From: an uncultured bacterium
GTDB lineage: Bacteria > Omnitrophota > Omnitrophia > Omnitrophales > Abzuiibacteriaceae
Direction of reading: 5' to 3'
Length of the DNA: 64,000 bases
Assembly: GCA_964387845.1 (NCBI GenBank)
Contig: CAYLXA010000003.1
Location: 32,001 to 96,000 of the forward strand
The translations under genes were made by a program, and so were the position numbers. The notes under the pieces are model-generated. The model was not told the origin of the DNA. It searched no databases and saw only the letters and a list, made by a program, of their open reading frames with translations. This document shows, piece after piece, positions 1 through 64,000 of the stretch; positions within the stretch are counted from its first letter, which is position 1, and each line of letters begins with the position of its first letter.

Positions 1-804
1 GGAGGATTTGTTTCGAGACATGCTGGTATAAATTACTACGGTCACGATAATCATTAATAAAATAAAAAGAGAATTGTGCTGCATGAAACGGCTTGTATCA
101 AGAACAAACTGAGTAATCTCTGGAAGTTTCCGGCCGCCGCCCATACTTTTAAATACTTGTTCAAAAGTTGGGATTACTTTGATCATAAATATTGCGATGG
201 CGCCGACAGAAAATGAAAGCAGAATAGCAGGGTAAATCATTGCTGATGTTACTTTGCGTTTGAACTTTTCGCTTGTTTCCTGATATTTATAAATCTCCTC
301 TAAAACATCCGGCAAAGTGCCGCTCGCTTCGCCGGCTTCAATCAATCCAAGCCAAAAAGGTGGAAATACTTTTGGATAATCCGCTAAAGAATTGCTCAAG
401 CTAAATCCTTGGCTGATTTTATCGATCGTGGAATGAATGACGCGTTTTAAGAGGCCTGCTTTAAGCCCCTGTTCAATAATAGAAAGTGATTTTAAGATCG
501 GGACACCGGCCCGCAAAAGCGCTATCAGCTGGATAAAAAAAGAAGTAAGATCGCTGCCTTTAACACTTTCGAAAAGCGTAATCTCGCCAAACGGTTTTTT
601 TGTACCCTCGGCCTTTTTTTGCTTGCTGCTTGAAGCGCCGAAACCAAAAAGGCCTTTTGCCTTTCCGCCTTCTTCAACGGAAAGGATCAAATAACCTTCA
701 TTCTGAAGCTGCTGGACAATTTGATCGGGCCGTTCGGCCTCTCGGACAAACTGCTCCAACTTTGCATCTGCTTCACGCTTTTTAGCACGGATGGTGAATT
801 TCAT
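1..804 (-). CDS. pilC: Type IV pilus/T2SS inner-membrane platform protein (GspF/PilC family), 5' part; gene continues beyond window start
   Basis: Manual translation of reverse strand from ATG (complement of 802..804): MKFTIRAKKREADAKLEQF... then GEITLFESVKGSDLTSFFIQLIALLRAGVPILKSLSIIEQ... and TM segment AMIYPAILLSFSVGAIAIFMIKVIPTF typical of T2SSF domains; not in ORF track because truncated at window edge. Confidence 0.7.
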   Translation of the reverse strand, partial: MKFTIRAKKREADAKLEQFVREAERPDQIVQQLQNEGYLILSVEEGGKAKGLFGFGASSSKQKKAEGTKKPFGEITLFESVKGSDLTSFFIQLIALLRAGVPILKSLSIIEQGLKAGLLKRVIHSTIDKISQGFSLSNSLADYPKVFPPFWLGLIEAGEASGTLPDVLEEIYKYQETSEKFKRKVTSAMIYPAILLSFSVGAIAIFMIKVIPTFEQVFKSMGGGRKLPEITQFVLDTSRFMQHNSLFILLMIIVTVVIYTSMSRNKSS

Positions 805-806
805 GT

Positions 807-848
807 TCAAGCTCCAAGCTACAAGCTTCAAGCCACAGGCTTCAAGCC
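807..848. repeat. Family A half-palindrome, left arm (ccaagctacaagcttcaagcc...)
   Basis: Matches left arm of full copy at 28664..28738; overlaps last codons of the 4HB gene. Confidence 0.65.
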
Positions 849-1214
849 TTTAACAACAGTTTCTCTAAAGCGATATAATTCCTTGCCTAGCTTTTCATAT
901 TTGCTCATTACTGCATTAAAAACAGATTCATCTTTTAAAGATTGAGTATCAAACAATAATTGCAAATGTTCTTTGGTTTCATCGCACGATGCGATTGCAT
1001 ATGTCAAATATCGTATAAACTCTTGTTGATATTGTTTTCGACCAAATCCTTCGACAATTGCCGCCGGAATTGATTTTGCTGATCGCCTTATTTGGCTACC
1101 TTCTTCATACATTTCTATCTTTGGCAATTTTTGAATCGTCATACTATGAACTTCAACTGCTAATTCATGAGCCAATTTGTATACCCTTAAATCCTTATAA
1201 CTTTGCTTTATCAT
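828..1214 (-). CDS. Four-helix-bundle protein (family typically encoded inside 23S rRNA intervening sequences)
   Basis: 128 aa, MIKQSYKDLRVYKLAHELAVEVHSMTIQKLPKIE...IRRSAKSIPAAIVEGFGR...FIRYLTYAIASCDETKEHL; recognisable 4HB/IVS-protein signature; flanked by inverted palindromic half-repeats (see repeats). Confidence 0.7.
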   Translation of the reverse strand: MIKQSYKDLRVYKLAHELAVEVHSMTIQKLPKIEMYEEGSQIRRSAKSIPAAIVEGFGRKQYQQEFIRYLTYAIASCDETKEHLQLLFDTQSLKDESVFNAVMSKYEKLGKELYRFRETVVKGLKPVA

Positions 1215-1217
1215 TTA

Positions 1218-1262
1218 CGCTTTAAGCTTTAAGCCTGAAGCTTGCAGCTTGTAGCCTGAAAC
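1218..1262. repeat. Family A half-palindrome, right arm (...aagcctgaagcttgcagcttgtagcctgaa)
   Basis: Matches right arm of full copy at 28664..28738; inverted relative to 807..848. Confidence 0.65.
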
Positions 1263-1264
1263 CG

Positions 1265-3448
1265 CTATTCATACGCCACACTCAAAACTTCCTCTAATGT
1301 TGTAACACCCTCTTCAACTTTCCGGACACCGCTGTCGAAAAGAGTTGCTATGCCGGCTTTTTTCTCAGCTTCCCTAAGCAGCTCGATCGGCTCATTGCGG
1401 GCAATCACGCTGCGCATTTCTTCCGTAATCGGCATGATTTCATAAATCGCAACACGGCCCCAGTAACCGATGTCGCGGCAATCTTTGCATCCTTTGGCTT
1501 TGTATATTTTTCGGACATTCAGCCGGAAATCCTTCATTTCTTTATCAGACGCTTCATAGGGCTCTTTACAGCTTGGGCACAATTTACGGACTAGGCGCTG
1601 CGCACCGATTAGAATCAAACTCGAAGCCACTAGATAAGGCTTCACACCAATATCAATGAGCCGCGTGACGGCCGTAGGCGCGTCATTCGTGTGCAACGTG
1701 CTCAAGACCAAATGACCCGTGAGTGCCGCACGCACACAAACATCGGCTGTTTCTTCATCGCGGACTTCGCCGACGAGGATAATGTCGGGATCTTGACGCA
1801 AAAATGCGCGCAAACCGGTTGCAAACGTAAGGCCAATGTCGGGCTTTACCTGCACCTGACCGACACCCTGCATTTGAAATTCGACCGGGTCTTCGATGGT
1901 TAAAATATTCGTTTCGGTAGATTTGACGAAATCAATTGCAGCATAAAGCGTCGTCGTTTTTCCGCTCCCGGTCGGGCCCGTGATATAAATAAGGCCATAC
2001 GGTTTTTCAACTGCATCCTGAAAAGCTTTAAGCTGTTTTTCATCAAACCCCAGGTCTTTGAGGCCTTTTAAGCCAGCACCTTTATCCAAAAGACGCATCA
2101 CGACCCGCTCTCCGAACACCACCGGAACCGTTGAAACACGGACGTCGATATTGCGGCTTTTGTAGGTAATTGAAAACGAGCCGTCCTGCGGGATTCTTTT
2201 TTCGGCGATATCCAACTTAGATAAAATTTTGACGCGTGAGACAACTGCCAAATGCATCTGTTTCGGGGGCGGCGGAAGTTCATACAAAATTCCATCAAGC
2301 CGGTAACGGACAATAAGGCGGTCTTCAAACGGTTCAATGTGAATATCGCTCGCACGGTCTTCGATGGCTTTTTTGAGAAGCAAATCGACAAATCGAATAA
2401 CGGGCGGCTGGTCGGCCTCAGCCATGCGTTCGGCAAGCATGACGCGGCCTTCTGTAACACCGCGGGCAGCTGACTTAGTTTCGGCCTCCATTTGCTTGCC
2501 GGTCACGACTTCTTCTAGCTGAATATCGCCGTAGAAGCTTTGGAGCTTTGCGCGCAAATCATTCGGCGTTGCGAGTACCGGAATAATTTCAAGGCCTGTT
2601 ATTTTTTTAAGATCGTCTAAAAGCAAAAGATCAAAAGGTTTCGCAAACGCGACTGTCAAATTTTTTCCGGACCTGAAAAGCGGAAGCGCAAACCTCTCCT
2701 TTGCAATTTTCTCCGGGAAAATGTCTTTTAACCTTTGGTCAGCCCGGGGATTAAGCTGATCACCCACCATAACCGGCAAATTAAGCTGTTGCGACAAAGC
2801 TACCATAATATCCGTCTCTCGCCGGACAAAACGCATGGTGACTAAGATTTCACCGAGCGGGGCACCTGTCTTTTTTTGATCTGCGAGCGCCTGTTGAAGC
2901 TGATCTTCTGAAATCAAACCCTGGCGGACTAAAATCTCGCCGAGCTTGAGCTTGCGCATGCTGGTTTTAACATCGGCAGACGCGTTTGGCTTATCACTTT
3001 CCTTAAATTCGGTTTTATAAAATGCGTCGATTTTAGCTTCTAAATCCTGTTTGTGCGCAAGCACAGGATCAATATCAAGACTGGTTGCTTTTTTGATATC
3101 GGAAAGAACGTCCGGCGTAAAATTATATGAGAAAGCAACGGTTAGTTTTCCTTCGGTTTTTGAAATGGGCAGCGCTAAATATTTCCGCGCCACAGCTTCG
3201 GGAAAAGCGTACTTGAGTTTCTGATCAGCGTGAGGGATCAGCTGATCACCGATTAAAATCTGAAGTTTATAAATTTGTGAGACAGCAACTACCAGGTCTG
3301 TTTCGCGGCGGATAAAATTGTTCTTGAGGAGAATATCGCCAATCGGCGCCTTACTGTCCTTTTGCTCTGACAGTGCCCGAGACAACTGCTCGGCACTCAT
3401 CAGGCCTTGGCTTACTAAAACATCGCCAAGTGAAGATGGGTCACTCAT
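1265..3448 (-). CDS. pilB: PilB/MshE/GspE-family pilus assembly ATPase with two tandem N-terminal MshEN-like domains
   Basis: 727 aa; Walker A GPTGSGKTTTLYAA; Asp box; tetracysteine CPSCKEP...CKDCRDIGYWGR; two N-terminal repeats each with the MshEN c-di-GMP motif pattern (SLGDVLVSQGLMSAEQLSRALSEQ and KLGEILVRQGLISEDQLQQALADQ). Confidence 0.9.
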   Translation of the reverse strand: MSDPSSLGDVLVSQGLMSAEQLSRALSEQKDSKAPIGDILLKNNFIRRETDLVVAVSQIYKLQILIGDQLIPHADQKLKYAFPEAVARKYLALPISKTEGKLTVAFSYNFTPDVLSDIKKATSLDIDPVLAHKQDLEAKIDAFYKTEFKESDKPNASADVKTSMRKLKLGEILVRQGLISEDQLQQALADQKKTGAPLGEILVTMRFVRRETDIMVALSQQLNLPVMVGDQLNPRADQRLKDIFPEKIAKERFALPLFRSGKNLTVAFAKPFDLLLLDDLKKITGLEIIPVLATPNDLRAKLQSFYGDIQLEEVVTGKQMEAETKSAARGVTEGRVMLAERMAEADQPPVIRFVDLLLKKAIEDRASDIHIEPFEDRLIVRYRLDGILYELPPPPKQMHLAVVSRVKILSKLDIAEKRIPQDGSFSITYKSRNIDVRVSTVPVVFGERVVMRLLDKGAGLKGLKDLGFDEKQLKAFQDAVEKPYGLIYITGPTGSGKTTTLYAAIDFVKSTETNILTIEDPVEFQMQGVGQVQVKPDIGLTFATGLRAFLRQDPDIILVGEVRDEETADVCVRAALTGHLVLSTLHTNDAPTAVTRLIDIGVKPYLVASSLILIGAQRLVRKLCPSCKEPYEASDKEMKDFRLNVRKIYKAKGCKDCRDIGYWGRVAIYEIMPITEEMRSVIARNEPIELLREAEKKAGIATLFDSGVRKVEEGVTTLEEVLSVAYE

Positions 3449-3453
3449 AAACG

Positions 3454-5472
3454 CTATGCGGGCTTCACCCGCAGAGGCGATGCGGCAGCTGAACCTTGAG
3501 GCGGAATTCCTTGATTTGCAGGCGCAGCCAAGGGTGTTGGGTTTTCCTCTGTTTTTGCAACCGCCTCTTTGGAAAGACCGGTGATCAAAGACGGTTGATC
3601 AGTTTCTTCTGAGTTTTCAGGCTGATTAGTTAGCGTGTTTGAATCAGACGAGGTCGTTTCTTTTTCTATTGATTCAGCAGCTACCGGTTCTCCGGACCCT
3701 TCCGCTGTGATTCCGATCGGCCAAGAATTGGTCGGTGCCGAAACGGTATTGAGCTTCTGGCTTTCAAGTTGAAGCGCCTGTTCTATTACTTTATTACGCT
3801 CGTCAAAAAACTGATCAACTTCCTCGCTGGCATCCTGGCCTTTGCTTCGATATCTTTCTTTAAACCAGGGTTTATCCCAAAACTTCCAAAACTCACTTGT
3901 TTCCTCTTCCATAGAAGTCATTTTGTCCGGAATAGACCGCGCTTGAACGATCCTGGAGTCTTCTCGCTTCACAATAACCGGCCTTAAGAAAATCATGAGT
4001 TCCCGGTCTAGTTTGTTGGTGGTCCATTTAGTAAAAAATGCACCAAAAAACGGTATATCACCCAAAATGGGGACCTTTCGGCGGATTTTAACCTCATCAC
4101 GCTGTAAGAGACCGCTGATTGAAATGACTTTACCGCTTTCAACCGAAAGCGTAGTACGAGTAGCGCGGATTCTGGGGTCGCGGAAATCCGTGTTGAATGT
4201 GGATGTATCTGCTGTAGCGTAACGGGGTTCTAAAAGTAATGTGATGTAATTTTCATCGTTGATGAGCGGTGTAACTTTCAACGTGACACCTGTTTCCGAC
4301 CGCTCGGCTGTTTCGGTGGTTAAATTTTCACCCGCTCCGCCGCCCGCCGAAACCTGGCTATTAACACCGATTACTTCATTGACCGTGATTTTAATAAAAG
4401 CCGGCTCGTTGTCTAAAACGAGAACTCTTGGCTTCGCGAGAACTTTTGTCCGAGAATCAGTTTGAAGGGCTCGTAAAGTGGCGGTCATTTGGCTGAAATC
4501 ATAACTACCGAAGGACAGCCCTGTTCCTTCTTCAAGTAAATCATGATTATCGGGAATTAAATCTCCAAATTGATTTATTGATGGTATATTAAAAACACCT
4601 CTCGCACCAGAAATTGTACCCAGAGAATTGTTTTCCCCAGACCCGTTCCCCCAATCAGTGCCTAAGTATTTGTCAAAATCGGTCGCTGTTTCCAAAATGA
4701 TTGCTTCGATCAAAACTTGATCAAGCGGATGATCAAGAATGGTTACGACTTTTTCAATTTGCTCAAGACGGTCCGGGGTGTCGGTCACAATCAGGCTGTT
4801 GGTTCTGTCATCAACGGTTACTTTGCCGCGCGGGCTCAACAAATCTTCAATTGTATCTTTAATTTCACTCGGCTCACCACCTGATACAGTTGCCGATGTT
4901 CCAATGCTTGAAGAGCCTACGCCGACACCAGAGCCTGTGGAAGACCCTGAAGAGCCGCCTGCCGAGCTTGATGTTGATTCGCTCAAGCTAAGTACTTTAA
5001 CTTTTGCCGCTCTTACGTATTTTAATTTAAAAACGCGTGTCTCAAGCGGAGCTAATGCATCTTCACCTGTGATACCGCGGATTAAAATAATGTTGCTTGC
5101 GCCCACTTTCTGCATAACCAGGCTATTGCCTTTGATGATTGCCTCCAAAGCATCATCAAACGAAACATTGTCCAAGAATAAACTGATTTTCTTTTTTGCG
5201 GCGTCTTCTGAAGTAACAAAATTAGCGCCCGAAAGCGAAGAAAGGACTTTGAGAACCTCGCTCAAACCAACATCCGAAAACTCGATTGACAGCTTTCCTT
5301 CTTCAGATTCCTTGATATTGGCAACCGGCGCTTCGGCTGTCTCGGTGCTGTAGGCAGATTGATCGTAATCATATTCGGCAGCATTGGCAGGCATCCCAAA
5401 AGAAAAGATGAGACAAACAATAAGAAGCTGGGGTGTGATTATATGATTAAAATGTATCTTAGATAGGTGCAT
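3454..5472 (-). CDS. pilQ: Secretin (PilQ/GspD family) with long low-complexity C-terminal extension
   Basis: 672 aa; signal peptide; secretin signature region VPILGDIPFFGAFFTKWTTNKLDRELMIFLRPVIV; N-domains LIVTDTPDRLEQIEKVV; acidic/Ser/Pro-rich ~170 aa tail. Confidence 0.85.
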   Translation of the reverse strand: MHLSKIHFNHIITPQLLIVCLIFSFGMPANAAEYDYDQSAYSTETAEAPVANIKESEEGKLSIEFSDVGLSEVLKVLSSLSGANFVTSEDAAKKKISLFLDNVSFDDALEAIIKGNSLVMQKVGASNIILIRGITGEDALAPLETRVFKLKYVRAAKVKVLSLSESTSSSAGGSSGSSTGSGVGVGSSSIGTSATVSGGEPSEIKDTIEDLLSPRGKVTVDDRTNSLIVTDTPDRLEQIEKVVTILDHPLDQVLIEAIILETATDFDKYLGTDWGNGSGENNSLGTISGARGVFNIPSINQFGDLIPDNHDLLEEGTGLSFGSYDFSQMTATLRALQTDSRTKVLAKPRVLVLDNEPAFIKITVNEVIGVNSQVSAGGGAGENLTTETAERSETGVTLKVTPLINDENYITLLLEPRYATADTSTFNTDFRDPRIRATRTTLSVESGKVISISGLLQRDEVKIRRKVPILGDIPFFGAFFTKWTTNKLDRELMIFLRPVIVKREDSRIVQARSIPDKMTSMEEETSEFWKFWDKPWFKERYRSKGQDASEEVDQFFDERNKVIEQALQLESQKLNTVSAPTNSWPIGITAEGSGEPVAAESIEKETTSSDSNTLTNQPENSEETDQPSLITGLSKEAVAKTEENPTPLAAPANQGIPPQGSAAASPLRVKPA

Positions 5473-5480
5473 GTAGGGTT

Positions 5481-5846
5481 TTAGCGCTTTTTTATCGGTA
5501 AAGTCTCCGTAATACCATCAGATAAAATATCGACTGATGTTTCGCCAATCTTAACTACCGTAATTCCACCCTTATTTTCCCCTTCGGCATAAGCCTGCCC
5601 ATCAATAATTACATAAGCACCGCGCGGGCCTCTTCCGACGCCTTGCACTTGAAAACTTGACTTTTCAACTCGTTTGACAGCTTCCTTCTTAGCTTTTTGG
5701 AAAATGCTCATTTCCTGAGGAACCATAGGGTCCCGCAGTCTTTGAACCGGTTGCGGTTCCTCTGCAAAACATACTGCGTGAACGCCTGCTATTAGAATAG
5801 CCCCAAATATGATGAAAACAAGCTTTAATTTAATGAATGGTCGCAT
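5481..5846 (-). CDS. Small periplasmic protein, possible PilP-like pilotin
   Basis: 121 aa with N-terminal hydrophobic signal (LVFIIFGAILIAGVHAVCFA); position between pilO-like and secretin genes. Confidence 0.35.
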   Translation of the reverse strand: MRPFIKLKLVFIIFGAILIAGVHAVCFAEEPQPVQRLRDPMVPQEMSIFQKAKKEAVKRVEKSSFQVQGVGRGPRGAYVIIDGQAYAEGENKGGITVVKIGETSVDILSDGITETLPIKKR

Positions 5847-6400
5847 TAATTCACCATAAAAACGCTGATATCGAGCTGTATTTTTTTATCGATGATATCA
5901 TCATCGCCACGACCGGCAGAAAATCTTCTTCTTTCCAATTCAAAGCCATTTAATTTGATAACAGAGGGAATTAAAAAATAGGGTGCTGACTCAATTTTTT
6001 TCAGAAACTGCAATACCTGAAGGTAATTGCCCTTTGCATCAAGCGTTAATGTCATCTTTACAAAATTAGTACCGAGTAGAGCCTCTTCTTTTGGATCAAT
6101 AGCCGCAACATCAATGCCTTGTTCTCTGGCCCAGTTGGCAACTTCACGAATCACATTATTTTTGTCTTTTGCAAGCGGAAACGCTTTCAAAATATCTTTC
6201 TCTTTCTTTGATAGCTCTGAAAGCTGCTCAATTGCTTTCGTCTTGCGGTTGGCCTCGGAAATATTTCTTCGTAGCAAATTAAGTTCGGCCATAGAATGTG
6301 AGACCACGTAAGAAAATGCGGCCAAAAGCGCAATCGATGCTATTGCGGGAAATAATACTTTCTTTTGAGCTTCTGTTAACGCCAAACTTCTCTTTGCCAT
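5846..6400 (-). CDS. PilO-like bitopic inner-membrane pilus assembly protein
   Basis: 184 aa, single TM (LFPAIASIALLAAFSYVV) followed by coiled coil; gene order pilMN-pilO-pilP-pilQ. Confidence 0.5.
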   Translation of the reverse strand: MAKRSLALTEAQKKVLFPAIASIALLAAFSYVVSHSMAELNLLRRNISEANRKTKAIEQLSELSKKEKDILKAFPLAKDKNNVIREVANWAREQGIDVAAIDPKEEALLGTNFVKMTLTLDAKGNYLQVLQFLKKIESAPYFLIPSVIKLNGFELERRRFSAGRGDDDIIDKKIQLDISVFMVN

Positions 6401-6419
6401 CGTCTTATCCGTTTACCTG

Positions 6420-7982
6420 TTAACTTGCGGTAATCCTGAATTTTGTAAACCGCCTGTCTTGATAAGTAATTCTTTCAATCCCTTCAAGCTTAAAATTCTG
6501 GAAGCCTTCCATGAACTCTGGAGATTTTTGGAGAGATTCTGCATATTCATTAACTCTGCGCAATTCTTCTTCCGGAATTTCACGGAAATAAATATAGCCC
6601 GAGAGCTGTAACTTTCGAGATGACAAGCCCAGCGCGCCGCCAATTCCAATACTTTCTTCGTAAGATAGGCCGGAAAACCACATAAACGCAGGGATGGTTT
6701 GGGACAGAAGCGTAAACTTTTTACTTAAGAAAGACTGACTTCTCTTGAAAGATTCGATTAATTGCGTTTTTGTTTGGATGTCCTGGACCTTTCTCTCAAG
6801 CTCGGATGCAGACTGCGTTGCAAATTCAGGAGCTTCATACGAAAGCTCGGTTGCGCGTGTGGCAGCTTTTTGCAGCATTTTCTTCAATTGATTTGCAGTG
6901 GGAATAAAATAACCGAAATAGAATCCGACACTGATCAATAAAATAGCCAAAATAGCGGCGCCTGTCCATTTGCGCGGTGCAAAGCGCTCTTCAAAAACAG
7001 CGCCTGATTGAAGAAGCGATACTTCTCCGACCGGAGACCGGATACCCATTGCTTTCATTGCGAGACCGGCTGAAATCATATACGCGCTGGATTCGGCTGC
7101 CTGCTCCGGCTTTTCAGTCGGAAATGATGCGATATTGATTTTGAGCCCGGGGTCAAAATTCTGTGCTAGGCGCTCTTTCCACAAATTAAGGTCTCCGTTC
7201 CCCGCGATAAACACCTGAGAAAGCGGCAGGTCGCCCGTTAGTTTTTTGAAATATTCAAAAGACGACTCAACTTCCATAAAGAATTTGTTGATGCTGTTGT
7301 CGTCTGAAAAAGAAACATAAAAATCACGGCACACATAAAGAATTTTGGCTTTTAAGAAGCAAAGAAAAATATCGCCGCTCGCCGAGAAATGAACCAGCAG
7401 CGCAGAACCGTTGGGATCAAACTGGCCTTCCAATGCCCGTGCCAAAGCATGAAAAGGCGGCTCACAGTCTAATAATTTAATGCCGGTGCTTTCAATCTGT
7501 TTGACGTGCGCTTTTAATGTATCGATTCGGATTGCGTTAAAAACAATTCCGAGAGAGCTTTTCCCCGATACGCCGTTGGCTTCATAACTAAACACGGTTT
7601 CATCAAGCCGGAATGGAACAAATCGAGACCCTTCAAATCTAATTGCTTCGGAAAGCTCCTTTTTTCCGACAGAAGGGATTTCAAAATACCGCGTTACGAC
7701 CTTGACGGAGGAAGGCCCTGAAACAATTTGAGAAGGTTTAACGCCGAATTGCTTCAGGCACTTTTGAATAGCAGACGATACTGCATCGCTTTGCTGTTCC
7801 GGAGATAACTCGTCGAAATCTTCCGAAAACATTTCCATTGCAAACCGGCTGATCACAAATCCGGAACCACTCTTGCGGACTTCGGCAATCCGAACACACT
7901 TCTCTTCGACATGAATGCCGACACCGCTTTTGATGAGGCCGAGTGAAAGTAGGATGTATCGCTGAAGCTGAATATTCTTCAT
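6420..7982 (-). CDS. pilM: PilM-PilN fusion protein (actin-like ATPase domain fused to PilN-like TM/periplasmic segment)
   Basis: 520 aa; N-terminus GIHVEEKCVRIAEVRK like PilM start; internal TM AAILAILLISVGFYFGYFIP at about aa 335 followed by PilN-like region. Confidence 0.7.
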   Translation of the reverse strand: MKNIQLQRYILLSLGLIKSGVGIHVEEKCVRIAEVRKSGSGFVISRFAMEMFSEDFDELSPEQQSDAVSSAIQKCLKQFGVKPSQIVSGPSSVKVVTRYFEIPSVGKKELSEAIRFEGSRFVPFRLDETVFSYEANGVSGKSSLGIVFNAIRIDTLKAHVKQIESTGIKLLDCEPPFHALARALEGQFDPNGSALLVHFSASGDIFLCFLKAKILYVCRDFYVSFSDDNSINKFFMEVESSFEYFKKLTGDLPLSQVFIAGNGDLNLWKERLAQNFDPGLKINIASFPTEKPEQAAESSAYMISAGLAMKAMGIRSPVGEVSLLQSGAVFEERFAPRKWTGAAILAILLISVGFYFGYFIPTANQLKKMLQKAATRATELSYEAPEFATQSASELERKVQDIQTKTQLIESFKRSQSFLSKKFTLLSQTIPAFMWFSGLSYEESIGIGGALGLSSRKLQLSGYIYFREIPEEELRRVNEYAESLQKSPEFMEGFQNFKLEGIERITYQDRRFTKFRITAS

Positions 7983-8013
7983 GGATTAATTTTGATGAGC
8001 TCGGGCCGAAAAC

Positions 8014-8793
8014 TTAAGAAATCAATACGGCCCGGTCACTTTCTTGAATTCTTGCCCGTAAATCTTCGCTGATGATTGAGATTGCCGAAATTTTATCCTG
8101 GACACGCTCCACGCTGCCAACCCCTAACAATACATCTTGCCGGTAAAGTTCGACAAGGCCGCCCGGCTTAACACCGTTTAGAGAACCAAAATTAGCAATC
8201 ACAAATCCGTATTCGCGGTCCACCGATATAACCTGTCCGGCTGCGATTTCCGCGCGAGCATCTGGTTTGTTCACGGATTCAACCGAAAAAATTGACGGAA
8301 TGGCGGACCCGGAGCCGGTATTTTGAGCCGATGATCCTTGGAGCGCAGAAACAGCCGTTGGGTCTCCGAGTGCTGCCCGGATAGGTTCTAGTGATTTGGT
8401 CAGCAGCATATTGAAATCGGCATATTGTTTTATTTCACTTTCAAGCTCTTCAATCCGCTTTTCATAATTTTTCTGGAGTTCGGCGATTTCATCTACTTTT
8501 CTTTTTACATCGGCTTCTGCTATTTCCTGATTTTTCTTGGCTTCGGCGGTTTCTTGAGTTAATGTTTCAACTTTTTTCTGGTAACTTTCAAGCTCTGCTT
8601 TTGATTTTTGAAGTTCAGCCGCTGCTTTTAACTTTTCCTCCTCCAAAAATCCAATCCGAACCGACATTTGATCTCTAGATTTGACAGCTTCCGTCGAACT
8701 CCAGTAGAAATAACCGGCTGCACAGGCAACTAAAACAAGGACAACAATGAGGACAACATTTGTGGGATTTCGCTTCTCAAGAGTGATCGCCAT
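8014..8793 (-). CDS. Coiled-coil bitopic membrane protein, function unknown (possibly pilus-associated)
   Basis: 259 aa; TM VVLIVVLVLVACAAGYFYW; long E/K-rich coiled coil; C-terminal beta-rich domain. Confidence 0.4.
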   Translation of the reverse strand: MAITLEKRNPTNVVLIVVLVLVACAAGYFYWSSTEAVKSRDQMSVRIGFLEEEKLKAAAELQKSKAELESYQKKVETLTQETAEAKKNQEIAEADVKRKVDEIAELQKNYEKRIEELESEIKQYADFNMLLTKSLEPIRAALGDPTAVSALQGSSAQNTGSGSAIPSIFSVESVNKPDARAEIAAGQVISVDREYGFVIANFGSLNGVKPGGLVELYRQDVLLGVGSVERVQDKISAISIISEDLRARIQESDRAVLIS

Positions 8794-8857
8794 GGTTTTG
8801 TTTGTTTTAATTCGGTTAATTTTACCTTTTAATTAGTAAAACACTGCGTTGAGTTTC

Positions 8858-8886
8858 TTTCATTATCGACTACTTATTAGTAGTCC
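8858..8886 (-). terminator. Hairpin (cgactacttattagtagtc) immediately downstream of glmS stop
   Basis: Perfect 8-bp inverted repeat with 3-nt loop seen at about 8862..8882, in the 107-nt spacer after glmS. Confidence 0.4.
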
Positions 8887-8900
8887 CTTAATAGAAATCA

Positions 8901-10745
8901 CTATTCAACGGTAACCGATTTAGCCAAATTCCGGGGCTGATCGACATCGCGGTTATTTCGGACCGAAATCTTGTAAGCCAGTAATTGCAATGGAAGCACA
9001 ACCAGCATGGACGAAAAAATTTCTTTGGTTTTTGGGATCGAAAAAACCCAATTGGACAGGCGCTCAACATTATGATCATGCTCAGTTACAATCGAAAGAA
9101 CAATACCCTGCCTGGCCTTGATTTCCTGAATGTTGCTGACCATTTTATCGTAAGTTTTGGATTCGGGCACTAGGCAAATAACCGGCTGCTCGGAATCAAT
9201 CAAAGCAATGGGCCCGTGCTTCATTTCGCCCGCAGCATAGCCGTGCGCATGGGCATACGAGATTTCTTTTAGCTTAAGAGCACCTTCAAGCGCGCTGGGA
9301 TAATTATATCCGCGGCCCAAAAATAAAAAGTTTTTCTTTTGATAAAGCTCGCCGACAGCTTGATCCAGTTCTTTTTCCTTTTTCAGGATCGCTTCTATAT
9401 GCACCGGAATCCTGGAAAGCTCCTTCAAATACTCTTTGGCTTCTTTAGGAGAAATCCGCTTCCTGATCATGCTAAGATAAACCACAAAAAGTGCGAGCGT
9501 AACAAGCTGGGCCATGTAAGCTTTTGTTGATGCAACACCGATTTCAGGGCCGGCATGGGTATAAATCACGTAATCGGCTTCGCGCGCAATCGTGCTTCCA
9601 ACCACATTGACGATTGCGAGGGTTTTAGCTTTTTTCGATTTTGCTTCCCGAAGCGCGGCAAGCGTATCGGCGGTTTCGCCCGATTGCGTAATCAAAACCA
9701 CCAAATCATCTTTATCGATGATCGGATCCGAATAACGGAATTCGCTTGAAACCTGGACTTCCACCGGCATACGCGCATATTCTTCAAACATATACCGGGC
9801 CACAAGACCTGCATGATAGGCCGTGCCGCAGCTGACAATAAAAATTTTTCTGGTCTTTTTGAAAAACTTTTTTGCGCTTTCATTGAGTAATTCAAAATGT
9901 ACTTTCCCGTTTTTAACCCGTTTTGTTAAAGTCTCTCGGACAACGCGCGGCTGCTCGTAAATCTCCTTAAGCATGTAGTGCGGGTAACCTTCTTTCTGGG
10001 CCTGCTCAACCGACCAGCGGATTTCCGTTATTTTTTTCGGAACCGAAACCCATTTTTTATTTCTGAGCTCCGAAATTTCGATCCCTTTTTTATCAAGCGT
10101 GGCAAATTGATTATCATCTAGATAAATCACTTTCCGGGTATAAGGAATGACGGCGGTGGCATCGCTGGCGACAAAATTTTCACTTTTGCCGACACCGATA
10201 ATAAGCGGATTGGAACGCCGGAACACAAATAATTTATCCGGTTCGTCGGCACTTAAAACAACCAGCGCGAAAAACCCGTGAAGGCGTTCGATCGTTTGCC
10301 GGAATGCATCGGTAAAGCTTTTTGTCTTTCTCAACTCTTCTAATAAATGCACCACAACTTCCGTATCCGTTTCGGATTCGAAGCGGTGGCCTTTTTTGAT
10401 AAGTTCTTTTTTGATTTCCTGATAATTCTCGATAATGCCGTTGTGAACCAGCGCGATCCGGCGTTTGCAATCAAAATGCGGATGCGCGTTAAAGTTGGAA
10501 GGAACGCCGTGAGTGGCCCAACGCGTATGGCCAATTCCGATAAAAGACGGCAAGTGCTGGCCGTTTAAGACCTGTTTGAGCTGGCCGAGTTTTCCTTTTT
10601 CCTTGGCGGAAAAAATGTCGGAAGTGGTTTGATTATAACAGGCTACGCCGGCCGAATCGTAGCCGCGATATTCCAATTGTTCGAGCCCTCTAATTAAAAT
10701 CGGAAGCGCTTTTTGCTCTCCGACGTAACCCACAATTCCGCACAT
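8901..10745 (-). CDS. glmS: Glutamine--fructose-6-phosphate aminotransferase
   Basis: 614 aa starting MCGIVGYVG (N-terminal nucleophile Cys); two SIS domains; ends ...PRNLAKSVTVE. Confidence 0.95.
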   Translation of the reverse strand: MCGIVGYVGEQKALPILIRGLEQLEYRGYDSAGVACYNQTTSDIFSAKEKGKLGQLKQVLNGQHLPSFIGIGHTRWATHGVPSNFNAHPHFDCKRRIALVHNGIIENYQEIKKELIKKGHRFESETDTEVVVHLLEELRKTKSFTDAFRQTIERLHGFFALVVLSADEPDKLFVFRRSNPLIIGVGKSENFVASDATAVIPYTRKVIYLDDNQFATLDKKGIEISELRNKKWVSVPKKITEIRWSVEQAQKEGYPHYMLKEIYEQPRVVRETLTKRVKNGKVHFELLNESAKKFFKKTRKIFIVSCGTAYHAGLVARYMFEEYARMPVEVQVSSEFRYSDPIIDKDDLVVLITQSGETADTLAALREAKSKKAKTLAIVNVVGSTIAREADYVIYTHAGPEIGVASTKAYMAQLVTLALFVVYLSMIRKRISPKEAKEYLKELSRIPVHIEAILKKEKELDQAVGELYQKKNFLFLGRGYNYPSALEGALKLKEISYAHAHGYAAGEMKHGPIALIDSEQPVICLVPESKTYDKMVSNIQEIKARQGIVLSIVTEHDHNVERLSNWVFSIPKTKEIFSSMLVVLPLQLLAYKISVRNNRDVDQPRNLAKSVTVE

Positions 10746-10833
10746 TCAGACATGTCTCCTGTAAGCTTTGTATTTTAACAAGTCTCTTTATCTGAAGAAA
10801 GATTTTTTATTCGGCGGATGATTATGGTAATAT

Positions 10834-11499
10834 TTGAGTCCTAAACTACATTTGGCTATGAAAAATAGACGCAAGCAAATTTTAATCGATAAATCCCTCC
10901 AATTTCGCTACAGTTTTTATATCGGAATAACACTTTTCCTGGTTTGCAGCATATCCGCGATAGGCCTCTATTTCGGCATTTGGAGCTCGGTCATTCGATC
11001 CTTCTCGGATGAGAAAATCCGCGCAACCCTTGAAACCGCAGCGCGGCTTGAGGAATATGAGGCCGCACGCACGCCGGAAATTTCACATGCAATGCCCGCA
11101 AGCTTAAAATTTTTTAAAGAAGTTTCTCTTTTAAGCCTGCGTCAGCGTGAAATTGTCAAAGAAATTCTGGAAAAAGCAAACCGCGAGCTCTTCTGGCCGA
11201 TCGTTCTTCTGATTGTCAGCATCGGTGCAGGCAGTATCTATCTAAGCCATAAAATCGCCGGCCCATTTTACCGGTTCCGCAAGTCGTTCGAAGAAATTGA
11301 AGACGGAAACCTAAAAATCCGTATTCATCTCAGAAAATTCGACGAAGGCAAAAAAACGGCTGATGAATTCAACAAAATGGCGCTTTCGCTGGACCAATCC
11401 GTTTCTCAATTAAAACAACTCGCACGCGAAAGTGACGAAAGAGAACTTAAATCAAAATTAACGCGAGAGCTTTCCAAATTTCGAACCAGCAGGCAATAA
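10834..11499 (+). CDS. Membrane protein with HAMP-like domain
   Basis: 221 aa; two TM segments; SHKIAGPFYRFRKSFEEIEDGNLKIRI resembles HAMP helix-1/connector. Confidence 0.4.
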   Translation: MSPKLHLAMKNRRKQILIDKSLQFRYSFYIGITLFLVCSISAIGLYFGIWSSVIRSFSDEKIRATLETAARLEEYEAARTPEISHAMPASLKFFKEVSLLSLRQREIVKEILEKANRELFWPIVLLIVSIGAGSIYLSHKIAGPFYRFRKSFEEIEDGNLKIRIHLRKFDEGKKTADEFNKMALSLDQSVSQLKQLARESDERELKSKLTRELSKFRTSRQ

Positions 11500-11512
11500 T
11501 TCCGTCTTCATC

Positions 11513-12784
11513 TTGAAACGCTTCATCACCTCGACTGCATGTGTACTGATTTTTAGCCTCATCGTTTATATTCCTTGCGGTATTTCTGAAGAAATCAACC
11601 TTTCGCCCGAAGAGCAGGAATTTTTGGCCAAAGTTCAGTCTGATAGTTTTCTGTATTTTCAGACATTTGCGAATGACGAAACCGGATTGATTCACGATTC
11701 TTCCTCTTTCCACTCACCTGCTTCTATCGCAGCAACCGGCTTCGCACTGGCCATTTATGGAATCGCACAAACGCGCGGCTGGATGGGATACCGGGAAAGC
11801 TATCAAGCGATCCAAAAAATTTTTGATACCCTGGAAAAACGCGCCGCGCATAAAAACGGGTTTTATTATCACTTTTTAGATCCAAAAACCGGAAGGCGGA
11901 CCTGGGGTTCGGAAGCATCTTCCATTGATACAGCTCTTTTGATGGCCGGCGTCCTCTTAGCCGGAGAGTATTTTAAGGGGACCGATCTTTATACACGCTC
12001 TCTTAAAATTTACGAAAAAGTCGATTGGGCGTGGATGCTGAACGGAAGCCGAATGTTGTCGCATGGATGGAAACCGGAGAGCGGGTTTTTGCCGCACTAT
12101 TGGGATATGTATTCCGAACATTTGATCCTCCAAGCGCTTGCGTTGGGATCGCCGACCTATCCGATTCCGGCAGAAGCCTGGAACGGTTGGGACCGCCTGG
12201 AGGATGAGTACAACGGCCGGAAAATCGTTTACGCATTCTCGGGAAGCTTATTTACTTACCAATTCTCACACGCATTCATTGATTTTCGTGATTTGGATGA
12301 CCGCGGGATCAATTATTTTGAAAACTCAAAGGAAGCAACGTTGTCCAATAAAGAATTCTGCCTTGAATATAAAACCGAATTTCCGTCTTACTCGGAAAAT
12401 ATCTGGGGCCTCTCTGCCTCGCTGGGCCCTTCGGGTTATAAAGCTTACGGCGCAAAACCGGGCCTTGCGGAACACGATGGGACCGTTGCTCCGTACGCGA
12501 TTGCCTCATCTCTTGTTTTTACGCCGCGCGATTCCTTGGACGCTTTGGTTTATATTTACAAGAATCACAAAAGCGAAGCATATGGTACTTACGGATTTAA
12601 AGATGCTTTTAATTTGGATAAAAATTGGTCTGCGGGAGAATACCTCGGAATCGATCAAGGCATCACAATCTTAATGATCGAAAATTTTCTTAACAACGGC
12701 GCAATTTGGAAACGGTTTATGAAATTACCGGCAGTTCAAAAGTGGATTCAAATCTGTGGGCTTGCCAATCAAAGCGCTGCTTAA
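11513..12784 (+). CDS. Secreted (alpha/alpha)6-barrel glycoside-hydrolase-like protein
   Basis: 423 aa; signal peptide; aromatic/acidic-rich motifs (GFYYHFLDPKTGRRTWGSEASSIDTALLMAGVLLAGEYF) reminiscent of six-hairpin glycosidases; family not determined. Confidence 0.4.
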   Translation: MKRFITSTACVLIFSLIVYIPCGISEEINLSPEEQEFLAKVQSDSFLYFQTFANDETGLIHDSSSFHSPASIAATGFALAIYGIAQTRGWMGYRESYQAIQKIFDTLEKRAAHKNGFYYHFLDPKTGRRTWGSEASSIDTALLMAGVLLAGEYFKGTDLYTRSLKIYEKVDWAWMLNGSRMLSHGWKPESGFLPHYWDMYSEHLILQALALGSPTYPIPAEAWNGWDRLEDEYNGRKIVYAFSGSLFTYQFSHAFIDFRDLDDRGINYFENSKEATLSNKEFCLEYKTEFPSYSENIWGLSASLGPSGYKAYGAKPGLAEHDGTVAPYAIASSLVFTPRDSLDALVYIYKNHKSEAYGTYGFKDAFNLDKNWSAGEYLGIDQGITILMIENFLNNGAIWKRFMKLPAVQKWIQICGLANQSAA

Positions 12785-13039
12785 TTACTCTCTGCCGAGA
12801 AATTTTGCGGCAATTCTTTCGGCCGTTTCCTGAATTGCTTCCTTCGTCAGGAAAGTACCTTTCCGGATAGATTCTTTTAATTCGCGGATTCTGCCAAAAT
12901 TGGGATCGGGGATGTCCTGCAGCAGTCTCTTGTACTTCTCGATTTCCTGATTAATGTTGCGCTCTTCTTCTTTTTTCATACGTAGCCTTAATTCCAAATT
13001 CGACTCATTTTGGGGAAGAGCGTAGTTTGATTTCTCCAT
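12785..13039 (-). CDS. FlgM-like anti-sigma-28 factor
   Basis: 84 aa; C-terminal RIRELKESIRKGTFLTKEAIQETAERIAAKFL resembles FlgM C-terminal sigma-binding helix; lies downstream of fliA-like gene. Confidence 0.5.
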   Translation of the reverse strand: MEKSNYALPQNESNLELRLRMKKEEERNINQEIEKYKRLLQDIPDPNFGRIRELKESIRKGTFLTKEAIQETAERIAAKFLGRE

Positions 13040-13240
13040 GGTTATATCCTTTCAAAACCATTTACTTACTTCTAAAGAGAGTATCGGCTCAAGAATGGAA
13101 AACTTTAAAATTGAGAAAGCCAAGGAGAAAAAGGAAGAATTTTTGAAGTTTTTAACGCTGGATTAAACACTCCTTCATATCAAATCTTGCTTCTATAAAT
13201 GCTTTTAAAATAATCGTTTACAGCAATTTCACCTACTACA

Positions 13241-14023
13241 TTAGGCCTCCAGCGCAATTTCGCCGGTCCGCTTCATCAAATGGCCCCGGAGACGCGAAAT
13301 GACCTTCGTGTGAATCTGGCAAATGCGTGATTCGGAAACGTTCAGCACATCGCCGATTTCCCGTAGAGTCAGATTTTCAAAATAATAGAGAACGACTACT
13401 AATTTTTCTTTCTCCGGCAAACCTTCGATTGCCTTCGACAGAATTTCCTTAATTTCGCCCTGATGAACCGCGCTGAATTGATTCATCATGATCGGGTCTT
13501 CAACGGTTTGAAGCCGCGAAATCGGCTTGTTGCCGTCGTCGTTCTGCCATACTTCATCCAAAGACAAGAAAGAAGTGGAATTTAATTCGCTGTAAATTTC
13601 GTTGAGGTTGCCGACGCTGATTTTGAGAGATTCCGCCAGCTCATGATCAGTCGCAACACGCCCCAAACGCTCTTCCAGTTCCTTGGTTTTCCGGTCAATT
13701 TCGCGCGCACGTTTCCGCAAAAGCCGCGGCGCCCAATCAAGCTTCCGAAGCTCATCCATAATCGAACCGCGGATTCTCGTCACCGCATAGGTTTCGAACT
13801 TATTGCCCTGATTCACGTCATATTTTTCGATCGCATCAAATAATCCCAAAATGCCGTAGCTTACGAGATCGTTAAATTCGACGTTGGGCGGCAGCCCGAT
13901 GGAAACCCTTCCGGCAACATACTTCACCAAGTACAAATATTTCTTCACAATTTCTTCGTGAATCACCTTACTTTTCGTCTTTTTATACTTACGCCACAAC
14001 TTCACATCATTCTCATTCATCAT
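13241..14023 (-). CDS. fliA: Sigma-70 family sigma factor, FliA/WhiG (sigma-28) type
   Basis: 260 aa; region 2 (DLVSYGILGLFDAIEKYD), region 4 HTH (LTLREIGDVLNVSESRICQIHTKVISRLR). Confidence 0.85.
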   Translation of the reverse strand: MMNENDVKLWRKYKKTKSKVIHEEIVKKYLYLVKYVAGRVSIGLPPNVEFNDLVSYGILGLFDAIEKYDVNQGNKFETYAVTRIRGSIMDELRKLDWAPRLLRKRAREIDRKTKELEERLGRVATDHELAESLKISVGNLNEIYSELNSTSFLSLDEVWQNDDGNKPISRLQTVEDPIMMNQFSAVHQGEIKEILSKAIEGLPEKEKLVVVLYYFENLTLREIGDVLNVSESRICQIHTKVISRLRGHLMKRTGEIALEA

Positions 14024-14078
14024 GAACCCCCCTTTCTGAGGTGAAAGATATCCATTTAAAAATGAAGCCTGTCATTTT

Positions 14079-14312
14079 TTATTTTTCCTGTTCTAAAATT
14101 TTTTTGATTTGAAGTAATGTGTAATTTTTTTCCTGCAGAGTCTTGATGTTGGCGATCCGGTCAAAAACGGTTTCATCGTAGAGCCGGTGGCCGGAAACCG
14201 TTCTGCGGGCTTCCGAAATAAGGCCTGCTAGTGTGTAATTATGAATCGTCTGGCGCGACAAACCTGTGTATTCCATCACTTCTCCGATCTTAAACAGTTT
14301 TTCTCTCTTCAT
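14079..14312 (-). CDS. MerR-family HTH transcriptional regulator
   Basis: 77 aa; FKIGEVMEYTGLSRQTIHNYTLAGLI...GHRLYDETVFDRI. Confidence 0.8.
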   Translation of the reverse strand: MKREKLFKIGEVMEYTGLSRQTIHNYTLAGLISEARRTVSGHRLYDETVFDRIANIKTLQEKNYTLLQIKKILEQEK

Positions 14313-14823
14313 TGATCCTGCCGCTCTGGCCGGCTTCCAGTTGATTGAGCAGTTTTTGCGCTTCTTTATGAAATGGATCCAGTAAAAGGATCTTCTGCAA
14401 AGAGAGGCGGGCTTGACTGATTTTTTCCTGCTGGAGATAATTTTTCACATCTACCATATATTGGTGAATCCGGCCTTGAATTTCGCTGTCGTAAACTGCC
14501 CCGACCACACCTGCTTCGCTCTTACTCTCTTTCCCGATTTGTTTTTTGAGTAAATCTATTTTGGCTGAAGCACGTACATTTTCAGGATCTAATGTGAACA
14601 CATGCTCATAAGCTTCGAGAGAACGGGCGTAATCCTTCGCATCCATGAGTTGATCACCCAGCATGAGAAGGTCCTTCACCTGACGATTTTTTTCTTCCCT
14701 TGAAAATTCGGCTTCGATTTCGCGAATCTTTTCGGGATTGGCTTTGAGTGTTGTTGGAAACAAGATTTGAAAGGACACTATTGAGAAGAAAGTTAGAATC
14801 GCACATCCGATCGAACGAGTCAT
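14290..14823 (-). CDS. Secreted TPR-repeat protein
   Basis: 177 aa; signal peptide; TPR-like repeats (ARSLEAYEHVFTLDPENVRA). Confidence 0.5.
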   Translation of the reverse strand: MTRSIGCAILTFFSIVSFQILFPTTLKANPEKIREIEAEFSREEKNRQVKDLLMLGDQLMDAKDYARSLEAYEHVFTLDPENVRASAKIDLLKKQIGKESKSEAGVVGAVYDSEIQGRIHQYMVDVKNYLQQEKISQARLSLQKILLLDPFHKEAQKLLNQLEAGQSGRINEERKTV

Positions 14824-15016
14824 TTTCGATTTTCATATCTCGATTCGTTATGGTTTACAATATGTACTTTACATTTTGTAAATTACAAATCGTAATCTAT
14901 AAGGTGATTCGGAGAGAGTCAAGGATTATTTAGGTGTTTTTTACGGCTGTCTGAAGATTTCTGATGGGCTACTAATAGAAGTATGGGTCAGATAAAACTA
15001 CACCATATATGGTGGT

Positions 15017-16030
15017 CTATTTGGTGCTTTTTGACTCTTCAAAGACACCGATGGATCGAAACTTTTCGTATCGCTTACTGATTAATTCCTTTTTTGACAA
15101 CTTCTCAAAAGATTTTAATGCGCTTGCAATTGCTTCATCAAATGCTTTTGCGGTTGCTTCAAAATCTCTATGCGCACCGCCCAGCGGCTCTTTAACGATC
15201 TTATCGATCACACCCAATTCCAACAAGTCTTTTGCCGTGAGCTTCAATGCTTCGGCTGCATCCGGTGATTTTGCGCTATCGCGCCACAAAATTGCGGCGC
15301 ATCCTTCGGGCGAAATGACAGAATAGTATGCATTCTCGAGCATGAGAACAATGTCACCAACGCCGATCCCGAGCGCGCCTCCCGAGCCGCCTTCCCCGAT
15401 GACCGTCACAATAATAGGAACTGCAATATCCGCCATTTCCTTCAAATTATACGCAATCGCTTCAGCCTGGCCGCGTTCTTCCGCTCCGATTCCGGGATAA
15501 GCGCCGGGCGTATCGATAAACGTGATGATGGGCATATCAAATCTTTCGGCAAGCCGCATGACACGGATTGCCTTACGATAACCTTCCGGATGAGCGCTGC
15601 CGAAACTGCGCATTAAATTCTCTTTTGTATCGCGCCCTTTTTGGTGGCCGATCACACAAACGCTTTGGCCATGAAAGAACCCGAAGCCGGTAATAAGCGC
15701 GCGGTCATCGCTGAAATGCCGGTCGCCGTGAAGTTCCGTAAAATCTTGAATAAAATAATGAATATAATCAAGTGTATACGGCCTGAGCGGATGACGAGCT
15801 ACTTGGACGCGTTGCCAAGCTGTGAGGCTCGAAAAAGTTTTTTGAATCATTGACTGAAGCTTTTTTTCGGCACTTTTAATTTCCGATTCCAAATCAACGC
15901 CTTGCTTGGATTTCATATCCTGAATCATTTTCTCAAGCTCGACGATGGGCTTTTCAAACGGAAGATAAGTGTCAGCCAACGATTTTCCGGGTACTTTTAT
16001 TTTGTTCTTTTTAACCATTACATTCCTCAA
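15017..16030 (-). CDS. accA: Acetyl-CoA carboxylase carboxyltransferase alpha subunit
   Basis: 337 aa; conserved AccA core ([34 protein letters not shown]). Confidence 0.9.
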
Positions 16031-16827
16031 TCCTGAACTTTTACAACTGTACCGGGCGTGACAATGTCGTACAGCTCTTCAACTTCTTTGTTGTGCATCC
16101 TGACGCAGCCGGCCGATGCTTGAGTTCCGATCGTTTCCGGCTCGGTAGTCCCATGAATTCCATATCCCTTCAACGAGTATCCGATCCATCGCGTGCCAAT
16201 AATATTTTCAGGGCTGCCGGGTTCCACAATAGCACCGGCTGTATACCATGTCGGATTTTCGAGCTTATCCGTCACTTTAAATTCCCCAACCGGAGTTGAA
16301 TTGTCTTTGCCGGTGGCAACCGAATAGGTTTTGTAGGGCTGCCCGTTTAATAGAAGCTGGAGCGTATTATCTGACTTATCAACCAAGATCGAATATTTTC
16401 CTCTTGGGATTTTTAGGGTCATGCCGACTTTGATTAAGTCGCTGGTTAAATTGTTGGCTTTTTTCAAATTTGCGACTGTGACATCATTCTTTTTCGCAAT
16501 TACATAAAGGCTATCGCCCTTAACCACCGTATAAGTAATGTCTTCAGGGATCGGTTCTTCATCGATCGCTGCAGGTTCTGACTCATCCGACAAAGAAGGA
16601 TCGGCATAAGGATCGTCATACATGTCTTCCGTTGCCGGGTCTTGAGCGTCATCCACCAAATCCTTGACTTCATTCGAAACCGGAACTTCTTCGCCGTATA
16701 AATTTCCTAGAAAAAACATTGAGCAAGAAAAAACAACCGTAAAAATACAAAACAAAACTTTCGACTTCATCAAGTGACTGACCATGGATTTCCTTTCACG
16801 AAGTTGACTAAGGTTTACCACATGCAA
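16027..16827 (-). CDS. L,D-transpeptidase (YkuD) with LysM domain
   Basis: 266 aa; LysM ([28 protein letters not shown]); catalytic HGT...SAGCVRM motif. Confidence 0.8.
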
Positions 16828-17300
16828 ATAACATAAGAAATAAAAATACCTAAAAACGCGCCGGCAAAAACTTCGATTGGCGTATGCCCTAGAAGTTCTT
16901 TGAGCCGCTTTTCACCGATCTGGCCATGTTCATACAAATCATCCGTCATTTTATTGAGCACAACCGCTTGCTTGCCAACAAGCCGCCTGACGCCCGCAGC
17001 ATCAAACATCGTGACAACCGCAAACGAAAGCGCCATCAAAAATAAAATTGATCCAAACCCGTAATAAAGTCCGGTCACAGTCGCAACCGATGCCACGCCC
17101 GCCGAATGTGAGCTCGGCATGCCGCCGGTATCAAGAAGCCACTTCAAGTTTAAGCGGCGCCTTTTAATCGCAAGCCTCAACACCTTAAGTGACTGAGCCA
17201 AACACCAAGCACAAGCCACGCCCAAGAGAGCACGCCATTCCGGAAATGGTGGATCTATGATGGGGGTCAGAGACATAGACAGCAATAAATATATTGACAA
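16815..17300 (-). CDS. Divergent PAP2-family membrane protein
   Basis: 161 aa; GGMPSSHSAGVASVAT motif typical of divergent PAP2/DUF212. Confidence 0.7.
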   Translation of the reverse strand: MSIYLLLSMSLTPIIDPPFPEWRALLGVACAWCLAQSLKVLRLAIKRRRLNLKWLLDTGGMPSSHSAGVASVATVTGLYYGFGSILFLMALSFAVVTMFDAAGVRRLVGKQAVVLNKMTDDLYEHGQIGEKRLKELLGHTPIEVFAGAFLGIFISYVICMW

Positions 17301-17486
17301 AAATGCATATTTATGTTAAATATAAACAATATCTTTCAAAGCCGCCTTAAGAGTTGAGGAATTATACTAGTATAGCTTCAGCCAAAAGGCAAGCACTTGT
17401 CATTGCCTGAAAAAGCTTTGAATCCTCCCGCGCTTCCTCCATAAATGATTGAAATTAAATAACTTACATCAATAGGAGGAATCTCT

Positions 17487-19016
17487 ATGATCGCAAAAGT
17501 CTATAGCGCTTCGTGCTTTGGTATTGATGCACGCGCTGTTGAAATTGAAGTCGACGTCTCGGGTGGGCTGCCTCAAACCACCATCGTCGGCTTGCCGGAT
17601 CAGGCAGTCAAAGAAAGCAAGGAGCGTGTGAAATCGGCTATCAAAAATAGCGGATTTCCCTTTTCGCCCAAGAAGTTGACCATTAACTTGGCGCCTGCGG
17701 ATTTAAAAAAGGAAGGGCCGTCGTTCGACCTTGCAATCGCCTTAGGCATTTTGATCTCGGAAGGCCAGCTAAATCCGGAATCGATCGGGCAATTTCTATT
17801 CCTGGGTGAACTGGCGCTGGACGGAACAATGCGGAAAGTGAAAGGAGCGCTTCCGGCCGCTCAACTTGCGAAGAAAATGAAGCGTACATTAATTGTGCCT
17901 TCACAAAATGCCGAAGAAGCAGCCATTGAGCCGGATGTGGTTGTTTTGCACGCTCAATCCTTAAAACAGGTTGTCAGTTATCTCAACTCCGAAACCAATT
18001 TGCCGAGAGCAGCCTTCAACGGAAATTTTGACGAGCTTCATTTCTCTGCGTTGAGGTTTGATTTTTCGGAAGTGCGCGGCCAATGGCATGCCAAACGCGC
18101 CATTGAAGTTGCAGTCGCTGGCGGCCACAATATTCTGATGATCGGCCCGCCGGGCGCCGGAAAAACCATGCTCGCGCGCCGGATTCCGGGCATTCTGCCG
18201 CCACTCAGGCGAGAAGAAGCCATTGAGATTTCGAAAATCTACAGCGCCGCCGGCCTGTTTCAGGATGGGAGCGTCACTTTGATGAAACGCCCGTTTCGAT
18301 CACCACATCACACGATTTCTCAAATCGGCCTCGCGGGCGGCGGCAGCTTCCCGAGGCCGGGCGAAATTTCACTCGCACATGGCGGTGTTTTATTCTTGGA
18401 TGAATTTCCGGAATTCCACCGGGACGTGATTGAAGCGCTCAGAAGCCCGCTCGAGGAAGGGTCGATTTTGATATCACGTGCGCGGCAAAATTTGGAATTT
18501 CCGGCAAGATTTCTGCTTGTTTGTGCGATGAACCCATGCCCGTGCGGATATTTGACGAGCCGCAAGCAAGCGTGCCGTTGCAGCATTATTCAGATTCAGA
18601 AATACCTCAATAAAATTTCGGGCCCTATTTTCGACCGCATCGATATTCATCTTGAAATCCCGCAGATTGAATACAAGGATTTGGCCGGAACCGAAACTTC
18701 GGAGAGTTCCTCAGAAATCAGGAAACGGATTATGGGAGCCAGAAAAATTCAGCTCGCAAGATTCTCCGAATTTCGATTTTCGGTTAATGCCGAAATGAAT
18801 CCTCGTGAGATCAAAAAATTCTGCAAGCTTTCAAAGCAATCGGAATCTCTTTTGGAGCGTGCCATGAAGGAGCTGGAATTCAGTGCGCGTGGTTACCATA
18901 AAATTATAAAACTTGGGCGAACCATTGCAGACTTGGCTGGGTCGGAAACGATTGAGCCGGAATTTATTGCGGAAGCACTGCAATACCGTTCTCTTGACCG
19001 TAATTATTTCGGTTAG
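17487..19016 (+). CDS. comM: YifB/ComM-family Mg-chelatase-like AAA+ ATPase
   Basis: 509 aa; Walker A MIGPPGAGKTMLARRIPGILPPL; N-terminal Lon-like and C-terminal ChlI-like regions. Confidence 0.9.
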   Translation: MIAKVYSASCFGIDARAVEIEVDVSGGLPQTTIVGLPDQAVKESKERVKSAIKNSGFPFSPKKLTINLAPADLKKEGPSFDLAIALGILISEGQLNPESIGQFLFLGELALDGTMRKVKGALPAAQLAKKMKRTLIVPSQNAEEAAIEPDVVVLHAQSLKQVVSYLNSETNLPRAAFNGNFDELHFSALRFDFSEVRGQWHAKRAIEVAVAGGHNILMIGPPGAGKTMLARRIPGILPPLRREEAIEISKIYSAAGLFQDGSVTLMKRPFRSPHHTISQIGLAGGGSFPRPGEISLAHGGVLFLDEFPEFHRDVIEALRSPLEEGSILISRARQNLEFPARFLLVCAMNPCPCGYLTSRKQACRCSIIQIQKYLNKISGPIFDRIDIHLEIPQIEYKDLAGTETSESSSEIRKRIMGARKIQLARFSEFRFSVNAEMNPREIKKFCKLSKQSESLLERAMKELEFSARGYHKIIKLGRTIADLAGSETIEPEFIAEALQYRSLDRNYFG

Positions 19017-19017
19017 T

Positions 19018-20169
19018 TTACCAACGTTTTAATATCAGCCGGATTTTATCAAGAATGTAGGCTTGTTCCTGAACGCTTAATTCATTGTAGAAAGGAAGCC
19101 TTAATATTCTCTCGCTCACACTCTCCGTGACGGGTAAGTCGCCCCGGCGATATCCCCACTGTTTTCCCATGGGCGATAAATGAAGCGGGATATAGTGAAA
19201 AATGGACATCACCCCGTATTTTTTCAGCCCCGCCATCATTTTGTCTCTTTGCCGGCGGGTTGGAAATACCATGTAAAACATATGCGCATTGCCCCGGCAA
19301 TGCTTCGGAATAACGGGAAGTCGAAAATAGCCTTGCCGTTCAAATACTTTCAAATAATCGTGATAACGCCGGTAGATACGGTCTCTTTTTTCTTCAATCT
19401 CATCCAAATTTTCAAGCTGTGCATACAAAAATGCGGAAATCAATTCCGACGGGAGAAATGAAGATCCGATATCACGCCAGGTATATTTGTCCACCTCTCC
19501 CCGGAAAAACCGGCACCTGTCTGTGCCTTTCTCCCAAACCATTTCCGCCCGGCTGATGTATTTCTCCCGGTTGATCAGAAGCGCGCCGCCTTCTCCGCTA
19601 ATGCAATTTTTGGTTTCATGGAAACTCAATGTTCCAAAATCGCCGATTGTGCCCAAATATTTTCCTTTGTACTTTGCGTTGATCCCCTGCGCAGCATCCT
19701 CAACCACTTTTAATCCGTAATGGCTGGCCGTTTTCATTATTTCGTCCATTTCGCAGCCGACACCCGCATAATGAACCGGGAAAATAGCTTTTACTTTTTT
19801 ATTTACACTTTTTCTGACCAGCGTTTCATCCAGATTCAAGGTATCGGGCCGGATATCAACAAACTTCGGAACCGCACCGCGGAGAACAAATGCATTGACG
19901 GTAGAAACAAAAGTGAAGGAAGGTGCGATAACTTGATCGTTTGGCTTGAGGTCAATCAAAATAGATGCCATCTCCAACGCAGTCGTGCAGGAAGTTGTGA
20001 GAAGCGTTTTTTTGACACCAAATTTCTTTTCGATAAGCGACTGGCATTTTTGCGTAAAAATTCCGTCTCCGGAAATTTTCCCGCTCCGGACAGCATCACG
20101 AATGTACTGCAGCTCACTTCCGACAAAACAGGGGCGGTTGAACGGGATTTTTATTTTTGATTGAGCCAT
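19018..20169 (-). CDS. DegT/DnrJ/EryC1/StrS-family PLP-dependent sugar aminotransferase (ArnB/WecE-like)
   Basis: 383 aa; family-typical motifs (SGEGGALLIN, HYIPLHL). Confidence 0.85.
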   Translation of the reverse strand: MAQSKIKIPFNRPCFVGSELQYIRDAVRSGKISGDGIFTQKCQSLIEKKFGVKKTLLTTSCTTALEMASILIDLKPNDQVIAPSFTFVSTVNAFVLRGAVPKFVDIRPDTLNLDETLVRKSVNKKVKAIFPVHYAGVGCEMDEIMKTASHYGLKVVEDAAQGINAKYKGKYLGTIGDFGTLSFHETKNCISGEGGALLINREKYISRAEMVWEKGTDRCRFFRGEVDKYTWRDIGSSFLPSELISAFLYAQLENLDEIEEKRDRIYRRYHDYLKVFERQGYFRLPVIPKHCRGNAHMFYMVFPTRRQRDKMMAGLKKYGVMSIFHYIPLHLSPMGKQWGYRRGDLPVTESVSERILRLPFYNELSVQEQAYILDKIRLILKRW

Positions 20170-20879
20170 AAATGATAAACAGGTGTTTTAGAAATAATTT
20201 TAAATCCCGATTTTTGATAAGCCAAAACGGCACCCATATTGGCCTCCTGCGTCACTACTTTAAGTTTTTTCACGCCCAACCGAGCCGCTTCGGCCTTGGC
20301 GGCTCCAAGCAAGCTTCGGCCGATTCCTTTTCCCTGAAACTTTTTCGAAACCCCGAATAGGTCAATGTACAAATCCTTCCCCTTTTTTCGAAGTGTCACT
20401 AAGCCAACGATCCGATTGCCAATTTTATAACCAAGCGCAGACCGGCAATAACCCGATAAAACAGATTTCTTAATCCAGAGTCTATAAAGTTTTTTAGAAG
20501 CCGCCGGACCAAATCTTGGATCAATATAAAACCTGCTCTTCTTACAAATTTCGTTTTCGGCAATTTTGATACAGTCGTTCAGATACGATTTTTGTCTCTT
20601 AACAATGTGTATATTTTTGTCTGATATAAAATTAAATTTTCTCGATAACAGAACTTCTAATATCACTTTGCTGCCTGCTGAAAAAAACCGGCGCCTCAGA
20701 AAAGAATGCAGGGCCGGCCGGCTGTTTTGATTTTCAAAATACAGGCAGCGGTATGCCTTTTGATTGGCTTCGTGCAAAACCGGATTTAATTGGCTCAAAG
20801 CATCGGTGAGCTTAACGATTTTTCCGATTTTTAAGCCAAAAAAACGTGAATCCCAGCTCAAATATTTGATGGTTCGCAT
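20151..20879 (-). CDS. GNAT N-acetyltransferase, WecD (TDP-fucosamine acetyltransferase)-like
   Basis: 242 aa; N-terminal LSWDSRFFGLKIGKI resembling WecD N-domain, C-terminal GNAT (VSKKFQGKGIGRSLL). Confidence 0.6.
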   Translation of the reverse strand: MRTIKYLSWDSRFFGLKIGKIVKLTDALSQLNPVLHEANQKAYRCLYFENQNSRPALHSFLRRRFFSAGSKVILEVLLSRKFNFISDKNIHIVKRQKSYLNDCIKIAENEICKKSRFYIDPRFGPAASKKLYRLWIKKSVLSGYCRSALGYKIGNRIVGLVTLRKKGKDLYIDLFGVSKKFQGKGIGRSLLGAAKAEAARLGVKKLKVVTQEANMGAVLAYQKSGFKIISKTPVYHLWLNQK

Positions 20880-21805
20880 TAGCCGAGAGTTGACCGGACC
20901 ATATACTGCGGCTTCTTATTCAGGTTCAAGTGAACGCGTCCAATGTATTCGCCAATAATACCCAACGACAGCAGCTGAACTCCTGAGAAAAACGTGATGA
21001 GCGTTACGAGAGCCGTGAACCCCATGACCGGAGTTCCGAAAATAATCTTTTTTATGAAAAAGTAAAATCCAATTAAAAATCCGAATAGCGAAAAAACAAT
21101 CCCCAATATAGAAGCCGCCTGTAATGGGACGGTGGAAAAATTGGTCAGCATATTGACGCTCAAGTTGACCAATTTATTAATGTTGTAGTTGGACTTTCCG
21201 ATTTGCCTGGGAAGATGCGAAACCGGGATAGTCGCGATTTTTTGTGTGTACCAAGCAAGCAACCCGTCAATAAAAGTGAAATTGAGTTCATACGCCATCG
21301 CAGCTTCGACAATTTCCCTTCGCATAATTCTAAAGGAGGTCAAATTATTTTTGAGGCCGAATGCTTTTTTGTAAATATACTGCACAAGCGAGGAACCTAT
21401 ATTTCTAAACCAATGATGCTTTTTTGTTTCGTAAGACCCATACACGACATCGTAGCCCTCTTGGATTTTCTGGATAAGTTTTGGAATATCTTCCGGCAAT
21501 ATTTGCAGATCATCATCAATGGTCACAATGTAATCCCCTTTTGCATAGCGAAACCCGCACATCAGAGCGTTGTGCTGGCCAAAATTACGCATTAGCTGAA
21601 TCGCTTTGATTCTGCTGTTGGTTTTGCACAACTCCGTAATCACCTGCCATGAGCGGTCTTTGCTGGCGTCGTCGATCAAGATAAGATCGTAGTGATCCGC
21701 AATAGGTTTCAAAACCTGGTCAAGCCGGCCGCAAAGCTCCTTCAAAGTTTGCTCGCTGTTATAGACCGGCACACATACTGAAAGTGATATTTTTTTCTGT
21801 GTCAT
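20879..21805 (-). CDS. Family-2 glycosyltransferase, polyprenyl-phosphate sugar transferase (ArnC/DPM-like) with two C-terminal TM helices
   Basis: 308 aa; SVCVPVYNSE, DDxD (LILIDDASKD), TIDDDLQ, C-terminal hydrophobic helices. Confidence 0.8.
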   Translation of the reverse strand: MTQKKISLSVCVPVYNSEQTLKELCGRLDQVLKPIADHYDLILIDDASKDRSWQVITELCKTNSRIKAIQLMRNFGQHNALMCGFRYAKGDYIVTIDDDLQILPEDIPKLIQKIQEGYDVVYGSYETKKHHWFRNIGSSLVQYIYKKAFGLKNNLTSFRIMRREIVEAAMAYELNFTFIDGLLAWYTQKIATIPVSHLPRQIGKSNYNINKLVNLSVNMLTNFSTVPLQAASILGIVFSLFGFLIGFYFFIKKIIFGTPVMGFTALVTLITFFSGVQLLSLGIIGEYIGRVHLNLNKKPQYMVRSTLG

Positions 21806-21822
21806 TTTTGATTTTCCTTAGT

Positions 21823-23583
21823 TCAAAATGCCTTCTGGACTTTAAAGTCTTTTTCTTCGAGCGCACGTATTTTAAGCAGATCCGGTATCTTGAAATGGTC
21901 CGGTACGTTATTTATCATAGACTCTATTCTGGGTAAATAAAATTCGGCGGGCTCTAAAATGGTTACATTGTCTTTTTTCTTATATATTTTCTTAATGTTC
22001 CTGATAACAACTAATTTTTCTTCCTGGCTCAACAATTTCCACCATGCAACCGTTCCAATCTTAAAATCTTTTCGGATATAAATGCGATTATCGCCCAATT
22101 CGATATCGATTGTATAATTTTCATCAATTTCCCGATTGACCAGGTTTTGAGCATTTTCGTTCAGATATACGATACCCTTTTTGGGCATCAAAATAAGGGC
22201 GGGCTTCTTCTCAAAAATTTCTCTTACCATGCCTTCTTGAGTGACTTTTTTTCCTTCAAAAGCGCTAATAAACGCTTCTTTTTCAAGGTTTGATGGGTGT
22301 GCTTGTTTAGTGGGAATCAAAGAATCTGTAAACCAATAAAGAATATGATGAGTAGCAAAGAAAACATAACGACCTGATAAATTGTACGTCTTCTCCAAAT
22401 ACTGATTCAAAACATTAACGCGGTCCGGCCTGTCCAATTGTTCGTACTTAATTCTCAATGGATACAACGTCCATAAAAAACTAGAAGCAACCATAAGTGC
22501 AATAATCCATTTCCATCTACCTAAACTAAAACCGTAAGCAATCAATAAACCGGCTGTGATAGACAGCATGGGTAATAGCGGAATTAAATAATGGCCATAT
22601 CCCCATCCCGTTGTGAGTATGGAAAGCAGCATTGAAATAAAAAATATTAAAAAAATTCGGGTGGTTTTTCTCTGCTCGTCATTAAAAACTTGGCTTAAAC
22701 ATCCCAGCAAAAACCCGGCCAGCGAAGCAAGCCAGATAAAAAAACGGTGCGAAACAATCGACATTTTAAATAAATCTATCGTCCGCTCAACTCTTCCCAT
22801 GCTGATTCCCAGAAATGATTTCTCGCTCTGTGCTTCAATGTAAACTAAACAAGCATCAATCATTGTTCTTTTCAGCGTATCGAATTCATGATTTGCAAAA
22901 TAAACAGCCGAGACTGCAAAAATAGGAAATAGATACCCAAGAAAAAACGACAGGCTGTCAGAAAGCGCTCTTTTTTTATCCTGACGAAAATGCCTTAGTA
23001 AAACAACCAGAAATGCTACGAGTACAAAATAAACGATATTGTGCCGAACCAAAGTTGCGATCGATAAAAAAACACCGGCCCAAAATACATGGCTTTTCTT
23101 TTTCCCGGTTATTAAAAACCACAAAAAAAGGCTGATTGGGACCGACGCGATGTGTTCACCCATGGTGGATTGACCGGAATGAAACGTGCTGGAATAAATA
23201 ATATGGATAACACCCGCCCAAAATCCCGCTAAGCGCCCATAAATTCTTTTTCCAAGGAGATAGATAATAAATGCGGTTGACAAGATACACAAAAGGCCCA
23301 AAACGCGTATCGCAATGATGCTTTTCCCGAATAAAAGGATGGTCAGCGCAAATGGCAGGTATAAAAGAGGCGGATAGCCACACCAATAATTCGTGAGCGG
23401 CAGATAACCGTTCACCACATCTTGGGCTATTAGAATGCTTGTGCTTTCATCCCAATCAATTTCATATGGAAAAAAATCCGGTAAACGGATGAGAAGAGCA
23501 AGGCAAAGAAAGAAAATGAGGGCCCAGAATTTATTGTCGATTAAGCGGTCAAATTTGTCTAACTTGACGCTAGGCGCTTGCAT
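21823..23583 (-). CDS. GT-C fold glycosyltransferase (ArnT/PMT, GT39/GT83-like)
   Basis: 586 aa; about 11-13 TM helices plus C-terminal soluble domain; follows ArnC-like GT2 in operon. Confidence 0.55.
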   Translation of the reverse strand: MQAPSVKLDKFDRLIDNKFWALIFFLCLALLIRLPDFFPYEIDWDESTSILIAQDVVNGYLPLTNYWCGYPPLLYLPFALTILLFGKSIIAIRVLGLLCILSTAFIIYLLGKRIYGRLAGFWAGVIHIIYSSTFHSGQSTMGEHIASVPISLFLWFLITGKKKSHVFWAGVFLSIATLVRHNIVYFVLVAFLVVLLRHFRQDKKRALSDSLSFFLGYLFPIFAVSAVYFANHEFDTLKRTMIDACLVYIEAQSEKSFLGISMGRVERTIDLFKMSIVSHRFFIWLASLAGFLLGCLSQVFNDEQRKTTRIFLIFFISMLLSILTTGWGYGHYLIPLLPMLSITAGLLIAYGFSLGRWKWIIALMVASSFLWTLYPLRIKYEQLDRPDRVNVLNQYLEKTYNLSGRYVFFATHHILYWFTDSLIPTKQAHPSNLEKEAFISAFEGKKVTQEGMVREIFEKKPALILMPKKGIVYLNENAQNLVNREIDENYTIDIELGDNRIYIRKDFKIGTVAWWKLLSQEEKLVVIRNIKKIYKKKDNVTILEPAEFYLPRIESMINNVPDHFKIPDLLKIRALEEKDFKVQKAF

Positions 23584-23601
23584 TATCGGATGATTATTGA
23601 A

Positions 23602-24138
23602 CTAACTATTTGTAATTTTTCCACGCTTAGGATTGAGCAGTTCGTTGATATCCAGCATCATTTCTTCTCGGCTGTAGGCGGCAATATCCAAAATTTGTGT
23701 ATCCATCCTGATCGCATCTTCGGGGCATGCTTCCACGCAAAACCCGCAATAAACGCATTTTCCGAGATCGATGTCGAAACTTGAGGGGCGCTTTTCAATA
23801 TTGGGATCGGGATGCTCTTCGGCAACAATATAAATACAGCGTGCCGGACACACGGTTTCACACATCATGCAAGCTACGCAGCGCGGGCTTCCGTCGTCGC
23901 GCTTGGTCAAGCGGTGGCGCGTCCGTGAGCGGTGAGCAAGCGGCGTTTGCTGATCGGGATACTGAACCGTTACAGAAGCCGGAATATTTCTGAATAATCC
24001 GAAAAGATGAAGAATGTGAAGCGTAAAATTCTTTAAGAAATGGCGCGTCGTAATCCAAAGCCCAAAAAAAATCGCGGGCAGATAAATCCGCTGCCAAAAT
24101 GTCATTTTTGGTTGATGAATGACTTTTGTTTTAATCAT
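23602..24138 (-). CDS. nuoI: NADH-quinone oxidoreductase subunit I
   Basis: Two 4Fe-4S ferredoxin motifs CVACMMCETVCP and CVYCGFCVEACP. Confidence 0.9.
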   Translation of the reverse strand: MIKTKVIHQPKMTFWQRIYLPAIFFGLWITTRHFLKNFTLHILHLFGLFRNIPASVTVQYPDQQTPLAHRSRTRHRLTKRDDGSPRCVACMMCETVCPARCIYIVAEEHPDPNIEKRPSSFDIDLGKCVYCGFCVEACPEDAIRMDTQILDIAAYSREEMMLDINELLNPKRGKITNS

Positions 24139-25250
24139 CGCCAGTTTTCCAAGATTAAAATGATAACGGCCGTTACAAAAACATTCGCAAGTGCAATCGG
24201 GAAAATGATTTTCCAGCCGAGCCGGAGCAACTGGTCATACCGGAACCTGGGCAAAGTCCAGCGGATCATCATGAACAGCCAGCAGAAAAAGAAAACTTTC
24301 AGGCTGAAACTCGCGATTTGTAGGATAGAAACCGTCATGGAGGATAGCAGCCAGGTTTCGCCCCAGGGAAAATAAAATCCGTCCGAAAAAAGCCACGGTA
24401 CCTGCCAGCCGCCGAAGAAAAGTGTGGTCGCGAGGCACGCAATCATGATGGTTTCCACAAAATCCGTGAGGAAAAACATGCCGAATTTCATGCCGCTATA
24501 TTCCACAAAGTAGCCGACAATTTCCGATTCACCTTCCGGCACATCAAACGGCACGCGCTTCGTTTCCGCAATACCGGCCGCTAAAAATAGGAAAAATCCG
24601 AGCGGCTGAATCACAAACCCCCAATTCGGGATCCAACCATTTAAAAAATAACCGCCCTGCGCTTTCACTAATTCCTGAAGATTGAGTGTTTCATACGCCA
24701 TAACGAGACCCATGATCGTGAGACCCATCGCAATTTCGTAAGAAAGCATCTGGCTTGAAGCCCTGAGACCGCCCAGGAAAGAATAATTATTGTTGGACGA
24801 AAAACCGGCCAAAATAACGCCGTAAACGCCCATCGATGTCATCGCAAAAATATAGAGCAGTGCGACATTCAAATCCGCAACCTGCAAATTAACGGTTCGC
24901 CCTGCGATTTCAATCGTGTTGCCGAACGGAATCGCTGCAAAACCAACGAGCGCGAAGAAAACGGAAAGAAGAGGCGCGAGCGTGAATAAAAATTTGTTGG
25001 CGGTCGGCGGAATATAATCCTCTTTCGTGAACATTTTGATCATATCCGCAATGGGATGAAAAAGCCCGAAAAGCGTAACCCCAAAAATTGATGCGCGGTT
25101 TGCGCCAACCCGGTCCTGAATGACCGCGCTTTGCTTTCGCTCAAGCCATGTATGAAGCGCGGCTAAATTGAGAACTCCGCCCAAAACAATCGCAGATAAA
25201 ATGGAGGGAACTAAAATCGTTTCGATCATAAACACATGGTGGTTTCGCAT
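24135..25250 (-). CDS. nuoH: NADH-quinone oxidoreductase subunit H
   Basis: 371 aa polytopic membrane protein with NuoH/ND1 conserved segments (LAERKQSAVIQDRVGANRA, GWIPNWGFVIQPLGFF). Confidence 0.9.
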   Translation of the reverse strand: MRNHHVFMIETILVPSILSAIVLGGVLNLAALHTWLERKQSAVIQDRVGANRASIFGVTLFGLFHPIADMIKMFTKEDYIPPTANKFLFTLAPLLSVFFALVGFAAIPFGNTIEIAGRTVNLQVADLNVALLYIFAMTSMGVYGVILAGFSSNNNYSFLGGLRASSQMLSYEIAMGLTIMGLVMAYETLNLQELVKAQGGYFLNGWIPNWGFVIQPLGFFLFLAAGIAETKRVPFDVPEGESEIVGYFVEYSGMKFGMFFLTDFVETIMIACLATTLFFGGWQVPWLFSDGFYFPWGETWLLSSMTVSILQIASFSLKVFFFCWLFMMIRWTLPRFRYDQLLRLGWKIIFPIALANVFVTAVIILILENWR

Positions 25251-26827
25251 TCGGCGTGCTTTTTAGCATCCAGCACCTTCCACACACCGCTCATTTTGCT
25301 ATTCATCTCTTCAAAAACACTCTTTTCGTTCGCATACTGCCATTCAAAGCCAAATTTTCCGGCCAAAATAGAGAGAATTTCCAAATCCTTTCTCGCATTT
25401 CCGATTGGTGTAAGCGCTTGTGAAAAGTGCTGCGTTTTTCCCTCAAAATTTGTGAAAGTTCCGCTCAATTCCGCATAAGCAGCGCTCGGCAGCACATAAT
25501 CACAAGCTTCAGAGGTTAAGCTGGTGTTCATCCCATGAAAAATGGTGAGTTCGATTTTCTCAAAAATCTCGGAAATCTTGGGGTCTTTCACGAGCGTCAG
25601 AAAATCCTGGCCGAATAAGTAAAGTGCTTTGAGCTTTCCCTGCTTCGCAAGCTCAACCACTTTCTCGATTTTCGCACCTGATTCTTTAAAGCCCAGAAGT
25701 TCGGCGCCTTTTCGGTTTGGATTTTTATCGGCGCGAATCAGAAAATCGTCTTCGTAGCCTTCTTTGTTTGGCGATAACAAATAAACATGAGGAAGTTTTA
25801 ATTCTTCGGAAAACAATTTTTTCGCCAAATATAACGATTCGTTCGAAAGTTGAGGCGACAATAGAACCGCTGCAGCACGCGGATCTTCTTTTACGGCATC
25901 AATCCACTTTGTTGAAACTTCAACCAAAGCATCATCCCAATCCAAAACTTCGGGTACTTTGTTGATCCTGCGCGACGGCTCCAAAATACGGTCTTGATCG
26001 ATCCACTTGTAACCATAGCGGCCTTCATCACAAATCCACCACTGGTTGATTTCCGGGTTGTAGCGCGGCTTCAGGCGCATGAGACGTTCGCCGTGTCCGT
26101 GATGTTTGCGTTCGGTGTTGACTTCCATCGAAATCGAACAGCCGCGTGAACAGCCGCTGCAAATTGAATTGGCTTTTCTCAAATACCAAACCCGCACTTT
26201 AAACCTGAAATCGCGGTCTGTGAGCGCGCCGACCGGACAAATGTCCACAACATTTCCCGAATACTTGTTATCAAGCTCTTTTCCCGGATAAAGGCCGATT
26301 TCCGCATGATCACCGCGGTTAAAGATTCCAAAGTCGTTTGTTTTCGTAATCTCATCCGAATAACGCACGCAGCGCGAACACAAAATACAGCGTTCGGAAT
26401 CTAACATCACGTTGGGCCCGATCGGAACCGCTTTTTTCTTTTTTACCTTTGATTCGTTCAGCTTCGAATCATAAAGCCCATGCTTCATGTAATAATCTTG
26501 AAGCCCGCACTCACCCGCCTGATCGCACACGGGACAATCCAAAGGATGATTAACAAGCAGAAATTCTAACACGTGCTCGCGCATGAGCTTGACTTTCTCG
26601 GTGCTGGTTTTCACCACCATGCCGTCTGTGCATTCAATGTGGCAGGAAATTTGAAGTTTCGGGGTTTTCTCGATTTCAACTAAACACATGCGGCAATTGC
26701 CCGCAATGCTCAAACCAGGATGATAGCAATAATGAGGGATGTCGATGCCAAGCTGCTTGGCGGCCTGGATGACGCGCGTTCCCTTTTCGACTGTGACTTC
26801 TTTTCCGTCAATGGTTAATGTTGGCAT
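25226..26827 (-). CDS. nuoG: NADH-quinone oxidoreductase subunit G (short form)
   Basis: 533 aa; N-terminal 2Fe-2S (CYHPGLSIAGNCRMC), 4Fe-4S clusters (CDQAGECGLQD, CILCSRCVRY); shorter than typical NuoG. Confidence 0.85.
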   Translation of the reverse strand: MPTLTIDGKEVTVEKGTRVIQAAKQLGIDIPHYCYHPGLSIAGNCRMCLVEIEKTPKLQISCHIECTDGMVVKTSTEKVKLMREHVLEFLLVNHPLDCPVCDQAGECGLQDYYMKHGLYDSKLNESKVKKKKAVPIGPNVMLDSERCILCSRCVRYSDEITKTNDFGIFNRGDHAEIGLYPGKELDNKYSGNVVDICPVGALTDRDFRFKVRVWYLRKANSICSGCSRGCSISMEVNTERKHHGHGERLMRLKPRYNPEINQWWICDEGRYGYKWIDQDRILEPSRRINKVPEVLDWDDALVEVSTKWIDAVKEDPRAAAVLLSPQLSNESLYLAKKLFSEELKLPHVYLLSPNKEGYEDDFLIRADKNPNRKGAELLGFKESGAKIEKVVELAKQGKLKALYLFGQDFLTLVKDPKISEIFEKIELTIFHGMNTSLTSEACDYVLPSAAYAELSGTFTNFEGKTQHFSQALTPIGNARKDLEILSILAGKFGFEWQYANEKSVFEEMNSKMSGVWKVLDAKKHAECETTMCL

Positions 26828-28118
26828 ATTCGGACTTTTCTAAATCGCATTTTTTTTCTTTGATATGGTACTCAAATTCCGAACGAAATTTTTTCAAATA
26901 ACTCAAAAGCGGCATTTGAGCGCCGTCTGCAAGCGCGCAGATCGTCGTGCCGCCCATAAAACTCCCGATATCGATCACATTCTCAACATCTGAAGACCGC
27001 CCGTTCCCGTCTAGCACGCGTTTGAAAATCCTGGAAATCCATCCTGTCCCTTCGCGGCACGGTGAACACTGGCCGCAAGATTCGTGCGCGTAAAAATTCA
27101 TAGTGACCGAAAGTGCTTTGACCATGCAGACCGTTTCATCAAACACAACCACGCCGCCTGAGCCGCCCATGGAACCGATTGCTCTCAGAGAATCAAAATC
27201 CATTTTCACGTCAATTTCAGATGGCGCAAGAATTGAAGCGGACAATCCGCCTGGCACAACGGCCTTCAGTTTGTGGCCTTTGCGGACACCGCCGGCATCT
27301 TCAATCAGCTGCCGGAGCGGAATTCCGAGCGGGCGCTCGTAAACACCCGGACGCTCAACGTGGCCGCTCACGCTAAAAAGACGCATGCCGCCGTTCTTAT
27401 CGGAGCCGACATTCGCGAACCACTCGGGGCCTTTTTTCAAAATGAACGGCAAATAAGAAAGTGTTTCGACGTTATTAATTACGGTCGGACAATTAAAAAG
27501 CCCGATCACGGCAGGAAAAGGCGGTTTTAAACGCGGCAATCCTTTTTTTCCTTCCAAAGATTCTAAAAGCCCCGTTTCTTCGCCGCAAATGTAGGCGCCG
27601 GCGCCTCGGTGAACCACTACGTCCAAATCAAACCCGGTTCCAAAAATATTTTTCCCGAGGTAATTTTTAGAAACCGCTTCTTCAACTGCTTTCACCATTC
27701 GTTCATATGAAATTTGATATTCACCGCGGATATAAATGTAAGCTTTGTGAATACCGACCGCATATGCGCAAAGCAAAATTCCTTCAAGCAAAAGATGCGG
27801 CGCAAAATTCATAATATATTTATCTTTGAATGTGCCCGGCTCGCCTTCATCGGCGTTGACCACCAAATAAATCGGCTTTCCGGTATTGCGCGGCACAAAA
27901 CTCCATTTCATGCCGCAGCCAAAACCGGCGCCGCCGAGCCCGCGAAGGTTTGATTTTTTCACGATTGCTTCGACTTCCTCCGGCTTTACTTCTTTCAACA
28001 CACGTTTCGCCGTTTCCCAGCCGCCGTTTTCAAGATAAACCGGCAGTGTGTGAGAATTTTGTATGTCGAAGAACTTTGAAATTAATTTTTCCATTATTGC
28101 CTTAAATTCAAATCTCAA
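26808..28118 (-). CDS. nuoF: NADH-quinone oxidoreductase subunit F
   Basis: 436 aa; FMN/NADH-binding motifs (GLRGLGGAGFGCGMKW, GAGAYICGEETGLLESLEGK), 4Fe-4S CGQCSPCREG. Confidence 0.9.
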   Translation of the reverse strand: MRFEFKAIMEKLISKFFDIQNSHTLPVYLENGGWETAKRVLKEVKPEEVEAIVKKSNLRGLGGAGFGCGMKWSFVPRNTGKPIYLVVNADEGEPGTFKDKYIMNFAPHLLLEGILLCAYAVGIHKAYIYIRGEYQISYERMVKAVEEAVSKNYLGKNIFGTGFDLDVVVHRGAGAYICGEETGLLESLEGKKGLPRLKPPFPAVIGLFNCPTVINNVETLSYLPFILKKGPEWFANVGSDKNGGMRLFSVSGHVERPGVYERPLGIPLRQLIEDAGGVRKGHKLKAVVPGGLSASILAPSEIDVKMDFDSLRAIGSMGGSGGVVVFDETVCMVKALSVTMNFYAHESCGQCSPCREGTGWISRIFKRVLDGNGRSSDVENVIDIGSFMGGTTICALADGAQMPLLSYLKKFRSEFEYHIKEKKCDLEKSEYANINH

Positions 28119-28170
28119 ATTTCAAATATCAAAACGAGTTTTTGAATTTTGATATTTTAATTTTGAATTT
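28105..28170. repeat. AT-rich palindromic repeat, family B copy 1 (tcaaatatcaaaac...ttttgatattt)
   Basis: Inverted repeat in 50-nt nuoF/nuoE spacer; same motif recurs at 61939..61996 and 63277..63358. Confidence 0.7.
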
Positions 28171-28648
28171 ACTTACATTCTCTCAATATTTCATCTACTT
28201 TCTCAACTGTGAGCGGGCCAACATAATCTTTATTCACCATCATCATCGGCGCAATTTCGCAAGCACCGAGACATTCAACCGTCTCGAGCCCGAATTTTCC
28301 GTCCGGCGTTTGCTGGCCAACGTCAACACCGAGCCGTTCTTTCAAATAATGAACAATTTTGTCGGAACCCAGAAGCGAACATGTAAGCGTTCGGCAAACA
28401 CTAAGCTGATTTTTTGCACAAGGCTTTGAATGAAACAGGGTGTAAAACGTCATCACTTCCCTGACATCGACAACGGGAACTTCCAAAAGCACGGCAACTT
28501 CCTGCTCTGCCGCCTGCGAGATAAATCCGTAAGTTTCCTGAACGAGCCGCAAAACGGGCAGCATCGCCGCGCGTTTTTGCGGATAATTCGCAAGAATTTT
28601 TTCAGCTTTCTTTTTGAGTTCAGAGTTTAGTATTTCATTTTGTATCAT
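28169..28648 (-). CDS. nuoE: NADH-quinone oxidoreductase subunit E
   Basis: 159 aa; 2Fe-2S thioredoxin-like Cys pattern (CAKNQLSVCRTLTC...CLGACEIAP). Confidence 0.9.
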   Translation of the reverse strand: MIQNEILNSELKKKAEKILANYPQKRAAMLPVLRLVQETYGFISQAAEQEVAVLLEVPVVDVREVMTFYTLFHSKPCAKNQLSVCRTLTCSLLGSDKIVHYLKERLGVDVGQQTPDGKFGLETVECLGACEIAPMMMVNKDYVGPLTVEKVDEILRECK

Positions 28649-28663
28649 CGCGATATATCCATT

Positions 28664-28738
28664 GCTGCAAGCTACAGGCTACAAGCTTCAAGCTTAATCA
28701 ATTGAAGCCTGAAGCTTGTGGCTTGCGGCCTGAAGCTG
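28664..28738. repeat. GC-richer palindromic repeat, family A full copy (gctacaagcttcaagc - loop - gaagcctgaagcttg)
   Basis: About 75-nt hairpin in nuoE/nuoD spacer; its two arms match the half-elements at 807..848 and 1218..1262. Confidence 0.75.
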
Positions 28739-28739
28739 T

Positions 28740-30074
28740 TTATCGATCAAGCTCTCCGCCGATCATATTGACCGACCCAAATGTGACAATAATGTCCGAC
28801 ACAAGGCCGCCGTTGATCATCAAAGGAAGCGCCGCCATAATCGGAAAGCACGGCGGGCGCACACGCACGCGATAAGGCCTTCCCGTTCCGTCTGAAATCA
28901 CGTAAAACCCGAGTTCGCCGTTGCCGCCCTCGACAGCTTGATAAACTTCACCCTTCGGCGGCCGGATTCCGTGCCCGTCCATAATCAATTTAAAATGCTG
29001 CATCAAACCTTCGATATTGCCGTAGGTGTCTTCTTTCGCGGGAAGTGCGGCGCGTTTCTCCTCGGTCAGAATTTCAGGATAGTAAAGTTTGGTGCTTCCT
29101 TCTAGCGTGGGATCCAAATCCACATACTGTTCCTGAATATTGTAAAGCCGGCCCATTTTGGCATCATCAACCATTGCCGATGCCGGCACTTCGCGCCCTT
29201 CCATATCCACCAACACAGAGCCTCCGGGAATTTTCGAGAATGCCTGCTCGACAATCCGCATGCTTTGCTCAATTTCCTCCATCCGGACCAAATAGCGGTC
29301 GTAATTGTCGCCGACCGTACCGACCGGCACTTCAAAATCAAATTGGTCATAGACCAAATAGGGACAATCCTTCCGGACATCAAAATCTACGCCTGTGGAA
29401 CGCAAAAACGGGCCCGTGATTCCGTAAGCAATCGCATTTTTTTTGGAAATAATGCCGGTTCCTTTCAAGCGATCGACAAAAATCCGGTTCGTAGTTAGGA
29501 GCCCGTGACATTCCTTTAAAACTTTCCGGGTTTCTTCTATGGCCTTGCAAACCGCCGGTTCAAATTCAGGCGGCATATCGGCTTTCACGCCGCCCGGACG
29601 CACGTAAGAAATGGTGAGCCGCGCGCCGGTGATCATTTCGATGGTTTTCCAAACCATCTCACGCGCTTTCACCATGTACAAAAACACTGTGAAAGCCCCG
29701 ATTTCCATCGCACTCGCGCCGACGCAGGTTAAATGATCGCAAACGCGGGAAAGTTCTGAGGTGATGACACGGATAAATTGCGCACGCTCGGGAACTTTAA
29801 GGTCGAACAATTTTTCAATGGCCATGCAATAGCCGGCGTTATTGATTAATGGTGATACATAATTCAGGCGGTCCGTGTAAGGAATCACCTGTAAATAACC
29901 GCTCTGCTCCGAAGATTTTTCGAAAGCTCTGTGAAGATAGCCGATCTCGACTTCGGAGCTCACGACCTTTTCGCCGTCAAGCTCCAAAAGAAGCCGCACG
30001 ATTCCGTGCATCGCCGGATGCGACGGACCCATATTCAGCATCATGGTTTCGGATTTAGTTTGCTTGGTGGTCAA
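28740..30074 (-). CDS. nuoD: NADH-quinone oxidoreductase subunit D
   Basis: 444 aa; NMGPSHPAMHGIVRL start typical of 49-kDa subunit; C-terminal RVRVRPPCF. Confidence 0.9.
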   Translation of the reverse strand: MTTKQTKSETMMLNMGPSHPAMHGIVRLLLELDGEKVVSSEVEIGYLHRAFEKSSEQSGYLQVIPYTDRLNYVSPLINNAGYCMAIEKLFDLKVPERAQFIRVITSELSRVCDHLTCVGASAMEIGAFTVFLYMVKAREMVWKTIEMITGARLTISYVRPGGVKADMPPEFEPAVCKAIEETRKVLKECHGLLTTNRIFVDRLKGTGIISKKNAIAYGITGPFLRSTGVDFDVRKDCPYLVYDQFDFEVPVGTVGDNYDRYLVRMEEIEQSMRIVEQAFSKIPGGSVLVDMEGREVPASAMVDDAKMGRLYNIQEQYVDLDPTLEGSTKLYYPEILTEEKRAALPAKEDTYGNIEGLMQHFKLIMDGHGIRPPKGEVYQAVEGGNGELGFYVISDGTGRPYRVRVRPPCFPIMAALPLMINGGLVSDIIVTFGSVNMIGGELDR

Positions 30075-30550
30075 TTTTTGGGCCCAATCAATGGTTGACG
30101 TTTATTTACCGGATAATCTTTGCGCAAAGGATGCCCCACAAATTCGTCATACATTAAAATGCGCTTCAAATCCGGATGGCCTTGAAAACGGATACCGAAC
30201 ATGTCCCACACTTCGCGTTCAAACCAATCCGCAGCAGGCCAGATCGAAGTAACAGACTCAATCGTTAAATCGCTTTCATCGAGACCGGCTTTCACGCGTA
30301 TACGGCGCTTTTTACCGATCGAATAAAGATGATACACAACGTCAAACCTGGGCGCCCGCTCTTGCCAGAGGTAATCAACACCGCACAAATCCATGAGCAT
30401 GTTGAAATCGAGTTCCATGTCGGATTTCAAATAGTACAAAACTTCGTAAACAAATTCCTTTTTAACGACAACGGTATCATCGCCGCGGAAAGAGCTGGTT
30501 TCTAAAACAGCTTTCGGAAAATGTTCTGCGATTTTTTCTAAATTTGACAT
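30071..30550 (-). CDS. nuoC: NADH-quinone oxidoreductase subunit C
   Basis: 159 aa, 30-kDa subunit-like; overlaps nuoD by 4 nt. Confidence 0.85.
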   Translation of the reverse strand: MSNLEKIAEHFPKAVLETSSFRGDDTVVVKKEFVYEVLYYLKSDMELDFNMLMDLCGVDYLWQERAPRFDVVYHLYSIGKKRRIRVKAGLDESDLTIESVTSIWPAADWFEREVWDMFGIRFQGHPDLKRILMYDEFVGHPLRKDYPVNKRQPLIGPKN

Positions 30551-30571
30551 GATTTTTTCTTTCGGAGAGAA

Positions 30572-31075
30572 CTAAATACCGACAGGCCTTGATTCCGAAA
30601 CCCTTGCCTCGCCGTTTGCGTCTCTTTGAATCTTGTTTTGTAATTTCATGAGCCCGTCCATCACATTTTCAGGACGCGGCGGACAGCCCGGAATGTACAC
30701 ATCCACCGGGATAATCGTATCAATGCCCATCACTGTCGCGTAATTGTCGTAAAACCCGCCGGTGCAAGTACAAACACCAAACGCCACCACCCATTTAGGC
30801 TCACACATTTGATCATAAATCCGTTTCAAAACCGGCGCCATTTTGTGGCTAATGGTGCCGACTACAAGCAACACATCAGATTGGCGCGGGCTGAATCTTG
30901 GGAACCCGGCACCAAAACGGTCCAGATCGTGATGCGCGCAGGCAACCGACATATATTCAATTCCGCAACAAGCCGTTACAAACGGATATTGAAAGAGCGA
31001 ATACTTCCGAGCCCATCCCAAAATATCATTCAGCTTTGTTGTCACAAATCCGGCGTCAGACTGATTTTCCATCAT
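30572..31075 (-). CDS. nuoB: NADH-quinone oxidoreductase subunit B
   Basis: 167 aa; N2 cluster Cys motifs (CCGIEYM, GVCTCTGG, CPPRPE). Confidence 0.9.
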   Translation of the reverse strand: MMENQSDAGFVTTKLNDILGWARKYSLFQYPFVTACCGIEYMSVACAHHDLDRFGAGFPRFSPRQSDVLLVVGTISHKMAPVLKRIYDQMCEPKWVVAFGVCTCTGGFYDNYATVMGIDTIIPVDVYIPGCPPRPENVMDGLMKLQNKIQRDANGEARVSESRPVGI

Positions 31076-31440
31076 TCCACCTCAAGCGCGCGCTTTTTCC
31101 AGGCATACACATAAGCCAATAAAATAAAGAAAACAAAAATGCTAATGTGAAAAAGCCCTGCAAATCCAAGTTCTTTAAACAAAACCGCCCAGGGAAATAA
31201 AAACATCAGCTCAACATCAAACACGATAAAAATCATCGCGATCAGATAAAAATGAATTTGAAGTTTCCGGTGGCTGGGCGGCGTGAGCGGATCTTTGCCG
31301 CACTCATAAGGAAGGTCTTTCACCGGATTTCGTTTTTTTGGGCCTAGAATCGAGCCCAGAAAAATCATAATCCCTGATAAAGCGAGCGACAAAATAAAGA
31401 TAATAATGATTCCGATATAGTCCTGGAGCATAGAGTGCAA
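31072..31440 (-). CDS. nuoA: NADH-quinone oxidoreductase subunit A
   Basis: 122 aa, three TM helices, NuoA-like; overlaps nuoB start. Confidence 0.85.
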   Translation of the reverse strand: MHSMLQDYIGIIIIFILSLALSGIMIFLGSILGPKKRNPVKDLPYECGKDPLTPPSHRKLQIHFYLIAMIFIVFDVELMFLFPWAVLFKELGFAGLFHISIFVFFILLAYVYAWKKRALEVE

Positions 31441-31478
31441 TTATATAAGAAATCGCGAAAAATGCTAAGAGAAAACGG

Positions 31479-31964
31479 TTAATTGAGCATGCCGCGGAGG
31501 CGATTCACGGCGCGGGCGGCAAGAGTGTAATCGGGATTTTCTTTAAGAGAAAGTTGGTAATATTCAAGCGCTTTCACCCAATTTCCCTTCTTTTCGTATA
31601 CTCGGCCCAGATTGTAATGCGGGTAGCAGTAACTTTCATAGCGTTTGGCTTGCGTGGCTTTCATGAGCCATTCGACGGCTTCGTCGTATTTTCCGAGCTC
31701 GATTAGATAGGCGCCGATATCGTTGTAAGGATTTCCAAAATCAGGATCGATCGAAATGGCTTTTTTACATTCCTCGATCGCTTCACTGTGGCGGCCCTGA
31801 AAACTGTAGGACCAGCCCAAAAAAGTATGCGCTTCGGCGGTCGGATAGACTTCAATCGATTTTTGGTAATTCAAAATCGCCTCCTCGACCTTGCCTTCCA
31901 TTTGGAGCTTATAGCCTTTTTCGAAAAGCTCCTGCGCAATTTCGCGTTCCGGTTTCCATTCCAT
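31479..31964 (-). CDS. TPR-repeat protein
   Basis: 161 aa of consecutive TPR motifs. Confidence 0.6.
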   Translation of the reverse strand: MEWKPEREIAQELFEKGYKLQMEGKVEEAILNYQKSIEVYPTAEAHTFLGWSYSFQGRHSEAIEECKKAISIDPDFGNPYNDIGAYLIELGKYDEAVEWLMKATQAKRYESYCYPHYNLGRVYEKKGNWVKALEYYQLSLKENPDYTLAARAVNRLRGMLN

Positions 31965-32048
31965 AGTCAGCGTACAGCGGACAGCGTATAGCGTTCAGGA
32001 TCAGGTTCGATTAACTTTACCTGACCGCTGAGCGCTGCACGCTGAACG

Positions 32049-32699
32049 CTAATATCCCATTCTTTGATGCAAAAAGTTTTGTAAATTGCCTGCCTGTAAA
32101 TACGGATTGTGTTTCCGCTCCTGATCAATCGTCGACGATGTCGCTTCATCCGAATAATTGTGGCCGGGAAATAAAATCGTACTGCCGTCCAGTTCCGACA
32201 AACGTTTCAAGCTGTGATACATTTCCTCCGCGTTTCCGCCCGGAAGATCGCAGCGGCCGCAAGCATTGATAAAAAGTGTGTCGCCCGAAATTAACCGGTT
32301 TTGAACCAAGAAACATTGCGAGCCCGGCGTGTGCCCAGGCGTATGAAGCAGCGTGATTTCCACATCGCCGACGTTAATTTTATCGCCGCCCTCAACTTTC
32401 TTCAAATTGCCGCTCATGCCTTTTAAATAGGGCGCTTCGGATTTGTGAATATACGCAACGCCGTCTGTGGCATTCAGAAGTTCTTCCAAACCATTCACAT
32501 GGTCAAAATGCGCATGCGTAATAAGAGCGCCTTTGATTTTAAGGTCTTCTTTTTTGGCCTCTTTTAAGATGGTATCCACCTGCCAGGCGGGATCAACCAC
32601 AAAAACTTCGCGCATGTTTGGGTCACCCACAAAGTAGACGAAGTTTTGCATGGGCCCGACTTCCATTTGCTTCAAGTAAAGGGTTCCGGAGATTGCCAT
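32049..32699 (-). CDS. MBL-fold metallo-hydrolase
   Basis: 216 aa; HAHFDH metal-binding motif. Confidence 0.8.
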   Translation of the reverse strand: MAISGTLYLKQMEVGPMQNFVYFVGDPNMREVFVVDPAWQVDTILKEAKKEDLKIKGALITHAHFDHVNGLEELLNATDGVAYIHKSEAPYLKGMSGNLKKVEGGDKINVGDVEITLLHTPGHTPGSQCFLVQNRLISGDTLFINACGRCDLPGGNAEEMYHSLKRLSELDGSTILFPGHNYSDEATSSTIDQERKHNPYLQAGNLQNFLHQRMGY

Positions 32700-32798
32700 A
32701 GCAGAACATCATAATATGTGAAGGATTTACGGTCAATAAGGCGGCAAATGGGCAGAAAAAAACCGCCCCGTTTAAGCTAAAAACAGGGCGGTTTTTTG

Positions 32799-33212
32799 TT
32801 AAATTTTTTCGTACAAATATCCCGTCAGCGCACCGACTAAAATAAACTCGGCCATGCCCCAAACAAACCAGCTGAGCGCAAGCACGCCCGGAATCGGAAG
32901 CACCACAAACCAAACCAAGTTCGGCATAATGGTCATCAGAAGCCCGACGAAAATACCGTAACACGCACCTTGCTGCACGGCTTCTTTTTTCGATTCGTGC
33001 CCCATTTCATAACCATAAACAAACACCGGCGCAAACAGCAAATAGCCAAGCCACATCATCCAGCAAACCTGTTTCATATTTTCCTGGGTCCGCCATATTG
33101 ATGCGGTTTGCTCGTACAGATCTTTCAAAACCATTCCGTGAACAAGATACTCAATCCCGGCCATGGCAATAAAAACGCCCACACTGATTTTCGCTAATTT
33201 ACCCAGCTTCAT
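32799..33212 (-). CDS. Small polytopic membrane protein, unknown function
   Basis: 137 aa, four predicted TM helices. Confidence 0.4.
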   Translation of the reverse strand: MKLGKLAKISVGVFIAMAGIEYLVHGMVLKDLYEQTASIWRTQENMKQVCWMMWLGYLLFAPVFVYGYEMGHESKKEAVQQGACYGIFVGLLMTIMPNLVWFVVLPIPGVLALSWFVWGMAEFILVGALTGYLYEKI

Positions 33213-33251
33213 TGGAGCCCCCCTGTTTTTGAAGTGATTGAGTATGAAATA

Positions 33252-33824
33252 TTAGGCAGAGATTGTTTGTTCTTTGAGGAGCTTCCGGTAGGAACGTTCT
33301 TCTTTGTGCTTGTCTTCGAACCCGAGTTTTTCCGCGATTGATTTAATACTTTTCGGAAACCCTTCGATTTCAACGAACCAACCGCAGGACGGCAAATGAT
33401 CGAGGCAAATCGTGGCGTCCTGCCATTTGAATTCTTCGCGGTTTTTCCCGTAAGATGCCGTCACTCGGAATCCCATTGCAACCAAAATCCGGCGCATACT
33501 TTCAAAATGAACCGGTGTTTCAATTTCGAGGCGGCGCTTATGCTCACCTTTCAGGCGTTTTCCTTTTAATGTGAGCCATGCCCCATAATCGCCGTGAAAC
33601 CGGAGCCGCACGATTTGTTTGCGCTTCCTGAATGTCTTTCCGATATCAAAAAGTTCGTTGTGTTCGTAGCCAACTTTGACGCGTTTAGCACCGAGTGCGC
33701 GAAGTGTTTTTCGGATTGAGTGAGGGTCTTCGACGCGGTATTTTTGCTCAACTTCAACATGCGTTGTGATCAGCCGTTCGTGAAGCTGTTCGGCCTGTAG
33801 TTCTTCAAATTTAGACTTTTTCAT
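33252..33824 (-). CDS. CYTH-domain (triphosphate tunnel metalloenzyme / CyaB-like) protein
   Basis: 190 aa; N-terminal EVEQKYRV...acidic/basic beta-strand pattern typical of CYTH. Confidence 0.6.
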   Translation of the reverse strand: MKKSKFEELQAEQLHERLITTHVEVEQKYRVEDPHSIRKTLRALGAKRVKVGYEHNELFDIGKTFRKRKQIVRLRFHGDYGAWLTLKGKRLKGEHKRRLEIETPVHFESMRRILVAMGFRVTASYGKNREEFKWQDATICLDHLPSCGWFVEIEGFPKSIKSIAEKLGFEDKHKEERSYRKLLKEQTISA

Positions 33825-33887
33825 CTTAAAAGAACTATCGGCAAAAGAAGAAAAGGAGTTAAGAAAGGGATTTCGAGAAGAAATAAA

Positions 33888-33925
33888 AAAGGCAGCTTAT
33901 TGAAAGCTGCCTTTTTTATTGTTAC
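33888..33925. terminator. Bidirectional rho-independent terminator (aaaaaaggcagctt-attg-aaagctgcctttttt)
   Basis: GC stem flanked by A-tract and T-tract seen directly in sequence. Confidence 0.7.
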
Positions 33926-33948
33926 TAATCAATCTAAGTGCGGTGGTC

Positions 33949-34119
33949 TAGCCCTCTGCGCCGGATGTACCGTACGGTGTTTCAATGAGAGGTTCTTGGC
34001 CTTTCATATAAACCCACGCGCAATCAAGAAAAACTATTGGGTCGGTTGCCATTGCTGCTGATGGGGCTAAAGTCATAAATAATGACGCTGCAACAAAAAA
34101 CGCTGCGATTGTTTTCATG
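33949..34119 (-). CDS. Small secreted peptide (56 aa), not in ORF track
   Basis: ATG (complement of 34117..34119) preceded by GAGGA 5 nt upstream; MKTIAAFFVAASLFMTLAPSAAMA signal peptide with AxA site; mature about 32 aa TDPIVFLDCAWVYMKGQEPLIETPYGTSGAEG. Confidence 0.4.
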
Positions 34120-34277
34120 GATTCCTCACGGTTAATAAATGAACGGTTGCAAAATTCTTATACCGCCATAACTTGTGCTTGTCAACATTCAATTATCGGA
34201 CGCTGGCAGCTAGATATTGATCCAACAATACGCAACTGTCCTTATTTACGCATATTTCATGTTCGGCTTTTAAATGT

Positions 34278-34811
34278 TTAATTTTTTTCAAGAGCTTGAA
34301 GCTCACGGCCACAGTTCCTGGAAACCCGGACAAAATCGGATGCCTCGACCGGCAGCGTGACTATAATTTGGGGTTGGCCGATGTAGGCCTGATCGCCGTC
34401 AGTCAAAGCGTTTGACTGGGCATTGATTAGAAAATCGGCGTTGATGATAAAATTACCGCATTGTGGGACGATAACATTTTGCGCAACCGCAATCACGTTT
34501 GAGGAATGCGGCAGAACCGTTGCCCGGACCGCGTTAAGGTCAAATACGCCGTAGTTTCCGCTCGGTCCCGAGGCATCTTCGATGACCACTTGGCCGATTG
34601 TGTAACCCGGCGTCAGCTGAATACCGCTTTGATTTAAAATGTAGTTGCGGCCTGTGTCGTTATGCAATATGACAGTAACGACCGCCGGGCGATTGGCCGC
34701 TACGGGTTCTTCGATATTCACTTCGACTCTCAATCCATCGTACGCATAAGCTGAAACACTTGCCAAAAACAACAGGGCAAAACTAATGAACATTACATTT
34801 TTCGATTTCAT
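34278..34811 (-). CDS. Secreted hypothetical protein
   Basis: 177 aa with signal peptide (FISFALLFLASVSAYA). Confidence 0.4.
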   Translation of the reverse strand: MKSKNVMFISFALLFLASVSAYAYDGLRVEVNIEEPVAANRPAVVTVILHNDTGRNYILNQSGIQLTPGYTIGQVVIEDASGPSGNYGVFDLNAVRATVLPHSSNVIAVAQNVIVPQCGNFIINADFLINAQSNALTDGDQAYIGQPQIIVTLPVEASDFVRVSRNCGRELQALEKN

Positions 34812-34893
34812 GATTTCTCCTTTGATGACTGAAATATCAACGAATCTGGGTTTAACTATCGGCTAAAAATGTAATTCTAAATAGAATTTTTGA

Positions 34894-35223
34894 CTACCAC
34901 TTTTTGAATACAAAGAAAACAGCGCCGGCCATGAGCGCAAATCCGACGAGATAATTCCAACGAAGCTCTTCTTTTAAATAAACGACGGAAAAAACGCAGA
35001 ACACGGCAAGCGTGATAACTTCCTGAATGGTCTTAAGCTGCGCCGTTGTAAAAGTTTCAGAACCAATGCGGTTGGCAGGCACTTGAAAGCAATACTCCAA
35101 AAAAGCAATTAGCCAACTAATGACGATCACGCGCCACAGTGCGACATTCTTAAATTTTAAATGGCCGTACCAGGCAAACGTCATGAAAATATTGGAAATC
35201 GTAAGAAGGATAATGGCTCTCAT
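34894..35223 (-). CDS. Small DMT-like (DUF486-type) membrane protein
   Basis: 109 aa, 4 TM helices. Confidence 0.4.
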   Translation of the reverse strand: MRAIILLTISNIFMTFAWYGHLKFKNVALWRVIVISWLIAFLEYCFQVPANRIGSETFTTAQLKTIQEVITLAVFCVFSVVYLKEELRWNYLVGFALMAGAVFFVFKKW

Positions 35224-35529
35224 TTATAAAACCCTGGCTTTGTCAGCCCATTCAGTGAATAAATCTGAATTTTCGATGATATCGACCGGGACTTCGTAAT
35301 AATTCTTGAAGGTCGCGTCTTTGGAAGGCTTGAAAGGCTTCATGCCGTGCTCTTTGTGCCGCTTCTTTGCGGCGTCATCCGTCTTAAAATAAATCCGGCC
35401 ATTATAAATAATGCCGAAAAACTTGCCTTCCGAATAAACACCGTAACCGCCGAACATGCGCTTGGCTTCAATGTCCTTGACGCTGTGCAGTTGGTCTAAA
35501 ATAAAATCCTTAAACGTCTCGTCTTTCAC
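35224..35529 (-). CDS. TfoX/Sxy N-terminal-domain protein
   Basis: 101 aa; KRMFGGYGVYSEGKFFGIIYNGRIYFK typical of TfoX_N. Confidence 0.6.
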   Translation of the reverse strand: MKDETFKDFILDQLHSVKDIEAKRMFGGYGVYSEGKFFGIIYNGRIYFKTDDAAKKRHKEHGMKPFKPSKDATFKNYYEVPVDIIENSDLFTEWADKARVL

Positions 35530-35551
35530 CGGTTTCAGCCGCCCAACTTAA

Positions 35552-37111
35552 TTAAAGTGTCCTAGCGTACTCATTCCGCTTGAGTTTCCAAACGGGGACG
35601 CCGCAGAAGCGGTCGCCTTCGGGGCAAAAGGGCTTAGTGCCGCCGCGCTCGCGAAGGCCGCAAGGCGGAAGAATGAATTGGGTGATGCGGGGATGGATTT
35701 TGGCGACTTCCTCGACTTCGTCCAAACACATGCGCCAAATTTCTTCCTGTGCTGTGTAACAAAGCCGCGTCGTCCATTTGTGGTGAAGGTTCAAAAGATC
35801 GCCCGATTCTTCGAAGCGAATCGGAAACGCGTTCGGCAGCAAATACATCGCAAATTCGGGCTTCACACCTTGCCCGAGCAAAATATTAATGTTCTGCCAA
35901 ATAACGGACATTGTTTTTACGTATAAATCGTTTGCTTCGGCGCATTCGGCAATTAATGGCGGCGTGATAAAATCAGGAATCTCGGCTTGGAAATGCGAAA
36001 ATAAAATCGGCCGCGAGCCGGGCGTCATGCGGTGGCGCTGGTCTTGAGAGTCAGCCGTATGTGAGAGTTTTTTCATGAATGTGTAATGCGGATGCGAAAG
36101 TGTGCGCGTGAGTTTCGATAAGGAAGACAAATTCAAAGCTTCTTTAAAATACGTATTTTTCTGCGGATCCAAAACCGCCAAAATCGCGTCCGAATCGCTC
36201 AAATCCCGCTTCGTTAAACCCAAAATGCTGCGGACCGACTGTGCCAGCACCGCTTCGGAATTTACTTTATAATCCACAAGTTTCGATGTTTTATTCCCGA
36301 GCCGTTCGTCAAATTCCTTCACAAACGCGTTTTCGGGAACTTCCGTGATGCTCCGCTCGTAAACGGAAAACATTTTGTATTCCGGCGTTTCCGTGAGAGG
36401 AATCGGGTCTTCGATATTTTTAAAGAAAAGCGGATCGATTTCGTTCACAGCATCGATCATTTTTCCGACGACGAGATTTTGTTCGTATGGCGTATCGAAA
36501 ACGTTCTTTAATTTATTGTAACGGTGCAAAGTCAAGCCGCTAATCGTGTGATACAAATGCGCATAAGTCGCGATCGGCAGAATGTAGCGCGCAACTTCCT
36601 GCACTTTTTTCTTGATGGGGCCTTTCCATTTTTCGGGATCTTTCGAACGCACCGGAAAGATTTTAAAATAGTGTTTCTCCGTATCCTTCCACAAAATTTC
36701 AATCAACTTGTGATACACATCCATCTGTAAATTGGCTGTTGCGTGATACGTCTCAAGCAAATGTTCCGGAAGAGGCGGCGTAAAATAAGTGCCGGGCTTT
36801 ACGGCCACATAGCGCTGGCTCACCTGTTCGGAATTATAGAAAGTGTGATTGTGAAGAAAGCTCCAGATAAACTGGCGTGAGATTTTCTCGAGCGTAAATT
36901 GAAATGTGGAGTGCTGAATCGTTGTGTGGTGACCGGCTTGATAAATGGATTCGGCGATTTTGTCGCGCAGAGCAACCGCTTTATCGTCTTTGTCGACTTC
37001 TTCCGTGGAAATCACGCGCGAAGAATAGCAAGTCCGCGCCGTTGCGACCGCGTTATTGAACGGCTCTTTGAAGGAATTGATAAGGGTTACGACAGGCTGT
37101 TCTGAATTCAT
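35552..37111 (-). CDS. Long-form ThyX-like (FAD-dependent thymidylate synthase family) protein, tandem pseudo-dimer
   Basis: 519 aa; N-half has ThyX-like block GHHTTIQHSTFQFTLEKISRQFIWSFLHNHTFYNSEQVSQRYV (HNH where RHR is expected), C-half has RHRMTPGS. Confidence 0.5.
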   Translation of the reverse strand: MNSEQPVVTLINSFKEPFNNAVATARTCYSSRVISTEEVDKDDKAVALRDKIAESIYQAGHHTTIQHSTFQFTLEKISRQFIWSFLHNHTFYNSEQVSQRYVAVKPGTYFTPPLPEHLLETYHATANLQMDVYHKLIEILWKDTEKHYFKIFPVRSKDPEKWKGPIKKKVQEVARYILPIATYAHLYHTISGLTLHRYNKLKNVFDTPYEQNLVVGKMIDAVNEIDPLFFKNIEDPIPLTETPEYKMFSVYERSITEVPENAFVKEFDERLGNKTSKLVDYKVNSEAVLAQSVRSILGLTKRDLSDSDAILAVLDPQKNTYFKEALNLSSLSKLTRTLSHPHYTFMKKLSHTADSQDQRHRMTPGSRPILFSHFQAEIPDFITPPLIAECAEANDLYVKTMSVIWQNINILLGQGVKPEFAMYLLPNAFPIRFEESGDLLNLHHKWTTRLCYTAQEEIWRMCLDEVEEVAKIHPRITQFILPPCGLRERGGTKPFCPEGDRFCGVPVWKLKRNEYARTL

Positions 37112-37127
37112 TGGACGCGTATTATAT

Positions 37128-37262
37128 CAGTATCTGGTATCTCGTATCTAGTATCTAGTCCACCGCACCTCCTCACCCTATCCCTCTCCCCCTCTAAGGG
37201 GGAGAGGGTAAAGGAGAGGGGGTTTGTAAAACGAGATACTAGATACCAGATACTAAATACGG
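37128..37262. repeat. Long imperfect palindrome (family D) with polypurine/polypyrimidine core
   Basis: agtatctggtatctcgtatctagtatctagt ... ccctctccccctctaagggggagagggtaaaggagaggggg ... cgagatactagataccagatactaaatac. Confidence 0.7.
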
Positions 37263-37265
37263 AAG

Positions 37266-38228
37266 TTAGGATTTTTTTCGGGCAAGAACTTTTTCGACTG
37301 CTTTGAGGATACCGGCGGCGGTGAGGCCGTACTTTTCCATCAAACCATCCGGCGATCCGGATTCGGCGTAAGTGTCTTGAACGGCCACATATTCAATTGG
37401 TGTCGGACATTCCTCGGAAAGCACTTTCGCGACCACGCTTCCGAGGCCGCCGTAAATGGAATGTTCTTCTGCCGTCACAACGGCGCCGCATTTTTTGGCT
37501 TGAGCAACGACCAGCTCACGATCAAGCGGCTTAATGGTGTGAATGTCCACGACGGAAGCGTTAATTCCCTTTTCAGCCAATTTGTCCGCCGCAACAAGCG
37601 CTTCAAATACAAGAAGGCCGTTCGCAAAAATCGCGACGCTTGTGCCGTCTTTCAGCAAAACACCTTTTCCGATTTCAAATTTGGACACATCTGAGGCCGA
37701 ATAAACAAGCGGCGCTTTCGGACGCCCTGTGCGCATGAAAACCGGGCCTTTGTGTGCAACCATTTTCGCTGTGAGTCCCGCGGTTTCAAATTCATCGCAA
37801 GGGCCAAGCACAACAAAATTGGGCAAAGAAGCCGCGAGCGCGATATCTTCGATTGATTGCTGCGAAGCGCCGTCTTCGCCGATGGAAATACCGCAATGAG
37901 AACCGACGGCTTTTACATTTAATTCCGGAAATGCGACCGACATTCGAAGTTGGTCGTAAGTTTTACACATCAGAAACGTCGCGAAGCTGCTCATGCACGG
38001 AATAAATCCCGTAGTTGCAAGGCCTGAAGCGATACCCGCCATATTGGCTTCTTGAATGCCGCAATCAAAGAAACGATCCGGATGCGCTTTTGCGAAAACA
38101 TCGGTCTTTGTGGATTTTGCAAGATCGGCGTCCAGGACGATTACATTCGGGTTTGATTTGCCGACTTCGGCGATCGCCTTGCCGTACGCATCACGCGTTG
38201 CGGCGCCCATTTTACGTTCGCGGCTCAT
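37266..38228 (-). CDS. Transketolase, C-terminal (pyrimidine-binding) subunit
   Basis: 320 aa; split-transketolase B-chain motifs; overlaps N-terminal subunit gene by 4 nt. Confidence 0.9.
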   Translation of the reverse strand: MSRERKMGAATRDAYGKAIAEVGKSNPNVIVLDADLAKSTKTDVFAKAHPDRFFDCGIQEANMAGIASGLATTGFIPCMSSFATFLMCKTYDQLRMSVAFPELNVKAVGSHCGISIGEDGASQQSIEDIALAASLPNFVVLGPCDEFETAGLTAKMVAHKGPVFMRTGRPKAPLVYSASDVSKFEIGKGVLLKDGTSVAIFANGLLVFEALVAADKLAEKGINASVVDIHTIKPLDRELVVAQAKKCGAVVTAEEHSIYGGLGSVVAKVLSEECPTPIEYVAVQDTYAESGSPDGLMEKYGLTAAGILKAVEKVLARKKS

Positions 38229-39070
38229 AACTTCACCGCATTGAGTTCGGCTAAAGCTTTCTTTTCTTCTTCAGCCGTCGGCGCGACACCGTGGAAATGA
38301 TTGTTATTTTCCATAAACGAAACGCCCTTGCCTTTGACCGTATGCGCGATTAAGCAAATGGGTTTGCCTGATATTTTCTTCGCTGATTCCAAAGTTTTCA
38401 CAACTTCTTCCATGTTATGGCCGTCAAATTCGACGACATGCCAATTAAACGAGCGCCATTTGTCCGCGAGCGGTTCCATGTTGAGAATTTTCTCGGTAGA
38501 GTCCGAAAGCTGATATTTGTTGTAATCAATGATCAAAACCAAATGATCGATTTTGTGGTGCCACGCAAACGCAGCGCCTTCCCAGGTTTGGCCCTCGTCC
38601 ATTTCACCGTCCGACATCATGACGTAAGTCCAATAATCTTGCTTGCGAAGTTTTCGCGCAAGTGCCATTCCGATTCCGATCGATAAACCTTGGCCCAGCG
38701 AACCTGTGGATGCTTCAACGCCCGGCACGCGGCGGCGGTCCGGATGGCCCTGCATCGGGCTTCCGAGCTCGCGAAATGTCAAAAGCGTGTCGACTGAAAA
38801 ATATCCCGTACGCGCAAGAGCCGAATATAAAACCGGCGACGCATGGCCTTTGCTTAATATGAAGCGATCGCGGTCCGGCCATTCGGGATTTTTGGAATCA
38901 TGTTTGAGAATATTGAAATAGAGCGCGGTCAAAATATCAGTCGCAGAAAGCGAGCCGCCGGGATGTCCGGAGCCTGCTTTTGCCGTCATGCGGATGATGT
39001 CTTTTCGGATTTCGAGGGCGTGCTTTTTTAAATCCGGAATTGATACTTTTTGCATCTCTTTTGCTTGCAT
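38225..39070 (-). CDS. Transketolase, N-terminal (TPP-binding) subunit
   Basis: 281 aa; GHPGGSLS, MMSDGEMDEGQTWEGAAFA TPP-binding motifs. Confidence 0.9.
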   Translation of the reverse strand: MQAKEMQKVSIPDLKKHALEIRKDIIRMTAKAGSGHPGGSLSATDILTALYFNILKHDSKNPEWPDRDRFILSKGHASPVLYSALARTGYFSVDTLLTFRELGSPMQGHPDRRRVPGVEASTGSLGQGLSIGIGMALARKLRKQDYWTYVMMSDGEMDEGQTWEGAAFAWHHKIDHLVLIIDYNKYQLSDSTEKILNMEPLADKWRSFNWHVVEFDGHNMEEVVKTLESAKKISGKPICLIAHTVKGKGVSFMENNNHFHGVAPTAEEEKKALAELNAVKL

Positions 39071-39660
39071 ATAGTTACAGAAAAATATAAAAACGTTAAA
39101 TTGGCAAAAATTAGGTGATTAATATAGCTTTTTTTTATCTGCACGTCAACATTCTGTTTTTCCCTCCTCCACCTCCCCCTTTTCCGGCGCAATAATTTCG
39201 CCGGATCTAAAATATATGCTGCTCTGCTTCGTTGCGCTCCGGCAATTCTAGGCGGAAGGCCTAAACAGAATTGCCGGTGCTCACTGTCCCAATTCTCATT
39301 GATTTTCCCGAAGCGCTTACTAATTGAAAATTGGGACTGCCCTCACTACCGATTAGAATACAATCGGGCTTTAATGAAAGTGATGGGCTGCTAGTTTCAC
39401 TACGAGCCGAGCTGGACTCTCCGTTCAACTAATGCCGCTCCGCAGCATATATTTCGACCCGGCGAAGAAAGTTGTTTCTCAAAGCGCCTTACGGAGCGAG
39501 GATTCAGGTCGAATCATCGCGGAGTCAGGACGAGCACGGCAAATCATTGGCCAGTTCGCCAATAGATTGCCGGCGGAGTGAAGCGGAGAGAAACAACTTT
39601 CTGAGCAATGCATGAATAAGGCTATATATTTTGCGGTGGGGAACAGTATAATAGCGGGCT

Positions 39661-40788
39661 ATGAGCGAACAAAAGCAGGCGATTTTGATTATCGATGACA
39701 GCGAACGCAATGCAGACATGTATTACGCCACGAAATTTATTGCGCCGGATCCTTTCATCTTCATTCAAATCGACGGAAAAAAGACTTTGCTCGCAAGCGA
39801 CCTAGAGCTTGACCGTGCAAAAGATCAATCAATTGCCGATGAAGTGCTTTCCACTTCTGAAATCGCAAAAACCCTGAAAGCAAAAGGTATTGCGCCGAAC
39901 AGCATTGAAATCACCGATTGGGTTTTGAAAAACCGCGGGATTCAGAATATTTTGGTTCCGGCCAGCTTCCCCGTTCAATATGCCGACGCGCTCCGTAAAA
40001 AAAGTTACACGCTTGAATGGAAACGCGATCCTTTTTTTGATGCGCGCGTGATTAAAACAAAAGACGAGATCAAGGCCATCACACAAGCGCTGCGCCATAC
40101 CGAAAATGCGATTCACGCGGCTGTTGAAGTCCTCAAAAAATCCAAAATCAGCGGAAAATATTTGATGTACAAAGGCAAAAAACTGACTTCGGAAGATATT
40201 AAAAAAGTCATTAACGTCAAATTAATGGAAGCGGGCTGCATCGCGGCTCATACAATTATTTCCTGCTTCAATGATTGCGTCGACCCGCACAATCAAGGCT
40301 CGGGGCCTTTATTAGCCAATCAATCGATCATCATGGACGTGTTTCCGCATTCATCCGAAACACGCTATTTCGCGGATATCACACGGACATTCGTGCGCGG
40401 GAAAGCGTCTGATAAATTAAAGCAGATTTATAAGACGGTGAAAGAAGGCCAAGAGATCGCATTCCGCCAAGTGCGAAACGGCGCGGACGGCTCCAAAATT
40501 CATTCCGACATTATGAAATATTTTGAAAGTTTGGGATTCAAAACCGGTGTTCAAGACGGCCGCATGCAGGGATTTTTCCACGGAACGGGCCACGGCGTCG
40601 GAATCGAAATTCACGAGCCGCCGCGGATTTCCGTATCAAAAGACATTCTCAAAACCAACCAAGTCGTGACAGTCGAACCCGGGCTTTATTATTGGAATAC
40701 GGGCGGTGTCCGGCTGGAAGATATGGTTGTCGTTGATGAGAATGGATGTACGAACCTCACCAAATTTCCCAAACAACTTGAAATCTAG
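39661..40788 (+). CDS. M24-family Xaa-Pro aminopeptidase/dipeptidase
   Basis: 375 aa; metal ligands in HGTGHGVGIEIHEPP and VTVEPGLY. Confidence 0.85.
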   Translation: MSEQKQAILIIDDSERNADMYYATKFIAPDPFIFIQIDGKKTLLASDLELDRAKDQSIADEVLSTSEIAKTLKAKGIAPNSIEITDWVLKNRGIQNILVPASFPVQYADALRKKSYTLEWKRDPFFDARVIKTKDEIKAITQALRHTENAIHAAVEVLKKSKISGKYLMYKGKKLTSEDIKKVINVKLMEAGCIAAHTIISCFNDCVDPHNQGSGPLLANQSIIMDVFPHSSETRYFADITRTFVRGKASDKLKQIYKTVKEGQEIAFRQVRNGADGSKIHSDIMKYFESLGFKTGVQDGRMQGFFHGTGHGVGIEIHEPPRISVSKDILKTNQVVTVEPGLYYWNTGGVRLEDMVVVDENGCTNLTKFPKQLEI

Positions 40789-40859
40789 TGATAAGTTGTA
40801 AGTGGTAAGTGCTAAGTTGTTCGATTTTCACTTTCTTAACACTTACAACTTATCACTTA
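40787..40859. repeat. Palindromic repeat, family C copy 1 (agtgataagttgtaagtg ... cacttacaacttatcact)
   Basis: Perfect 18-nt arms; between convergent genes, likely bidirectional terminator. Confidence 0.7.
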
Positions 40860-40867
40860 AAACTGAA

Positions 40868-41227
40868 TTAACGTCCTGTCCAGCCAAAATCCCCGAGCGT
40901 ACACTGACTCACCGGCTCTGTCGGTGACGGCGGGAGCCAAAACAAAATTACTTCCCCAGCGCCCTGGAATAATCTTAGGAAAAAATAGCCGAACCCTTTT
41001 CCGATTCCGCTTACAACATCCGGCTCTTTAAACGGCTGAACAAATATTTCCGCCCAGCTGAGACCGATATTGGTGATACCGCGCGTGAGTTTTCCCGGTG
41101 CGCTAACGGCCCAATTGCGCGATTCAGCGATATTGCAAACCCCGCAGCTTCCCTGAGGCGCAGCAAGTGCAACCCCGGAACCGGCGGCCAGAATTAAAAC
41201 CAAAGCAATGGCGATAACTTTTTTCAT
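40868..41227 (-). CDS. Small secreted hypothetical protein
   Basis: 119 aa with signal peptide ALVLILAAGSGVALA. Confidence 0.35.
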   Translation of the reverse strand: MKKVIAIALVLILAAGSGVALAAPQGSCGVCNIAESRNWAVSAPGKLTRGITNIGLSWAEIFVQPFKEPDVVSGIGKGFGYFFLRLFQGAGEVILFWLPPSPTEPVSQCTLGDFGWTGR

Positions 41228-41339
41228 GTGACTTTCCTCCTCGTGTGTTTTCCTCTTATTTGTCGGCGCAGGCAGCTTTAAAGTTTAAATTGATAACACC
41301 GATACATCAACAATCGGAAATTCGCATCTTCGGGAGGAT

Positions 41340-41822
41340 GTGACCATGACGATTCTAAAGTTCGTCCGCCGAAAAAGATCAAGCGGCATATACGGAGGCC
41401 TCGAAAAACGCAGGCATGAGCGGTTTTCCTTCGAACTTCCGCTTCGTTTTCAATCCGCAGGGCCCGAATCTCACGGCCCGCTTCAAATGGGAAAAGCCAG
41501 AGACGTCAGCCAGGGCGGCATGTTGTTTAAGGCCGTTAATCCACTTGCCCGCAAAACAACCGTTTTAATTGACCCCAATACCAAGCTGCTTTCCAAATTA
41601 ATCCGGATCGAAAAGGAACTTGTCACAATCGGCGGGAAAATTTTGGCGCGCGTCATGCGCACACATCTGAATCTTAATAATGGCTTGTTCGAAATCGGTG
41701 TGGAGTTTGTGAAAGTTAATGCAAAAGAAAAGAAATTTGAAGAAGAATCTGTCCGGGAAATCGGACAAAAGTTAGAAACCAAGCACAACCGTTTAGACAA
41801 ACGACGGTTTGGGTTTGCCTGA
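41340..41822 (+). CDS. PilZ-domain protein (putative c-di-GMP receptor)
   Basis: 160 aa; RRHERF (RxxxR) and DVSQGG (DxSxGG) motifs. Confidence 0.7.
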   Translation: MTMTILKFVRRKRSSGIYGGLEKRRHERFSFELPLRFQSAGPESHGPLQMGKARDVSQGGMLFKAVNPLARKTTVLIDPNTKLLSKLIRIEKELVTIGGKILARVMRTHLNLNNGLFEIGVEFVKVNAKEKKFEEESVREIGQKLETKHNRLDKRRFGFA

Positions 41823-42632
41823 AATAATTTTGTTTTTCTGTGCCAGTTGAAATAGTTTTTTAATTGCCGCCTTGCCCTTCTTTCCCATTTCAACCGTATA
41901 ATCGTTCACATACATGCCGACAAACTTGTCGTTCAAATCCGGTTTTAAGCCGCGGCCGAACTTAATTGCGTAATCGAGTGCGGGTTTTCGGTTTTCAAGC
42001 CCGTGGACAATGCTTTCTTTAAAAATCTTCGATATCTTTTTTACTTTGTCTTTCCCGAGATTTTTCCGGACCACATCAACACCTAAAGGCAGAGGCAATT
42101 TGGTTTTCTTCCACCACCACTCGCCTAAATCGACGATTTTGTAGAGTTTTTTATCTTTATAAGTTAACTGGCCTTCATGAATTACAACGCCGGCATCGAC
42201 TTTGCCCTTCGCGACAAAATCCAAAATCTGGTCAAACGGAACAATCTGCGTTTCCACATCTTTTTTGAACAATTTGAGGACAAGTGCTGCGGTCGTGAGA
42301 ATCCCGGGAATCGCAACTATTTTTCCGGAAAGCTCGGATGGTTTCATGGGTTTTTTAGAAATTATGATGGGCCCGTATTTATCACCGATACTCGCTCCGG
42401 CACGCATAACGGAATAATGATTCGTCAGATAGGCATACGCGTGAACCGAAACGGCTGTGGCTTCAAGCTCGGCTTTGAGCGCGCGCTGATTCAGGGATTC
42501 GATATCTTCCACCACGTGATCAATTTGGAGGCCATGTGTATCGATCTTATCCTTCGCGATTGCGTAAAACATAAACGCATCGTCAGGATCCGGCGAATGG
42601 CCAAAGCGTATCTTGGTTTCAGCAATTTTCAT
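41793..42632 (-). CDS. MqnA/MqnD-family protein (futalosine-pathway menaquinone biosynthesis)
   Basis: 279 aa; RFGHSPDPDDAFMFYAIA motif characteristic of the family. Confidence 0.7.
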   Translation of the reverse strand: MKIAETKIRFGHSPDPDDAFMFYAIAKDKIDTHGLQIDHVVEDIESLNQRALKAELEATAVSVHAYAYLTNHYSVMRAGASIGDKYGPIIISKKPMKPSELSGKIVAIPGILTTAALVLKLFKKDVETQIVPFDQILDFVAKGKVDAGVVIHEGQLTYKDKKLYKIVDLGEWWWKKTKLPLPLGVDVVRKNLGKDKVKKISKIFKESIVHGLENRKPALDYAIKFGRGLKPDLNDKFVGMYVNDYTVEMGKKGKAAIKKLFQLAQKNKIISGKPKPSFV

Positions 42633-42668
42633 AGGAGAGGCGTTATATCACGGTTTCCATTTTCGATC

Positions 42669-42727
42669 TAGTGGTAAGTGATAAGTTGGTCGATTAACTT
42701 ATCACTTATGACTTAGCACTTACCACT
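42669..42727. repeat. Palindromic repeat, family C copy 2 (agtggtaagtgataagtt ... aacttatcacttatgacttagcacttaccact)
   Basis: Shares ggtaagtg/gataagtt words with copy 1; immediately downstream of giant ORF stop. Confidence 0.65.
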
Positions 42728-42731
42728 GAAA

Positions 42732-45700
42732 TTACGCCGCTTTTCCAAGTACGGCGCGGCTAAAGAGCGTATGCATGAGTGAGCTGATAAATTCCGAGCT
42801 CGGATCGATCACGTCGCCCAACGAACGGAAATTGAACGAATCATTATGAGCGATTAGAAGCTGCGCAGCCTCAACGGCTCCCGGTCGGCCCAAAACTTTT
42901 GGAATATCACGCCGCGTGAGTTTTGAGAATAAATCGTGCTCGCCAATGGCCACAATCCGAGTCGTATCGCCTTTTGCATTGAGTTCATGTTTTAAGCGGT
43001 CGATTAAAATATTGTACGCTTGATCCGCCGAAAGTTCGCGGCCGACACTCAAACGCTCGCGCGTATAAAGCTGCAAGCGCGATCTTTGCCCGCTTTGCTT
43101 GCCAAAAATGTCGGCGTTTGGAAATAACTCTTCAACAGCCCTTTCGGCAACAAATGTGTTATCAAATTCGGAAGCGACAACCGAAAATTCGATTTTTGAA
43201 CCGGGATTTGCACTCATATCCGCCAAAATCGCTTCGCGCAATTCCGAACGGTTCTTCAATTCCTCAAACGAGATTACAATATTCCCCTTCACGTTTGACG
43301 GAATGCTTGCTTGATTCGCTTCACGCCTCAATTCAGACCGGGATTCTTGAGTTTCACCAAAAACCGCCTTAAGTCGATCCAAATATTGTGTCCGGTAAGC
43401 GCCCTCCGGAAAGTCTTCCAACTCGTCGGGATGGCTGCGGGCGGCGTCTGCTTCCTGTTCGACCTCATCGCCAACCCGTTCATCCTCTAAATATTCTTTG
43501 ATCACCTTCGTGGCCGCTTCAAGCTGTGCTTGGGTAATTCCCAATCGTTTAGGTGCTTCCAAATAAATTGCGATCGGTGTTTCATATATTGTGAAAAGCG
43601 TGGTGGCGGTTATCCGGCTTGAAAAATGATTCGCCGGATTATTTTCTTCACCAATCCAATAACGGACACCTGCCTCGATCAAAGGCAGTGTCAAGCCGAG
43701 CAATATTCGGCTTGGGCCTTCATGCAAGCCGGCAGCGTGATTTAAAACTGCGTGTTCAAGATGAAAAGAACTGTTGTCCAAACGGCTTTCAAAATGATCT
43801 TTAAATTCATTCCGGATATGCTCGATCAATGCCTCATCGCTTGTGCGCAATTCAGAGCGGGATTCGTCCTTTCGTACAAGAGCGCTCTTCCAGCCTCTTG
43901 ATTTTTGGCCGTCAGCGCCAACCGCCATCAGCATGTTGCCAAGTTCGTACGTTTGTAAATTGGTCCTGCCAAATACAGCATTTGTTAAAATTTTTACTTG
44001 CACACTTTTATCTTCGATTTCTGAAATTACTTTTAAGATTGGATTAGCATTGGTTAAAGCATCTTTAATGATCCACCTCGCTAAATATTTTGGAAACTTT
44101 AAGAAAAATTCTTCTTGTTCCAGAAAAGTCAAATCAGAAAATTTTTCATCCAAAATTCTGATCAATTCATCCGTTGTTTTGACCTCGCCAAATCTTGGCC
44201 AAGCCGGGAAGTTTTCCTGAATAAATTCTTGTATTTTTAAAACTCTTTGTGCATCGTTAGAAAATTTTTGTCCTTTTGTTGCTTCTGAGATTAACTGATT
44301 TGTCAGAAGGCGTGGATTTTCTATTTGATATAAATTCGAAATTTGAATTCTTTCATCTTTGGATAATTCCGATATTTTCTGCCGAAGACGGCGTTCTAAA
44401 TCCATATCTTTTTCAGGATCAATAAAGGGCAATTCGTAGAATGAGGCGTCTGCTAAATCAGGATGATGACGGGTTAAATAAGTCAGTAAAATATCTTGGA
44501 TGCTTCTGTTTTCCAAAGGTACGTTGCCATCGCCAAATTCCCGCACTAAGAGTTCTTTTTTATTTGAATCACCAGATATTAATAATCTATTCGAGGCATC
44601 AATAAAAACTTCCGGAATAATTCCGGGGAATGCGAGAACAATCTCTCGTCCTTGCCGGAAACTATTCGGCTGAAATTTTTCCTGTGCCCAATCCGGAATA
44701 TCAGTTCTTCCCCAAAGTCCGCCTGCTTCACCCATAAAATCCCGTTTTAATTCTCTTTCTAAAGACTCAAATGAAACACCAGCGCGCAAAAGCCAGCTTA
44801 ATTTGGTCCGCGCTTTCGAGAAAGTCATGTGATAAGGAATATTAATGGCGCCTGATTGCGAAACATTTGAAACAACAGGGATTTTCTTCCTTTTCAAACT
44901 TTGAATAGTAGCCCTGATATATTCGATCTCGGGGTTCTTTGAAAAATCGCCCTGGATAACAAGTCCTGCCCGAACGCCGGCTTGCTCTGCGTGCCGCTCG
45001 ATTCGATTGCCGGCTTGAAAGAGCACCAGCGCAGGCGTTGTTTCATCTATAAGCAAATGCTCAACATAACCAAATTCTTCATTTTTATGAAACTTTGGTT
45101 GTTTTTCTAGATTGGCCAATTTGCTGCTTACTGTTTGTAAGAAATCCATATCGAAACTGATATTTCCCTTGGAATCAACGGCGCCGATTGCTTTTCCATA
45201 ACTAGCAAAAAGACTCCCTTTTGAAGACGAGTCCGTTCTGATCTTCGAAATAAGACTTCCGAGATAGATTTGACTGTCAATGACAACATAGACCAAATTT
45301 GGAATATCTGTACGTTTTGCAACTTCTTCAGCTGCTTTCAAATTTAATATCTTTTCCTTTTCATTAACCGTGGAAGATCCTGTTAAAACAATTCGTGTCG
45401 GTAATGATCCATCAAATTCAAGCGAAAGAACCAGGCCTGTTTCTGCCAAGGTGTCGGTTCCGTGCGTGAGGATAATTCCACCCATTTCTCTTTGAGAAAC
45501 CTTGATCTCTTCGGCTAATGTCGTCTTCCTCGAGATTTCATCTTTGATATGATCAATTATTTTTTCCCATTCTTTCGGGCCAATATTCGTACTATCCGGA
45601 TTTTTATCGAAAACACTTTTGTAAAAAACAGTATTCTTTAAATGCGTTAATAAAACTCTTACCGCATCAACAGTCTTCCGCGCAAATTCGCCGATCATAT

Positions 45701-48700
45701 CAATCGTTCCGCCGGCATTTAAGATTGAAACGCCGGACAATTCTTTCTGAAGTTCTGCAATACTTTGCCCGCTGCGCAATTCGGATCTCACGTTTTCTTC
45801 AACCGGCTCTTCGGCATTCGGCTCATCGAGCTGTTTCAAGACGCGGTTTGTGGTAGCAATCGAATCTTCAAAAACGCCCAGCTCTTCCTTCGCTTTTTTC
45901 AATTCTAATAATTCCCTTGCCTGATCTTCAGGAAGTTCGACAATCCGGTCTTTGATTTCCAAAATCTTTTCAAGTCTGTCCGGACTAACGCCCAGCGCTT
46001 TCCTTAAAAATGCGGAATCTTTTAAATAATCAAAGAGCTTTTCGACCGCTTTGGCCATATCAAAAGGAGGAAGGATTTTGATGTATTGATCAATGTCGGG
46101 TGTTTTGTTTTCCCATGCATCTTTCAAGATCGTCACATTCTGGACTATTTTTTTCTTCGTTCCCTTTCCTCCCTTCACCGGAGCATCCACAATCTTGGGT
46201 GCCAATTCGATGCCGGTTAAACGAGCTATTTCCGGCATCCTGGATTCTTTGTTATAAAGCTCTTTTCTAACCCGGTAAGGCAGCCGCATAACCAGATCTG
46301 CATGAATACGAGCTCTTAATAGTGCTTTATACTCAGGGCTTCCGAATTCAATCGGTTTTTCGGGTTCAGGCTCTTGCGTGACAGAGGAATTTTCGAATGA
46401 ATCGACTAATGGGGTTTTTCCTATGATCGCCCGGGGTATCTCCAAACGCCTATTCGTTACCGCTGCCTGGCGAGCGTTTTTAGGTAAAAATTTATCGGCG
46501 AAATGCGGCGGATACGGATCCGCATTAAGTTCTAGAACCGTTTCGCGCCTAATCCCATAAATTAAATCTGAAGTCACATTCAATATTCTCGCCAACTTGC
46601 CCACTAATCTAGTAACTTCGGTGAATTTGACTTGTTTACTCCCGGAAAGCACTGCGTGAACATGCCCATAGGTTTCTTGTATTTGATTAAAAAGCTCGCT
46701 GGTAGTGATATGAGTAATGCCTCTTGCTTCAACAATGATTCTAATTCTGTCCCAATATGTCAAACTTGGATCAAACAAAGATTCGATAATGGCTGGCGTA
46801 AGAGCATAAATCGTCCATTGATCAACCGGAGATGCTCTTTCAATTTCCGAGACAAATGGTGGTTGCTGTTCTGGTTGGGGCGCTTCGGAAGCAGTTTCTG
46901 GAGTACTATCAATGTTTTTTAGCATTTCCGACAATCTAAGCGGCAACATTTCTTCTGCAGTTTCTTCTATCGTACCCGTCAGGGGTTGTTCTTCTGTTTC
47001 TGAGGGTTTAGCTTCAGTCAAAACTTCTTGTTTTACCAACTCAAGTTCTTGCTCGGTAGTCAAACCCAATCGTATGGAAAACTGTTCAAAGAGCATGATT
47101 TCTGGCCCTAAGATCCTTCTGATTTCTTTACCCTCTTCGCTTTCAGGAGTGTGGAGCAATTGTGCAAACTCCAAAGTATCTACTAACACTTCCCGGCTGG
47201 CAATACGCGGCCCCCCAAATGCGGGGTTGGTCGGCGGTACAAACAATAAACCTCGGTCAATCATATGCTGCAATGCTTCACCCATACGGGCTCCGCCGAT
47301 CGTGGTACCGAGCCGCGGATGCCAAACGACGTCCTGCGATTGGCCTTCCGATTTCGTATAAATTTCTTCCCAAAGAATCAATGCAATCAAGAGAGGCGCC
47401 ATTATCCTGCCTTTGTTCGGCCCGCTTTTGTATTTGAAAAGAACGTCGGGATCCTTCAGTAAAGTATCGGGAAGCAGATATTCTTTCACTGAAAATTTCA
47501 AATATTCTTTCAATGCGGCTTGATCCACGGAAAGATTTTCAAACGGTTGGTCTGGATTTCTGTTTAAGATTGCTTCTTCAATTTTTTTGCGAACCTCCGC
47601 ACCCATTTCATGATCAACTTCGAGCTGATTTTTGCTGTTAAACAATGATTCAAAATCCAACCCCACATGATTCGTGTATTCAGACATAGCTTCTACTTGC
47701 CATGGCTCTAGCTTTTCTGAAAGCCATTCGTGCACTTGCCCTACTCGAATGGTAACGTCCCGGTATTTTTCATCAGAATAAATTTGGTCAACTAATTTGC
47801 TAATTTCTTGAGGGTCTTCTTCTTTGATTGTCTTGAAAAATAAGTTTTCAAGATCGGCATCTCCCGTCAAATGATGAAGCAGCATATACCGAAGAATTGT
47901 TTTTTGCGTATTGCCTGCAAACCGCATTCCTCTCACAGTATCTGAATCCCTCATCTTAGTAATCGCTTTCATGGAGGAGCGCCGGATATTACCATGCATG
48001 CGCTCGACTGCCTGGCGATTAAGTCCGAAAATCAAATAAAGATCGATGATCATAAGCTGGGTTTCAACTGGAAGAGCTCCGCTTTGCTCGAAGCTTCTCT
48101 CAACAGCTTTATCAATCAATCCAATTTGACCTTCAATCAACAAATGTGTACGCCGGCTCGAATCCATCATCGATTTCAAAAGCTTCAATCGGTGGCCTTC
48201 GGCTAACGCTAAATCACGAAATTCGATCTGAAGCGTTGTGCTGCGATTCATTTCTATCTGGCGTGAAAAAACTTTGTCCAGTTTTTCAAACGCTTTTTCC
48301 AAGTCTATCTTTGCCTGGCCGATCAACTCTTCCGCAAGCTCCGGTTCGACTTGATCCACCAAGTGATCGGCTTGGTTTAGTTTTGCTTTTGCCTGGCCTA
48401 AATAATATTTAAACCATTGCTTATAAACTTGGGTTGAAATGTCTTCATAGATAGAACGTAAACGCCAATAAGCTTCTCCCCATTTGCTGGATGTTTGGCT
48501 CTCTTTAAATGAATCATCGTCCAAGAATGTTTTTACGGTTACGGCAACCTTCATCATGGTTTCGTAAAATAAATTAATTCTTGCTTGTTGAATGGAAATA
48601 TCCGATGCGCCGGATAGTGACTTGAAGTCTTTGTGCAAACGCCCGTAAACAGGAGATGTTCTGCTTTCAAAAAATATAGACTCTTTATTTTTAATATCCA

Positions 48701-51700
48701 AAAGAGAAAGCAAAACATCCAACTTTTTTAAGACGGTGTTGAGATGTCTGTTTTGAAGAATGGGCGGGATTCTGGCCGTTAAAGCATGGGCGCCTTCCAA
48801 CCATGAATAAAACGCATTCCGCTCATCAGAAGTTCCCATTAAATCGATAAATTCATCTAATTCCTTTTTTAACTTTACCAAGCTATCAAAGTGGCGAACC
48901 AGGTCGGAATTCTTCAAATCCGAAAGAAATGCATCTAGAAAAGCAGATGATTGAGACGCTATTTTCAACTGCTCTTCAAGTTTCGCCCGGCTTTCGGCAG
49001 TATTTTCGGAGGCCAATGCAGTCAAGGCAGTTTGGCGTAAAGCAGAAATGGATTCTACCTCGATAAACTTTTTGGCCAACTCGTCAATTTTCTGGATTCT
49101 CTGAATAATTTTTTCACTGCGGGTTTTCCGAACAAAAGAAACGGTTTCATTTTCATTTGATTTAACAATCAAATTTAAAATTAACGGCAGGGCTTCCTTT
49201 CTGAAGAATTTGCCCACGATTTTCCGGATCTCATCCAGTTTTTCTGACCGTCCTTTTTCCGGATTATTGGCAAGTTGATTAATGCTCAAAATTCCTTCGT
49301 CAACTTCAAGAAGCCACGAAAATACAGTTTCTATTTCACTTGCGGTGCCTAGATCAGAAATAAATTTTTCAAACCGGCTTTGGATTTCTCTCAGTTTGTG
49401 ATAAGCATCCCTGTTCTCACTTTCGGTAAGACCGTCAAATATTTTTTTCAGAATTTCAAAAGATTTTCTTGCTTCCGATCCAATATTTTTAAGATCTTCA
49501 AACCCTGCAAACGCCGTTTCGATGTCGAATTCCCCGTCACTTGAAGCAGGAATTAATTTGGATAAAACAAATGAGTCTAGATCGGAAAACCATGCGTCTG
49601 AAAAAAATGCTGCATATTGGGGCGCTGCGGCCGCATAAGTAGTTTTGCTGCGTGTGATTTGAGACAGTAATAAATTCCCGCGGCTATTCGCTGATTTCCA
49701 GCTGTTCATATTCATGCTTTCAAGCGAACGCAATTCTGATTTCTTGCTTTCAGCCGCATTCAACGTTTCGGCAATGAACGTTTTCATTACGCGATAGACA
49801 TATTCGGTTTGCTCTTGGGTAGGTTCGCTATTAAGAAAACGATCATAGAATTTGGCGGGATCCGAACCGCGCGGGTAAGCCTGTGAATAAGACAAAAGCC
49901 AGGCGCCAATAATAGATTGTCTAAACGTTGGAAGAGGAAGTTTTTTTAATTGTACGCCGCGGAGGCCGATGTTGACGAAAATAGCCGGCACATTTGCATC
50001 AAATTCTTTCCAACGGCGAAGGCGATGAATCGGCGCAAACCGGTCAAGCTCGCCCTTCCAAGGAATATAATCAATCTTCAAATCCTGCCCGTCGACCGTA
50101 ATTTTTTTCAAATCTTTGAGCAATTCCATAGCTTTAGAAGTGGCAATAATGCGGATCGGAGCGCGCGTTTCGCGAGGGCGTCTTTCCATAAACGTGATAT
50201 GCCAATCCATCATAAACGGAATATCGGGAAATTTTTGATGCAGGACCTGCATGAATTTTTCTCCGATTGGCGCCGGAATAGATTCAAAATTAGGCTGTGA
50301 ATCCGGTTTAATCTCGGCTATCAATTCTTCCGAAAATGCAGCCAACATTTTTTTGAATAACTTGTCCCGCTCTCCATGAAATTCGAGACGTTTTTGAAAA
50401 TCTGCGGCGCCTGCCGACATTTTTCGTTTCGTGCTCAAGCGCCGCTTTTTTCTTTCAGAAGGCCAATCTTTTTCTGCGTCATTTGTGATACGCTTTTGAA
50501 CAATATGCAGCAAGCGACTATTGATTTCATTACCGATTAAACCTTCCCGATCGGAAGCTTTGCTGAAATGAAAGTCGATCAAATTTAAACTGCTCTGGTC
50601 ATCACTTGTTTCAATTGCACGATCAATATCTTCTATCACTTTTTCCAATGTTTCAACAAACCACCGTTCTTTATCTTTGGAATATCGCTTTGACGCGGCC
50701 CCGTGCTCAAAAATTCTTCTCCCTTCTCTTCTATAAGCTTCGAGCATCCGCATAACACCCCGGTAAATCAAGTTGGTCTCGCCGACCGGCGTAAAAGACG
50801 ATCTCCACCTGCCGATTGCAGCATACCCGCCAAATTCTTGTTTCAAATCACGAATCATTGCTGCCGTGCGCTCCAAAGGATAATCACGATCAGTCAAGAT
50901 AAGCGGTGCTGTTCCTTCGGAGGATTTGACCGATTCCAGCAATTGAATTGCAGAACCAATGCTTTCCGGGAACAAATCTTCCGGAGCAAGCAGGCCCAGC
51001 TCAAACATGATTTGATTAAAAATGGTGCGCTGAGGGCCTCTCAGGCCTTTTATCCATGGATCTTTTTCGTAAATGGGCCGGATGCTTTTTGCGGTGATAT
51101 TGCCGTCTTCATCGCGATATTGATTGAATATATCGTTTTCGATTAAATATTCGATCGTGTTGTTTAAATAATCATACTGACGTAGCGTATCGGTCCATAA
51201 CAATAGAAGAAAAACAAGTTCGGGAGCCGGTTTTTGAAAGGGCATGAGCTGCTCGATTAATTCGTCGGATTCAAGAACTTTTCGGTAATAATCGACTAAA
51301 TTTTCAAATTTGGGATCTTTTATTTTATATTCTCCGCGATCAAACTTGCGAATAACTCTCCTAAGCACTATTCGAACGTCGTGCTTGAGCAGGGCTTCAT
51401 ACGCATACAACACACGTGATATTTTGTTGTCATAATCCCACGACGGATTTTTAGCAAAATCACTCTCGATCGCGATAAGGGTCCTAGCAATCAAACTTGC
51501 TGCATACATATTAGACCCCGGCAGCGGGTTGCCATACATGAGATCGGTTACATTTGGATGGACAATGTTTCCTGCGCGATCTGTCTCATCATTGGAAACA
51601 ACTTCATTGGGGAACACCTGATCCATAATAGCTTCACGGCTTCGAGTCCTCCGGTATTCTTCCCGTGCCCATTCTAAACGTTTTTTAAGTTGCCACCCTT

Positions 51701-54700
51701 TCGACCCTATTCCCAAAACAGACAACAACATCGCAATTGCATAATCCCGATAACCGACGTTTCCGACCATTTCAAACCGCAGCCTTGGATTGATTGCACG
51801 ATTCAGCCGGCGTACTACTTTTCGAAGAGAATGTTCATTTGCGTATTGAAACGCCGGAATTTTAAGTGCGATCGTGCTTGGAAGGCCCGCCTTCTCTTTA
51901 ATAGCACGCTCGTAATGATTTTCTTGCTCGTTTTCCGCTAATCCTGATAAAGCATGAAATATTTTCCTTTCGGCAGAATCCTCAGACTCCAAATAAGCAT
52001 GCCAAGCACGAGATTCAAATCGCCCCCACAAGTTTCCAAGTCCATGAAATTGGCTTTGAAATGCAAAAACCTGGCTTGCGCTCGCCATTTTATTTAGATG
52101 ATAACTGGCTTCGACAAGTTGACGATAAATATCGGGCAGGCCTTTTGAAGGCGTCATTTTGTACCGTTCTAGAGTTTCAAATGCGGCGTTCTTATGATAA
52201 TCAAAATAGAATTCGTGAATGCTTATGATTAACTCTCTGGTTTTTTCTTTAAAAACATCAATGGCGTGCGATTTCCCAAGCCCCATTGCGAGATCATAAA
52301 ACGATTGGAAGTACCGCGATAACCCCTCTGAGACTGCAAACCGGAGTCTCGCGTCGGTCTTGGATTTTTCGAGCAACGTATTTGTTATATCGCGAACAGG
52401 TTCAAAGAACACTTCCAACTTTGATTCGACGTTACTCTTTTTATTTCTTTTTGTACTGCCCTTTTTGATGTTGGCTGTCGCCAAACTAATTAAAAATTCT
52501 TGTGCGGTCTTTTGAGAAAAAGAATTGATGATGTGTTCCCACAAAAATATTGGTACTTTGATTTTAGATTTTGCACTCTGCACTAAATCTAAAAACATCC
52601 TTTCGGTCATTCTTTTATGATTGAAATTTTTTACGGGCAATACACGCACGCCGGGAATCGACTGAATTAAGAAATAGCTTTCTCTTTGGTCCTTATCTCC
52701 GCTTGTTTCTAACTTGCGGCTCGTAATGAGTTTGACTCTCGCAATAATTTTTAAGTCTGTTTGTTCTCCTCCGCGTGCAATCAAGAAACCATCTTCACGG
52801 CTTGGATTTAGTTTTATATCAAATTTTAAATCGTTTTGATTCTTTTCGCCGATGATCTGTTGGATTTTGTCCAAATCTTTCTGCCGATGCCATGCGGATC
52901 TGATTCCGACAAGAGAACCGCCCACCGATTCAACTCGCACTCTTGATATTTGTTTAGGGACAGATTCAACACGAATATGCATTGATTCGGTATTGCCATC
53001 CTCGTCAAAAACAACTGTAAATGTGCGACCGTGGCCAACTGAAACTAACTGCCGACCCACAAATCTTTTGGTACCAATCCGCTTCGCTTGAGAGATCAAT
53101 GCATCATCCGATCTGAGTTCAGACTTTTTTGTGGCCTGTCTTATTTCAAAATACTGCTGATAAAGTTCCTGAAAACTCGGCGTTTCCTGGATTTCAAGTT
53201 CGATTTCTCTAGCCATGTCCACTGCAGTGTCATTCAGAATATTTTCGTATGCACCAGCATCATAAGCTTTCTGTGAATCCTTACCGATTTCGTCCAGCCA
53301 TTTCCTCTCTGCCGGAATCCAGTCTTTATAATCATAAAAAATACTTTCGACATCCTCATAGGCCGTGAAGCGGATTAATTGTTTAAGAATAGCTAAAACC
53401 GCAGGGCTTACCGCAACGCTAATTGGAACATTGGCGTATTTACCTTTCATGTAGATTAAAAACAGCATGAACCGCCGCCAGCCAGCCATTTCGCCGCAGA
53501 TACTGACTTCCAACCCTGCCGCGCTCGCATGCTCAATGATTGTTTCGATCTTTTCAAGAAATGTGGAAAGCAATTCTGTGTACAATCTTCCGCCATATTC
53601 ACGGTCCCGGCCGAATGTTTGTTGCAATAAATCATTGGTGCCGATAGAAATAAAATCGACGTATTTCTTCTGTGCGATCACCGGAAGATTTTCAATGGCT
53701 TTGTTGGTTTCGATCATAATTCCGAACGGAATTTTGATCCGGAAGCGATTAAGATCGTGACGAAATTTTTCTAACTCCTGATCAAAGATAGTCCGGACAA
53801 ATATTACGTCATCCTCAGTTTGAACCATCGGTACAAATACTTTGACCGCAGATTCTCTTCCGGTTTCTCCTTCGGCGTGAAAATGCTCTGCAGCCATAAT
53901 GCTCGCGCGAATTGCCGCTCGAATTTGAGCTCTCAAGATCGGTTCGCCTTCCGTAGGATCCCTGTAAAGATCGAACCCGATTTTTGTATTCGTTTCTGAA
54001 ATGGCTGAAACAGGCTTGTCCAGCTGACGGTCTAACGTTCTTACCGCAAATGCGCCACGTAAGATAATCCTGCCCTGAGATAATATTTGAGTAAGATCGT
54101 CTTCATATTCTTTTATATTTGCTTCCCAGGATTCGTGGCGGTAGAAATGCGTAGGGAAATTGACTTCGGTTCGATAGAGCCGCACACCATCCGTATCTGC
54201 GGAAAGCTCTTGAATATGTTCAAGCGCATCCGCACTTCCGCTAACTTCCATCAACAGTGAAGCAACGCTGTCTTTCTTTGCAAACACAGGTTCTAGTGCG
54301 AGGGTTTTTGCCAATTGCAAATACGCTTCTTCCTTGACGATTTTCTGTTCATATTCGGCAGCATCTTTTTGTGAAGGATTGGCATGCAGCATTCCGTTTT
54401 CCCCGTCCGCATAAATGATTTGCCCTGACTTGATATCTGCAAACTTACCTAGTTTGGCCTTGAGCGCGGTAAGAACTAAGATCCCGTAATTAGCGCCGAC
54501 AATAACCCAATGTTCGGTGGGAGATCCAAACTCGGCTACAACCGCACCCAAATTTGGGTAAGCTTTTTTTAGACTTAAGAGAGTCGGCGCATTCATCGCT
54601 CCTGCCAAATACGGCTGTTCTTTTGAGACTTTTAAAATAACCACCAAATGATCAACTTTATCCGTCGTAAATTGCTGATCCGACACCAATTGCCGCGCCA

Positions 54701-57700
54701 TTTTTTCGTTTAGAATCAAAACTGCGTCTTTTAAAAGAACTAAAATATTTAGCAGCGTTTTCTCCTGAAGATCGGATGTGTCTTCAGAACTCATCTTGGT
54801 GCCGATATCCAAAATCAACTTTTGATAAGCATATTGGAGCGCAACATCAGGATACACATTTTTTGTATTGATTAACCAGCTGGTTTCTTCTTGAAATCGA
54901 TCAAGAAGCTCTTGAAATGAATACTTATCCGGCATGTTGTCGACAGGCGCTTGATCAACTAATTGGTCAGCCGCTGATTGAAATGCGCTTGCTATTTGAT
55001 CGTTGTATTCTTTGATTTTCTCTTGATAGAGTTCCTCGGACATTCCTTCCATTTTAAAAGACTCGCCATAGCTCAAAAAACTCATCATCCGGTAGAGCGT
55101 GGAAAGGATTTCCCTATTTCGAGCCTTGATCTGTTTTTCTTCATCCGTGCCCTCGGTTCCCTTGAGAGATTCGATGGCATTATGGATATCTTTAACAATT
55201 CTAGGAATTGGCTGGCCGGCTTTTTCAAGCTGTGTATAAGCATTGGGGTGCGCATACAACTTAAACGCATCGAAATATGAGATTTTTTTGTCCTTCAAAG
55301 ATTCCATCACTAATTTTATTGAATCGGTGTTATATTTAAAAAATTGCCATGTGATTTCTAATGCTTTTGCATCACGCAGACGCCCTTTTTGCTTTAGATC
55401 CCGAATTCTAATTTGAAAATCGAAATTAAAAATATCTAGAATCGCTTTAAAATGTTGCACATCACGTTCGGCAGCTTCAGGGCTAAGAATGGCAGGCTGT
55501 TTAAATTTGCTGCTAAATTTTTCCAAACTCTCTCCTAGCGCTCTGCTCGACCACAAATAGTAAATCTGAAAACCAACGCTATTCACTTTTGATTTAATTT
55601 CTTCTTCAAGAAGATGATCCGCTCTTTTCCCTTCGCTTTCTATTTTTTCCAGAACAGAATCTTTCAATTCGTCTAAAACTTGCAGTAAATTTTTGTTCGA
55701 TTGGTCTTCTTCCAAAATCATCCTGTCTATCTTTTCTGAAAATTTTACCTTTTCGATTCTTATCTTTTCTTGAACATCTGGTTCTTCATCCAAATTCGAT
55801 CTCAACGAATAAGCAGCTGTAAAAAAGTCGTCTGCCTGGAAAAGCATCGTGGTGCCTCGAAATACACGCCGGGCCTGATTTTTATTGCCCTGCATCAGAA
55901 CGGTTCGAAGTTCTGATCTTTTTTCCGATTCGCCTTCGGCATCACTTGTTTTGCTTTTGGATTTTTTCTCTTCGATCATTTCTTCAATGAGATCCAGCAG
56001 ATCTGTTAGTTGAGGGGGCAAAACTCCTTCGATTGCGTCCATGCTCAGCCCTGTATTCGCAATCACTCTTGCGATTATTTCGAGAGCGCTGTTTCCTGTA
56101 GAAACCGGATTTGCATTTATAATTGCCGCTATTTCCTCGTCATTTACTGATTCTTCTTTCGGGTCAAAATAAGAAGCGATTCCGGATTGCGCAGCAGGTT
56201 TTTCGGATTTGTTTTCTGCTGCTTGAGGTTGGGTTTGCGGCTCTGCCGGCTGTGCTGATTTGGCTTTTTCAATGACGAGTTGAAAAAAAGCGTCTCTCTG
56301 GTTTTGCTTTATCGATTTGAATTGATCATTTATAAACTTAGCGAAGGTCGATCCTGCTCTTAAGGGAAATTTATTCACGCTCGGATTCCCTTGTTTATAT
56401 TCGCTTGCCAATGCGCCACTCTTGTTAGCGTCTGTGATAATTGTCCGCTCAATTTCTGTTAGGTTGCCTTCCTTCCCCTCGGCAAGTTTCACAACGCCGG
56501 AAAAAAATGCTTCCACGTTTGCCTGCTGCGTCATATCTGCCGGAACTCCCGCCGCCCAATCGATCAATTTTTGGATTTGCGAATTGACAGCCCGCAATTC
56601 AGAACGATCGTTCTTCTCAGATTGTTGAGAAGGTTGTATAGAAACTGCATACGAGGCCAATTTCGAATCATCAAAATATGCCCTATCAATAAACTTTTCA
56701 AAAGTGGCTTGCCAACCGTCAGGGTTGTAGTAATACTCGGGCAACGATTTTCCTGATTTTGCTTGCACTTCGGATGCAAACCTGAGCAAAGCTTGTTGGA
56801 TAGGAACAAGAAACCGGTTATCAAAATTCTCCGCCGCTGTCCCCGGATTATTTTTGTTGATCAACGCACGCGTATATCCCAATTGCAGCGTCATTAGTTT
56901 CAAAATGTATCTTGATTTTTTCCAGTTCTTATCATTTGCGGCATCACGAAATCTCGATGAATCATAATGAAGGCGCGTTAATGTTGCCGCAAGTGATTCC
57001 GGATATTGATCCCTGGAGACATAGCGGACTTTAAGCCAATCAGATGCAACATCATCTAAAAATACCGAAACAACTCTGTGGGGAGTTTGTTCAATAACAA
57101 CCGACTCTGGATCCTTGAAACCAACCACCCCATTCTCATAAGCAAGATGGCCGACTTCGTGATACACATGATAATCGCTTACCCATTCAAATAACCGTGC
57201 CCTGTCTTCCTTATTTCCAATCTCACCGTGGTGGATAATTTGATGCTGGAGCATTGCCATTCTGAGTGAAATTCGGAGTCTGCGATAAGTTTCGTCATAA
57301 ATTAACGAAAATCCTGTATTGTCAGCCATAGATTCCGAATCTTTCATTTCAGCCGAAAAATTGATAGAGGGTGTCTCTAAAAATTTCTTCAACTCTGCCG
57401 GTAACTTTTCATAACTCTCAGAGGTTCGGCTTATCATCAAAAACGAATCCAAAATCTCTTCCATACTTAAATTGAGCTTCTTGAGTTCGCGATAAATCAT
57501 GATTAGCATAGAAAAAATATTTTGGCTTAATTTGTCAGGAAATTTACTTGTTGAAGATGGGATATAAAGGAATGATGATTGACCGCCTCGATAGGCCGAA
57601 ATAATAACATCAATTGGCCTTGCAAAAAGCCATCTTGAAAAGTAAATAAGCATCACTTGTGTAAGTTTTTTGATTTGAGACAGGTTGGGAAATTCTGGTT

Positions 57701-59243
57701 GTAAACGCAATTCCGATCTGTGTGAAATTGGATCTGCAGAATTAAAATATTCCTGCGGATTAAAATCCGAATTAAAAACTTGAAGCGGATTTGAGATGGC
57801 GGAAGATTTTAGAAACTCTTCGAACTTGGGTTTTAGTTTCTCAAAAGTTGGTGTTTCACCGTTCATGCGTTCGTAATAGCGGTCGTAATCCGTTTCCGGA
57901 GAAACTTGCGGCGAAATCAAAACAAACGGAATGTTTTCCTTTCGGAATTTTTCGGTTAGGTCTTCGGCATGAAAACCGCCGGTGACGAGGATAATGCCGG
58001 AGCCCGGCGGTAAAGGGTAAGCGTTAGGCGTTAAGTCTGACTTATCGCTTAACGCGTAACGCTTAACGCTATTTAAGAATGCTTCATCGCGTCTTTTGCT
58101 GGTGGTATAAAACTGTTCAGCAACATTGAGTTTTTTCGGATCTAGTTTTCCTTTGAGAAATTTTGTAATTTCTTTTTTGTGCTGTTGGTAAAATAGAAAG
58201 TCTTCCGGAGTTGCCTGCAGCGAAACGAGCGCTTTAACGGATTTTAAATATTCGCCTTCTTCATGAAGCCCTTCCTCACCTTTTCCGGAAAACAAACGCT
58301 CACGGACACGGTCTTTGAAAAGACTAATTTCACGAAACAAATTTACAGCACCGATTTCGCGGCTGATTCTTTCAAATTCTTTCTTCTCATCTATTTTTTC
58401 GCCGGCTTTCACACCCGTTAAACTGCGCTCCAATAGAACAAGCGATATTAATTTCTCAATCTCATACAAATCCGAGCGCTTGACGCCTTCGTTGCGCCCA
58501 ATATTCGCTAAATGAGAGATCAGCGAAATTAATTCGCCGCGCTGTTCGTATAAGCCCGTTTTTGTTTCGAATTCGAGCAAGCGCTTGTTGTACGTTTTCT
58601 CTTTCGCTTCCTGATTTTCTTTAAAAAGAAAATGGACGGCGGGCAAAAGTTCTTTTTGCACTTCAAGTGCTTTTAAAAATTCCTTCCGGTTTGAATCATA
58701 AAGTGCCGCATCTTCGGCCCCGATTAACTCATAGGACTTGGGGTTTAAAACGGCTTCTGCTTCAATGCCGGTTAAAATAACCTGCTCAAGCCAAAATCGG
58801 GTGGCGAGTTCTTTTACTTTTTGGTTAGGATAATTACGAAATCTGAAAAGATCTGCAGTGCCGGATGCGCCCTCGGCTAAAATCGTGCGGACGCCGAATT
58901 TTTCCGATATAAGCCTTGCGATCTTCTGAATATTCTGCTGAGCGCCCAGGTTTGCGTGAGCATCTTGGATGTAAAAAACTATAGGGGCAAGGGTCATGGG
59001 TCCAGGGTCAAGGTTCGTTCCTTGACCCTTGCTACTTGCTACTTGACCCTTCGGAATAAAGACTTCCGAGACACGCCCCAGAGCTTCTGGAATTAAATTT
59101 CCAAAATCCTGTTGATTAGATATGGGTCTTTGGTAATCAAGAGGCGCTGCATGAGAGATGTCTGCCCAGATAAACGCCACGATTAGGACAAACGCAATAA
59201 TGCGGAGAGCCGGAGAATATTTTTTGTTTTGGGGGAAAAACAA
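42732..59243 (-). CDS. Giant multidomain protein (5,503 aa) with N-terminal signal anchor, HExxH, PEP-utilising-enzyme-like and asparaginase-like modules, nine [RK]SELR motifs
   Basis: Single uninterrupted 16,512-nt ORF; TTG start preceded by GAGGTG; hydrophobic segment LRIIAFVLIVAFIWADISHA; YHVYHEVGHLAYENG; DGVRLYRTEVNF / FISIGTNDLLQQTFGRDREYGG / SICGEMAG; LNAGGTIDM / ILTHGTDTLAETG. Confidence 0.85.
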   Translation of the reverse strand: MFFPQNKKYSPALRIIAFVLIVAFIWADISHAAPLDYQRPISNQQDFGNLIPEALGRVSEVFIPKGQVASSKGQGTNLDPGPMTLAPIVFYIQDAHANLGAQQNIQKIARLISEKFGVRTILAEGASGTADLFRFRNYPNQKVKELATRFWLEQVILTGIEAEAVLNPKSYELIGAEDAALYDSNRKEFLKALEVQKELLPAVHFLFKENQEAKEKTYNKRLLEFETKTGLYEQRGELISLISHLANIGRNEGVKRSDLYEIEKLISLVLLERSLTGVKAGEKIDEKKEFERISREIGAVNLFREISLFKDRVRERLFSGKGEEGLHEEGEYLKSVKALVSLQATPEDFLFYQQHKKEITKFLKGKLDPKKLNVAEQFYTTSKRRDEAFLNSVKRYALSDKSDLTPNAYPLPPGSGIILVTGGFHAEDLTEKFRKENIPFVLISPQVSPETDYDRYYERMNGETPTFEKLKPKFEEFLKSSAISNPLQVFNSDFNPQEYFNSADPISHRSELRLQPEFPNLSQIKKLTQVMLIYFSRWLFARPIDVIISAYRGGQSSFLYIPSSTSKFPDKLSQNIFSMLIMIYRELKKLNLSMEEILDSFLMISRTSESYEKLPAELKKFLETPSINFSAEMKDSESMADNTGFSLIYDETYRRLRISLRMAMLQHQIIHHGEIGNKEDRARLFEWVSDYHVYHEVGHLAYENGVVGFKDPESVVIEQTPHRVVSVFLDDVASDWLKVRYVSRDQYPESLAATLTRLHYDSSRFRDAANDKNWKKSRYILKLMTLQLGYTRALINKNNPGTAAENFDNRFLVPIQQALLRFASEVQAKSGKSLPEYYYNPDGWQATFEKFIDRAYFDDSKLASYAVSIQPSQQSEKNDRSELRAVNSQIQKLIDWAAGVPADMTQQANVEAFFSGVVKLAEGKEGNLTEIERTIITDANKSGALASEYKQGNPSVNKFPLRAGSTFAKFINDQFKSIKQNQRDAFFQLVIEKAKSAQPAEPQTQPQAAENKSEKPAAQSGIASYFDPKEESVNDEEIAAIINANPVSTGNSALEIIARVIANTGLSMDAIEGVLPPQLTDLLDLIEEMIEEKKSKSKTSDAEGESEKRSELRTVLMQGNKNQARRVFRGTTMLFQADDFFTAAYSLRSNLDEEPDVQEKIRIEKVKFSEKIDRMILEEDQSNKNLLQVLDELKDSVLEKIESEGKRADHLLEEEIKSKVNSVGFQIYYLWSSRALGESLEKFSSKFKQPAILSPEAAERDVQHFKAILDIFNFDFQIRIRDLKQKGRLRDAKALEITWQFFKYNTDSIKLVMESLKDKKISYFDAFKLYAHPNAYTQLEKAGQPIPRIVKDIHNAIESLKGTEGTDEEKQIKARNREILSTLYRMMSFLSYGESFKMEGMSEELYQEKIKEYNDQIASAFQSAADQLVDQAPVDNMPDKYSFQELLDRFQEETSWLINTKNVYPDVALQYAYQKLILDIGTKMSSEDTSDLQEKTLLNILVLLKDAVLILNEKMARQLVSDQQFTTDKVDHLVVILKVSKEQPYLAGAMNAPTLLSLKKAYPNLGAVVAEFGSPTEHWVIVGANYGILVLTALKAKLGKFADIKSGQIIYADGENGMLHANPSQKDAAEYEQKIVKEEAYLQLAKTLALEPVFAKKDSVASLLMEVSGSADALEHIQELSADTDGVRLYRTEVNFPTHFYRHESWEANIKEYEDDLTQILSQGRIILRGAFAVRTLDRQLDKPVSAISETNTKIGFDLYRDPTEGEPILRAQIRAAIRASIMAAEHFHAEGETGRESAVKVFVPMVQTEDDVIFVRTIFDQELEKFRHDLNRFRIKIPFGIMIETNKAIENLPVIAQKKYVDFISIGTNDLLQQTFGRDREYGGRLYTELLSTFLEKIETIIEHASAAGLEVSICGEMAGWRRFMLFLIYMKGKYANVPISVAVSPAVLAILKQLIRFTAYEDVESIFYDYKDWIPAERKWLDEIGKDSQKAYDAGAYENILNDTAVDMAREIELEIQETPSFQELYQQYFEIRQATKKSELRSDDALISQAKRIGTKRFVGRQLVSVGHGRTFTVVFDEDGNTESMHIRVESVPKQISRVRVESVGGSLVGIRSAWHRQKDLDKIQQIIGEKNQNDLKFDIKLNPSREDGFLIARGGEQTDLKIIARVKLITSRKLETSGDKDQRESYFLIQSIPGVRVLPVKNFNHKRMTERMFLDLVQSAKSKIKVPIFLWEHIINSFSQKTAQEFLISLATANIKKGSTKRNKKSNVESKLEVFFEPVRDITNTLLEKSKTDARLRFAVSEGLSRYFQSFYDLAMGLGKSHAIDVFKEKTRELIISIHEFYFDYHKNAAFETLERYKMTPSKGLPDIYRQLVEASYHLNKMASASQVFAFQSQFHGLGNLWGRFESRAWHAYLESEDSAERKIFHALSGLAENEQENHYERAIKEKAGLPSTIALKIPAFQYANEHSLRKVVRRLNRAINPRLRFEMVGNVGYRDYAIAMLLSVLGIGSKGWQLKKRLEWAREEYRRTRSREAIMDQVFPNEVVSNDETDRAGNIVHPNVTDLMYGNPLPGSNMYAASLIARTLIAIESDFAKNPSWDYDNKISRVLYAYEALLKHDVRIVLRRVIRKFDRGEYKIKDPKFENLVDYYRKVLESDELIEQLMPFQKPAPELVFLLLLWTDTLRQYDYLNNTIEYLIENDIFNQYRDEDGNITAKSIRPIYEKDPWIKGLRGPQRTIFNQIMFELGLLAPEDLFPESIGSAIQLLESVKSSEGTAPLILTDRDYPLERTAAMIRDLKQEFGGYAAIGRWRSSFTPVGETNLIYRGVMRMLEAYRREGRRIFEHGAASKRYSKDKERWFVETLEKVIEDIDRAIETSDDQSSLNLIDFHFSKASDREGLIGNEINSRLLHIVQKRITNDAEKDWPSERKKRRLSTKRKMSAGAADFQKRLEFHGERDKLFKKMLAAFSEELIAEIKPDSQPNFESIPAPIGEKFMQVLHQKFPDIPFMMDWHITFMERRPRETRAPIRIIATSKAMELLKDLKKITVDGQDLKIDYIPWKGELDRFAPIHRLRRWKEFDANVPAIFVNIGLRGVQLKKLPLPTFRQSIIGAWLLSYSQAYPRGSDPAKFYDRFLNSEPTQEQTEYVYRVMKTFIAETLNAAESKKSELRSLESMNMNSWKSANSRGNLLLSQITRSKTTYAAAAPQYAAFFSDAWFSDLDSFVLSKLIPASSDGEFDIETAFAGFEDLKNIGSEARKSFEILKKIFDGLTESENRDAYHKLREIQSRFEKFISDLGTASEIETVFSWLLEVDEGILSINQLANNPEKGRSEKLDEIRKIVGKFFRKEALPLILNLIVKSNENETVSFVRKTRSEKIIQRIQKIDELAKKFIEVESISALRQTALTALASENTAESRAKLEEQLKIASQSSAFLDAFLSDLKNSDLVRHFDSLVKLKKELDEFIDLMGTSDERNAFYSWLEGAHALTARIPPILQNRHLNTVLKKLDVLLSLLDIKNKESIFFESRTSPVYGRLHKDFKSLSGASDISIQQARINLFYETMMKVAVTVKTFLDDDSFKESQTSSKWGEAYWRLRSIYEDISTQVYKQWFKYYLGQAKAKLNQADHLVDQVEPELAEELIGQAKIDLEKAFEKLDKVFSRQIEMNRSTTLQIEFRDLALAEGHRLKLLKSMMDSSRRTHLLIEGQIGLIDKAVERSFEQSGALPVETQLMIIDLYLIFGLNRQAVERMHGNIRRSSMKAITKMRDSDTVRGMRFAGNTQKTILRYMLLHHLTGDADLENLFFKTIKEEDPQEISKLVDQIYSDEKYRDVTIRVGQVHEWLSEKLEPWQVEAMSEYTNHVGLDFESLFNSKNQLEVDHEMGAEVRKKIEEAILNRNPDQPFENLSVDQAALKEYLKFSVKEYLLPDTLLKDPDVLFKYKSGPNKGRIMAPLLIALILWEEIYTKSEGQSQDVVWHPRLGTTIGGARMGEALQHMIDRGLLFVPPTNPAFGGPRIASREVLVDTLEFAQLLHTPESEEGKEIRRILGPEIMLFEQFSIRLGLTTEQELELVKQEVLTEAKPSETEEQPLTGTIEETAEEMLPLRLSEMLKNIDSTPETASEAPQPEQQPPFVSEIERASPVDQWTIYALTPAIIESLFDPSLTYWDRIRIIVEARGITHITTSELFNQIQETYGHVHAVLSGSKQVKFTEVTRLVGKLARILNVTSDLIYGIRRETVLELNADPYPPHFADKFLPKNARQAAVTNRRLEIPRAIIGKTPLVDSFENSSVTQEPEPEKPIEFGSPEYKALLRARIHADLVMRLPYRVRKELYNKESRMPEIARLTGIELAPKIVDAPVKGGKGTKKKIVQNVTILKDAWENKTPDIDQYIKILPPFDMAKAVEKLFDYLKDSAFLRKALGVSPDRLEKILEIKDRIVELPEDQARELLELKKAKEELGVFEDSIATTNRVLKQLDEPNAEEPVEENVRSELRSGQSIAELQKELSGVSILNAGGTIDMIGEFARKTVDAVRVLLTHLKNTVFYKSVFDKNPDSTNIGPKEWEKIIDHIKDEISRKTTLAEEIKVSQREMGGIILTHGTDTLAETGLVLSLEFDGSLPTRIVLTGSSTVNEKEKILNLKAAEEVAKRTDIPNLVYVVIDSQIYLGSLISKIRTDSSSKGSLFASYGKAIGAVDSKGNISFDMDFLQTVSSKLANLEKQPKFHKNEEFGYVEHLLIDETTPALVLFQAGNRIERHAEQAGVRAGLVIQGDFSKNPEIEYIRATIQSLKRKKIPVVSNVSQSGAINIPYHMTFSKARTKLSWLLRAGVSFESLERELKRDFMGEAGGLWGRTDIPDWAQEKFQPNSFRQGREIVLAFPGIIPEVFIDASNRLLISGDSNKKELLVREFGDGNVPLENRSIQDILLTYLTRHHPDLADASFYELPFIDPEKDMDLERRLRQKISELSKDERIQISNLYQIENPRLLTNQLISEATKGQKFSNDAQRVLKIQEFIQENFPAWPRFGEVKTTDELIRILDEKFSDLTFLEQEEFFLKFPKYLARWIIKDALTNANPILKVISEIEDKSVQVKILTNAVFGRTNLQTYELGNMLMAVGADGQKSRGWKSALVRKDESRSELRTSDEALIEHIRNEFKDHFESRLDNSSFHLEHAVLNHAAGLHEGPSRILLGLTLPLIEAGVRYWIGEENNPANHFSSRITATTLFTIYETPIAIYLEAPKRLGITQAQLEAATKVIKEYLEDERVGDEVEQEADAARSHPDELEDFPEGAYRTQYLDRLKAVFGETQESRSELRREANQASIPSNVKGNIVISFEELKNRSELREAILADMSANPGSKIEFSVVASEFDNTFVAERAVEELFPNADIFGKQSGQRSRLQLYTRERLSVGRELSADQAYNILIDRLKHELNAKGDTTRIVAIGEHDLFSKLTRRDIPKVLGRPGAVEAAQLLIAHNDSFNFRSLGDVIDPSSEFISSLMHTLFSRAVLGKAA

Positions 59244-59265
59244 CCGCGCACCTCAAGATAAATTT

Positions 59266-59291
59266 AATAACCACAACTGCTAGTGGTTATT
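59266..59291. promoter_or_regulatory. Perfect palindrome aataaccac-N8-gtggttatt between putative -10 and RBS of giant gene (candidate operator)
   Basis: 9-nt arms; lies between the giant-gene TTG start (GAGGTG RBS) and candidate sigma-70-like -35 TTGAAA / -10 TAAACT elements read on the minus strand at about 59300..59328. Confidence 0.35.
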
Positions 59292-59391
59292 AGTACCAAA
59301 GTTTATCTTAAAGTACCGGATATTTCAAGTTTATAACCGTTAATTTATTAGACTGTATAATAAAGATACAATTTTATCTGTAAAATATAGT

Positions 59392-60693
59392 CTATTTCGG
59401 GTCATTTAAGTTGATTTGATTAGATTGACACACTTTTGAATAATAACGGGCACTTTCGCGGATCCGGCGCTCTTGTGTCGTATAGTTCACATCGATCAAA
59501 CCAAAGCGCGGCCCGAAGCCATAAGCCCATTCAAAATTATCCAAAAGTGACCAATACAAATAACCGATTACCGGCACCTTTTTTTCGATAGCGCGCGAAA
59601 CTTCGACTAAATTGCGGTGAATAAAGAATTTCCTTTGCGTGTCATCATCCGTGCAAATTCCATTTTCCGTAACGATGACGGGAACTTCATAGCGCTTCAG
59701 CTGCAGCAGGATATCGAATAACCCTTTCGGATAAATTTCCCAACCCATTTTGTTCCGAGGGCCTGAAGATTCATGATGTTTAATCGAGCAGACATCCCCG
59801 AAAATTTCGGGGAAACCGAAACCGGCAAAGTGAACATAATCACGTGTGTAATAGTTAAGCCCCAGAAAATCAAAACTTTTCGGCAATGCAAGCGGCTCGC
59901 AATAAACCCCCGGGATAAATAAAAATCCGCGGTAAAGCGCGTCTGAGAACAAATGATTAAACATTTCGTTCCGGAGCCATGCGGATAACTTGTCGAACAT
60001 GGATTGAGGCCTGCACGGCGTCGCTACCATCATGTGCTGCGCAAAACCAACCTGCGGTTTTTTCATGCCGCGGCCTTTGGATGCTTCGTGAATTATTTTG
60101 TACGCACGCACATGCGCCAGCAGAAAATGTTTGAGGACTTTCAGCGCATTCCGGGATGAACGGCCTCCCGGCGGCCACTCACCGGTGATGTAGCTTAGAT
60201 AAATGTAAACCATCGGTTCGTTAATCGTAACCCAGTAAGTCACGTCTTTTCCGAATGCATGCACGCACCGCTTCACATATTCGCCGAAATAATCGACGGA
60301 ACGCGGATTCGTCCAGTCACCGATTTTGGAAAACCAGGTGGGATTCGTAAAATGATGCAGCGTCACGACGGGTTCGATGCCGCGGTCTTTGAGCGCTTTA
60401 ATCACTTGCGCATAGTGCGCAAATTCGGATTGATTCCAGTGGTGACGGGCAGGCTGCAGGCGGCTCCATTCGATAGAAAACCGGTGCGCATTGTGAGAAA
60501 TCTCTTTCGCCAGATCGAAATCGGATTCGAAGCGTGCGTAATGATCGCAGGCATCCAGCGAACGGGTTTTAACTTTATGCTCTTTTTCCCATTGCCACCA
60601 GTCGTTCAGGGTGTTATTGCCCTCAACCTGATGGGAAGAAGTGGCGGCGCCCCAGAGGAAATTTTTTGGAAATGTATAAACGTTTTCAGACAT
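59392..60693 (-). CDS. GH1-family beta-glucosidase
   Basis: 433 aa; catalytic NEP (YWVTINEP) and TENG (VIVTENGICT) motifs. Confidence 0.9.
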   Translation of the reverse strand: MSENVYTFPKNFLWGAATSSHQVEGNNTLNDWWQWEKEHKVKTRSLDACDHYARFESDFDLAKEISHNAHRFSIEWSRLQPARHHWNQSEFAHYAQVIKALKDRGIEPVVTLHHFTNPTWFSKIGDWTNPRSVDYFGEYVKRCVHAFGKDVTYWVTINEPMVYIYLSYITGEWPPGGRSSRNALKVLKHFLLAHVRAYKIIHEASKGRGMKKPQVGFAQHMMVATPCRPQSMFDKLSAWLRNEMFNHLFSDALYRGFLFIPGVYCEPLALPKSFDFLGLNYYTRDYVHFAGFGFPEIFGDVCSIKHHESSGPRNKMGWEIYPKGLFDILLQLKRYEVPVIVTENGICTDDDTQRKFFIHRNLVEVSRAIEKKVPVIGYLYWSLLDNFEWAYGFGPRFGLIDVNYTTQERRIRESARYYSKVCQSNQINLNDPK

Positions 60694-60760
60694 AGTGTGT
60701 GTTTCTCTATGGAGAAAACGGCTAAATGGGCCGGAAAATTAAGGGGTGATTCGCCGGGCG

Positions 60761-61108
60761 TTACCGGCTATGGCGGGCGTCTTCAATGCGCTGTTTCAGC
60801 ATGGTGTCGCTCGTCTGAAACTCTTCAAGCCGTTTGAGCCGTTGGATGCGGAAGTCTTCTAACAACTTGTCTTTCTCTTCCTGGCTGATCTCTGACCCCA
60901 TCTGTGCATGGACTTCTTTGCCTTCGTCGTACAATTCATCCAAAAACGATTTCCGGAGCTGGTCTTGTTCGGTTAACAGATCCTGAACTTCCTTTGGCTC
61001 CTGATTTCTGGGAACCGGCGCCGCATTTTCGGCCAAAAGAGGCGCGGGTAGCAAAAGGGCCGAAACAATCCATAGAACACTGATTTGCCTGAGGGTTATT
61101 TTTTTCAT
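60761..61108 (-). CDS. Small periplasmic coiled-coil protein
   Basis: 115 aa; signal peptide; E/K/Q-rich helical region. Confidence 0.35.
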   Translation of the reverse strand: MKKITLRQISVLWIVSALLLPAPLLAENAAPVPRNQEPKEVQDLLTEQDQLRKSFLDELYDEGKEVHAQMGSEISQEEKDKLLEDFRIQRLKRLEEFQTSDTMLKQRIEDARHSR

Positions 61109-61170
61109 AAACTTGCTACTATTCTAACTGATAACCCGCCTTTTGCAAGATTGCCAAAAATCACCGGATT

Positions 61171-61938
61171 GTGCTATATAAGTCAGCCATGATTATGCTT
61201 CGAGCCGTTTTCCTGACGTTTTTTTCATTTTTTACCTGGTTTTTGGTGGCGACTTGGACAATTTTGGTTTCCATTCCTATTGTTTTGATTTCACTTTTGC
61301 TTGCACCGATTGACCCGGACCGCCGAATTGCACACAGACTTGGCACAATCTGGGGCCAAGGTATTTTCTTGATGAATCCGCTTTGGAAATTAAAAATTTC
61401 TGGAAAAGGGTTTGTCCGGAAAAACAAAGCTTACGTTTTGGTCGCAAATCACCTGAGTCTTGCCGACATCATTTGCATTTATTGCCTGGACCGGCAGTTT
61501 AAATGGATCGCAAAAGAAAGTTTGTTCAAAATTCCGTTTTTCGGATGGGCGATGAGCGCCATGCGATATGTGCGTTTGCGTCGCGGCGAATTGGGAAGTA
61601 TTCGCGAAAGCTTTGACGAGTCATTCCGGTGGCTCAAGCGGGACATGTCTCTTTTGATTTTTCCGGAAGGAACCCGCAGCAAGAGCGGCCAGCTGGGCAC
61701 GTTTAAAAACGGGGCCTTTAAACTGGCGATCCGGGCCAAAAAACCTGTCGTCCCGATTGTATTGGCAGGGACCAATCGCGCAATCCAGAAAGGAAAGAAA
61801 GTAATGTCGACTGAGGTCAAATGCCGATTGAAAGTTTTAAAACCGATTCCGACGGATCAATATAAAGAGGAAGATTTTGCGAAACTTCGGGATTTGGTCC
61901 GGTCTAAAATGTCGGAAGCAATCGGACAACTAACATAA
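61171..61938 (+). CDS. plsC: 1-acyl-sn-glycerol-3-phosphate acyltransferase
   Basis: 255 aa; HX4D (VANHLSLADI) and FPEGTRS motifs. Confidence 0.85.
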   Translation: MLYKSAMIMLRAVFLTFFSFFTWFLVATWTILVSIPIVLISLLLAPIDPDRRIAHRLGTIWGQGIFLMNPLWKLKISGKGFVRKNKAYVLVANHLSLADIICIYCLDRQFKWIAKESLFKIPFFGWAMSAMRYVRLRRGELGSIRESFDESFRWLKRDMSLLIFPEGTRSKSGQLGTFKNGAFKLAIRAKKPVVPIVLAGTNRAIQKGKKVMSTEVKCRLKVLKPIPTDQYKEEDFAKLRDLVRSKMSEAIGQLT

Positions 61939-61996
61939 ATTAAAATCTCAAATATCAAACTGGAAATATGATTTTGAATTTTGATATTTGAATTTA
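61939..61996. repeat. AT-rich palindromic repeat, family B copy 2
   Basis: tctcaaatatcaaactggaaatatgattttgaattttgatatttga between convergent plsC and zinc-ribbon gene. Confidence 0.7.
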
Positions 61997-63274
61997 TATT
62001 AATTTTTTAATGACGGCTTCTTTTTGCCGTGCATCATCCGCCAACTCCGGTGGAAATTGCACTTTCTCAAGCGCCAAAAGCGCTTCCTGCCATTTTTTAT
62101 CCCGGATTGCCGCGATGGCTTTACTATATTCTTCCTGAATAACGCGCAAACTGGCCGGCAAATTTTGGCTCAAAACCTTTTTCTTGATCCGCAGGTCGGC
62201 CGCAACCGATGTCAGCTTCACCGAAACCGGCTCAAGTAATTCGTCTTGAATATCAATGCCGCGCCTAATATCGGAATCGATTTGTGCAACTTCAGGCGGA
62301 TAGTCGATTTGCACTTGCTTGGCTACATTGTTCGTGAGTTCAATATCTCTTTCGAGGGATTCCGCAAGCTGAAACGCCTCTTCTATTTTGTTGTCTTTCA
62401 CCAAATCAAACAATGTTCCATATTTTGTTTCCACCGGTTGCATGGAATTTCGGACACGCGCCATCAATAAATGCATATTGAGCTGGTGAATTTTGCCGAG
62501 CACATCATTGATATACGGCTGAAGCATCACCAGCGCTACGGCTTTGTGATGCAAAGGATTATTCGAATAAACCGGAAAAACGAGCGACTGAATAAACTCA
62601 TACCGAGCGGTTTCGTAATCATTTTTGGCAAGCGCTTCACCGGCCTTTAAATAATGCTCCTTGAAAAGCTGGATTAATTTGCGCTCATAGCCCCAACTAA
62701 AATAGATGCCTCTTGCTTTTTGCTGTTTCACCAAAAAAGCTTCAAAATCATCCTGTGTCCACATTTTTGACAGTTGGGGCTTTTCGGTTTGAAAAGGAAA
62801 ATCAACCCGTTGATTAAAAATTTGAAGCTCATCTTGCCCGAATGGCCGCGGAATCTCTAATTTGACTTCGCGCGCAAGAATTTGGGCTTCCGCATCGCTC
62901 AAAACAGGTTCTGCAGGCATCTCGGAAACAGGCGTCTTTTGCACATCCGGCTTCGGTTTGTCTTCTTCGGACAAACGGGTTTTCACATTGTCTACAATGC
63001 CGGAGGTTTGCTGTACGATGCTTTTTAAAACCCAAACAGCCGCAATAATAATTACGAGTGCTGTAATGATTTTGAAAATTTTTGGAGAAATATTCGGAGA
63101 TTTCAGCTTAGGCAGAGGCGGTTTTATGTCTTTTGTAAGATCAACTTTCTTGGGCGAATCCGGCTCACCCACCAAATGAACCGAAGTTGTCCAAAAACAG
63201 GACGGGCAGCGCTGGACAATCGTTTCGGGCGCATCAAATTTTTTACCGCAGTGTTCGCAATAATATTGAGCCAT
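61994..63274 (-). CDS. Zinc-ribbon-anchored bitopic membrane protein, function unknown
   Basis: 426 aa; N-terminal CEHCGKKF...CPSCFW zinc ribbon, TM IFKIITALVIIIAAVWVL, large helical C-terminal domain. Confidence 0.45.
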   Translation of the reverse strand: MAQYYCEHCGKKFDAPETIVQRCPSCFWTTSVHLVGEPDSPKKVDLTKDIKPPLPKLKSPNISPKIFKIITALVIIIAAVWVLKSIVQQTSGIVDNVKTRLSEEDKPKPDVQKTPVSEMPAEPVLSDAEAQILAREVKLEIPRPFGQDELQIFNQRVDFPFQTEKPQLSKMWTQDDFEAFLVKQQKARGIYFSWGYERKLIQLFKEHYLKAGEALAKNDYETARYEFIQSLVFPVYSNNPLHHKAVALVMLQPYINDVLGKIHQLNMHLLMARVRNSMQPVETKYGTLFDLVKDNKIEEAFQLAESLERDIELTNNVAKQVQIDYPPEVAQIDSDIRRGIDIQDELLEPVSVKLTSVAADLRIKKKVLSQNLPASLRVIQEEYSKAIAAIRDKKWQEALLALEKVQFPPELADDARQKEAVIKKLI

Positions 63275-63276
63275 AA

Positions 63277-63358
63277 AATCAAATTCAAAATCTAAATTTC
63301 AAATATCAAAACTGAAAATACGGTTGTTTTGAATTTTGATATTTGAGATTTGAAATTA
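63277..63358. repeat. AT-rich palindromic repeat, family B copy 3
   Basis: aatttcaaatatcaaaac-N-gttttgaattttgatatttgagatttgaaatt, near-perfect about 30-nt arms. Confidence 0.75.
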
Positions 63359-63754
63359 AACCGCAGGTTTTAAAAGCCGTTCGACTTCTTCGAGTAAAAC
63401 AGAAGTGTTAACCGGTTTTGGGATCAAAGAATACGGTGCGCTTTCCATTTGACGCGCAAAGGTTGGCGGAATTCCTTCTCCGAGTGCGGTAAAGAAAATA
63501 ACGGGGATTTTCGCCGTCGGTTTCTTAGATCTCAGGTCTTCATAGACGCTGACACCATCGAGATCCGGTAGAATAATATCGAGCATCACGAGATTAGGTT
63601 TGAATTGTTCGACCAATTTAAGCGCCGTACTTCCGGAATCTGCATCCTGAACTTCATAGCCGGAATCGCGGAGAAAATCCGCAAGCATGTCTCGGATGTC
63701 TTTTTCATCGTCGACAACGAGAATTTTAATTTGATTTTTTTTGGAAGACAGCAT
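63356..63754 (-). CDS. Stand-alone response-regulator receiver (CheY-like) protein
   Basis: 132 aa; ILVVDDEKDIRDML...MLDIILPDLDG...K with conserved acidic pocket. Confidence 0.85.
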   Translation of the reverse strand: MLSSKKNQIKILVVDDEKDIRDMLADFLRDSGYEVQDADSGSTALKLVEQFKPNLVMLDIILPDLDGVSVYEDLRSKKPTAKIPVIFFTALGEGIPPTFARQMESAPYSLIPKPVNTSVLLEEVERLLKPAV

Positions 63755-64000
63755 TTATTTGGGCAGATGTTTTGAAATCGTTTTCCACAAACTCGATAAA
63801 TCGGATGATTTCACAACGTAATCCTGGATACCTTCTACATTAAACAAATCGCGCATTGGTTCATAAGAAGTTAAAACAATGACGGGAATTGTTTTGGTTT
63901 TGTCGTCATGCTTAAGCTCTCGGACAAACAAATAGCCGTCCATGCGCGGCATTTTGATATCAACCATGATTAAATCCGGCAGGATCGCCTTTGCTTTTTC
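63755..64000 (-). CDS. Response-regulator receiver domain protein, 3' part (gene start lies beyond window end)
   Basis: Reading frame continues upstream of the listed Met (EKAKAILPDLIMVDIKMPRMDGY...); REC motif. Confidence 0.7.
   Translation of the reverse strand, partial: EKAKAILPDLIMVDIKMPRMDGYLFVRELKHDDKTKTIPVIVLTSYEPMRDLFNVEGIQDYVVKSSDLSSLWKTISKHLPK

Follow-up and report, generated by a model that had tools for sequence, protein, structure and literature searches.

The segment at 806..1260 of the window (the whole 64,000-nucleotide stretch of DNA that was analysed) is likely to be a selfish mobile cassette of the type represented by the intervening sequences (IVSs) of 23S rRNA, consisting of a promoterless gene for a four-helix-bundle (4HB) protein and, on either side of it, inverted arrays with about six heptamers apiece, and acquired horizontally. 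As a unit, the gene and its arms recur at loci and in lineages that are not related to one another; at the pilB-pilC junction, where the window's copy resides, the unit is present, absent or swapped for a different unit among related genomes; and the anatomy of the cassette is held in common with 23S rRNA IVSs. The term "mobile" rests on comparative patterns alone because no mobility signature was seen, be it a transposase, an integrase, a target-site duplication or any other.

The 4HB gene (23S rRNA IVS protein, or S23p; 828..1214, minus strand) is an intact open reading frame of 128 aa; the window has no other 4HB ORF. Its product matches PF05635 over profile positions 1-105 of 106 (E 1.8e-27, 96.1 bits, cut-off 33.8), TIGR02436 (E 3e-26, 91.8 bits, cut-off 24) and PDB entry 2gsc, Xcc0516 (E 1e-4), and it has 2505 homologs at E<=1e-5. 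Searches for exact copies of the 4HB and PilB products returned no record, and a GTDB scan likewise gave nothing at 100% identity. The gene is on the same strand as the pil operon and fills the spacer between the upstream host gene, which encodes a PilB/GspE-type ATPase of 727 aa in the ORF list (1265..3448, minus strand; stop codon 1265-1267), and the downstream pilC gene of the T2SSF family (1..804, minus strand; ATG 804-802), which is truncated at the window edge. Homologs of the window's PilB carry PF05157 and PF00437, the top ones being named GspE/PilB and belonging to Omnitrophota, and the identity of pilC is based on its collinearity with a gene at 12659-13936 of the related locus L006, which has PF00482. 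The sizes of the window's ORFs agree with the gene order of L006 and of another relative, L010.

Both arms of the cassette are tandem heptamer arrays of the form TNCARGC / GCYTGNA (TRF period 7). The 5' arm in the operon sense (1219..1260, minus strand) was delineated by TRF (period 7/21 at 1214-1260), by a lag-7 scan and as an inverted repeat with 806-847; it is made up of six tandem heptamers (TTCAGGC, TACAAGC, TGCAAGC, TTCAGGC, TTAAAGC, TTAAAGC), starting 4 nt past the pilB stop and ending 4 nt short of the 4HB ATG. The 3' arm (806..847, minus strand; TRF period 7/14/21 at 806-848, inverted repeat with 1219-1260) also has six heptamers (GCTTGAA, GCCTGTG, GCTTGAA, GCTTGTA, GCTTGGA, GCTTGAA), encodes the final ~7 codons of the 4HB ORF (KGLKPVA*), contains a GGAG located 9 nt 5' of the pilC ATG and ends 1 nt from that ATG. 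No Shine-Dalgarno-like purine run is evident upstream of the 4HB ATG, and no own-strand promoter-like site for the cassette was found in 600..1500. An inverted-repeat search returned arms at 815-847 / 1226-1258 (33 nt with 85% complementarity, or 53 nt with 74% when extended), and ungapped alignment of the 42-nt arms 806-847 / 1219-1260 gives 33 Watson-Crick and 4 G.U pairs. With a duplex energy of -56.6 kcal/mol, the flanks of the 4HB gene rank first among those of 48 window genes (median -20.3, runner-up -36.5 kcal/mol), at z = -5.7 relative to 1000 shuffles, and the long-range stem is present in both the MFE and the centroid folds of the 491-nt sense RNA (z = -4.35). A reading of the stem as an intrinsic terminator was rejected, as no T-run follows it and no terminator-like site was found in 600..1500.

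Heptamer hairpins in the window number about ten and belong to at least seven sequence families; a gene lies inside only one of them. The gene-less hairpin of the cassette's own family (family A, 28664..28738) occupies the spacer between nuoD and nuoE, both of which were identified by Pfam and are on the minus strand, and its predicted fold has an energy of -39.3 kcal/mol on the minus strand and -41.4 kcal/mol on the plus strand (z about -5.2). Its arms are ~81% identical to those of the cassette, in register, and the order of heptamer units is common to the cassette's 5' arm (TTCAGGC-TACAAGC-TGCAAGC-TTCAGGC-TTAAA) and the hairpin (TTCAGGC-CGCAAGC-CACAAGC-TTCAGGC-TTCAA). The 16-mer GCTTGAAGCTTGTAGC is matched perfectly at both 818-833 and 28678-28693; at <=3 mismatches it has 14 matches versus 0.44 expected, a count reached in 0 of 100 shuffles, and 12 of the 14 fall within three arm regions (the two cassette arms and 28664..28738). 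Chance similarity of the arms is rejected by this shuffle test together with the test of flank duplex energies. As a separate observation, a nested palindrome at 37122-37268 indicates that a hairpin loop is able to take a further insert.

An initial annotation, made from the sequence alone, had placed the 4HB gene in the spacer between the pilB stop at 1265 and the pilC start at 804, flanked by inverted repeats at 807..848 and 1218..1262 that match the arms of the hairpin at 28664..28738. All of this held, the ungapped arms being 806..847 and 1219..1260 and both of the shared strings that it quoted being present; that the flanks are tandem heptamer arrays had been overlooked. Its inference that 805..1265 is the family A palindrome with a gene as cargo is supported as regards the relatedness of cassette and palindrome, and entry of the gene into a pre-existing loop has not been shown. 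The hairpin at 28664..28738 can be explained equally well as a gene-less derivative of a cassette.

To look at the arms of other 4HB genes, we examined 38 copies from Omnitrophota, Planctomycetes, Desulfobacterales, Nitrospira, cyanobacterial plasmids and archaeal contigs that bear mcr/ftr. Cassette boundaries across the copies were anchored by tblastn; comparison of arms by heptamer consensus was noisy, with ambiguous register and mis-set ORF starts. Arms of this build emerged as a general hallmark of 4HB genes. Flank complementarity extends over >=18 nt ungapped in 30 of the 38 genes and over >=25 nt in 26, and the median flank duplex energy is -39.9 kcal/mol versus -20.8 kcal/mol for 213 control ORFs drawn from the same loci (Mann-Whitney p = 2e-9). 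Heptamer arrays are found on both flanks of 39% of 4HB genes versus 7% of controls. The arm heptamers themselves vary by copy (GCTNCAR, GATRCAG, GATGCCG, TTTAATG, ACCAGNN, GGGTGTR and others), with complementarity kept within each copy. At unrelated Omnitrophota loci (L014, which is the same as L005, as well as L012, L013, L017 and others) there are 4HB proteins ~70% identical to the window's with the same GCYTGNA/TNCARGC arms, L005 having three 4HB copies inside 12 kb. Relatives that are 51-71% identical are distributed over at least seven bacterial phyla and archaeal contigs with mcrB and ftr; the contexts of this subfamily include polysaccharide, nuo, cmr and archaeal C1-metabolism genes, and the nuoC-nuoD junction of some relatives also hosts 4HB cassettes. 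In cyanobacteria and in one rRNA IVS the association with arms still holds at protein identities down to 30-47%. Solo arrays near a cassette are closer to its arms than to those of other genomes (mean distance 2.15 vs 2.67, p = 7e-4).

The orientation of 4HB genes was scored at 33 loci by ORF strand alone, most neighbours being unannotated: both neighbours are co-directional in 25 and both antisense in one, and the gaps separating the genes from their neighbours are mainly 10-60 nt. Across cassettes, mismatches on the sense strand are more often G.U (58) than A.C (33; binomial p = 0.011), which lends modest support to a stem at the RNA level, and pairing is better on the sense than on the antisense strand in 24 cassettes, versus 12 with the opposite preference (Wilcoxon p = 0.008). 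No close relative of the window's 4HB was found in phage records or IMG/VR contigs, and a viral vehicle has not been identified.

The pilB-pilC spacer has a 4HB gene in three of four related genomes, and the genes are not the same. In L006, PilB is 89% identical to that of the window, yet the 4HB is only 34% identical and its arms, of the TTTAATG type, are unrelated; ~21 nt of family A arm are kept beside pilC, the rest of the cassette being different. L010 has a third cassette at this junction, with ACCAG-type arms, and in L009 the insert is absent and the spacer is 5 nt. Among the three occupants (window, L006 and L010), identity is 34-38% and the arms are unrelated; for PilB, identity is 69-89%. 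Plain nested insertion into an older hairpin was considered for L006 and rejected, as the arm relic is on the pilC side only, with none on the pilB side. Part of the polymorphism at this junction may conceivably be due to allelic exchange via the conserved pilB/pilC flanks and not to repeated insertion.

Knowledge of IVSs in 23S rRNA and of their S23p ORF goes back to the early 1990s. As in the IVSs of Coxiella burnetii (helix 45), Leptospira and Azospirillum, the window cassette has a PF05635 ORF of ~120 aa within inverted repeats that pair into a long stem, tandem heptamers in the arms beside the ORF (GACAGAT in Coxiella, GAGGACG / CCGTCCT in Azospirillum), no recognisable mobility enzyme and transcription within a host transcript, the last being inferred for the pil cassette. 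In Coxiella the GACAGAT repeats lie directly 5' of the S23p ORF and differ in copy number among strains, and the IVS forms a 28-bp stem that is cut by RNase III (PMC4990558). Among the loci fetched here, Azospirillum lipoferum plasmid AZO_p2 (L128) has a genuine 23S IVS, in which a 4HB ORF at 1501-1842 is flanked by the inverted GAGGACG / CCGTCCT arrays within an Rfam LSU match at 286-3342. The window cassette differs from IVSs in its location at the stop-start junction of a protein operon and not in 23S helix 9, 25 or 45, and whereas RNase III excision is documented for IVSs, it can be suggested for the window stem by analogy only. Rfam detected no rRNA or other known RNA family in the 64-kb window, and 0 of the 33 closest relatives of its 4HB are located in rRNA, the Azospirillum 23S being the sole rRNA among the fetched loci. 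The parallel to 23S rRNA IVSs drawn in the initial annotation thus held, on the shared anatomy of the Azospirillum and Coxiella elements and not on the family name alone; as to its suggestion that 23S rRNA genes be searched for the same cassette, no close relative of this 4HB subfamily lay in rRNA among the loci fetched.

Under the interpretation that we favour, the insertion lies exactly between the pilB stop and the pilC start in the operon sense, and the cassette would be transcribed solely within the pil polycistron. Its arms would pair in the operon transcript to form a stem of ~40 bp with the insert looped out, bringing the end of pilB beside the start of pilC, much as an IVS lengthens an rRNA helix and leaves the ribosome undisturbed. 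For bacteria, the IVSs of Coxiella, Salmonella and Leptospira suggest by analogy that the stem would be a likely substrate for RNase III, the cleavage itself being inferred. Archaea are mostly without RNase III, and since cassettes exist in archaea, cleavage by this enzyme cannot be a universal rationale for them. The 4HB protein is the putative factor of the element's own, with a predicted pentameric nucleic-acid-binding fold like that of Avd and Xcc0516. Poor production has been reported for the S23p of Coxiella, and the window's 4HB may also be poorly made, because its ATG lies 4 nt from the stem and no Shine-Dalgarno sequence can be seen ahead of it. How the cassette moves is unknown; the simplest route of spread would be recombination via flanking genes or the repetitive arms.

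Among the rival explanations, it is unlikely that the insert is a domesticated operon element, that is, a stem-loop of the STRR/REP type which tunes the mRNA stability or translational coupling of pilB and pilC, with the 4HB protein as a host RNA-binding regulator. This possibility draws support from the presence of a 4HB gene in three of the four related spacers, from the sense-orientation bias of 4HB genes, from the GGAG of the 3' arm, which is kept in L006 and without which pilC would have no visible ribosome-binding site, and from proposals that heptamer hairpins between the operon genes of cyanobacteria stabilise transcripts or couple translation (PMC2670836). Against it, the three occupants of the junction are non-orthologous in the face of well-conserved PilB proteins, one relative does without any insert, and the subfamily is found in the polysaccharide, nuo, cmr and archaeal C1-metabolism contexts and the family in 23S rRNA too. 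We also consider it improbable that heptamer hairpins are merely a general intergenic repeat, in or beside one of which a free-standing 4HB gene happened to land without forming a unit. Consistent with such independence are the roughly ten window hairpins of at least seven families with a gene in only one, the capacity of a hairpin loop to take an insert (37122-37268), and the presence of a heptamer array in one or both flanks of 34% of the control genes from the sampled loci. However, close 4HB homologs share the arm family at unrelated loci of other genomes, the gene-arm association is retained down to 30-47% identity in cyanobacteria and the rRNA IVS, and both the pairing of 4HB flanks and their frequency of two-flank arrays far exceed those of the controls.

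The least credible of the alternatives, and one that we regard as very unlikely, is that the 4HB gene is the remnant of a diversity-generating retroelement (DGR), an Avd accessory gene that outlasted the reverse transcriptase (RT) and template repeat. In its favour are PF05635 itself, which we take to be the Avd superfamily (PMC10053308 contains the term PF05635), and a homolog, L001, that adjoins a bAvd and RT pair. However, the L001 DGR has a separate bAvd gene of its own; the window's protein matches PF05635 alone in Pfam at E<=0.01 and not the bAvd model PF22296; within 10 kb, the genes of L006 and L010 are confined to pil, glmS and TPR, with no RVT_1; and 25 of 33 homologs lie between co-directional genes (strand only). 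Absence of an RT was the ground on which the DGR remnant was rejected.

The IVS-type cassette also bears comparison with three other systems. The STRRs of heterocystous cyanobacteria are 7-bp tandem repeats that form hairpins between co-transcribed genes, e.g., hupS-hupL (PMC2670836), and their anatomy of intergenic, hairpin-forming 7-nt repeats is that of the window's solo hairpins. They differ in having been described as repeats alone, whereas the window arrays flank a 4HB gene as an inverted pair, and in host and heptamer sequence, the closest homologs of the window's 4HB and PilB being from Candidatus Omnitrophota. Inverted array pairs also surround 4HB genes on plasmids of Nostoc, Calothrix, Geminocystis and Picosynechococcus, and in the literature searched we found no link of 4HB/S23p genes to STRRs or to heptamer arrays outside rRNA. 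REPIN/RAYT systems likewise combine one gene between inverted palindromic repeats with dispersed gene-less hairpins in the same genome (PMC3116915), a feature met in the window by the match of the cassette arms to the hairpin at 28664-28738. In contrast, a RAYT is an IS200-like Y1 tyrosine transposase and single-copy, while the window gene matches PF05635 only, its repeats are heptamer arrays and there are many 4HB genes per genome; its four-helix-bundle product is not known to have catalytic activity. No transposase lies within the cassette, and in none of the window, L006 and L010 are the arms bordered by a direct repeat that might be a target-site duplication. Avd, the DGR accessory protein, resembles the 4HB protein as a pentameric four-helix bundle of the PF05635 superfamily and a small basic nucleic-acid-binding partner of a retroelement, but, judged by the loci L006 and L010, no reverse transcriptase or template/variable repeats are near the window gene, and PF22296 is unmatched.

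A bolder reading, which is possible as a whole and no more than that, would have the 4HB gene and its heptamer arrays be a single ancient cassette family that crosses domains, with gene-less hairpins as its derivatives and the 4HB protein driving its spread. Such cassettes would colonise any transcribed spot that tolerates a stem, including rRNA helices, operon stop-start junctions and even coding regions, and the cyanobacterial STRRs and the solo hairpins of the window's genome would be non-autonomous derivatives of them. The pentameric 4HB protein would recognise the heptamer arrays and drive their spread or maintenance in a manner similar to REPIN/RAYT, with no transposase known. Were this reading true, the "23S_rRNA_IVP" genes reported as CRISPR-associated would be hitch-hiking cassettes.

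The origin, function and mobility mechanism of IVSs and their S23p ORF are matters on which agreement is lacking. To these the present locus adds a unit of gene and heptamer stem in protein operons, the occupation of one junction by unrelated units, and the passage of the unit across phyla and, apparently, domains. It also offers a candidate origin for heptamer hairpins of the STRR type, and it urges caution in the guilt-by-association annotation of 4HB genes in cas, nuo, pil and polysaccharide operons. For the organisms that harbour such cassettes, long stems are predicted in polycistronic mRNAs, and the stoichiometry of neighbouring genes may be affected. The IVS is thereby recast from a curiosity of rRNA into a general cassette that is open to comparative and experimental study.

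The spacer at 805..1265, bounded upstream by the gene for a PilB/GspE-type ATPase (727 aa, 1265..3448, minus strand) and downstream by pilC (ATG at 804-802, minus strand), contains one intact open reading frame, at 828..1214 on the minus strand. Its 128-aa product matches the full profile of PF05635 (23S rRNA-intervening sequence protein; E 1.8e-27) and also TIGR02436 (four helix bundle protein; E 3e-26), so that the placement of a four-helix-bundle (4HB) gene here by the initial annotation held; no other 4HB gene was found in the window. The protein has 2505 homologs at E<=1e-5, the nearest named ones being from Candidatus Omnitrophota, and the only solved structure related to it in sequence is that of Xcc0516 (2gsc), a homopentamer of four-helix bundles (PMC4990558). 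The gene is enclosed by inverted arms, placed by an inverted-repeat search at 815-847 and 1226-1258, where they are 33 nt long at 85% and can be lengthened to 53 nt; an ungapped alignment of 42 nt (806-847 versus 1219-1260) gives, on the sense strand, 33 Watson-Crick pairs, 4 G.U pairs, one A.C mismatch and four others. Each arm is a tandem heptamer array, as detected by TRF (period 7) and a lag-7 scan, with (TNCARGC)x6 lying 5' of the gene and (GCYTGNA)x6 lying 3' of it. The 5' arm begins 4 nt past the pilB stop codon and finishes 4 nt short of the 4HB ATG, while the 3' arm encodes the final seven 4HB codons, finishes 1 nt short of the pilC ATG and supplies, as GGAG, the sole ribosome-binding-like motif for pilC. 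The arms are predicted to pair in both the MFE and centroid folds of the sense RNA at 790..1280 (z = -4.35), and no other of the 48 genes in the window has as strong a flank-flank duplex (-56.6 kcal/mol; median -20.3), a value 5.7 sd below that of shuffled sequences. A search of 600..1500 revealed no terminator-like site and, on the strand of the cassette itself, nothing resembling a promoter; since its neighbours are also co-directional, the cassette looks promoterless and reliant on operon read-through.

The initial annotation had also claimed that these flanks match the arms of a gene-less (solo) hairpin at 28664..28738, and that the two are the same palindrome with a gene as cargo in the loop of one. 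The match held: the solo hairpin and the cassette 3' arm share the 16-mer GCTTGAAGCTTGTAGC exactly, and 12 of its 14 matches at <=3 mismatches (0.44 expected) lie within the two cassette arms and this hairpin. The order of variant heptamers is identical in a cassette arm and an arm of the hairpin, so that the two are homologous and do not merely have a motif in common. The finding that would have refuted the claim, flanks unrelated to the hairpin, was sought within the window only and was not obtained. As to the cargo, homology is supported, and the solo hairpin, which fills the nuoD-nuoE spacer, could be either a target site without its insert or what is left of a cassette after decay.

Some ten further heptamer hairpins of other sequence families, including those at 28103-28170, 31966-32053, 37127-37264, 40786-40866, 42668-42729 and 63275-63358, occupy spacers separating co-directional genes, all with stable folds (z from -3.4 to -10.6). 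The solo hairpins at 28103-28170, 28663-28732, 31966-32053 and 63275-63358 belong to differing families and abut stop and start codons, two of them at the successive nuo operon junctions nuoD/nuoE and nuoE/nuoF. The TATCTNG / CNAGATA hairpin at 37122-37268, between thyX-like and transketolase-like genes, has within its loop a second, G+C-rich palindrome (CCCTCTCCCCC...GGGGGAGAGGG; MFE -83 kcal/mol, z = -10.6). Complete AAGTGNT-family hairpins at 40786-40866 and 42668-42729, the latter with two extra heptamer units in its right arm, lie on either side of three small ORFs that together take up 1.8 kb. Two others, at 58982-59047 and 58010-58073, fall within the N-terminal region of a giant minus-strand ORF at 42732..59243, which has a signal-peptide-like start and a length of about 5,400-5,500 aa; both hairpins are in frame and are read through without stop codons as KGQVASSKGQGTNLDPGPMTLAP and NSVKRYALSDKSDLTPNAYP.

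That gene and arms form one unit, with a bias towards sense orientation, is shown by comparing 38 copies of the 4HB gene together with their flanking DNA: the window copy, 31 of the 33 copies from GTDB species genomes (two being omitted from the stem analysis), two extra copies from the polysaccharide locus L005 (its third being GTDB locus L014), two copies at the pilB-pilC junction of relatives and three at nuoC-nuoD from a metagenome scan. Ungapped flank complementarity reaches at least 18 nt in 30/38 and at least 25 nt in 26/38, and the median flank duplex energy is -39.9 kcal/mol against -20.8 for 213 control ORFs at the same loci (p = 2e-9). The arms are nearly always heptamer arrays (octamers in one case), their sequence varying from copy to copy and matching between the two arms of each. 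The GCYTGNA arm family of the window recurs in ~70% identical 4HB copies at unrelated sites, for example with an AMP-ligase gene on one side and a gene lacking annotation on the other (L014, also L005), or beside an IS and a diversity-generating retroelement, or DGR (L001); on plasmids of Nostoc, Calothrix, Geminocystis and Picosynechococcus the association of gene and arms holds at 30-47% protein identity. At 25/33 loci the genes on either side run in the same direction as the 4HB gene, and at only one are both antisense; the gaps consist mostly of the arms alone. Across cassettes, sense-strand G.U mismatches outnumber A.C (58 versus 33; p = 0.011), and the better-pairing strand is sense in 24 and antisense in 12 (p = 0.008), modest but consistent evidence for a role of pairing in the RNA.

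At L001, family A arms (the TNCARGC / GCYTGNA family) enclose an IS (rve transposase) together with the 4HB gene (4784-6526), and directly downstream (6529-9036) the DGR (bAvd and reverse transcriptase) bears GACAGAA-type heptamer arrays similar to the Coxiella IVS repeat. The 12-kb L005 locus holds three 4HB cassettes, each with a different arm family, and a heptamer array in frame within an epimerase gene (1813-1845, translated ...ADYSLDANRYSLIRGD...); the inverted counterpart of this array is intergenic, 1.8 kb further downstream (3639-3670).

Turnover of cassettes at a single operon junction is shown by relatives whose PilB orthologs are 89% (L006-L008), 71% (L009) and 69% (L010/L011) identical to that of the window. 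In L006 the pilB-pilC spacer is occupied by a 4HB gene only 34% identical to the window's, with TTTAATG / CATTAAA arms, and the stretch from this cassette to pilC still includes ~21 nt that are homologous to the family A arm of the window at its outer end. A third 4HB gene, 38% identical to that of L006 and with ACCAG-type arms, occupies the spacer in L010, and L009 is empty, reading pilB-TAA-AAAAT-ATG-pilC. A like pattern is seen at nuoD-nuoE: where the window has its family A hairpin, most loci are empty, L045 has another heptamer hairpin, and non-heptamer palindromes are present in L047, L061 and L083; in some relatives there are 4HB cassettes at the next junction upstream. The repeat in L061 (9325-9500) and L083 (4880-4960), which are of other lineages, is GTCATTGCGAGGAGCG...GCAATGAC; unrelated palindromes are drawn to this junction. 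Relatives of the 4HB protein at 51-71% identity occur in Omnitrophota, Planctomycetes, Kryptoniota, WOR-3, Desulfobacterales, Nitrospira and Poribacteria, and also on archaeal contigs, two of which have ftr and mcrB matches that exceed the NCBIfam cut-offs. One contig, L028, from a record titled Nitrosotalea sp., encodes methyl-coenzyme M reductase beta (TIGR03257, 580 bits) and is likely mis-binned, yet archaeal.

Among the closest known systems is the 23S rRNA intervening sequence (IVS), a parallel already drawn in the initial annotation and now supported. The terminal inverted repeats of the Coxiella IVS form a 28-bp stem cut by RNase III, and tandem GACAGAT heptamers, differing in number among strains, lie just 5' of its S23p ORF (PMC4990558). 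In Azospirillum lipoferum 4B plasmid AZO_p2 we found a true IVS (1400-1910, without annotation in the PLSDB table) in a 23S rRNA gene (Rfam LSU match), with a 4HB ORF between inverted GAGGACG / CCGTCCT heptamer arrays; it lies ~1.2 kb into the gene, a position from which helix 45 may be inferred as the site, although this was not mapped. The anatomy is identical to that of the window cassette and the host site alone differs; not being located inside 23S rRNA, the window element is therefore an IVS-like cassette and not an IVS. Identity of the 4HB protein with the DGR accessory protein Avd was ruled out, there being no bAvd match and no reverse transcriptase within 10 kb in the syntenic L006 and L010 loci. 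The REPIN/RAYT system (PMC3116915) is similar in layout, but the cassette has no transposase, and the STRR hairpins of the cyanobacterial literature (PMC2670836) are anatomically the same as the window's solo heptamer hairpins. 23S_rRNA_IVP genes between cmr genes have been interpreted as having CRISPR-associated functions (PMC3936711); a Picosynechococcus sp. PCC 7003 plasmid carries a heptamer-armed 4HB gene between cas10/cmr2 and cmr3 (L130, 1489-1845), and the reported genes fit the cassette picture.

For the IVS-like cassette we infer that base pairing of the arms within the pil transcript would loop out the insert and keep pilB and pilC juxtaposed; that in bacteria the stem would probably be cut by RNase III; and that the 4HB protein may be the element's own nucleic-acid-binding factor. 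The presence of cassettes in archaea argues against RNase III as the sole explanation. The cassette has neither a transposase nor a target-site duplication, and the family A relic in L006, being one-sided, speaks against simple nesting and would fit possible recombination via flanking genes or the repetitive arms. The earlier observation is thus confirmed, and its interpretation is supported and extendable beyond the window locus, the element being an IVS-type cassette at operon junctions with heptamer-array stems as its family signature. The interest of the finding is that operon-junction cassettes make the old IVS/S23p question tractable, both comparatively and experimentally.

Follow-up and report, generated by a model that had tools for sequence, protein, structure and literature searches.

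The PilB protein predicted from this Candidatus Omnitrophota pilus locus carries two complete MshEN/GSPII domains, and with them four copies of the putative c-di-GMP motif, ahead of its ATPase core. Our overall reading, held with moderate confidence, is that a single N1D duplication in a pilus-operon PilB left one copy, B, next to the ATPase core and likely to bind c-di-GMP, and a second, more distal copy, A, that is weakened or non-binding. Features are listed in Table 1, with positions counted within the window, by which is meant the whole 64-kb stretch of DNA analyzed.

Table 1. Features of the window that bear on the pilus ATPase and on c-di-GMP, in order of position
Feature	Position (nt)	Strand	Description
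pilC platform protein, N-terminal 268 aa	1..804	(-)	Open frame with M at 804, cut by the window edge
23S_rRNA_IVP four-helix-bundle gene	828..1214	(-)	Pfam 23S_rRNA_IVP 96 bits; between pilB and pilC
pilB	1265..3448	(-)	Predicted 727-aa type IVa pilus extension ATPase with duplicated N-terminal MshEN/GSPII domain
ATPase core N2D + CTD, aa 344-727	1265..2419	(-)	Walker A/B, Asp box, His box, zinc motif
MshEN/GSPII copy B, aa 168-308, ATPase-proximal	2525..2947	(-)	PF05157 67.0 bits, NF053729 67.2 bits
Copy B putative c-di-GMP module, aa 168-221	2786..2947	(-)	Motif I KLGEILVRQGLISEDQLQQALADQ, spacer KKTGA, motif II PLGEILVTMRFVRRETDIMVALSQQ
Linker between copies A and B, aa 147-167	2948..3010	(-)	AF2 pLDDT <50 over aa 150-164
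MshEN/GSPII copy A, aa 6-146, ATPase-distal	3011..3433	(-)	PF05157 51.7 bits, NF053729 49.0 bits
Copy A putative c-di-GMP module, aa 6-59	3272..3433	(-)	Motif I SLGDVLVSQGLMSAEQLSRALSEQ, spacer KDSKA, motif II PIGDILLKNNFIRRETDLVVAVSQI
pilQ secretin	3454..5472	(-)	5 nt upstream of pilB; Pfam Secretin 119.7 bits, Secretin_N 53.5 bits
pilP-position ORF	5481..5846	(-)	Position upstream of pilQ
pilO	5846..6400	(-)	Pfam PilO 28 bits
pilM-pilN fusion	6420..7982	(-)	Pfam PilM_2 52 bits
Conserved 259-aa protein	8014..8793	(-)	Upstream of pilQ
Stand-alone PilZ-domain protein, 158 aa from ATG	41346..41822	(+)	Pfam PilZ PF07238 30.2 bits, cut-off 22.5

Several lines of sequence and model evidence identify the ATPase. 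The Pfam T2SSE model PF00437 scores 451.4 bits (cut-off 24.9) over aa 344-722. The NCBIfam PilB model TIGR02538 aligns end to end, over aa 168-725, at 663 bits, narrowly under its equivalog cut-off of 675.65, and the GspE model scores lower than this, at 601.7 bits. The expected motifs are intact, with start positions at aa 491 for Walker A (GPTGSGKT), 519 for the Asp box (EDPVE), 555 for Walker B (DIILVGEVRD) and 578 for the His box (GHLVLSTLH); the zinc motif consists of two CxxC pairs, C624/C627 and C654/C657. In a set of 87 homologs C657 shows conservation of 90% or more, and the other three cysteines never vary. A tetracysteine zinc motif distinguishes extension motors from PilT. In a fold search with an AF2 model of the full-length protein (mean pLDDT 87.3), the ATPase core matched Geobacter PilB 5TSH and Thermus PilF 5OIU, both at TM 0.92. 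The product is best described as a putative PilB/GspE-type extension ATPase, with ATP-driven pilus extension as its predicted role. The same assignment, PilB, had been made in a first-pass annotation from the sequence alone, and the T2SSE score, the intact motifs and the surrounding pilus genes all agree with it.

The gene neighborhood is that of a type IVa pilus operon of Candidatus Omnitrophota, in the order pilMN-pilO-pilP-pilQ-pilB-IVP-pilC-pilin. For comparison of gene context the relatives P0002 and P0005 were used. Four related loci (L001-L004) show the same order of genes upstream of pilQ and have the 23S_rRNA_IVP gene in the identical location. In the relatives, the gene at the pilC position encodes a 425-aa T2SSF protein and is followed by a pilin (N_methyl) gene.

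The N-terminus of PilB consists of two 141-aa repeats that align without a gap at 51% identity (BLASTP E = 3e-47). Each repeat, scanned singly, scores above the curated cut-offs of both relevant profiles, Pfam MshEN PF05157 (23.1 bits) and NCBIfam NF053729, "c-di-GMP_motif" (38, for a 53-residue model). Copy B occupies the place of the single N1D of an ordinary PilB, its first residue being the one at which the TIGR02538 alignment begins. In the AF2 model each MshEN copy is followed by a disordered linker, A coming first and the linker after B leading into the ATPase, and the two copies have an identical order of elements, four-helix then alpha/beta, at pLDDT 85-96. Because the ATPase core dominated the matches in the full-length fold search, copy A was modeled separately (pLDDT 89.9). 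Its best PDB match was the MshE-c-di-GMP structure 5HTL (TM 0.79, rmsd 2.8 A), followed by PilF GSPII-B and GSPII-A, and it matched 8PDK at TM 0.75. The MshEN fold, an N-terminal four-helix bundle with a C-terminal alpha/beta subdomain, is predicted to persist in both copies.

In a canonical MshEN domain a spacer of five residues connects two motifs of 24 residues each (PMC5013675). A single MshEN therefore already holds two motifs, and the repeats in this PilB are two whole domains rather than "two motifs". The first-pass annotation had reported that two N-terminal repeats match MshEN, and in this it was correct: the peptides it quoted are present, both repeats pass PF05157 and NF053729, and the predicted fold agrees. 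For each repeat it listed motif I and missed motif II. Its further suggestion, that two tandem motifs are unusual, needs rewording: the repeats are real, but two motifs make one normal MshEN, and it is the duplication of the whole domain that is unusual.

In a tree of domains, the A copies and the B copies of five orthologs form sister clades of matching internal topology, and these sister clades are nested among the single-domain PilBs of Omnitrophota. The next nearest PilBs, at 58-61% identity, are 564-566 aa long and have one domain. Among the best 120 PilB matches, 102 are 550-600 aa in length, and the nearest relatives are mostly single-domain proteins, in keeping with the earlier remark that most PilB/GspE proteins have one N1 domain or none. 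The N1D was tandemly duplicated once, in the lineage that gave rise to a small Omnitrophota clade represented by five full-length proteins. A search of genome contigs with aa 1-345 returned distant single-domain matches in Proteobacteria plus one Lachnospiraceae locus that spans both domains, at 30% identity. An artefact of assembly or gene calling, such as a collapsed or chimeric repeat or a fusion of genes, was considered and rejected as exceedingly improbable, no evidence for it having been found. Copies only 51% identical make a misassembled repeat impossible; five cluster representatives, drawn from separate samples and sources (NCBI, JGI, ENA, Logan), share the architecture; and the frame is unbroken, with pN well below pS throughout PilB.

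The two copies have diverged at different rates. Synonymous sites are saturated (pS about 0.7-0.9), so the proportions pN and pS are reported here rather than dN/dS ratios. Between the window and its closest ortholog, identity is 73% for copy A (pN 0.17), 94% for copy B (pN 0.04) and 94% for the ATPase (pN 0.05), with pS about 0.75. Copy A evolves about four times faster than copy B, and both copies are under purifying selection. Copy B is the most conserved portion of the PilB N-terminus, and the linker between the copies is the least conserved segment, at 35-70% identity to orthologs. Conservation is uneven within copy A as well, 83% for the four-helix N-subdomain, which bears the motifs, vs. 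67% for the C-subdomain. The better conservation of the motif-bearing part would fit a retained ligand site.

The motifs were scored at 11 key positions taken from the pattern (R/K/L)LGxx(LVI)(LVI)xxG(LVI)(LVI)xxxxLxxxLxxQ, with one inserted residue allowed in motif II. Motif I of copy B (KLGEILVRQGLISEDQLQQALADQ, aa 168-191, nt 2876..2947) agrees at all 11 positions, with Lys at position 1, and its motif II agrees at 10 of 11, with Arg instead of Gly at position 10. Motif I of copy A (SLGDVLVSQGLMSAEQLSRALSEQ, aa 6-29, nt 3362..3433) agrees at 10 of 11, the exception being Ser at position 1; its motif II agrees at nine of 11, with Asn at position 10 and Ile in place of the last Gln. At position 1, motifs I and II have Ser and Pro in copy A, Lys and Pro in copy B. 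With the insertion allowed, neither the Leu triangle (three positions) nor the pair of Gln residues is disturbed in copy B. Of the four motifs, motif I of copy B alone fits the relaxed pattern of Wang et al. 2016. In three of the orthologs (P0003-P0005), copy A retains R/K at position 1 and SQQ; in the protein studied here, two ligand-contact residues that these orthologs keep are gone from copy A.

Motif II departs from known examples in a second way. The spacer has five residues in each copy, and motif II has 25, one more than in MshE; the extra residue is absent from MshE and from every PilF motif. Some single-domain Omnitrophota PilBs carry the same insertion but keep the Gly, so the longer loop is a variant that the lineage tolerates. 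The Gly at position 10 is needed for the helix-helix turn according to Wang et al., and all validated binders reviewed have it. With no turn Gly at that position, copy B too may fail to bind. On an alternative we consider unlikely, neither copy binds c-di-GMP: the N1Ds would serve purely for protein contacts, docking the motor to PilM/PilC, and the extra copy would widen or diversify the docking surface. Such a role is consistent with the loss of the turn Gly together with the insertion in motif II of both copies, with the failure of three of four motifs to fit the Wang et al. pattern, and with the docking of partners by N1Ds in GspE-GspL (4PHT) and in Xanthomonas PilB-PilZ (7LKO), both of which are among the structural matches. 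It is harder to reconcile with the perfect motif I of copy B, which is close to that of the 6 nM binder PilF GSPII-B, with the Leu triangle and paired Gln that copy B keeps once the insertion is allowed, or with the occurrence of the insertion in single-domain Omnitrophota PilBs that keep the Gly.

We infer instead that copy B most likely binds one c-di-GMP and would couple that signal to pilus extension, for which Vibrio MshE, Myxococcus PilB and Thermus PilF are analogs. This expectation draws on its single-N1D position, its near-consensus ligand module and its standing as the most conserved part of the N-terminus. Copy A, which evolves faster and in this genome is missing both the basic residue that opens motif I and the Gln that closes motif II, is most likely weakened or non-binding, comparable to PilF GSPII-A. 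Its role may be to offer a docking surface; at best it would be an additional, independent site of lower affinity.

[quoted passage not shown] The other two bind independently, at 6-12 nM and about 0.3-0.5 uM, data that speak against cooperativity, and the full-length protein takes up two c-di-GMP per subunit with differing affinities (PMC11731258). What governs affinity in PilF is which residues a domain carries; how many domains there are does not. GSPII-B, the 6 nM binder, has Lys at position 1 of motif I, and removal of one Gln from it merely lowers affinity about 80-fold; GSPII-C, also a binder, tolerates Pro at position 1 of motif II (PMC11731258). In GSPII-A, rebuilding the full consensus did not regain binding (PMC12002112).

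These results bear directly on the possibility that both copies bind, giving two sites per subunit and, with them, higher overall sensitivity or else cooperative or two-threshold pilus extension. We regard this as rather improbable, if somewhat less so than a complete lack of binding. In its favor are the NF053729 scores and the predicted MshEN fold of both copies, the tighter constraint on the motif-bearing subdomain than on the remainder of copy A, and the precedent of full-length PilF, with two ligands per subunit at different affinities. A profile match, however, is no predictor of binding, as GSPII-A matches and yet does not bind even when restored to consensus; in copy A motif I opens with Ser and motif II ends in Ile instead of Gln; and the PilF data oppose cooperativity. 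A more specific form, with two functional sites, B tight and A weakened by the Ser and the Gln-to-Ile change, two-threshold control arising independently of PilF, and a new motif II variant, seems to us a doubtful prospect. The first-pass annotation had taken a double MshEN to imply high-affinity or cooperative control. That implication does not follow, since the PilF sites are independent and one PilF domain is non-binding. Only one of the four motifs here fits the relaxed pattern, and nothing indicates cooperativity or unusually high affinity in this PilB.

Thermus PilF (6F8L, 8PDK, 9G1W) resembles the present protein: it is the extension ATPase of a type IVa pilus, at least two complete MshEN/GSPII domains precede its ATPase core, its ATPase-distal copy is the most degenerate, and a proximal copy has Lys at position 1 of motif I. 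Its domains are among the best matches of this PilB in both sequence and structure. [quoted passage not shown] With A and B sisters among Omnitrophota PilBs, the resemblance is one of architecture by analogy, not of shared descent. Vibrio cholerae MshE (5HTL), the prototype receptor, shares the two-subdomain fold and, but for the longer motif II here, the 24 + 5 + 24 layout of the ligand module, and copy B aligns to its residues 7-117 at 62.8 bits; unlike the PilB here, it has one domain, with Arg at position 1 and Gly at position 10 of both motifs. Single-domain PilBs of other Omnitrophota, Geobacter and Myxococcus (5TSH, 5ZFR, 3JC8) belong to the same operon type and are collinear with copy B plus the ATPase core, but lack the roughly 160 residues made up by copy A and the linker after it. 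Over the collinear region, identity to the Omnitrophota PilBs is 58-61%; to the Geobacter ATPase core it is about 50%, with the TM of 0.92 given above.

Multiple MshEN domains are found well beyond these examples. Twenty-four of the best 150 cluster representatives matching copy B have two to four full-length MshEN domains together with T2SSE (17 with two, five with three and two with four). The PilB of Candidatus Magnetoovum chiemensis (KJR42354.1; 1042 aa) has four MshEN domains, and a Nitrospirota protein (MBF0343964.1; 788 aa) has two. These other multi-MshEN ATPases are 28-35% identical to copy B and come from other phyla, so the expansions presumably happened separately. The multi-MshEN pilus ATPase is already known, from Thermus PilF and at least 24 unrelated protein clusters, and the present case is a fairly ordinary variant.

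Outside the pilus genes, the window encodes a stand-alone PilZ protein, which the first-pass annotation put forward as a second c-di-GMP receptor. The ORF spans 41340..41822, with a likely ATG start at 41346, and contains RRHER (RxxxR) and DVSQGG (D/NxSxxG). Eight database matches were obtained, the top one an identical 158-aa protein and the seven others relatives, all seven with RxxxR and D/NxSxxG conserved; judged by these features, it is a genuine canonical PilZ. Its gene lies about 38 kb from pilB, set among housekeeping genes, with a gene for an M24 peptidase and a menaquinone-biosynthesis gene (VitK2_biosynth) as neighbors. Comparison with solved structures, PilB-binding PilZ chains included, gave no meaningful sequence match, and a PilB-binding PilZ of the Xanthomonas type was rejected because similarity to the solved PilZ chains was lacking. 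Nothing ties the PilZ gene to this pilus, and there is no genomic link of the kind seen for Xanthomonas and Pseudomonas PilZ.

The conserved canonical PilZ implies that the organism uses c-di-GMP, the conserved PilZ motifs being the sole ground for this, and so counts against the alternative in which neither PilB copy binds. Counting for that alternative, no c-di-GMP-metabolizing gene was found in the window. A six-frame regular-expression search of the 64 kb for GGDEF, EAL and HD-GYP signatures returned nothing credible. Pfam scans of nearly all credible ORFs of at least 150 aa in the window, among them a 5503-aa giant ORF scanned in three pieces, found no GGDEF or EAL domain, with glmS (8901..10745) and a few overlapping ORFs outside the scanned set. 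One CYTH protein in the window is not a diguanylate cyclase. Rfam, at the gathering threshold, found no c-di-GMP riboswitch or other RNA family in the window.

Omnitrophota is an uncultivated phylum with very small cells. Binding of c-di-GMP by copy B, if real, would bring the phylum within the range of MshEN-type control of type IV pili, and the consensus used in predicting c-di-GMP receptors would gain a variant of motif II with one additional residue and no turn glycine; beyond this the result is a refinement of annotation that raises no new question and contradicts no expectation. Should two-threshold control prove real, pilus extension would be under graded or two-state control that evolved apart from that of Thermus PilF. 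Thermus PilF has a natural counterpart in this independent duplication, in which one copy is conserved and the other evolves fast, and the duplicated N1D could help to tell ligand sensing from docking.

The gene order of the window and of two relatives' loci is that of a type IVa pilus operon, whose extension motor is the window ATPase, PilB. A pilP-position ORF, pilO, and a pilM-pilN fusion lie upstream of pilQ (see table); the N-terminal 268 codons of pilC are inside the window, with the remainder past its edge, and in the two relatives' loci the same order continues through pilC, a pilin gene, and genes for a TPR protein and a PMT_2-like protein. In PilB, Pfam recognizes two MshEN stretches and, at aa 344-722, a T2SSE ATPase domain (451 bits). 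The best NCBIfam model, the type IV-A PilB equivalog TIGR02538, aligns over its full length to aa 168-725 and scores 663 bits, just below its cut-off of 675.65. Walker A, Asp box, Walker B, His box, and the extension-ATPase tetracysteine zinc motif form a full set; across 87 aligned homologs, three of the four zinc-motif cysteines never vary, and conservation of the fourth is 90% or more. The full-length AlphaFold2 model (mean pLDDT 87.3) superposes on the ATPase cores of Geobacter PilB and Thermus PilF with a TM of 0.92. Named homologs come nearly all from Candidatus Omnitrophota/Omnitrophica.

Coordinates of features discussed, in window positions
Feature	Coordinates	Strand	Remarks
23S_rRNA_IVP four-helix-bundle gene	828..1214	-	between pilB and pilC, downstream of pilB
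pilB	1265..3448	-	single ORF, 727-aa product; 2550..3448, the range first annotated, is its 5' part
pilQ (secretin)	3454..5472		pilB begins 5 nt downstream
PilM-PilN fusion (apparent, by position and length)	6420..7982	-	520 aa; PilM_2 only in N-terminal third, aa 22-184
Coiled-coil-rich 259-aa protein	8014..8793	-	conserved in every relative, directly upstream of pilM
Respiratory complex I (nuo-type) gene cluster	23602..31075	-
519-aa protein with two Thy1 stretches (ThyX, flavin-dependent thymidylate synthase)	35552..37111	-	about twice usual ThyX length
PilZ protein	41340..41822		probable ATG start 41346; passes Pfam PilZ
Giant ORF	42732..59243	-	5503 aa, TTG start

The 23S_rRNA_IVP gene keeps its position in all four relatives' loci compared (L001-L004, about 12237..12635); such a conserved insertion is unusual for a pilus operon. 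The apparent PilM-PilN fusion is likewise conserved among relatives, at 520-532 aa. The 259-aa protein has no Pfam match above threshold; DUF8429 is recorded for one relative (L003, 4653..5420).

The first-pass annotation described two tandem MshEN-type motifs in PilB. Both peptides it quoted are present, at aa 6-29 and 168-191, and each opens a 141-aa repeat: copy A (aa 6-146), distal, and copy B (aa 168-308), proximal to the ATPase. A gapless BLASTP alignment of the two repeats shows 51% identity (E = 3e-47), far above chance, and each one alone exceeds the curated cut-offs of both Pfam MshEN (51.7 bits for copy A and 67.0 for copy B; cut-off 23.1) and the 53-residue NCBIfam model NF053729, 'c-di-GMP_motif' (49.0 and 67.2 bits; cut-off 38). 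In the paper that defined MshEN, one such domain binds a single c-di-GMP through two 24-residue motifs separated by a 5-residue spacer (PMC5013675). Each repeat consists of motif I, a 5-residue spacer (KDSKA in A, KKTGA in B), and motif II; PilB therefore contains two complete MshEN/GSPII domains with four motif copies, so that the domain identity proposed earlier was right while "two motifs" under-described it. AlphaFold2 models both copies as four helices followed by an alpha/beta subdomain, in the same element order (pLDDT 85-96), with disordered linkers at aa 150-164 and 309-346. Modelled separately (pLDDT 89.9), copy A has as its best PDB match 5HTL, the MshE-c-di-GMP crystal structure (TM 0.79, rmsd 2.8 A), followed by Thermus PilF GSPII-B and then GSPII-A.

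This architecture reflects a lineage-specific tandem duplication of the N1D in a pilus extension motor. Among the best 120 database matches, only five are 727-734 aa long and cover the whole query, namely an identical protein (P0001) and four others with 69-89% identity (P0002-P0005), while 102 of the 120 are 550-600 aa long; the closest single-domain PilBs (564-566 aa, 58-61% identity) cover only 77% of the query. In a neighbor-joining tree built from N-terminal domains, the A copies and the B copies, five of each, form sister clades of identical internal topology, nested among single-domain Omnitrophota PilBs, a pattern that indicates one tandem duplication at the base of a small Omnitrophota clade. 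An assembly artefact is ruled out by this tree pattern and likewise by the occurrence of the same architecture in independent NCBI, JGI, ENA, and Logan assemblies.

One GSPII/N1D domain is the norm for extension ATPases (PMC11656802). Multi-domain forms too are common in sequence space, and the window PilB joins the known multi-GSPII pilus ATPases. An exhaustive HMMER search of 1.84 billion cluster representatives with copy B returned 15,851 matches at E <= 1e-3, and most of the best 150 had two to six matched stretches. Local re-scoring found at least two full-length MshEN domains followed by an ATPase in 24 of these 150 (seventeen with two domains, five with three, two with four), at 28-35% identity to copy B. 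Named examples are Nitrospirota, including a four-domain Candidatus Magnetoovum PilB of 1042 aa; at a Lachnospiraceae locus, the match spans both MshEN domains. The duplication is of independent, mildly interesting origin, and motif II is a putative variant. Three 1010-aa ATPase homologs (P0052, P0054, P0056) carry many extra precomputed Pfam matches of P-loop or helicase type (PF13604, PF13245, and PF04851 among them), which suggests that their PilB core is part of another kind of fusion.

The earlier proposal that a double MshEN implies high-affinity or cooperative control is not supported. Thermus thermophilus PilF has three GSPII domains, of which the N-terminal GSPII-A is non-binding, and its domain affinities are equal in isolation and in the hexamer, arguing against cooperativity (PMC11731258). 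GSPII-A stays inactive even with its motifs mutated back to consensus, and the role proposed for it is that of a 'landing pad' where partner proteins dock (PMC12002112). The number of domains is thus no guide to affinity or to cooperativity.

The stand-alone PilZ protein is, as first annotated, a genuine canonical PilZ: RxxxR and D/NxSxxG are kept throughout its seven database relatives. It is indirect evidence of c-di-GMP use by the organism. Some 38 kb separate the gene from pilB; its neighbors are genes for an M24 peptidase and menaquinone biosynthesis, and its product resembles no solved PilZ chain, including the Xanthomonas PilB-binding PilZ. That PilZ and pilB share one window carries no demonstrated meaning. 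Scans of ORFs of at least 150 aa, which took in almost all the credible ones but not glmS at 8901..10745, and of the 5503-aa ORF found no GGDEF or EAL domain; there was no credible GGDEF, EAL, or HD-GYP signature in a six-frame regex search of the window, and no c-di-GMP riboswitch in the window.

Elsewhere in the window, the giant ORF matches Pfam only at PEP-utilizers_C (about aa 1676-1930) and the Asparaginase N-terminal domain (about aa 4505-4672), the remainder being unannotated. It contains nine copies of the pentapeptide [RK]SELR, where composition predicts SELR 0.24 times; within the whole window the pentapeptide is confined to this ORF's own frame, and its codons differ at each copy, a pattern suggesting that it marks a module boundary or a processing site at the peptide level. 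The complex I cluster includes genes for 20, 30, 49, and 51 kDa subunits, a 2Fe-2S thioredoxin-like subunit, and NuoG-like, NuoH, and NuoI-like subunits.

The two PilB repeats have evolved unequally. Between the window protein and its closest ortholog, amino acid identity is 73% for copy A (pN 0.17), 94% for copy B (pN 0.04), and 94% for the ATPase core (pN 0.05), with synonymous sites saturated (pS about 0.75). Both copies are predicted to fold, and both are under selection; copy A remains under purifying selection yet takes about four times more amino acid change. Within copy A, identity is 83% for the four-helix, motif-bearing subdomain vs 67% for the C-terminal subdomain; the copy B C-subdomain is nearly frozen (97%).

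Motifs were scored at 11 key positions of the extended consensus (R/K/L)LGxx(LVI)(LVI)xxG(LVI)(LVI)xxxxLxxxLxxQ (PMC11731258). B motif I has all 11, with a Lys at position 1 that it shares with PilF GSPII-B, a 6 nM binder, and alone among the four motifs it matches the relaxed pattern of Wang et al. 2016; B motif II has 10, allowing one inserted residue. A motif I has 10 (Ser at position 1) and A motif II nine, Ile replacing the terminal Gln. Copy A of P0003-P0005 retains R/K at position 1 and 'SQQ', making both departures particular to the window's lineage. Pro at motif II position 1, found in both copies, is usual for Omnitrophota and is tolerated in PilF GSPII-C, a binder. Position 10 of motif II is non-Gly in both (Asn or Arg), and the helix-helix loop is one residue longer, as in a subset of single-domain Omnitrophota PilBs. 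That neither copy binds c-di-GMP is favored by this Gly-less, longer loop, which lacks a validated precedent among the binders reviewed; we consider that copy B probably does bind. That both copies bind would call for significant binding by copy A, which we regard as rather doubtful; in this genome copy A is likely weakened or non-binding.

Copy B, the likelier c-di-GMP site, appears by position and evolution to be the counterpart of the ordinary N1D and, by analogy with MshE, Myxococcus PilB, and PilF, would couple c-di-GMP to pilus extension. Copy A may provide a surface for docking or a second site that is independent and of low affinity.

Follow-up and report, generated by a model that had tools for sequence, protein, structure and literature searches.

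Heptamer-armed palindromic elements of a proposed intervening-sequence-like class at gene junctions of an Omnitrophota nuo operon

The nuo operon and the hairpins in its spacers

The 64,000-nucleotide stretch of DNA analyzed here (hereinafter the window) comes from an uncultured bacterium of the Omnitrophota and carries on its minus strand the operon nuoA-I, whose gene identities were verified by Pfam. Its genes essentially overlap or abut, as a sequence-only reading of the same DNA had it (A/B, C/D, F/G, G/H and H/I overlap and B/C are 21 nt apart), outside the two junctions flanking nuoE. The features at these junctions, in the order of transcription, are:

28740–30074, minus strand: nuoD (Complex1_49kDa; Pfam)
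28664–28736, minus strand: nuoD/nuoE (D/E) hairpin, family A (inverted repeat, folding and tandem-repeat search with TRF)
28169–28648, minus strand: nuoE (2Fe-2S_thioredx; Pfam)
28103–28171, minus strand: nuoE/nuoF (E/F) hairpin, family B, AT-rich (inverted repeat, folding and TRF)
26808–28094, minus strand: nuoF (Complex1_51K; Pfam and the conserved start codon ATG at 28094)

The D/E spacer (28649–28739) has the 91 nt previously given for it. The E/F spacer (28095–28168) is 74 nt long rather than 50 nt, the latter figure having been counted from the first in-frame TTG of nuoF at 28118, which falls within the E/F hairpin, and not from the conserved start ATGGAAAAATTAATTTC at 28094 that is common to the relatives.

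Both palindromic hairpins that had been noticed in these spacers are non-random, judged by their inverted repeats and by folding against shuffled sequences. The arms of the D/E hairpin (28664–28695 and 28705–28736) are 32 nt long and 78% complementary; on the mRNA strand it has the centre CAATTGATTAA and folds with a minimum free energy (MFE) of -41.3 kcal/mol (z = -4.9), with 0 of 200 shuffles folding as well. In the E/F hairpin, the arms at 28115–28134 and 28147–28166 are 90% complementary, within a stem that extends over 28103–28171 in all. This AT-rich stem is weak, with an MFE of -16.9 kcal/mol (z = -3.4; 1 of 200 shuffles as good), and is broken up by internal loops. The nuoE stop codon TAA lies within its outer part, and the final two codons of nuoE together with the stop (TGT AAG TAA) derive from the insert, which has supplied a new stop.

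Presence and absence among relatives

The history of the two junctions was followed in a comparison that covers the 64 kb of this genome and a handful of relatives, for which percentages denote NuoE identity (L018, 93%; L028, 86%; L029, 81%; L008, 80%; L019/L020, 78%; L031, 68%). In L031, L019/L020, L008 and L029 (68–81%) the D/E spacers measure 0–14 nt and the E/F spacers 2 nt. The D/E hairpin is absent from L008, L019, L029 and L031, and the E/F hairpin from these four as well as from L018 and L028. The 93% relative, L018, has an orthologous D/E hairpin identical at 70 of 73 positions and an E/F spacer of just 2 nt. Relatives differ further in what their junctions contain: in L028 the D/E spacer is occupied by a GC-rich double hairpin that is unrelated, while L008 has a different heptamer hairpin at C/D, and L019/L021 a PF05635 gene within heptamer arms at the nuoC/D junction. 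The spacers of P0130 and P0133 (83%), known from gene coordinates alone, measure 77–109 nt, and heptamer arrays were not found in the more distant NuoE relatives L001–L005 and L009–L012.

The proposal that the hairpins had been inserted into the operon is borne out by these insert-free orthologous operons (L008, L019/L020, L029 and L031) and by the dispersal of the same families through the window; the comparison with orthologous operons suggested at the time thus found operons free of inserts, with the E/F copy missing even from L018. On this comparison the nuo hairpins are recent insertions into an operon that was compact ancestrally, the D/E copy having come before the split from the 93% relative and the E/F copy afterwards. 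Both sit on stop codons or within a few bases of them, and the gene downstream keeps its ribosome-binding region clear of the stem. Repeats of AATG and TAAG flanking the E/F insert do not count as evidence of a target-site duplication or common insertion motif, since the unoccupied junction of L018 already has them in part.

Heptamer arrays across the window

All of the arms are built of heptamers in tandem, a regularity that does not appear in the sequence-only reading. TRF recovers a period of 7 in both arms of both nuo hairpins, and the arms of the elements in general are tandem arrays of 3–5 degenerate heptamers with a fixed core and 2–3 free positions, the units being A[AG]GC[TC]NC in the D/E arms and of the AAAT[ACT]T[CT] type in the E/F arms. 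The window holds 11 such heptamer-armed elements; 15 arrays occur at lag 7, as against 0–1 at lags 4–12, and none in 20 Markov shuffles. Besides the two nuo hairpins they are:

806–1260, minus strand: 'loaded' family A element, arms 806–848 and 1214–1260, enclosing a PF05635 gene at 828–1214
31968–32050: empty CAGCGNN-arm hairpin, centre TCGATTAAC, upstream of nuoA and flanked by the MBL-fold and TPR genes
37125–37263: TATCTAG-arm hairpin with a nested GC-rich hairpin (CCCTCTCCCCCTC..GGGGGAGAGGG), from inverted repeats and tandem-repeat search
40787–40864: AGTGNTA-arm hairpin between convergent genes
42670–42727: AGTGNTA-arm hairpin with centre TCGATTAAC, directly past the stop codon of the giant 5503-aa gene
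58018–58070, minus strand: TAAGCGT-arm hairpin, in frame within that 5503-aa ORF
58983–59050, minus strand: AGGGTCA-arm hairpin, in frame within the same ORF
61941–61998: family B hairpin between convergent genes
63275–63357: family B hairpin between co-directional genes

The earlier observation that families A and B recur therefore holds, with A arms at 806–848 and 1214–1260 and B copies at 61941–61998 and 63275–63357; an 18-nt block, TTTTGAATTTTGATATTT, is invariant in all three copies of family B. Elements occupy 10 of the 26 spacers of at least 35 nt in the window (7 co-directional and 3 convergent) and none of its 5 divergent promoter spacers. The peptides encoded by the two in-frame copies are insertions in an alignment with 6 homologues of the 5503-aa ORF. 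Hairpins with unrelated arms have the centre motif TCGATTAAC / CAATTGATTAA in common. Window-wide, the centre motif TYGATTAA is not enriched (17 matches against 10.8 ± 3.5 expected), and its sole notable feature is that 3 of the 17 matches lie in hairpin centres. The hairpin between the MBL-fold and TPR genes has an orthologous copy in L019, in which the CAGCG/CGCTG units have become TAGCG/CGCTA in both arms with pairing kept. Scanned in full against Rfam at gathering thresholds, the window has no match and no rRNA.

The PF05635 connection and a proposed origin of the nuo hairpins

The gene between the family A arms at 828–1214 encodes a protein of 128 aa with a PF05635 (23S_rRNA_IVP) four-helix-bundle domain (E = 1.8e-27). 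PF05635 is the 23S rRNA intervening-sequence (IVS) protein, S23p, an Avd-like four-helix bundle whose homologue Avd serves reverse transcriptase as a cofactor. In the PDB, the window protein is matched best by Xanthomonas XCC0516 (PDB 2GSC), whose start codon is overlapped by a GGGAATC heptamer array (PMC4692102 supplement). Likewise, the IVS of Coxiella has an S23p ORF and a 28-bp terminal stem that is cut by RNase III, with tandem heptamers at the cleavage site (PMC4990558). The association between such genes and heptamer arms extends beyond these cases: among 14 PF05635 genes sampled in Omnitrophota and on plasmids of cyanobacteria, 11 have flanking inverted arms with a score of at least 12, whereas only 3 of 49 controls do (Mann-Whitney p = 5e-7). 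Moreover, a single heptamer family, of the CAGCGNN type, is common to the PF05635 element at the nuoC/D junction of L019/L021 and the empty hairpin at 31968.

The loops of the two nuo hairpins contain no ORF, and alignment of 9 loop sequences with 6 loaded interiors, with shuffle controls, gave nothing significant after multiple testing. With these loop alignments non-significant, a derivation of the GATTAA loop motif from the PF05635 gene's 3′ end was dropped. An apparent decay of the PF05635 ORF between L019 and L021 was likewise set aside, the two loci being identical and the 95-aa and 116-aa versions a gene-calling difference.

We propose, with a probability of about 0.6, that the nuo hairpins are ORF-less copies of an IVS-like class of palindromes dispersed in this Omnitrophota lineage and candidate RNase III or exonuclease-barrier sites. 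Stems of the same heptamer families occur both empty and loaded, the loop of the latter containing a PF05635 gene, and the loaded layout is that of bacterial rRNA intervening sequences, here in mRNA spacers. In the nuo transcript the hairpins are predicted to fold as imperfect duplexes of about 25–30 bp, and, as they have no U-tract, transcription probably reads through them. By analogy with IVS stems, they are most likely candidate sites of RNase III cleavage and/or 3′-exonuclease pausing, either of which would break the translational coupling of nuoD, nuoE and nuoF and the continuity of the transcript. Their presence would then be best explained by the element's own spread together with tolerance at gene junctions, host co-option being secondary at most.

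Alternative explanations

The position of both stems, directly 3′ of stop codons with the downstream start region unpaired, would also suit mRNA processing or stability determinants selected by the host, either protecting upstream cistrons or making cleavage sites for unequal amounts of the nuo subunits. Once transcribed, both stems will fold, and neither has a U-tract; the orthologous MBL/TPR hairpins keep their pairing while units change in both arms, and the D/E hairpin, at the 70/73 identity with L018 given above, is set against 159/200 at flanking third codon positions (p = 6.5e-4). The D/E copy is slower-evolving than synonymous sites, which is unexpected for a purely selfish, decaying insert. 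Nevertheless, the occupancy of the junctions varies, as five relatives carry nothing at either D/E or E/F, a further one carries an unrelated element and in others C/D is occupied instead, and the same elements are found between convergent genes and in frame within an ORF. Folding energy and G:U content of the 11 copies have no mRNA-strand bias, 8 of 11 being slightly better on the antisense strand, and the D/E stems of the window and L018 differ by three substitutions, none of them compensatory. Concerted changes in both arms can also arise without selection through arm-templated repair in quasi-palindromes, an established mutational mechanism. We regard host selection as an unlikely reason for the hairpins, and the role in differential subunit stoichiometry that had been suggested for them is not supported by conservation across relatives. 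Strong stem-loops directly after stop codons might also be intrinsic terminators or attenuators that divide the operon into separate transcription units. However, neither stem is followed by a U-tract or T-run on the mRNA strand, a terminator scan leaves both uncalled while conventional terminators exist in the window (32757–32797 and 33882–33920), and promoter-like sites past the hairpins are at chance level only, making this reading exceedingly improbable.

Two further explanations concern how such elements come into being. The arrays could have grown in place by replication slippage, as non-mobile simple repeats of the STRR kind, with palindromy as a by-product of self-complementary units. 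Many of the units consist of a 6-nt palindrome with one extra base (AAGCTT+C, AAATTT+C, GTTAAC+G), their composition shifts in concert between the MBL/TPR orthologues, and Coxiella strains differ in heptamer copy number (PMC4990558). What makes slippage quite unlikely is that the E/F element is a single block of ~78 nt where six relatives have a 2-nt junction without a seed, that the family B copies share identical 18–19-nt blocks longer than the unit periodicity, and that the centre motif recurs in hairpins with unrelated arms. The sequence-only reading had called the elements REP/MITE-like, that is, of the kind mobilized by a RAYT (Y1) transposase or by an IS transposase elsewhere in the genome. 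They are indeed dispersed, extragenic and palindromic, lie 3′ of genes and in no divergent promoter spacer, have assemblies breaking within them, and some family A units contain GTAG. Yet no tetranucleotide is common to all families: GTAG/CTAC is absent from the E/F, family B and CAGCGNN copies, and in the D/E copy GTAG occurs only within two variable units, at no fixed end. In sequence the elements vary far more than members of REP families do, and the gene that accompanies them codes for PF05635 and not for a transposase. Pfam scans of ~50 window ORFs recovered no transposase, RAYT (PF01797), reverse transcriptase or IS, and none of 13 elements has a target-site duplication, direct repeat or common flank or target sequence. 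Mobilization of this kind is very unlikely, and by these features of the 64-kb window the label is not supported: the nuo hairpins probably belong to a heptamer-repeat, IVS-like class and are not REPs or MITEs in the strict sense.

Wider implications

At several of its junctions, a complex I operon, normally tightly coupled, accommodates long inserts that form duplexes, and even a foreign gene. The nuo inserts come and go among close relatives, which amounts to a natural experiment in how operons are built and their RNA is processed. Furthermore, three separate puzzles, namely bacterial heptamer repeats, the origin of rRNA IVSs and the role of the common PF05635 genes, may be one element. More tentatively, and with considerable doubt, one might unite heptamer-armed stems with or without a PF05635 gene, 23S rRNA IVSs, cyanobacterial STRRs and the inverted arrays of Xanthomonas and Nostoc in one ancient and widespread family, with PF05635 helping in the spread or in the processing of stems; if true, a single family of elements would, in Omnitrophota, colonize the junctions of operons and even, in frame, the interior of ORFs. 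The basis for the association is the 11 of 14 PF05635 genes analyzed here plus two published gammaproteobacterial cases, Coxiella and Xanthomonas, and our literature search found no paper tying heptamer repeats, IVSs and PF05635 together.

Comparison with known systems

The REP, BIME and REPIN sequences of Enterobacteria and Pseudomonas resemble the window elements in being extragenic palindromes past stop codons inside operons, and REPs can stabilize upstream mRNA, as in E. coli malE-malF. In contrast to these, the window elements have neither a RAYT-recognition tetranucleotide nor a nearby RAYT, and their tandem-heptamer arms differ widely between copies. Rickettsia palindromic elements (RPEs), reportedly described by Ogata et al. 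in 2000, are said to be in-frame inserts that add a peptide while the protein is not destroyed. The two window copies in frame within the 5503-aa ORF (58018–58070 and 58983–59050) are comparable to these, whereas the nuo copies are intergenic; the sequences are probably unrelated, and RPEs are not known to have heptamer periodicity or a PF05635 gene.

Heptameric tandem repeats come closer. Those of cyanobacteria (STRRs) were reportedly described in Calothrix/Nostoc by Mazel et al. in 1990. Rehm et al. 2015 (PMC4692102) describe heptamer repeats of the GGGAATC type in Xanthomonas and Nostoc, TAACTGA repeats are found in Beggiatoaceae (PMC4679880), and Xanthomonas genomes have 70–75 pairs of convergent arrays each, able to form stem-loops (PMC4692102). 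The likeness lies in the 7-nt unit with conserved and free positions and in the intergenic over-representation, and the window elements have the 7-nt units, convergent stem-loop arrays and intergenic bias of heptameric SSRs/STRRs. They differ in phylum (Omnitrophota), in unit sequence and in that inverted arrays of the window type bracket PF05635 genes, a link absent from the cited heptamer papers, in which 'S23' and 'four helix' have 0 occurrences (PMC4692102, PMC4679880). The window units are not G-rich and G-quadruplexes are therefore not at issue.

The 23S rRNA IVSs share with the window elements the terminal inverted repeats that form a long stem, and a loop that is either empty or holds a PF05635/S23p gene, which is exactly the layout at 806–1260. 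The IVS of Salmonella is the ORF-less form, while those of Coxiella burnetii and Leptospira carry an S23p ORF. The tandem heptamers of the Coxiella burnetii IVS lie at its 5′ stem, where RNase III cuts (PMC4990558); such processing, known for Coxiella, is assigned to the window elements by analogy only. The latter differ from IVSs in lying in mRNA spacers or a protein-coding gene instead of helices 9, 25 or 45 of 23S rRNA, and in that their arms are wholly heptamer arrays, present in many copies per genome and in several sequence families.

Hairpins in the nuo operon

The description that best suits the two hairpins of the nuo operon is that of ORF-less copies of an element with heptamer arms, resembling intervening sequences (IVSs). 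All nine minus-strand genes, nuoA–I, were assigned by Pfam, with overlaps at A/B (4 nt), C/D, F/G, G/H and H/I and a gap of 21 nt at B/C, in keeping with the compactness that the sequence-only reading had ascribed to the rest of the operon. In the region 21823-24138 the cluster ends with nuoI and a PMT_2-type glycosyltransferase gene comes next; nuoJ–N are not adjacent. Inverted repeats occupy nearly the whole of the two non-compact junctions:

28649-28739, minus-strand operon: nuoD/nuoE (D/E) spacer, 91 nt; 32-nt arms 28664-28695 and 28705-28736, 78% complementary
28095-28168, minus-strand operon: nuoE/nuoF (E/F) spacer, 74 nt; core arms 28115-28134 and 28147-28166, 90% complementary; full stem 28103-28171

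On the mRNA strand the D/E hairpin folds at -41.3 kcal/mol (z = -4.9; none of 200 shuffles equally stable) and the E/F hairpin at -16.9 kcal/mol (z = -3.4; 1/200); thus, the hairpins claimed for both spacers are real. The E/F spacer had been put at 50 nt because the first in-frame TTG (28118), which falls within the hairpin, was taken as the nuoF start; relatives without exception share the start at ATG 28094.

Heptamer arrays and their placement in the window

Tandem Repeats Finder reports a period of 7 in both arms of both nuo hairpins and likewise at about a dozen further sites in the window. In a lag test, lag 7 yielded 15 arrays, the remaining lags between 4 and 12 yielded 0-1 each, and 20 Markov shuffles yielded none. 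When paired, the lag-7 arrays constitute 11 elements:

Elements with paired heptamer arrays
806-848 with 1214-1260: family A
28103-28171: family B
28664-28736: family A
31968-32050: CAGCGNN units
37125-37263: TATCTAG hairpin
40787-40864: AGTGNTA, pair with 42670
42670-42727: AGTGNTA, pair with 40787
58018-58070: paired arrays
58983-59050: paired arrays
61941-61998: family B
63275-63357: family B

Each arm repeats a degenerate heptamer three to five times; the heptamer core is fixed and 2-3 positions vary freely, as in A[AG]GC[TC]NC (D/E), CAGCGNN (31968) and AAAT[ACT]T[CT] (E/F), with the inter-arm mismatches located at the free positions. Family A comprises 28664 and 806/1214, and the three members of family B (28103, 61941, 63275) have the invariant block TTTTGAATTTTGATATTT in common. 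A 426-aa gene lacking a Pfam family (61994-63274) has a complete family B hairpin on each side. One centre motif, TCGATTAAC or CAATTGATTAA, recurs in hairpins otherwise unrelated in their arms (window 28694, 32007 and 42690) and also occurs in two relatives, L008 (~3593) and L019 (~268); three of the 17 window matches to TYGATTAA lie in hairpin centres, which make up roughly 0.3% of the sequence. The motif is a decayed TTAATCGATTAA-type palindrome; its derivation from a PF05635 gene (see below) was rejected. The centre of the TATCTAG hairpin holds a nested GC-rich hairpin at 37163-37225 (CCCTCTCCCCCTC TAA GGGGGAGAGGG, with extended arms), as if one repeat family had inserted into another. The ThyX (Thy1) ORF at 35552-37111 has two Thy1 stretches and, at 519 aa, is about twice the usual size.

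Elements are found in 10 of the 26 spacers of at least 35 nt (7 co-directional, 3 convergent) and in none of the five divergent (promoter) spacers of the window, starting 0-5 nt from the upstream stop codon. They lack a trailing U-tract, the terminator scan calls none of them and Rfam matches none; the conventional terminators of the window (32757-32797, 33882-33920) show the usual GC stem and T-run. As expected for repeats, two short-read Logan contigs from this organism are cut off within the nuo hairpins: L006 ends 63 nt past the nuoE stop and L007 starts 35 nt ahead of the nuoE start. Many PF05635 homologues lie on contigs just 0.5-1.3 kb long. These observations suggest that heptamer repeats routinely fragment assemblies.

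Two further hairpins (58018-58070, 58983-59050) lie in frame within a 5503-aa ORF (42732-59243, minus strand), which has a signal-like N-terminal segment and no Pfam match in its first 614 residues. The peptides they encode, GQVASSKGQGTNLDPGPMTLAP directly ahead of a conserved IQDxHA motif and LSDKSDLTPNAYPLPPGS directly ahead of VTGGFH, are insertions missing from all six aligned homologues (22-28% identity). In this they behave like the Rickettsia palindromic elements, which insert in frame into ORFs, a behaviour that does not easily square with a regulatory device as their origin.

Association with PF05635 genes

The family A arms at 806-848 and 1214-1260 stand 365 nt apart and bracket a 128-aa gene, whose ATG lies 4 nt past one arm and whose last codons are made from the other. 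It matches PF05635 (23S_rRNA_IVP), the four-helix-bundle "23S rRNA-intervening sequence protein" family (E = 1.8e-27), with Xanthomonas XCC0516 (2GSC) as its best PDB relative. Arms and gene are arranged as in an rRNA intervening sequence, though in an mRNA context; upstream of the gene lies one for a PilB-like T2SS/T4P ATPase. In other Omnitrophota contigs, PF05635 homologues likewise sit between ordinary operon genes with inverted heptamer arrays on either side:

L013: 5001
L014: 212, 5001 and 6518
L019: 2236

Their heptamers include families whose hairpins are empty, that is ORF-less, in the window (AAGCTNC, CAGCGNN, GTTAACG/TAAGCGT). At another locus (L015 5001-8036, also L016 and L017) the PF05635 gene, accompanied by a heptamer arm, adjoins a diversity-generating retroelement (bAvd, Lcl_C fragment, RVT_1), around which lie more heptamer arrays, a hairpin at 7974-8036 (GACAGAA/TTCTGAC) and a TCATTGCGA…TCGCAATGA hairpin nested in one heptamer stem.

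In a tblastn search of a plasmid collection, the PF05635 gene proved nearly confined to cyanobacteria (20/21 records), and flanking arrays were present in all six cyanobacterial plasmids examined, with both arms in five:

Arrays flanking PF05635 genes in cyanobacterial plasmids
Calothrix, Nostoc punctiforme: (GGGTGTA)n…(TACACCC)n
Anabaena sp. 90: (GGTGACA)n…(TGTCACC)n
Stanieria: (GGCAGAA)…(TTCTGCC)
Nostoc C052: 8-nt variant
Nostoc 7120: 3' arm only

In the Anabaena sp. 90 plasmid pANA02, cas6 and cas4 have a four-helix-bundle gene inserted between them, with a 270-nt (GGTGACA/GGGAACA)n array before it and (TGTCACC)n after it. Overall, 11/14 PF05635 genes score 12 or more for flank complementarity, as compared to 3/49 other genes of the window (Mann-Whitney p = 5e-7).

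The literature agrees with this picture. In Coxiella, the 23S IVS carries an S23p ORF in the loop of an RNase III-cut 28-bp terminal stem, with 2-3 tandem GACAGAT heptamers, strain-variable in number, from the 5' cleavage site onward (PMC4990558). Each Xanthomonas genome has 70-75 convergent pairs of GGGAATC arrays (PMC4692102), and a single array of this kind overlaps the XCC0516 start codon next to accB (PMC4692102 supplement). No paper connecting the heptamers with the PF05635 family was found in the literature searched, a limited collection by which novelty is not proven. We consider this cross-phylum association the most interesting lead of the follow-up.

Insertion history in relatives

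For the source organism, an uncultured member of the Omnitrophota, orthologous nuo loci were recovered at several distances, measured as NuoE identity:

Junctions in nuo loci of relatives (NuoE identity)
L031 (68%): C/D 35 nt; D/E 14 nt; E/F 2 nt
L019/L020 (78%): C/D PF05635 gene within heptamer arms (L019, L021); D/E overlap (TAATG); E/F 2 nt
L008 (80%): C/D different empty heptamer hairpin; D/E overlap (TAATG); E/F 2 nt
L029/L030 (81%): C/D not covered; D/E 5 nt; E/F 2 nt
L028 (86%): C/D not covered; D/E unrelated GC-rich hairpin pair; E/F genes abut
L018 (93%): C/D not covered; D/E same family A hairpin, 91-nt spacer; E/F 2 nt (TGAaaATG)

The D/E junction is compact in L008, L019/L020, L029/L030 and L031, and in L031 the MBL-TPR gene gap is 1 nt. 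Hence, elements have colonised the junctions of an ancestrally compact operon, repeatedly and independently. The D/E copy is older than the divergence from L018; the E/F copy is younger. The E/F insert is preceded by GAATG and supplies nuoE with two new codons and a stop (…RECK* versus …AE* in L018). The L028 D/E element (246-329) consists of two GC-rich hairpins, GGGCGACC..GGTCGCCC and GGGCTGGC..GTCAGCCC, through which the called NuoE ORF reads to 180 aa; the nuoA/B and nuoB/C spacers of L008 (2302-2440, 2944-3004) hold another hairpin family, TGTCATCCCCGC … GCGGGGATGACA.

Effect in the transcript and nature of the elements

The nuo stems are long, lack a U-tract and leave the downstream gene unpaired in its start region, and the ancestral 0-2-nt stop/start coupling is lost. 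The transcript would accordingly read through, carrying imperfect 25-30 bp duplexes of the kind that RNase III cleaves in homologous IVS stems and that, like REPs, can act as barriers to 3' exonucleases. By this analogy, RNase III cleavage or an exonuclease block is the most likely molecular consequence. That the hairpins might be designed for subunit stoichiometry, as the sequence-only reading conjectured, is countered by the variable junction occupancy among relatives, the elements in frame within an ORF and between convergent genes, the lack of a folding preference for the mRNA strand and the three substitutions, none compensatory, by which the stem differs from that of L018. Nevertheless, some constraint is suggested by the D/E hairpin, 70/73 identical to L018 as against 159/200 flanking third codon positions (Fisher p = 6.5e-4); third positions at the nuoD 3' end are less diverged (84% vs. 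73%), and therefore a recombination tract is an alternative. The stem of the hairpin between the MBL-fold and TPR genes is likewise retained in its L019 orthologue, the units of both arms shifting together from CAGCG/CGCTG to TAGCG/CGCTA, which selection for pairing and arm-templated quasi-palindrome repair fit equally well.

The notion of repeat-family palindromes inserted into the operon was right in spirit, given the compact relatives and recurring families, but the REP and MITE labels do not fit: the elements show no target-site duplication or common target, and the window encodes neither a transposase nor a RAYT or reverse transcriptase. No detectable remnants of the PF05635 gene survive in empty hairpin loops; loaded and empty forms may be related through ORF loss or through ORF capture by a hairpin. 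As a class, the elements combine known kinds, namely heptameric inverted arrays, rRNA IVSs and in-frame palindromes like those of Rickettsia.
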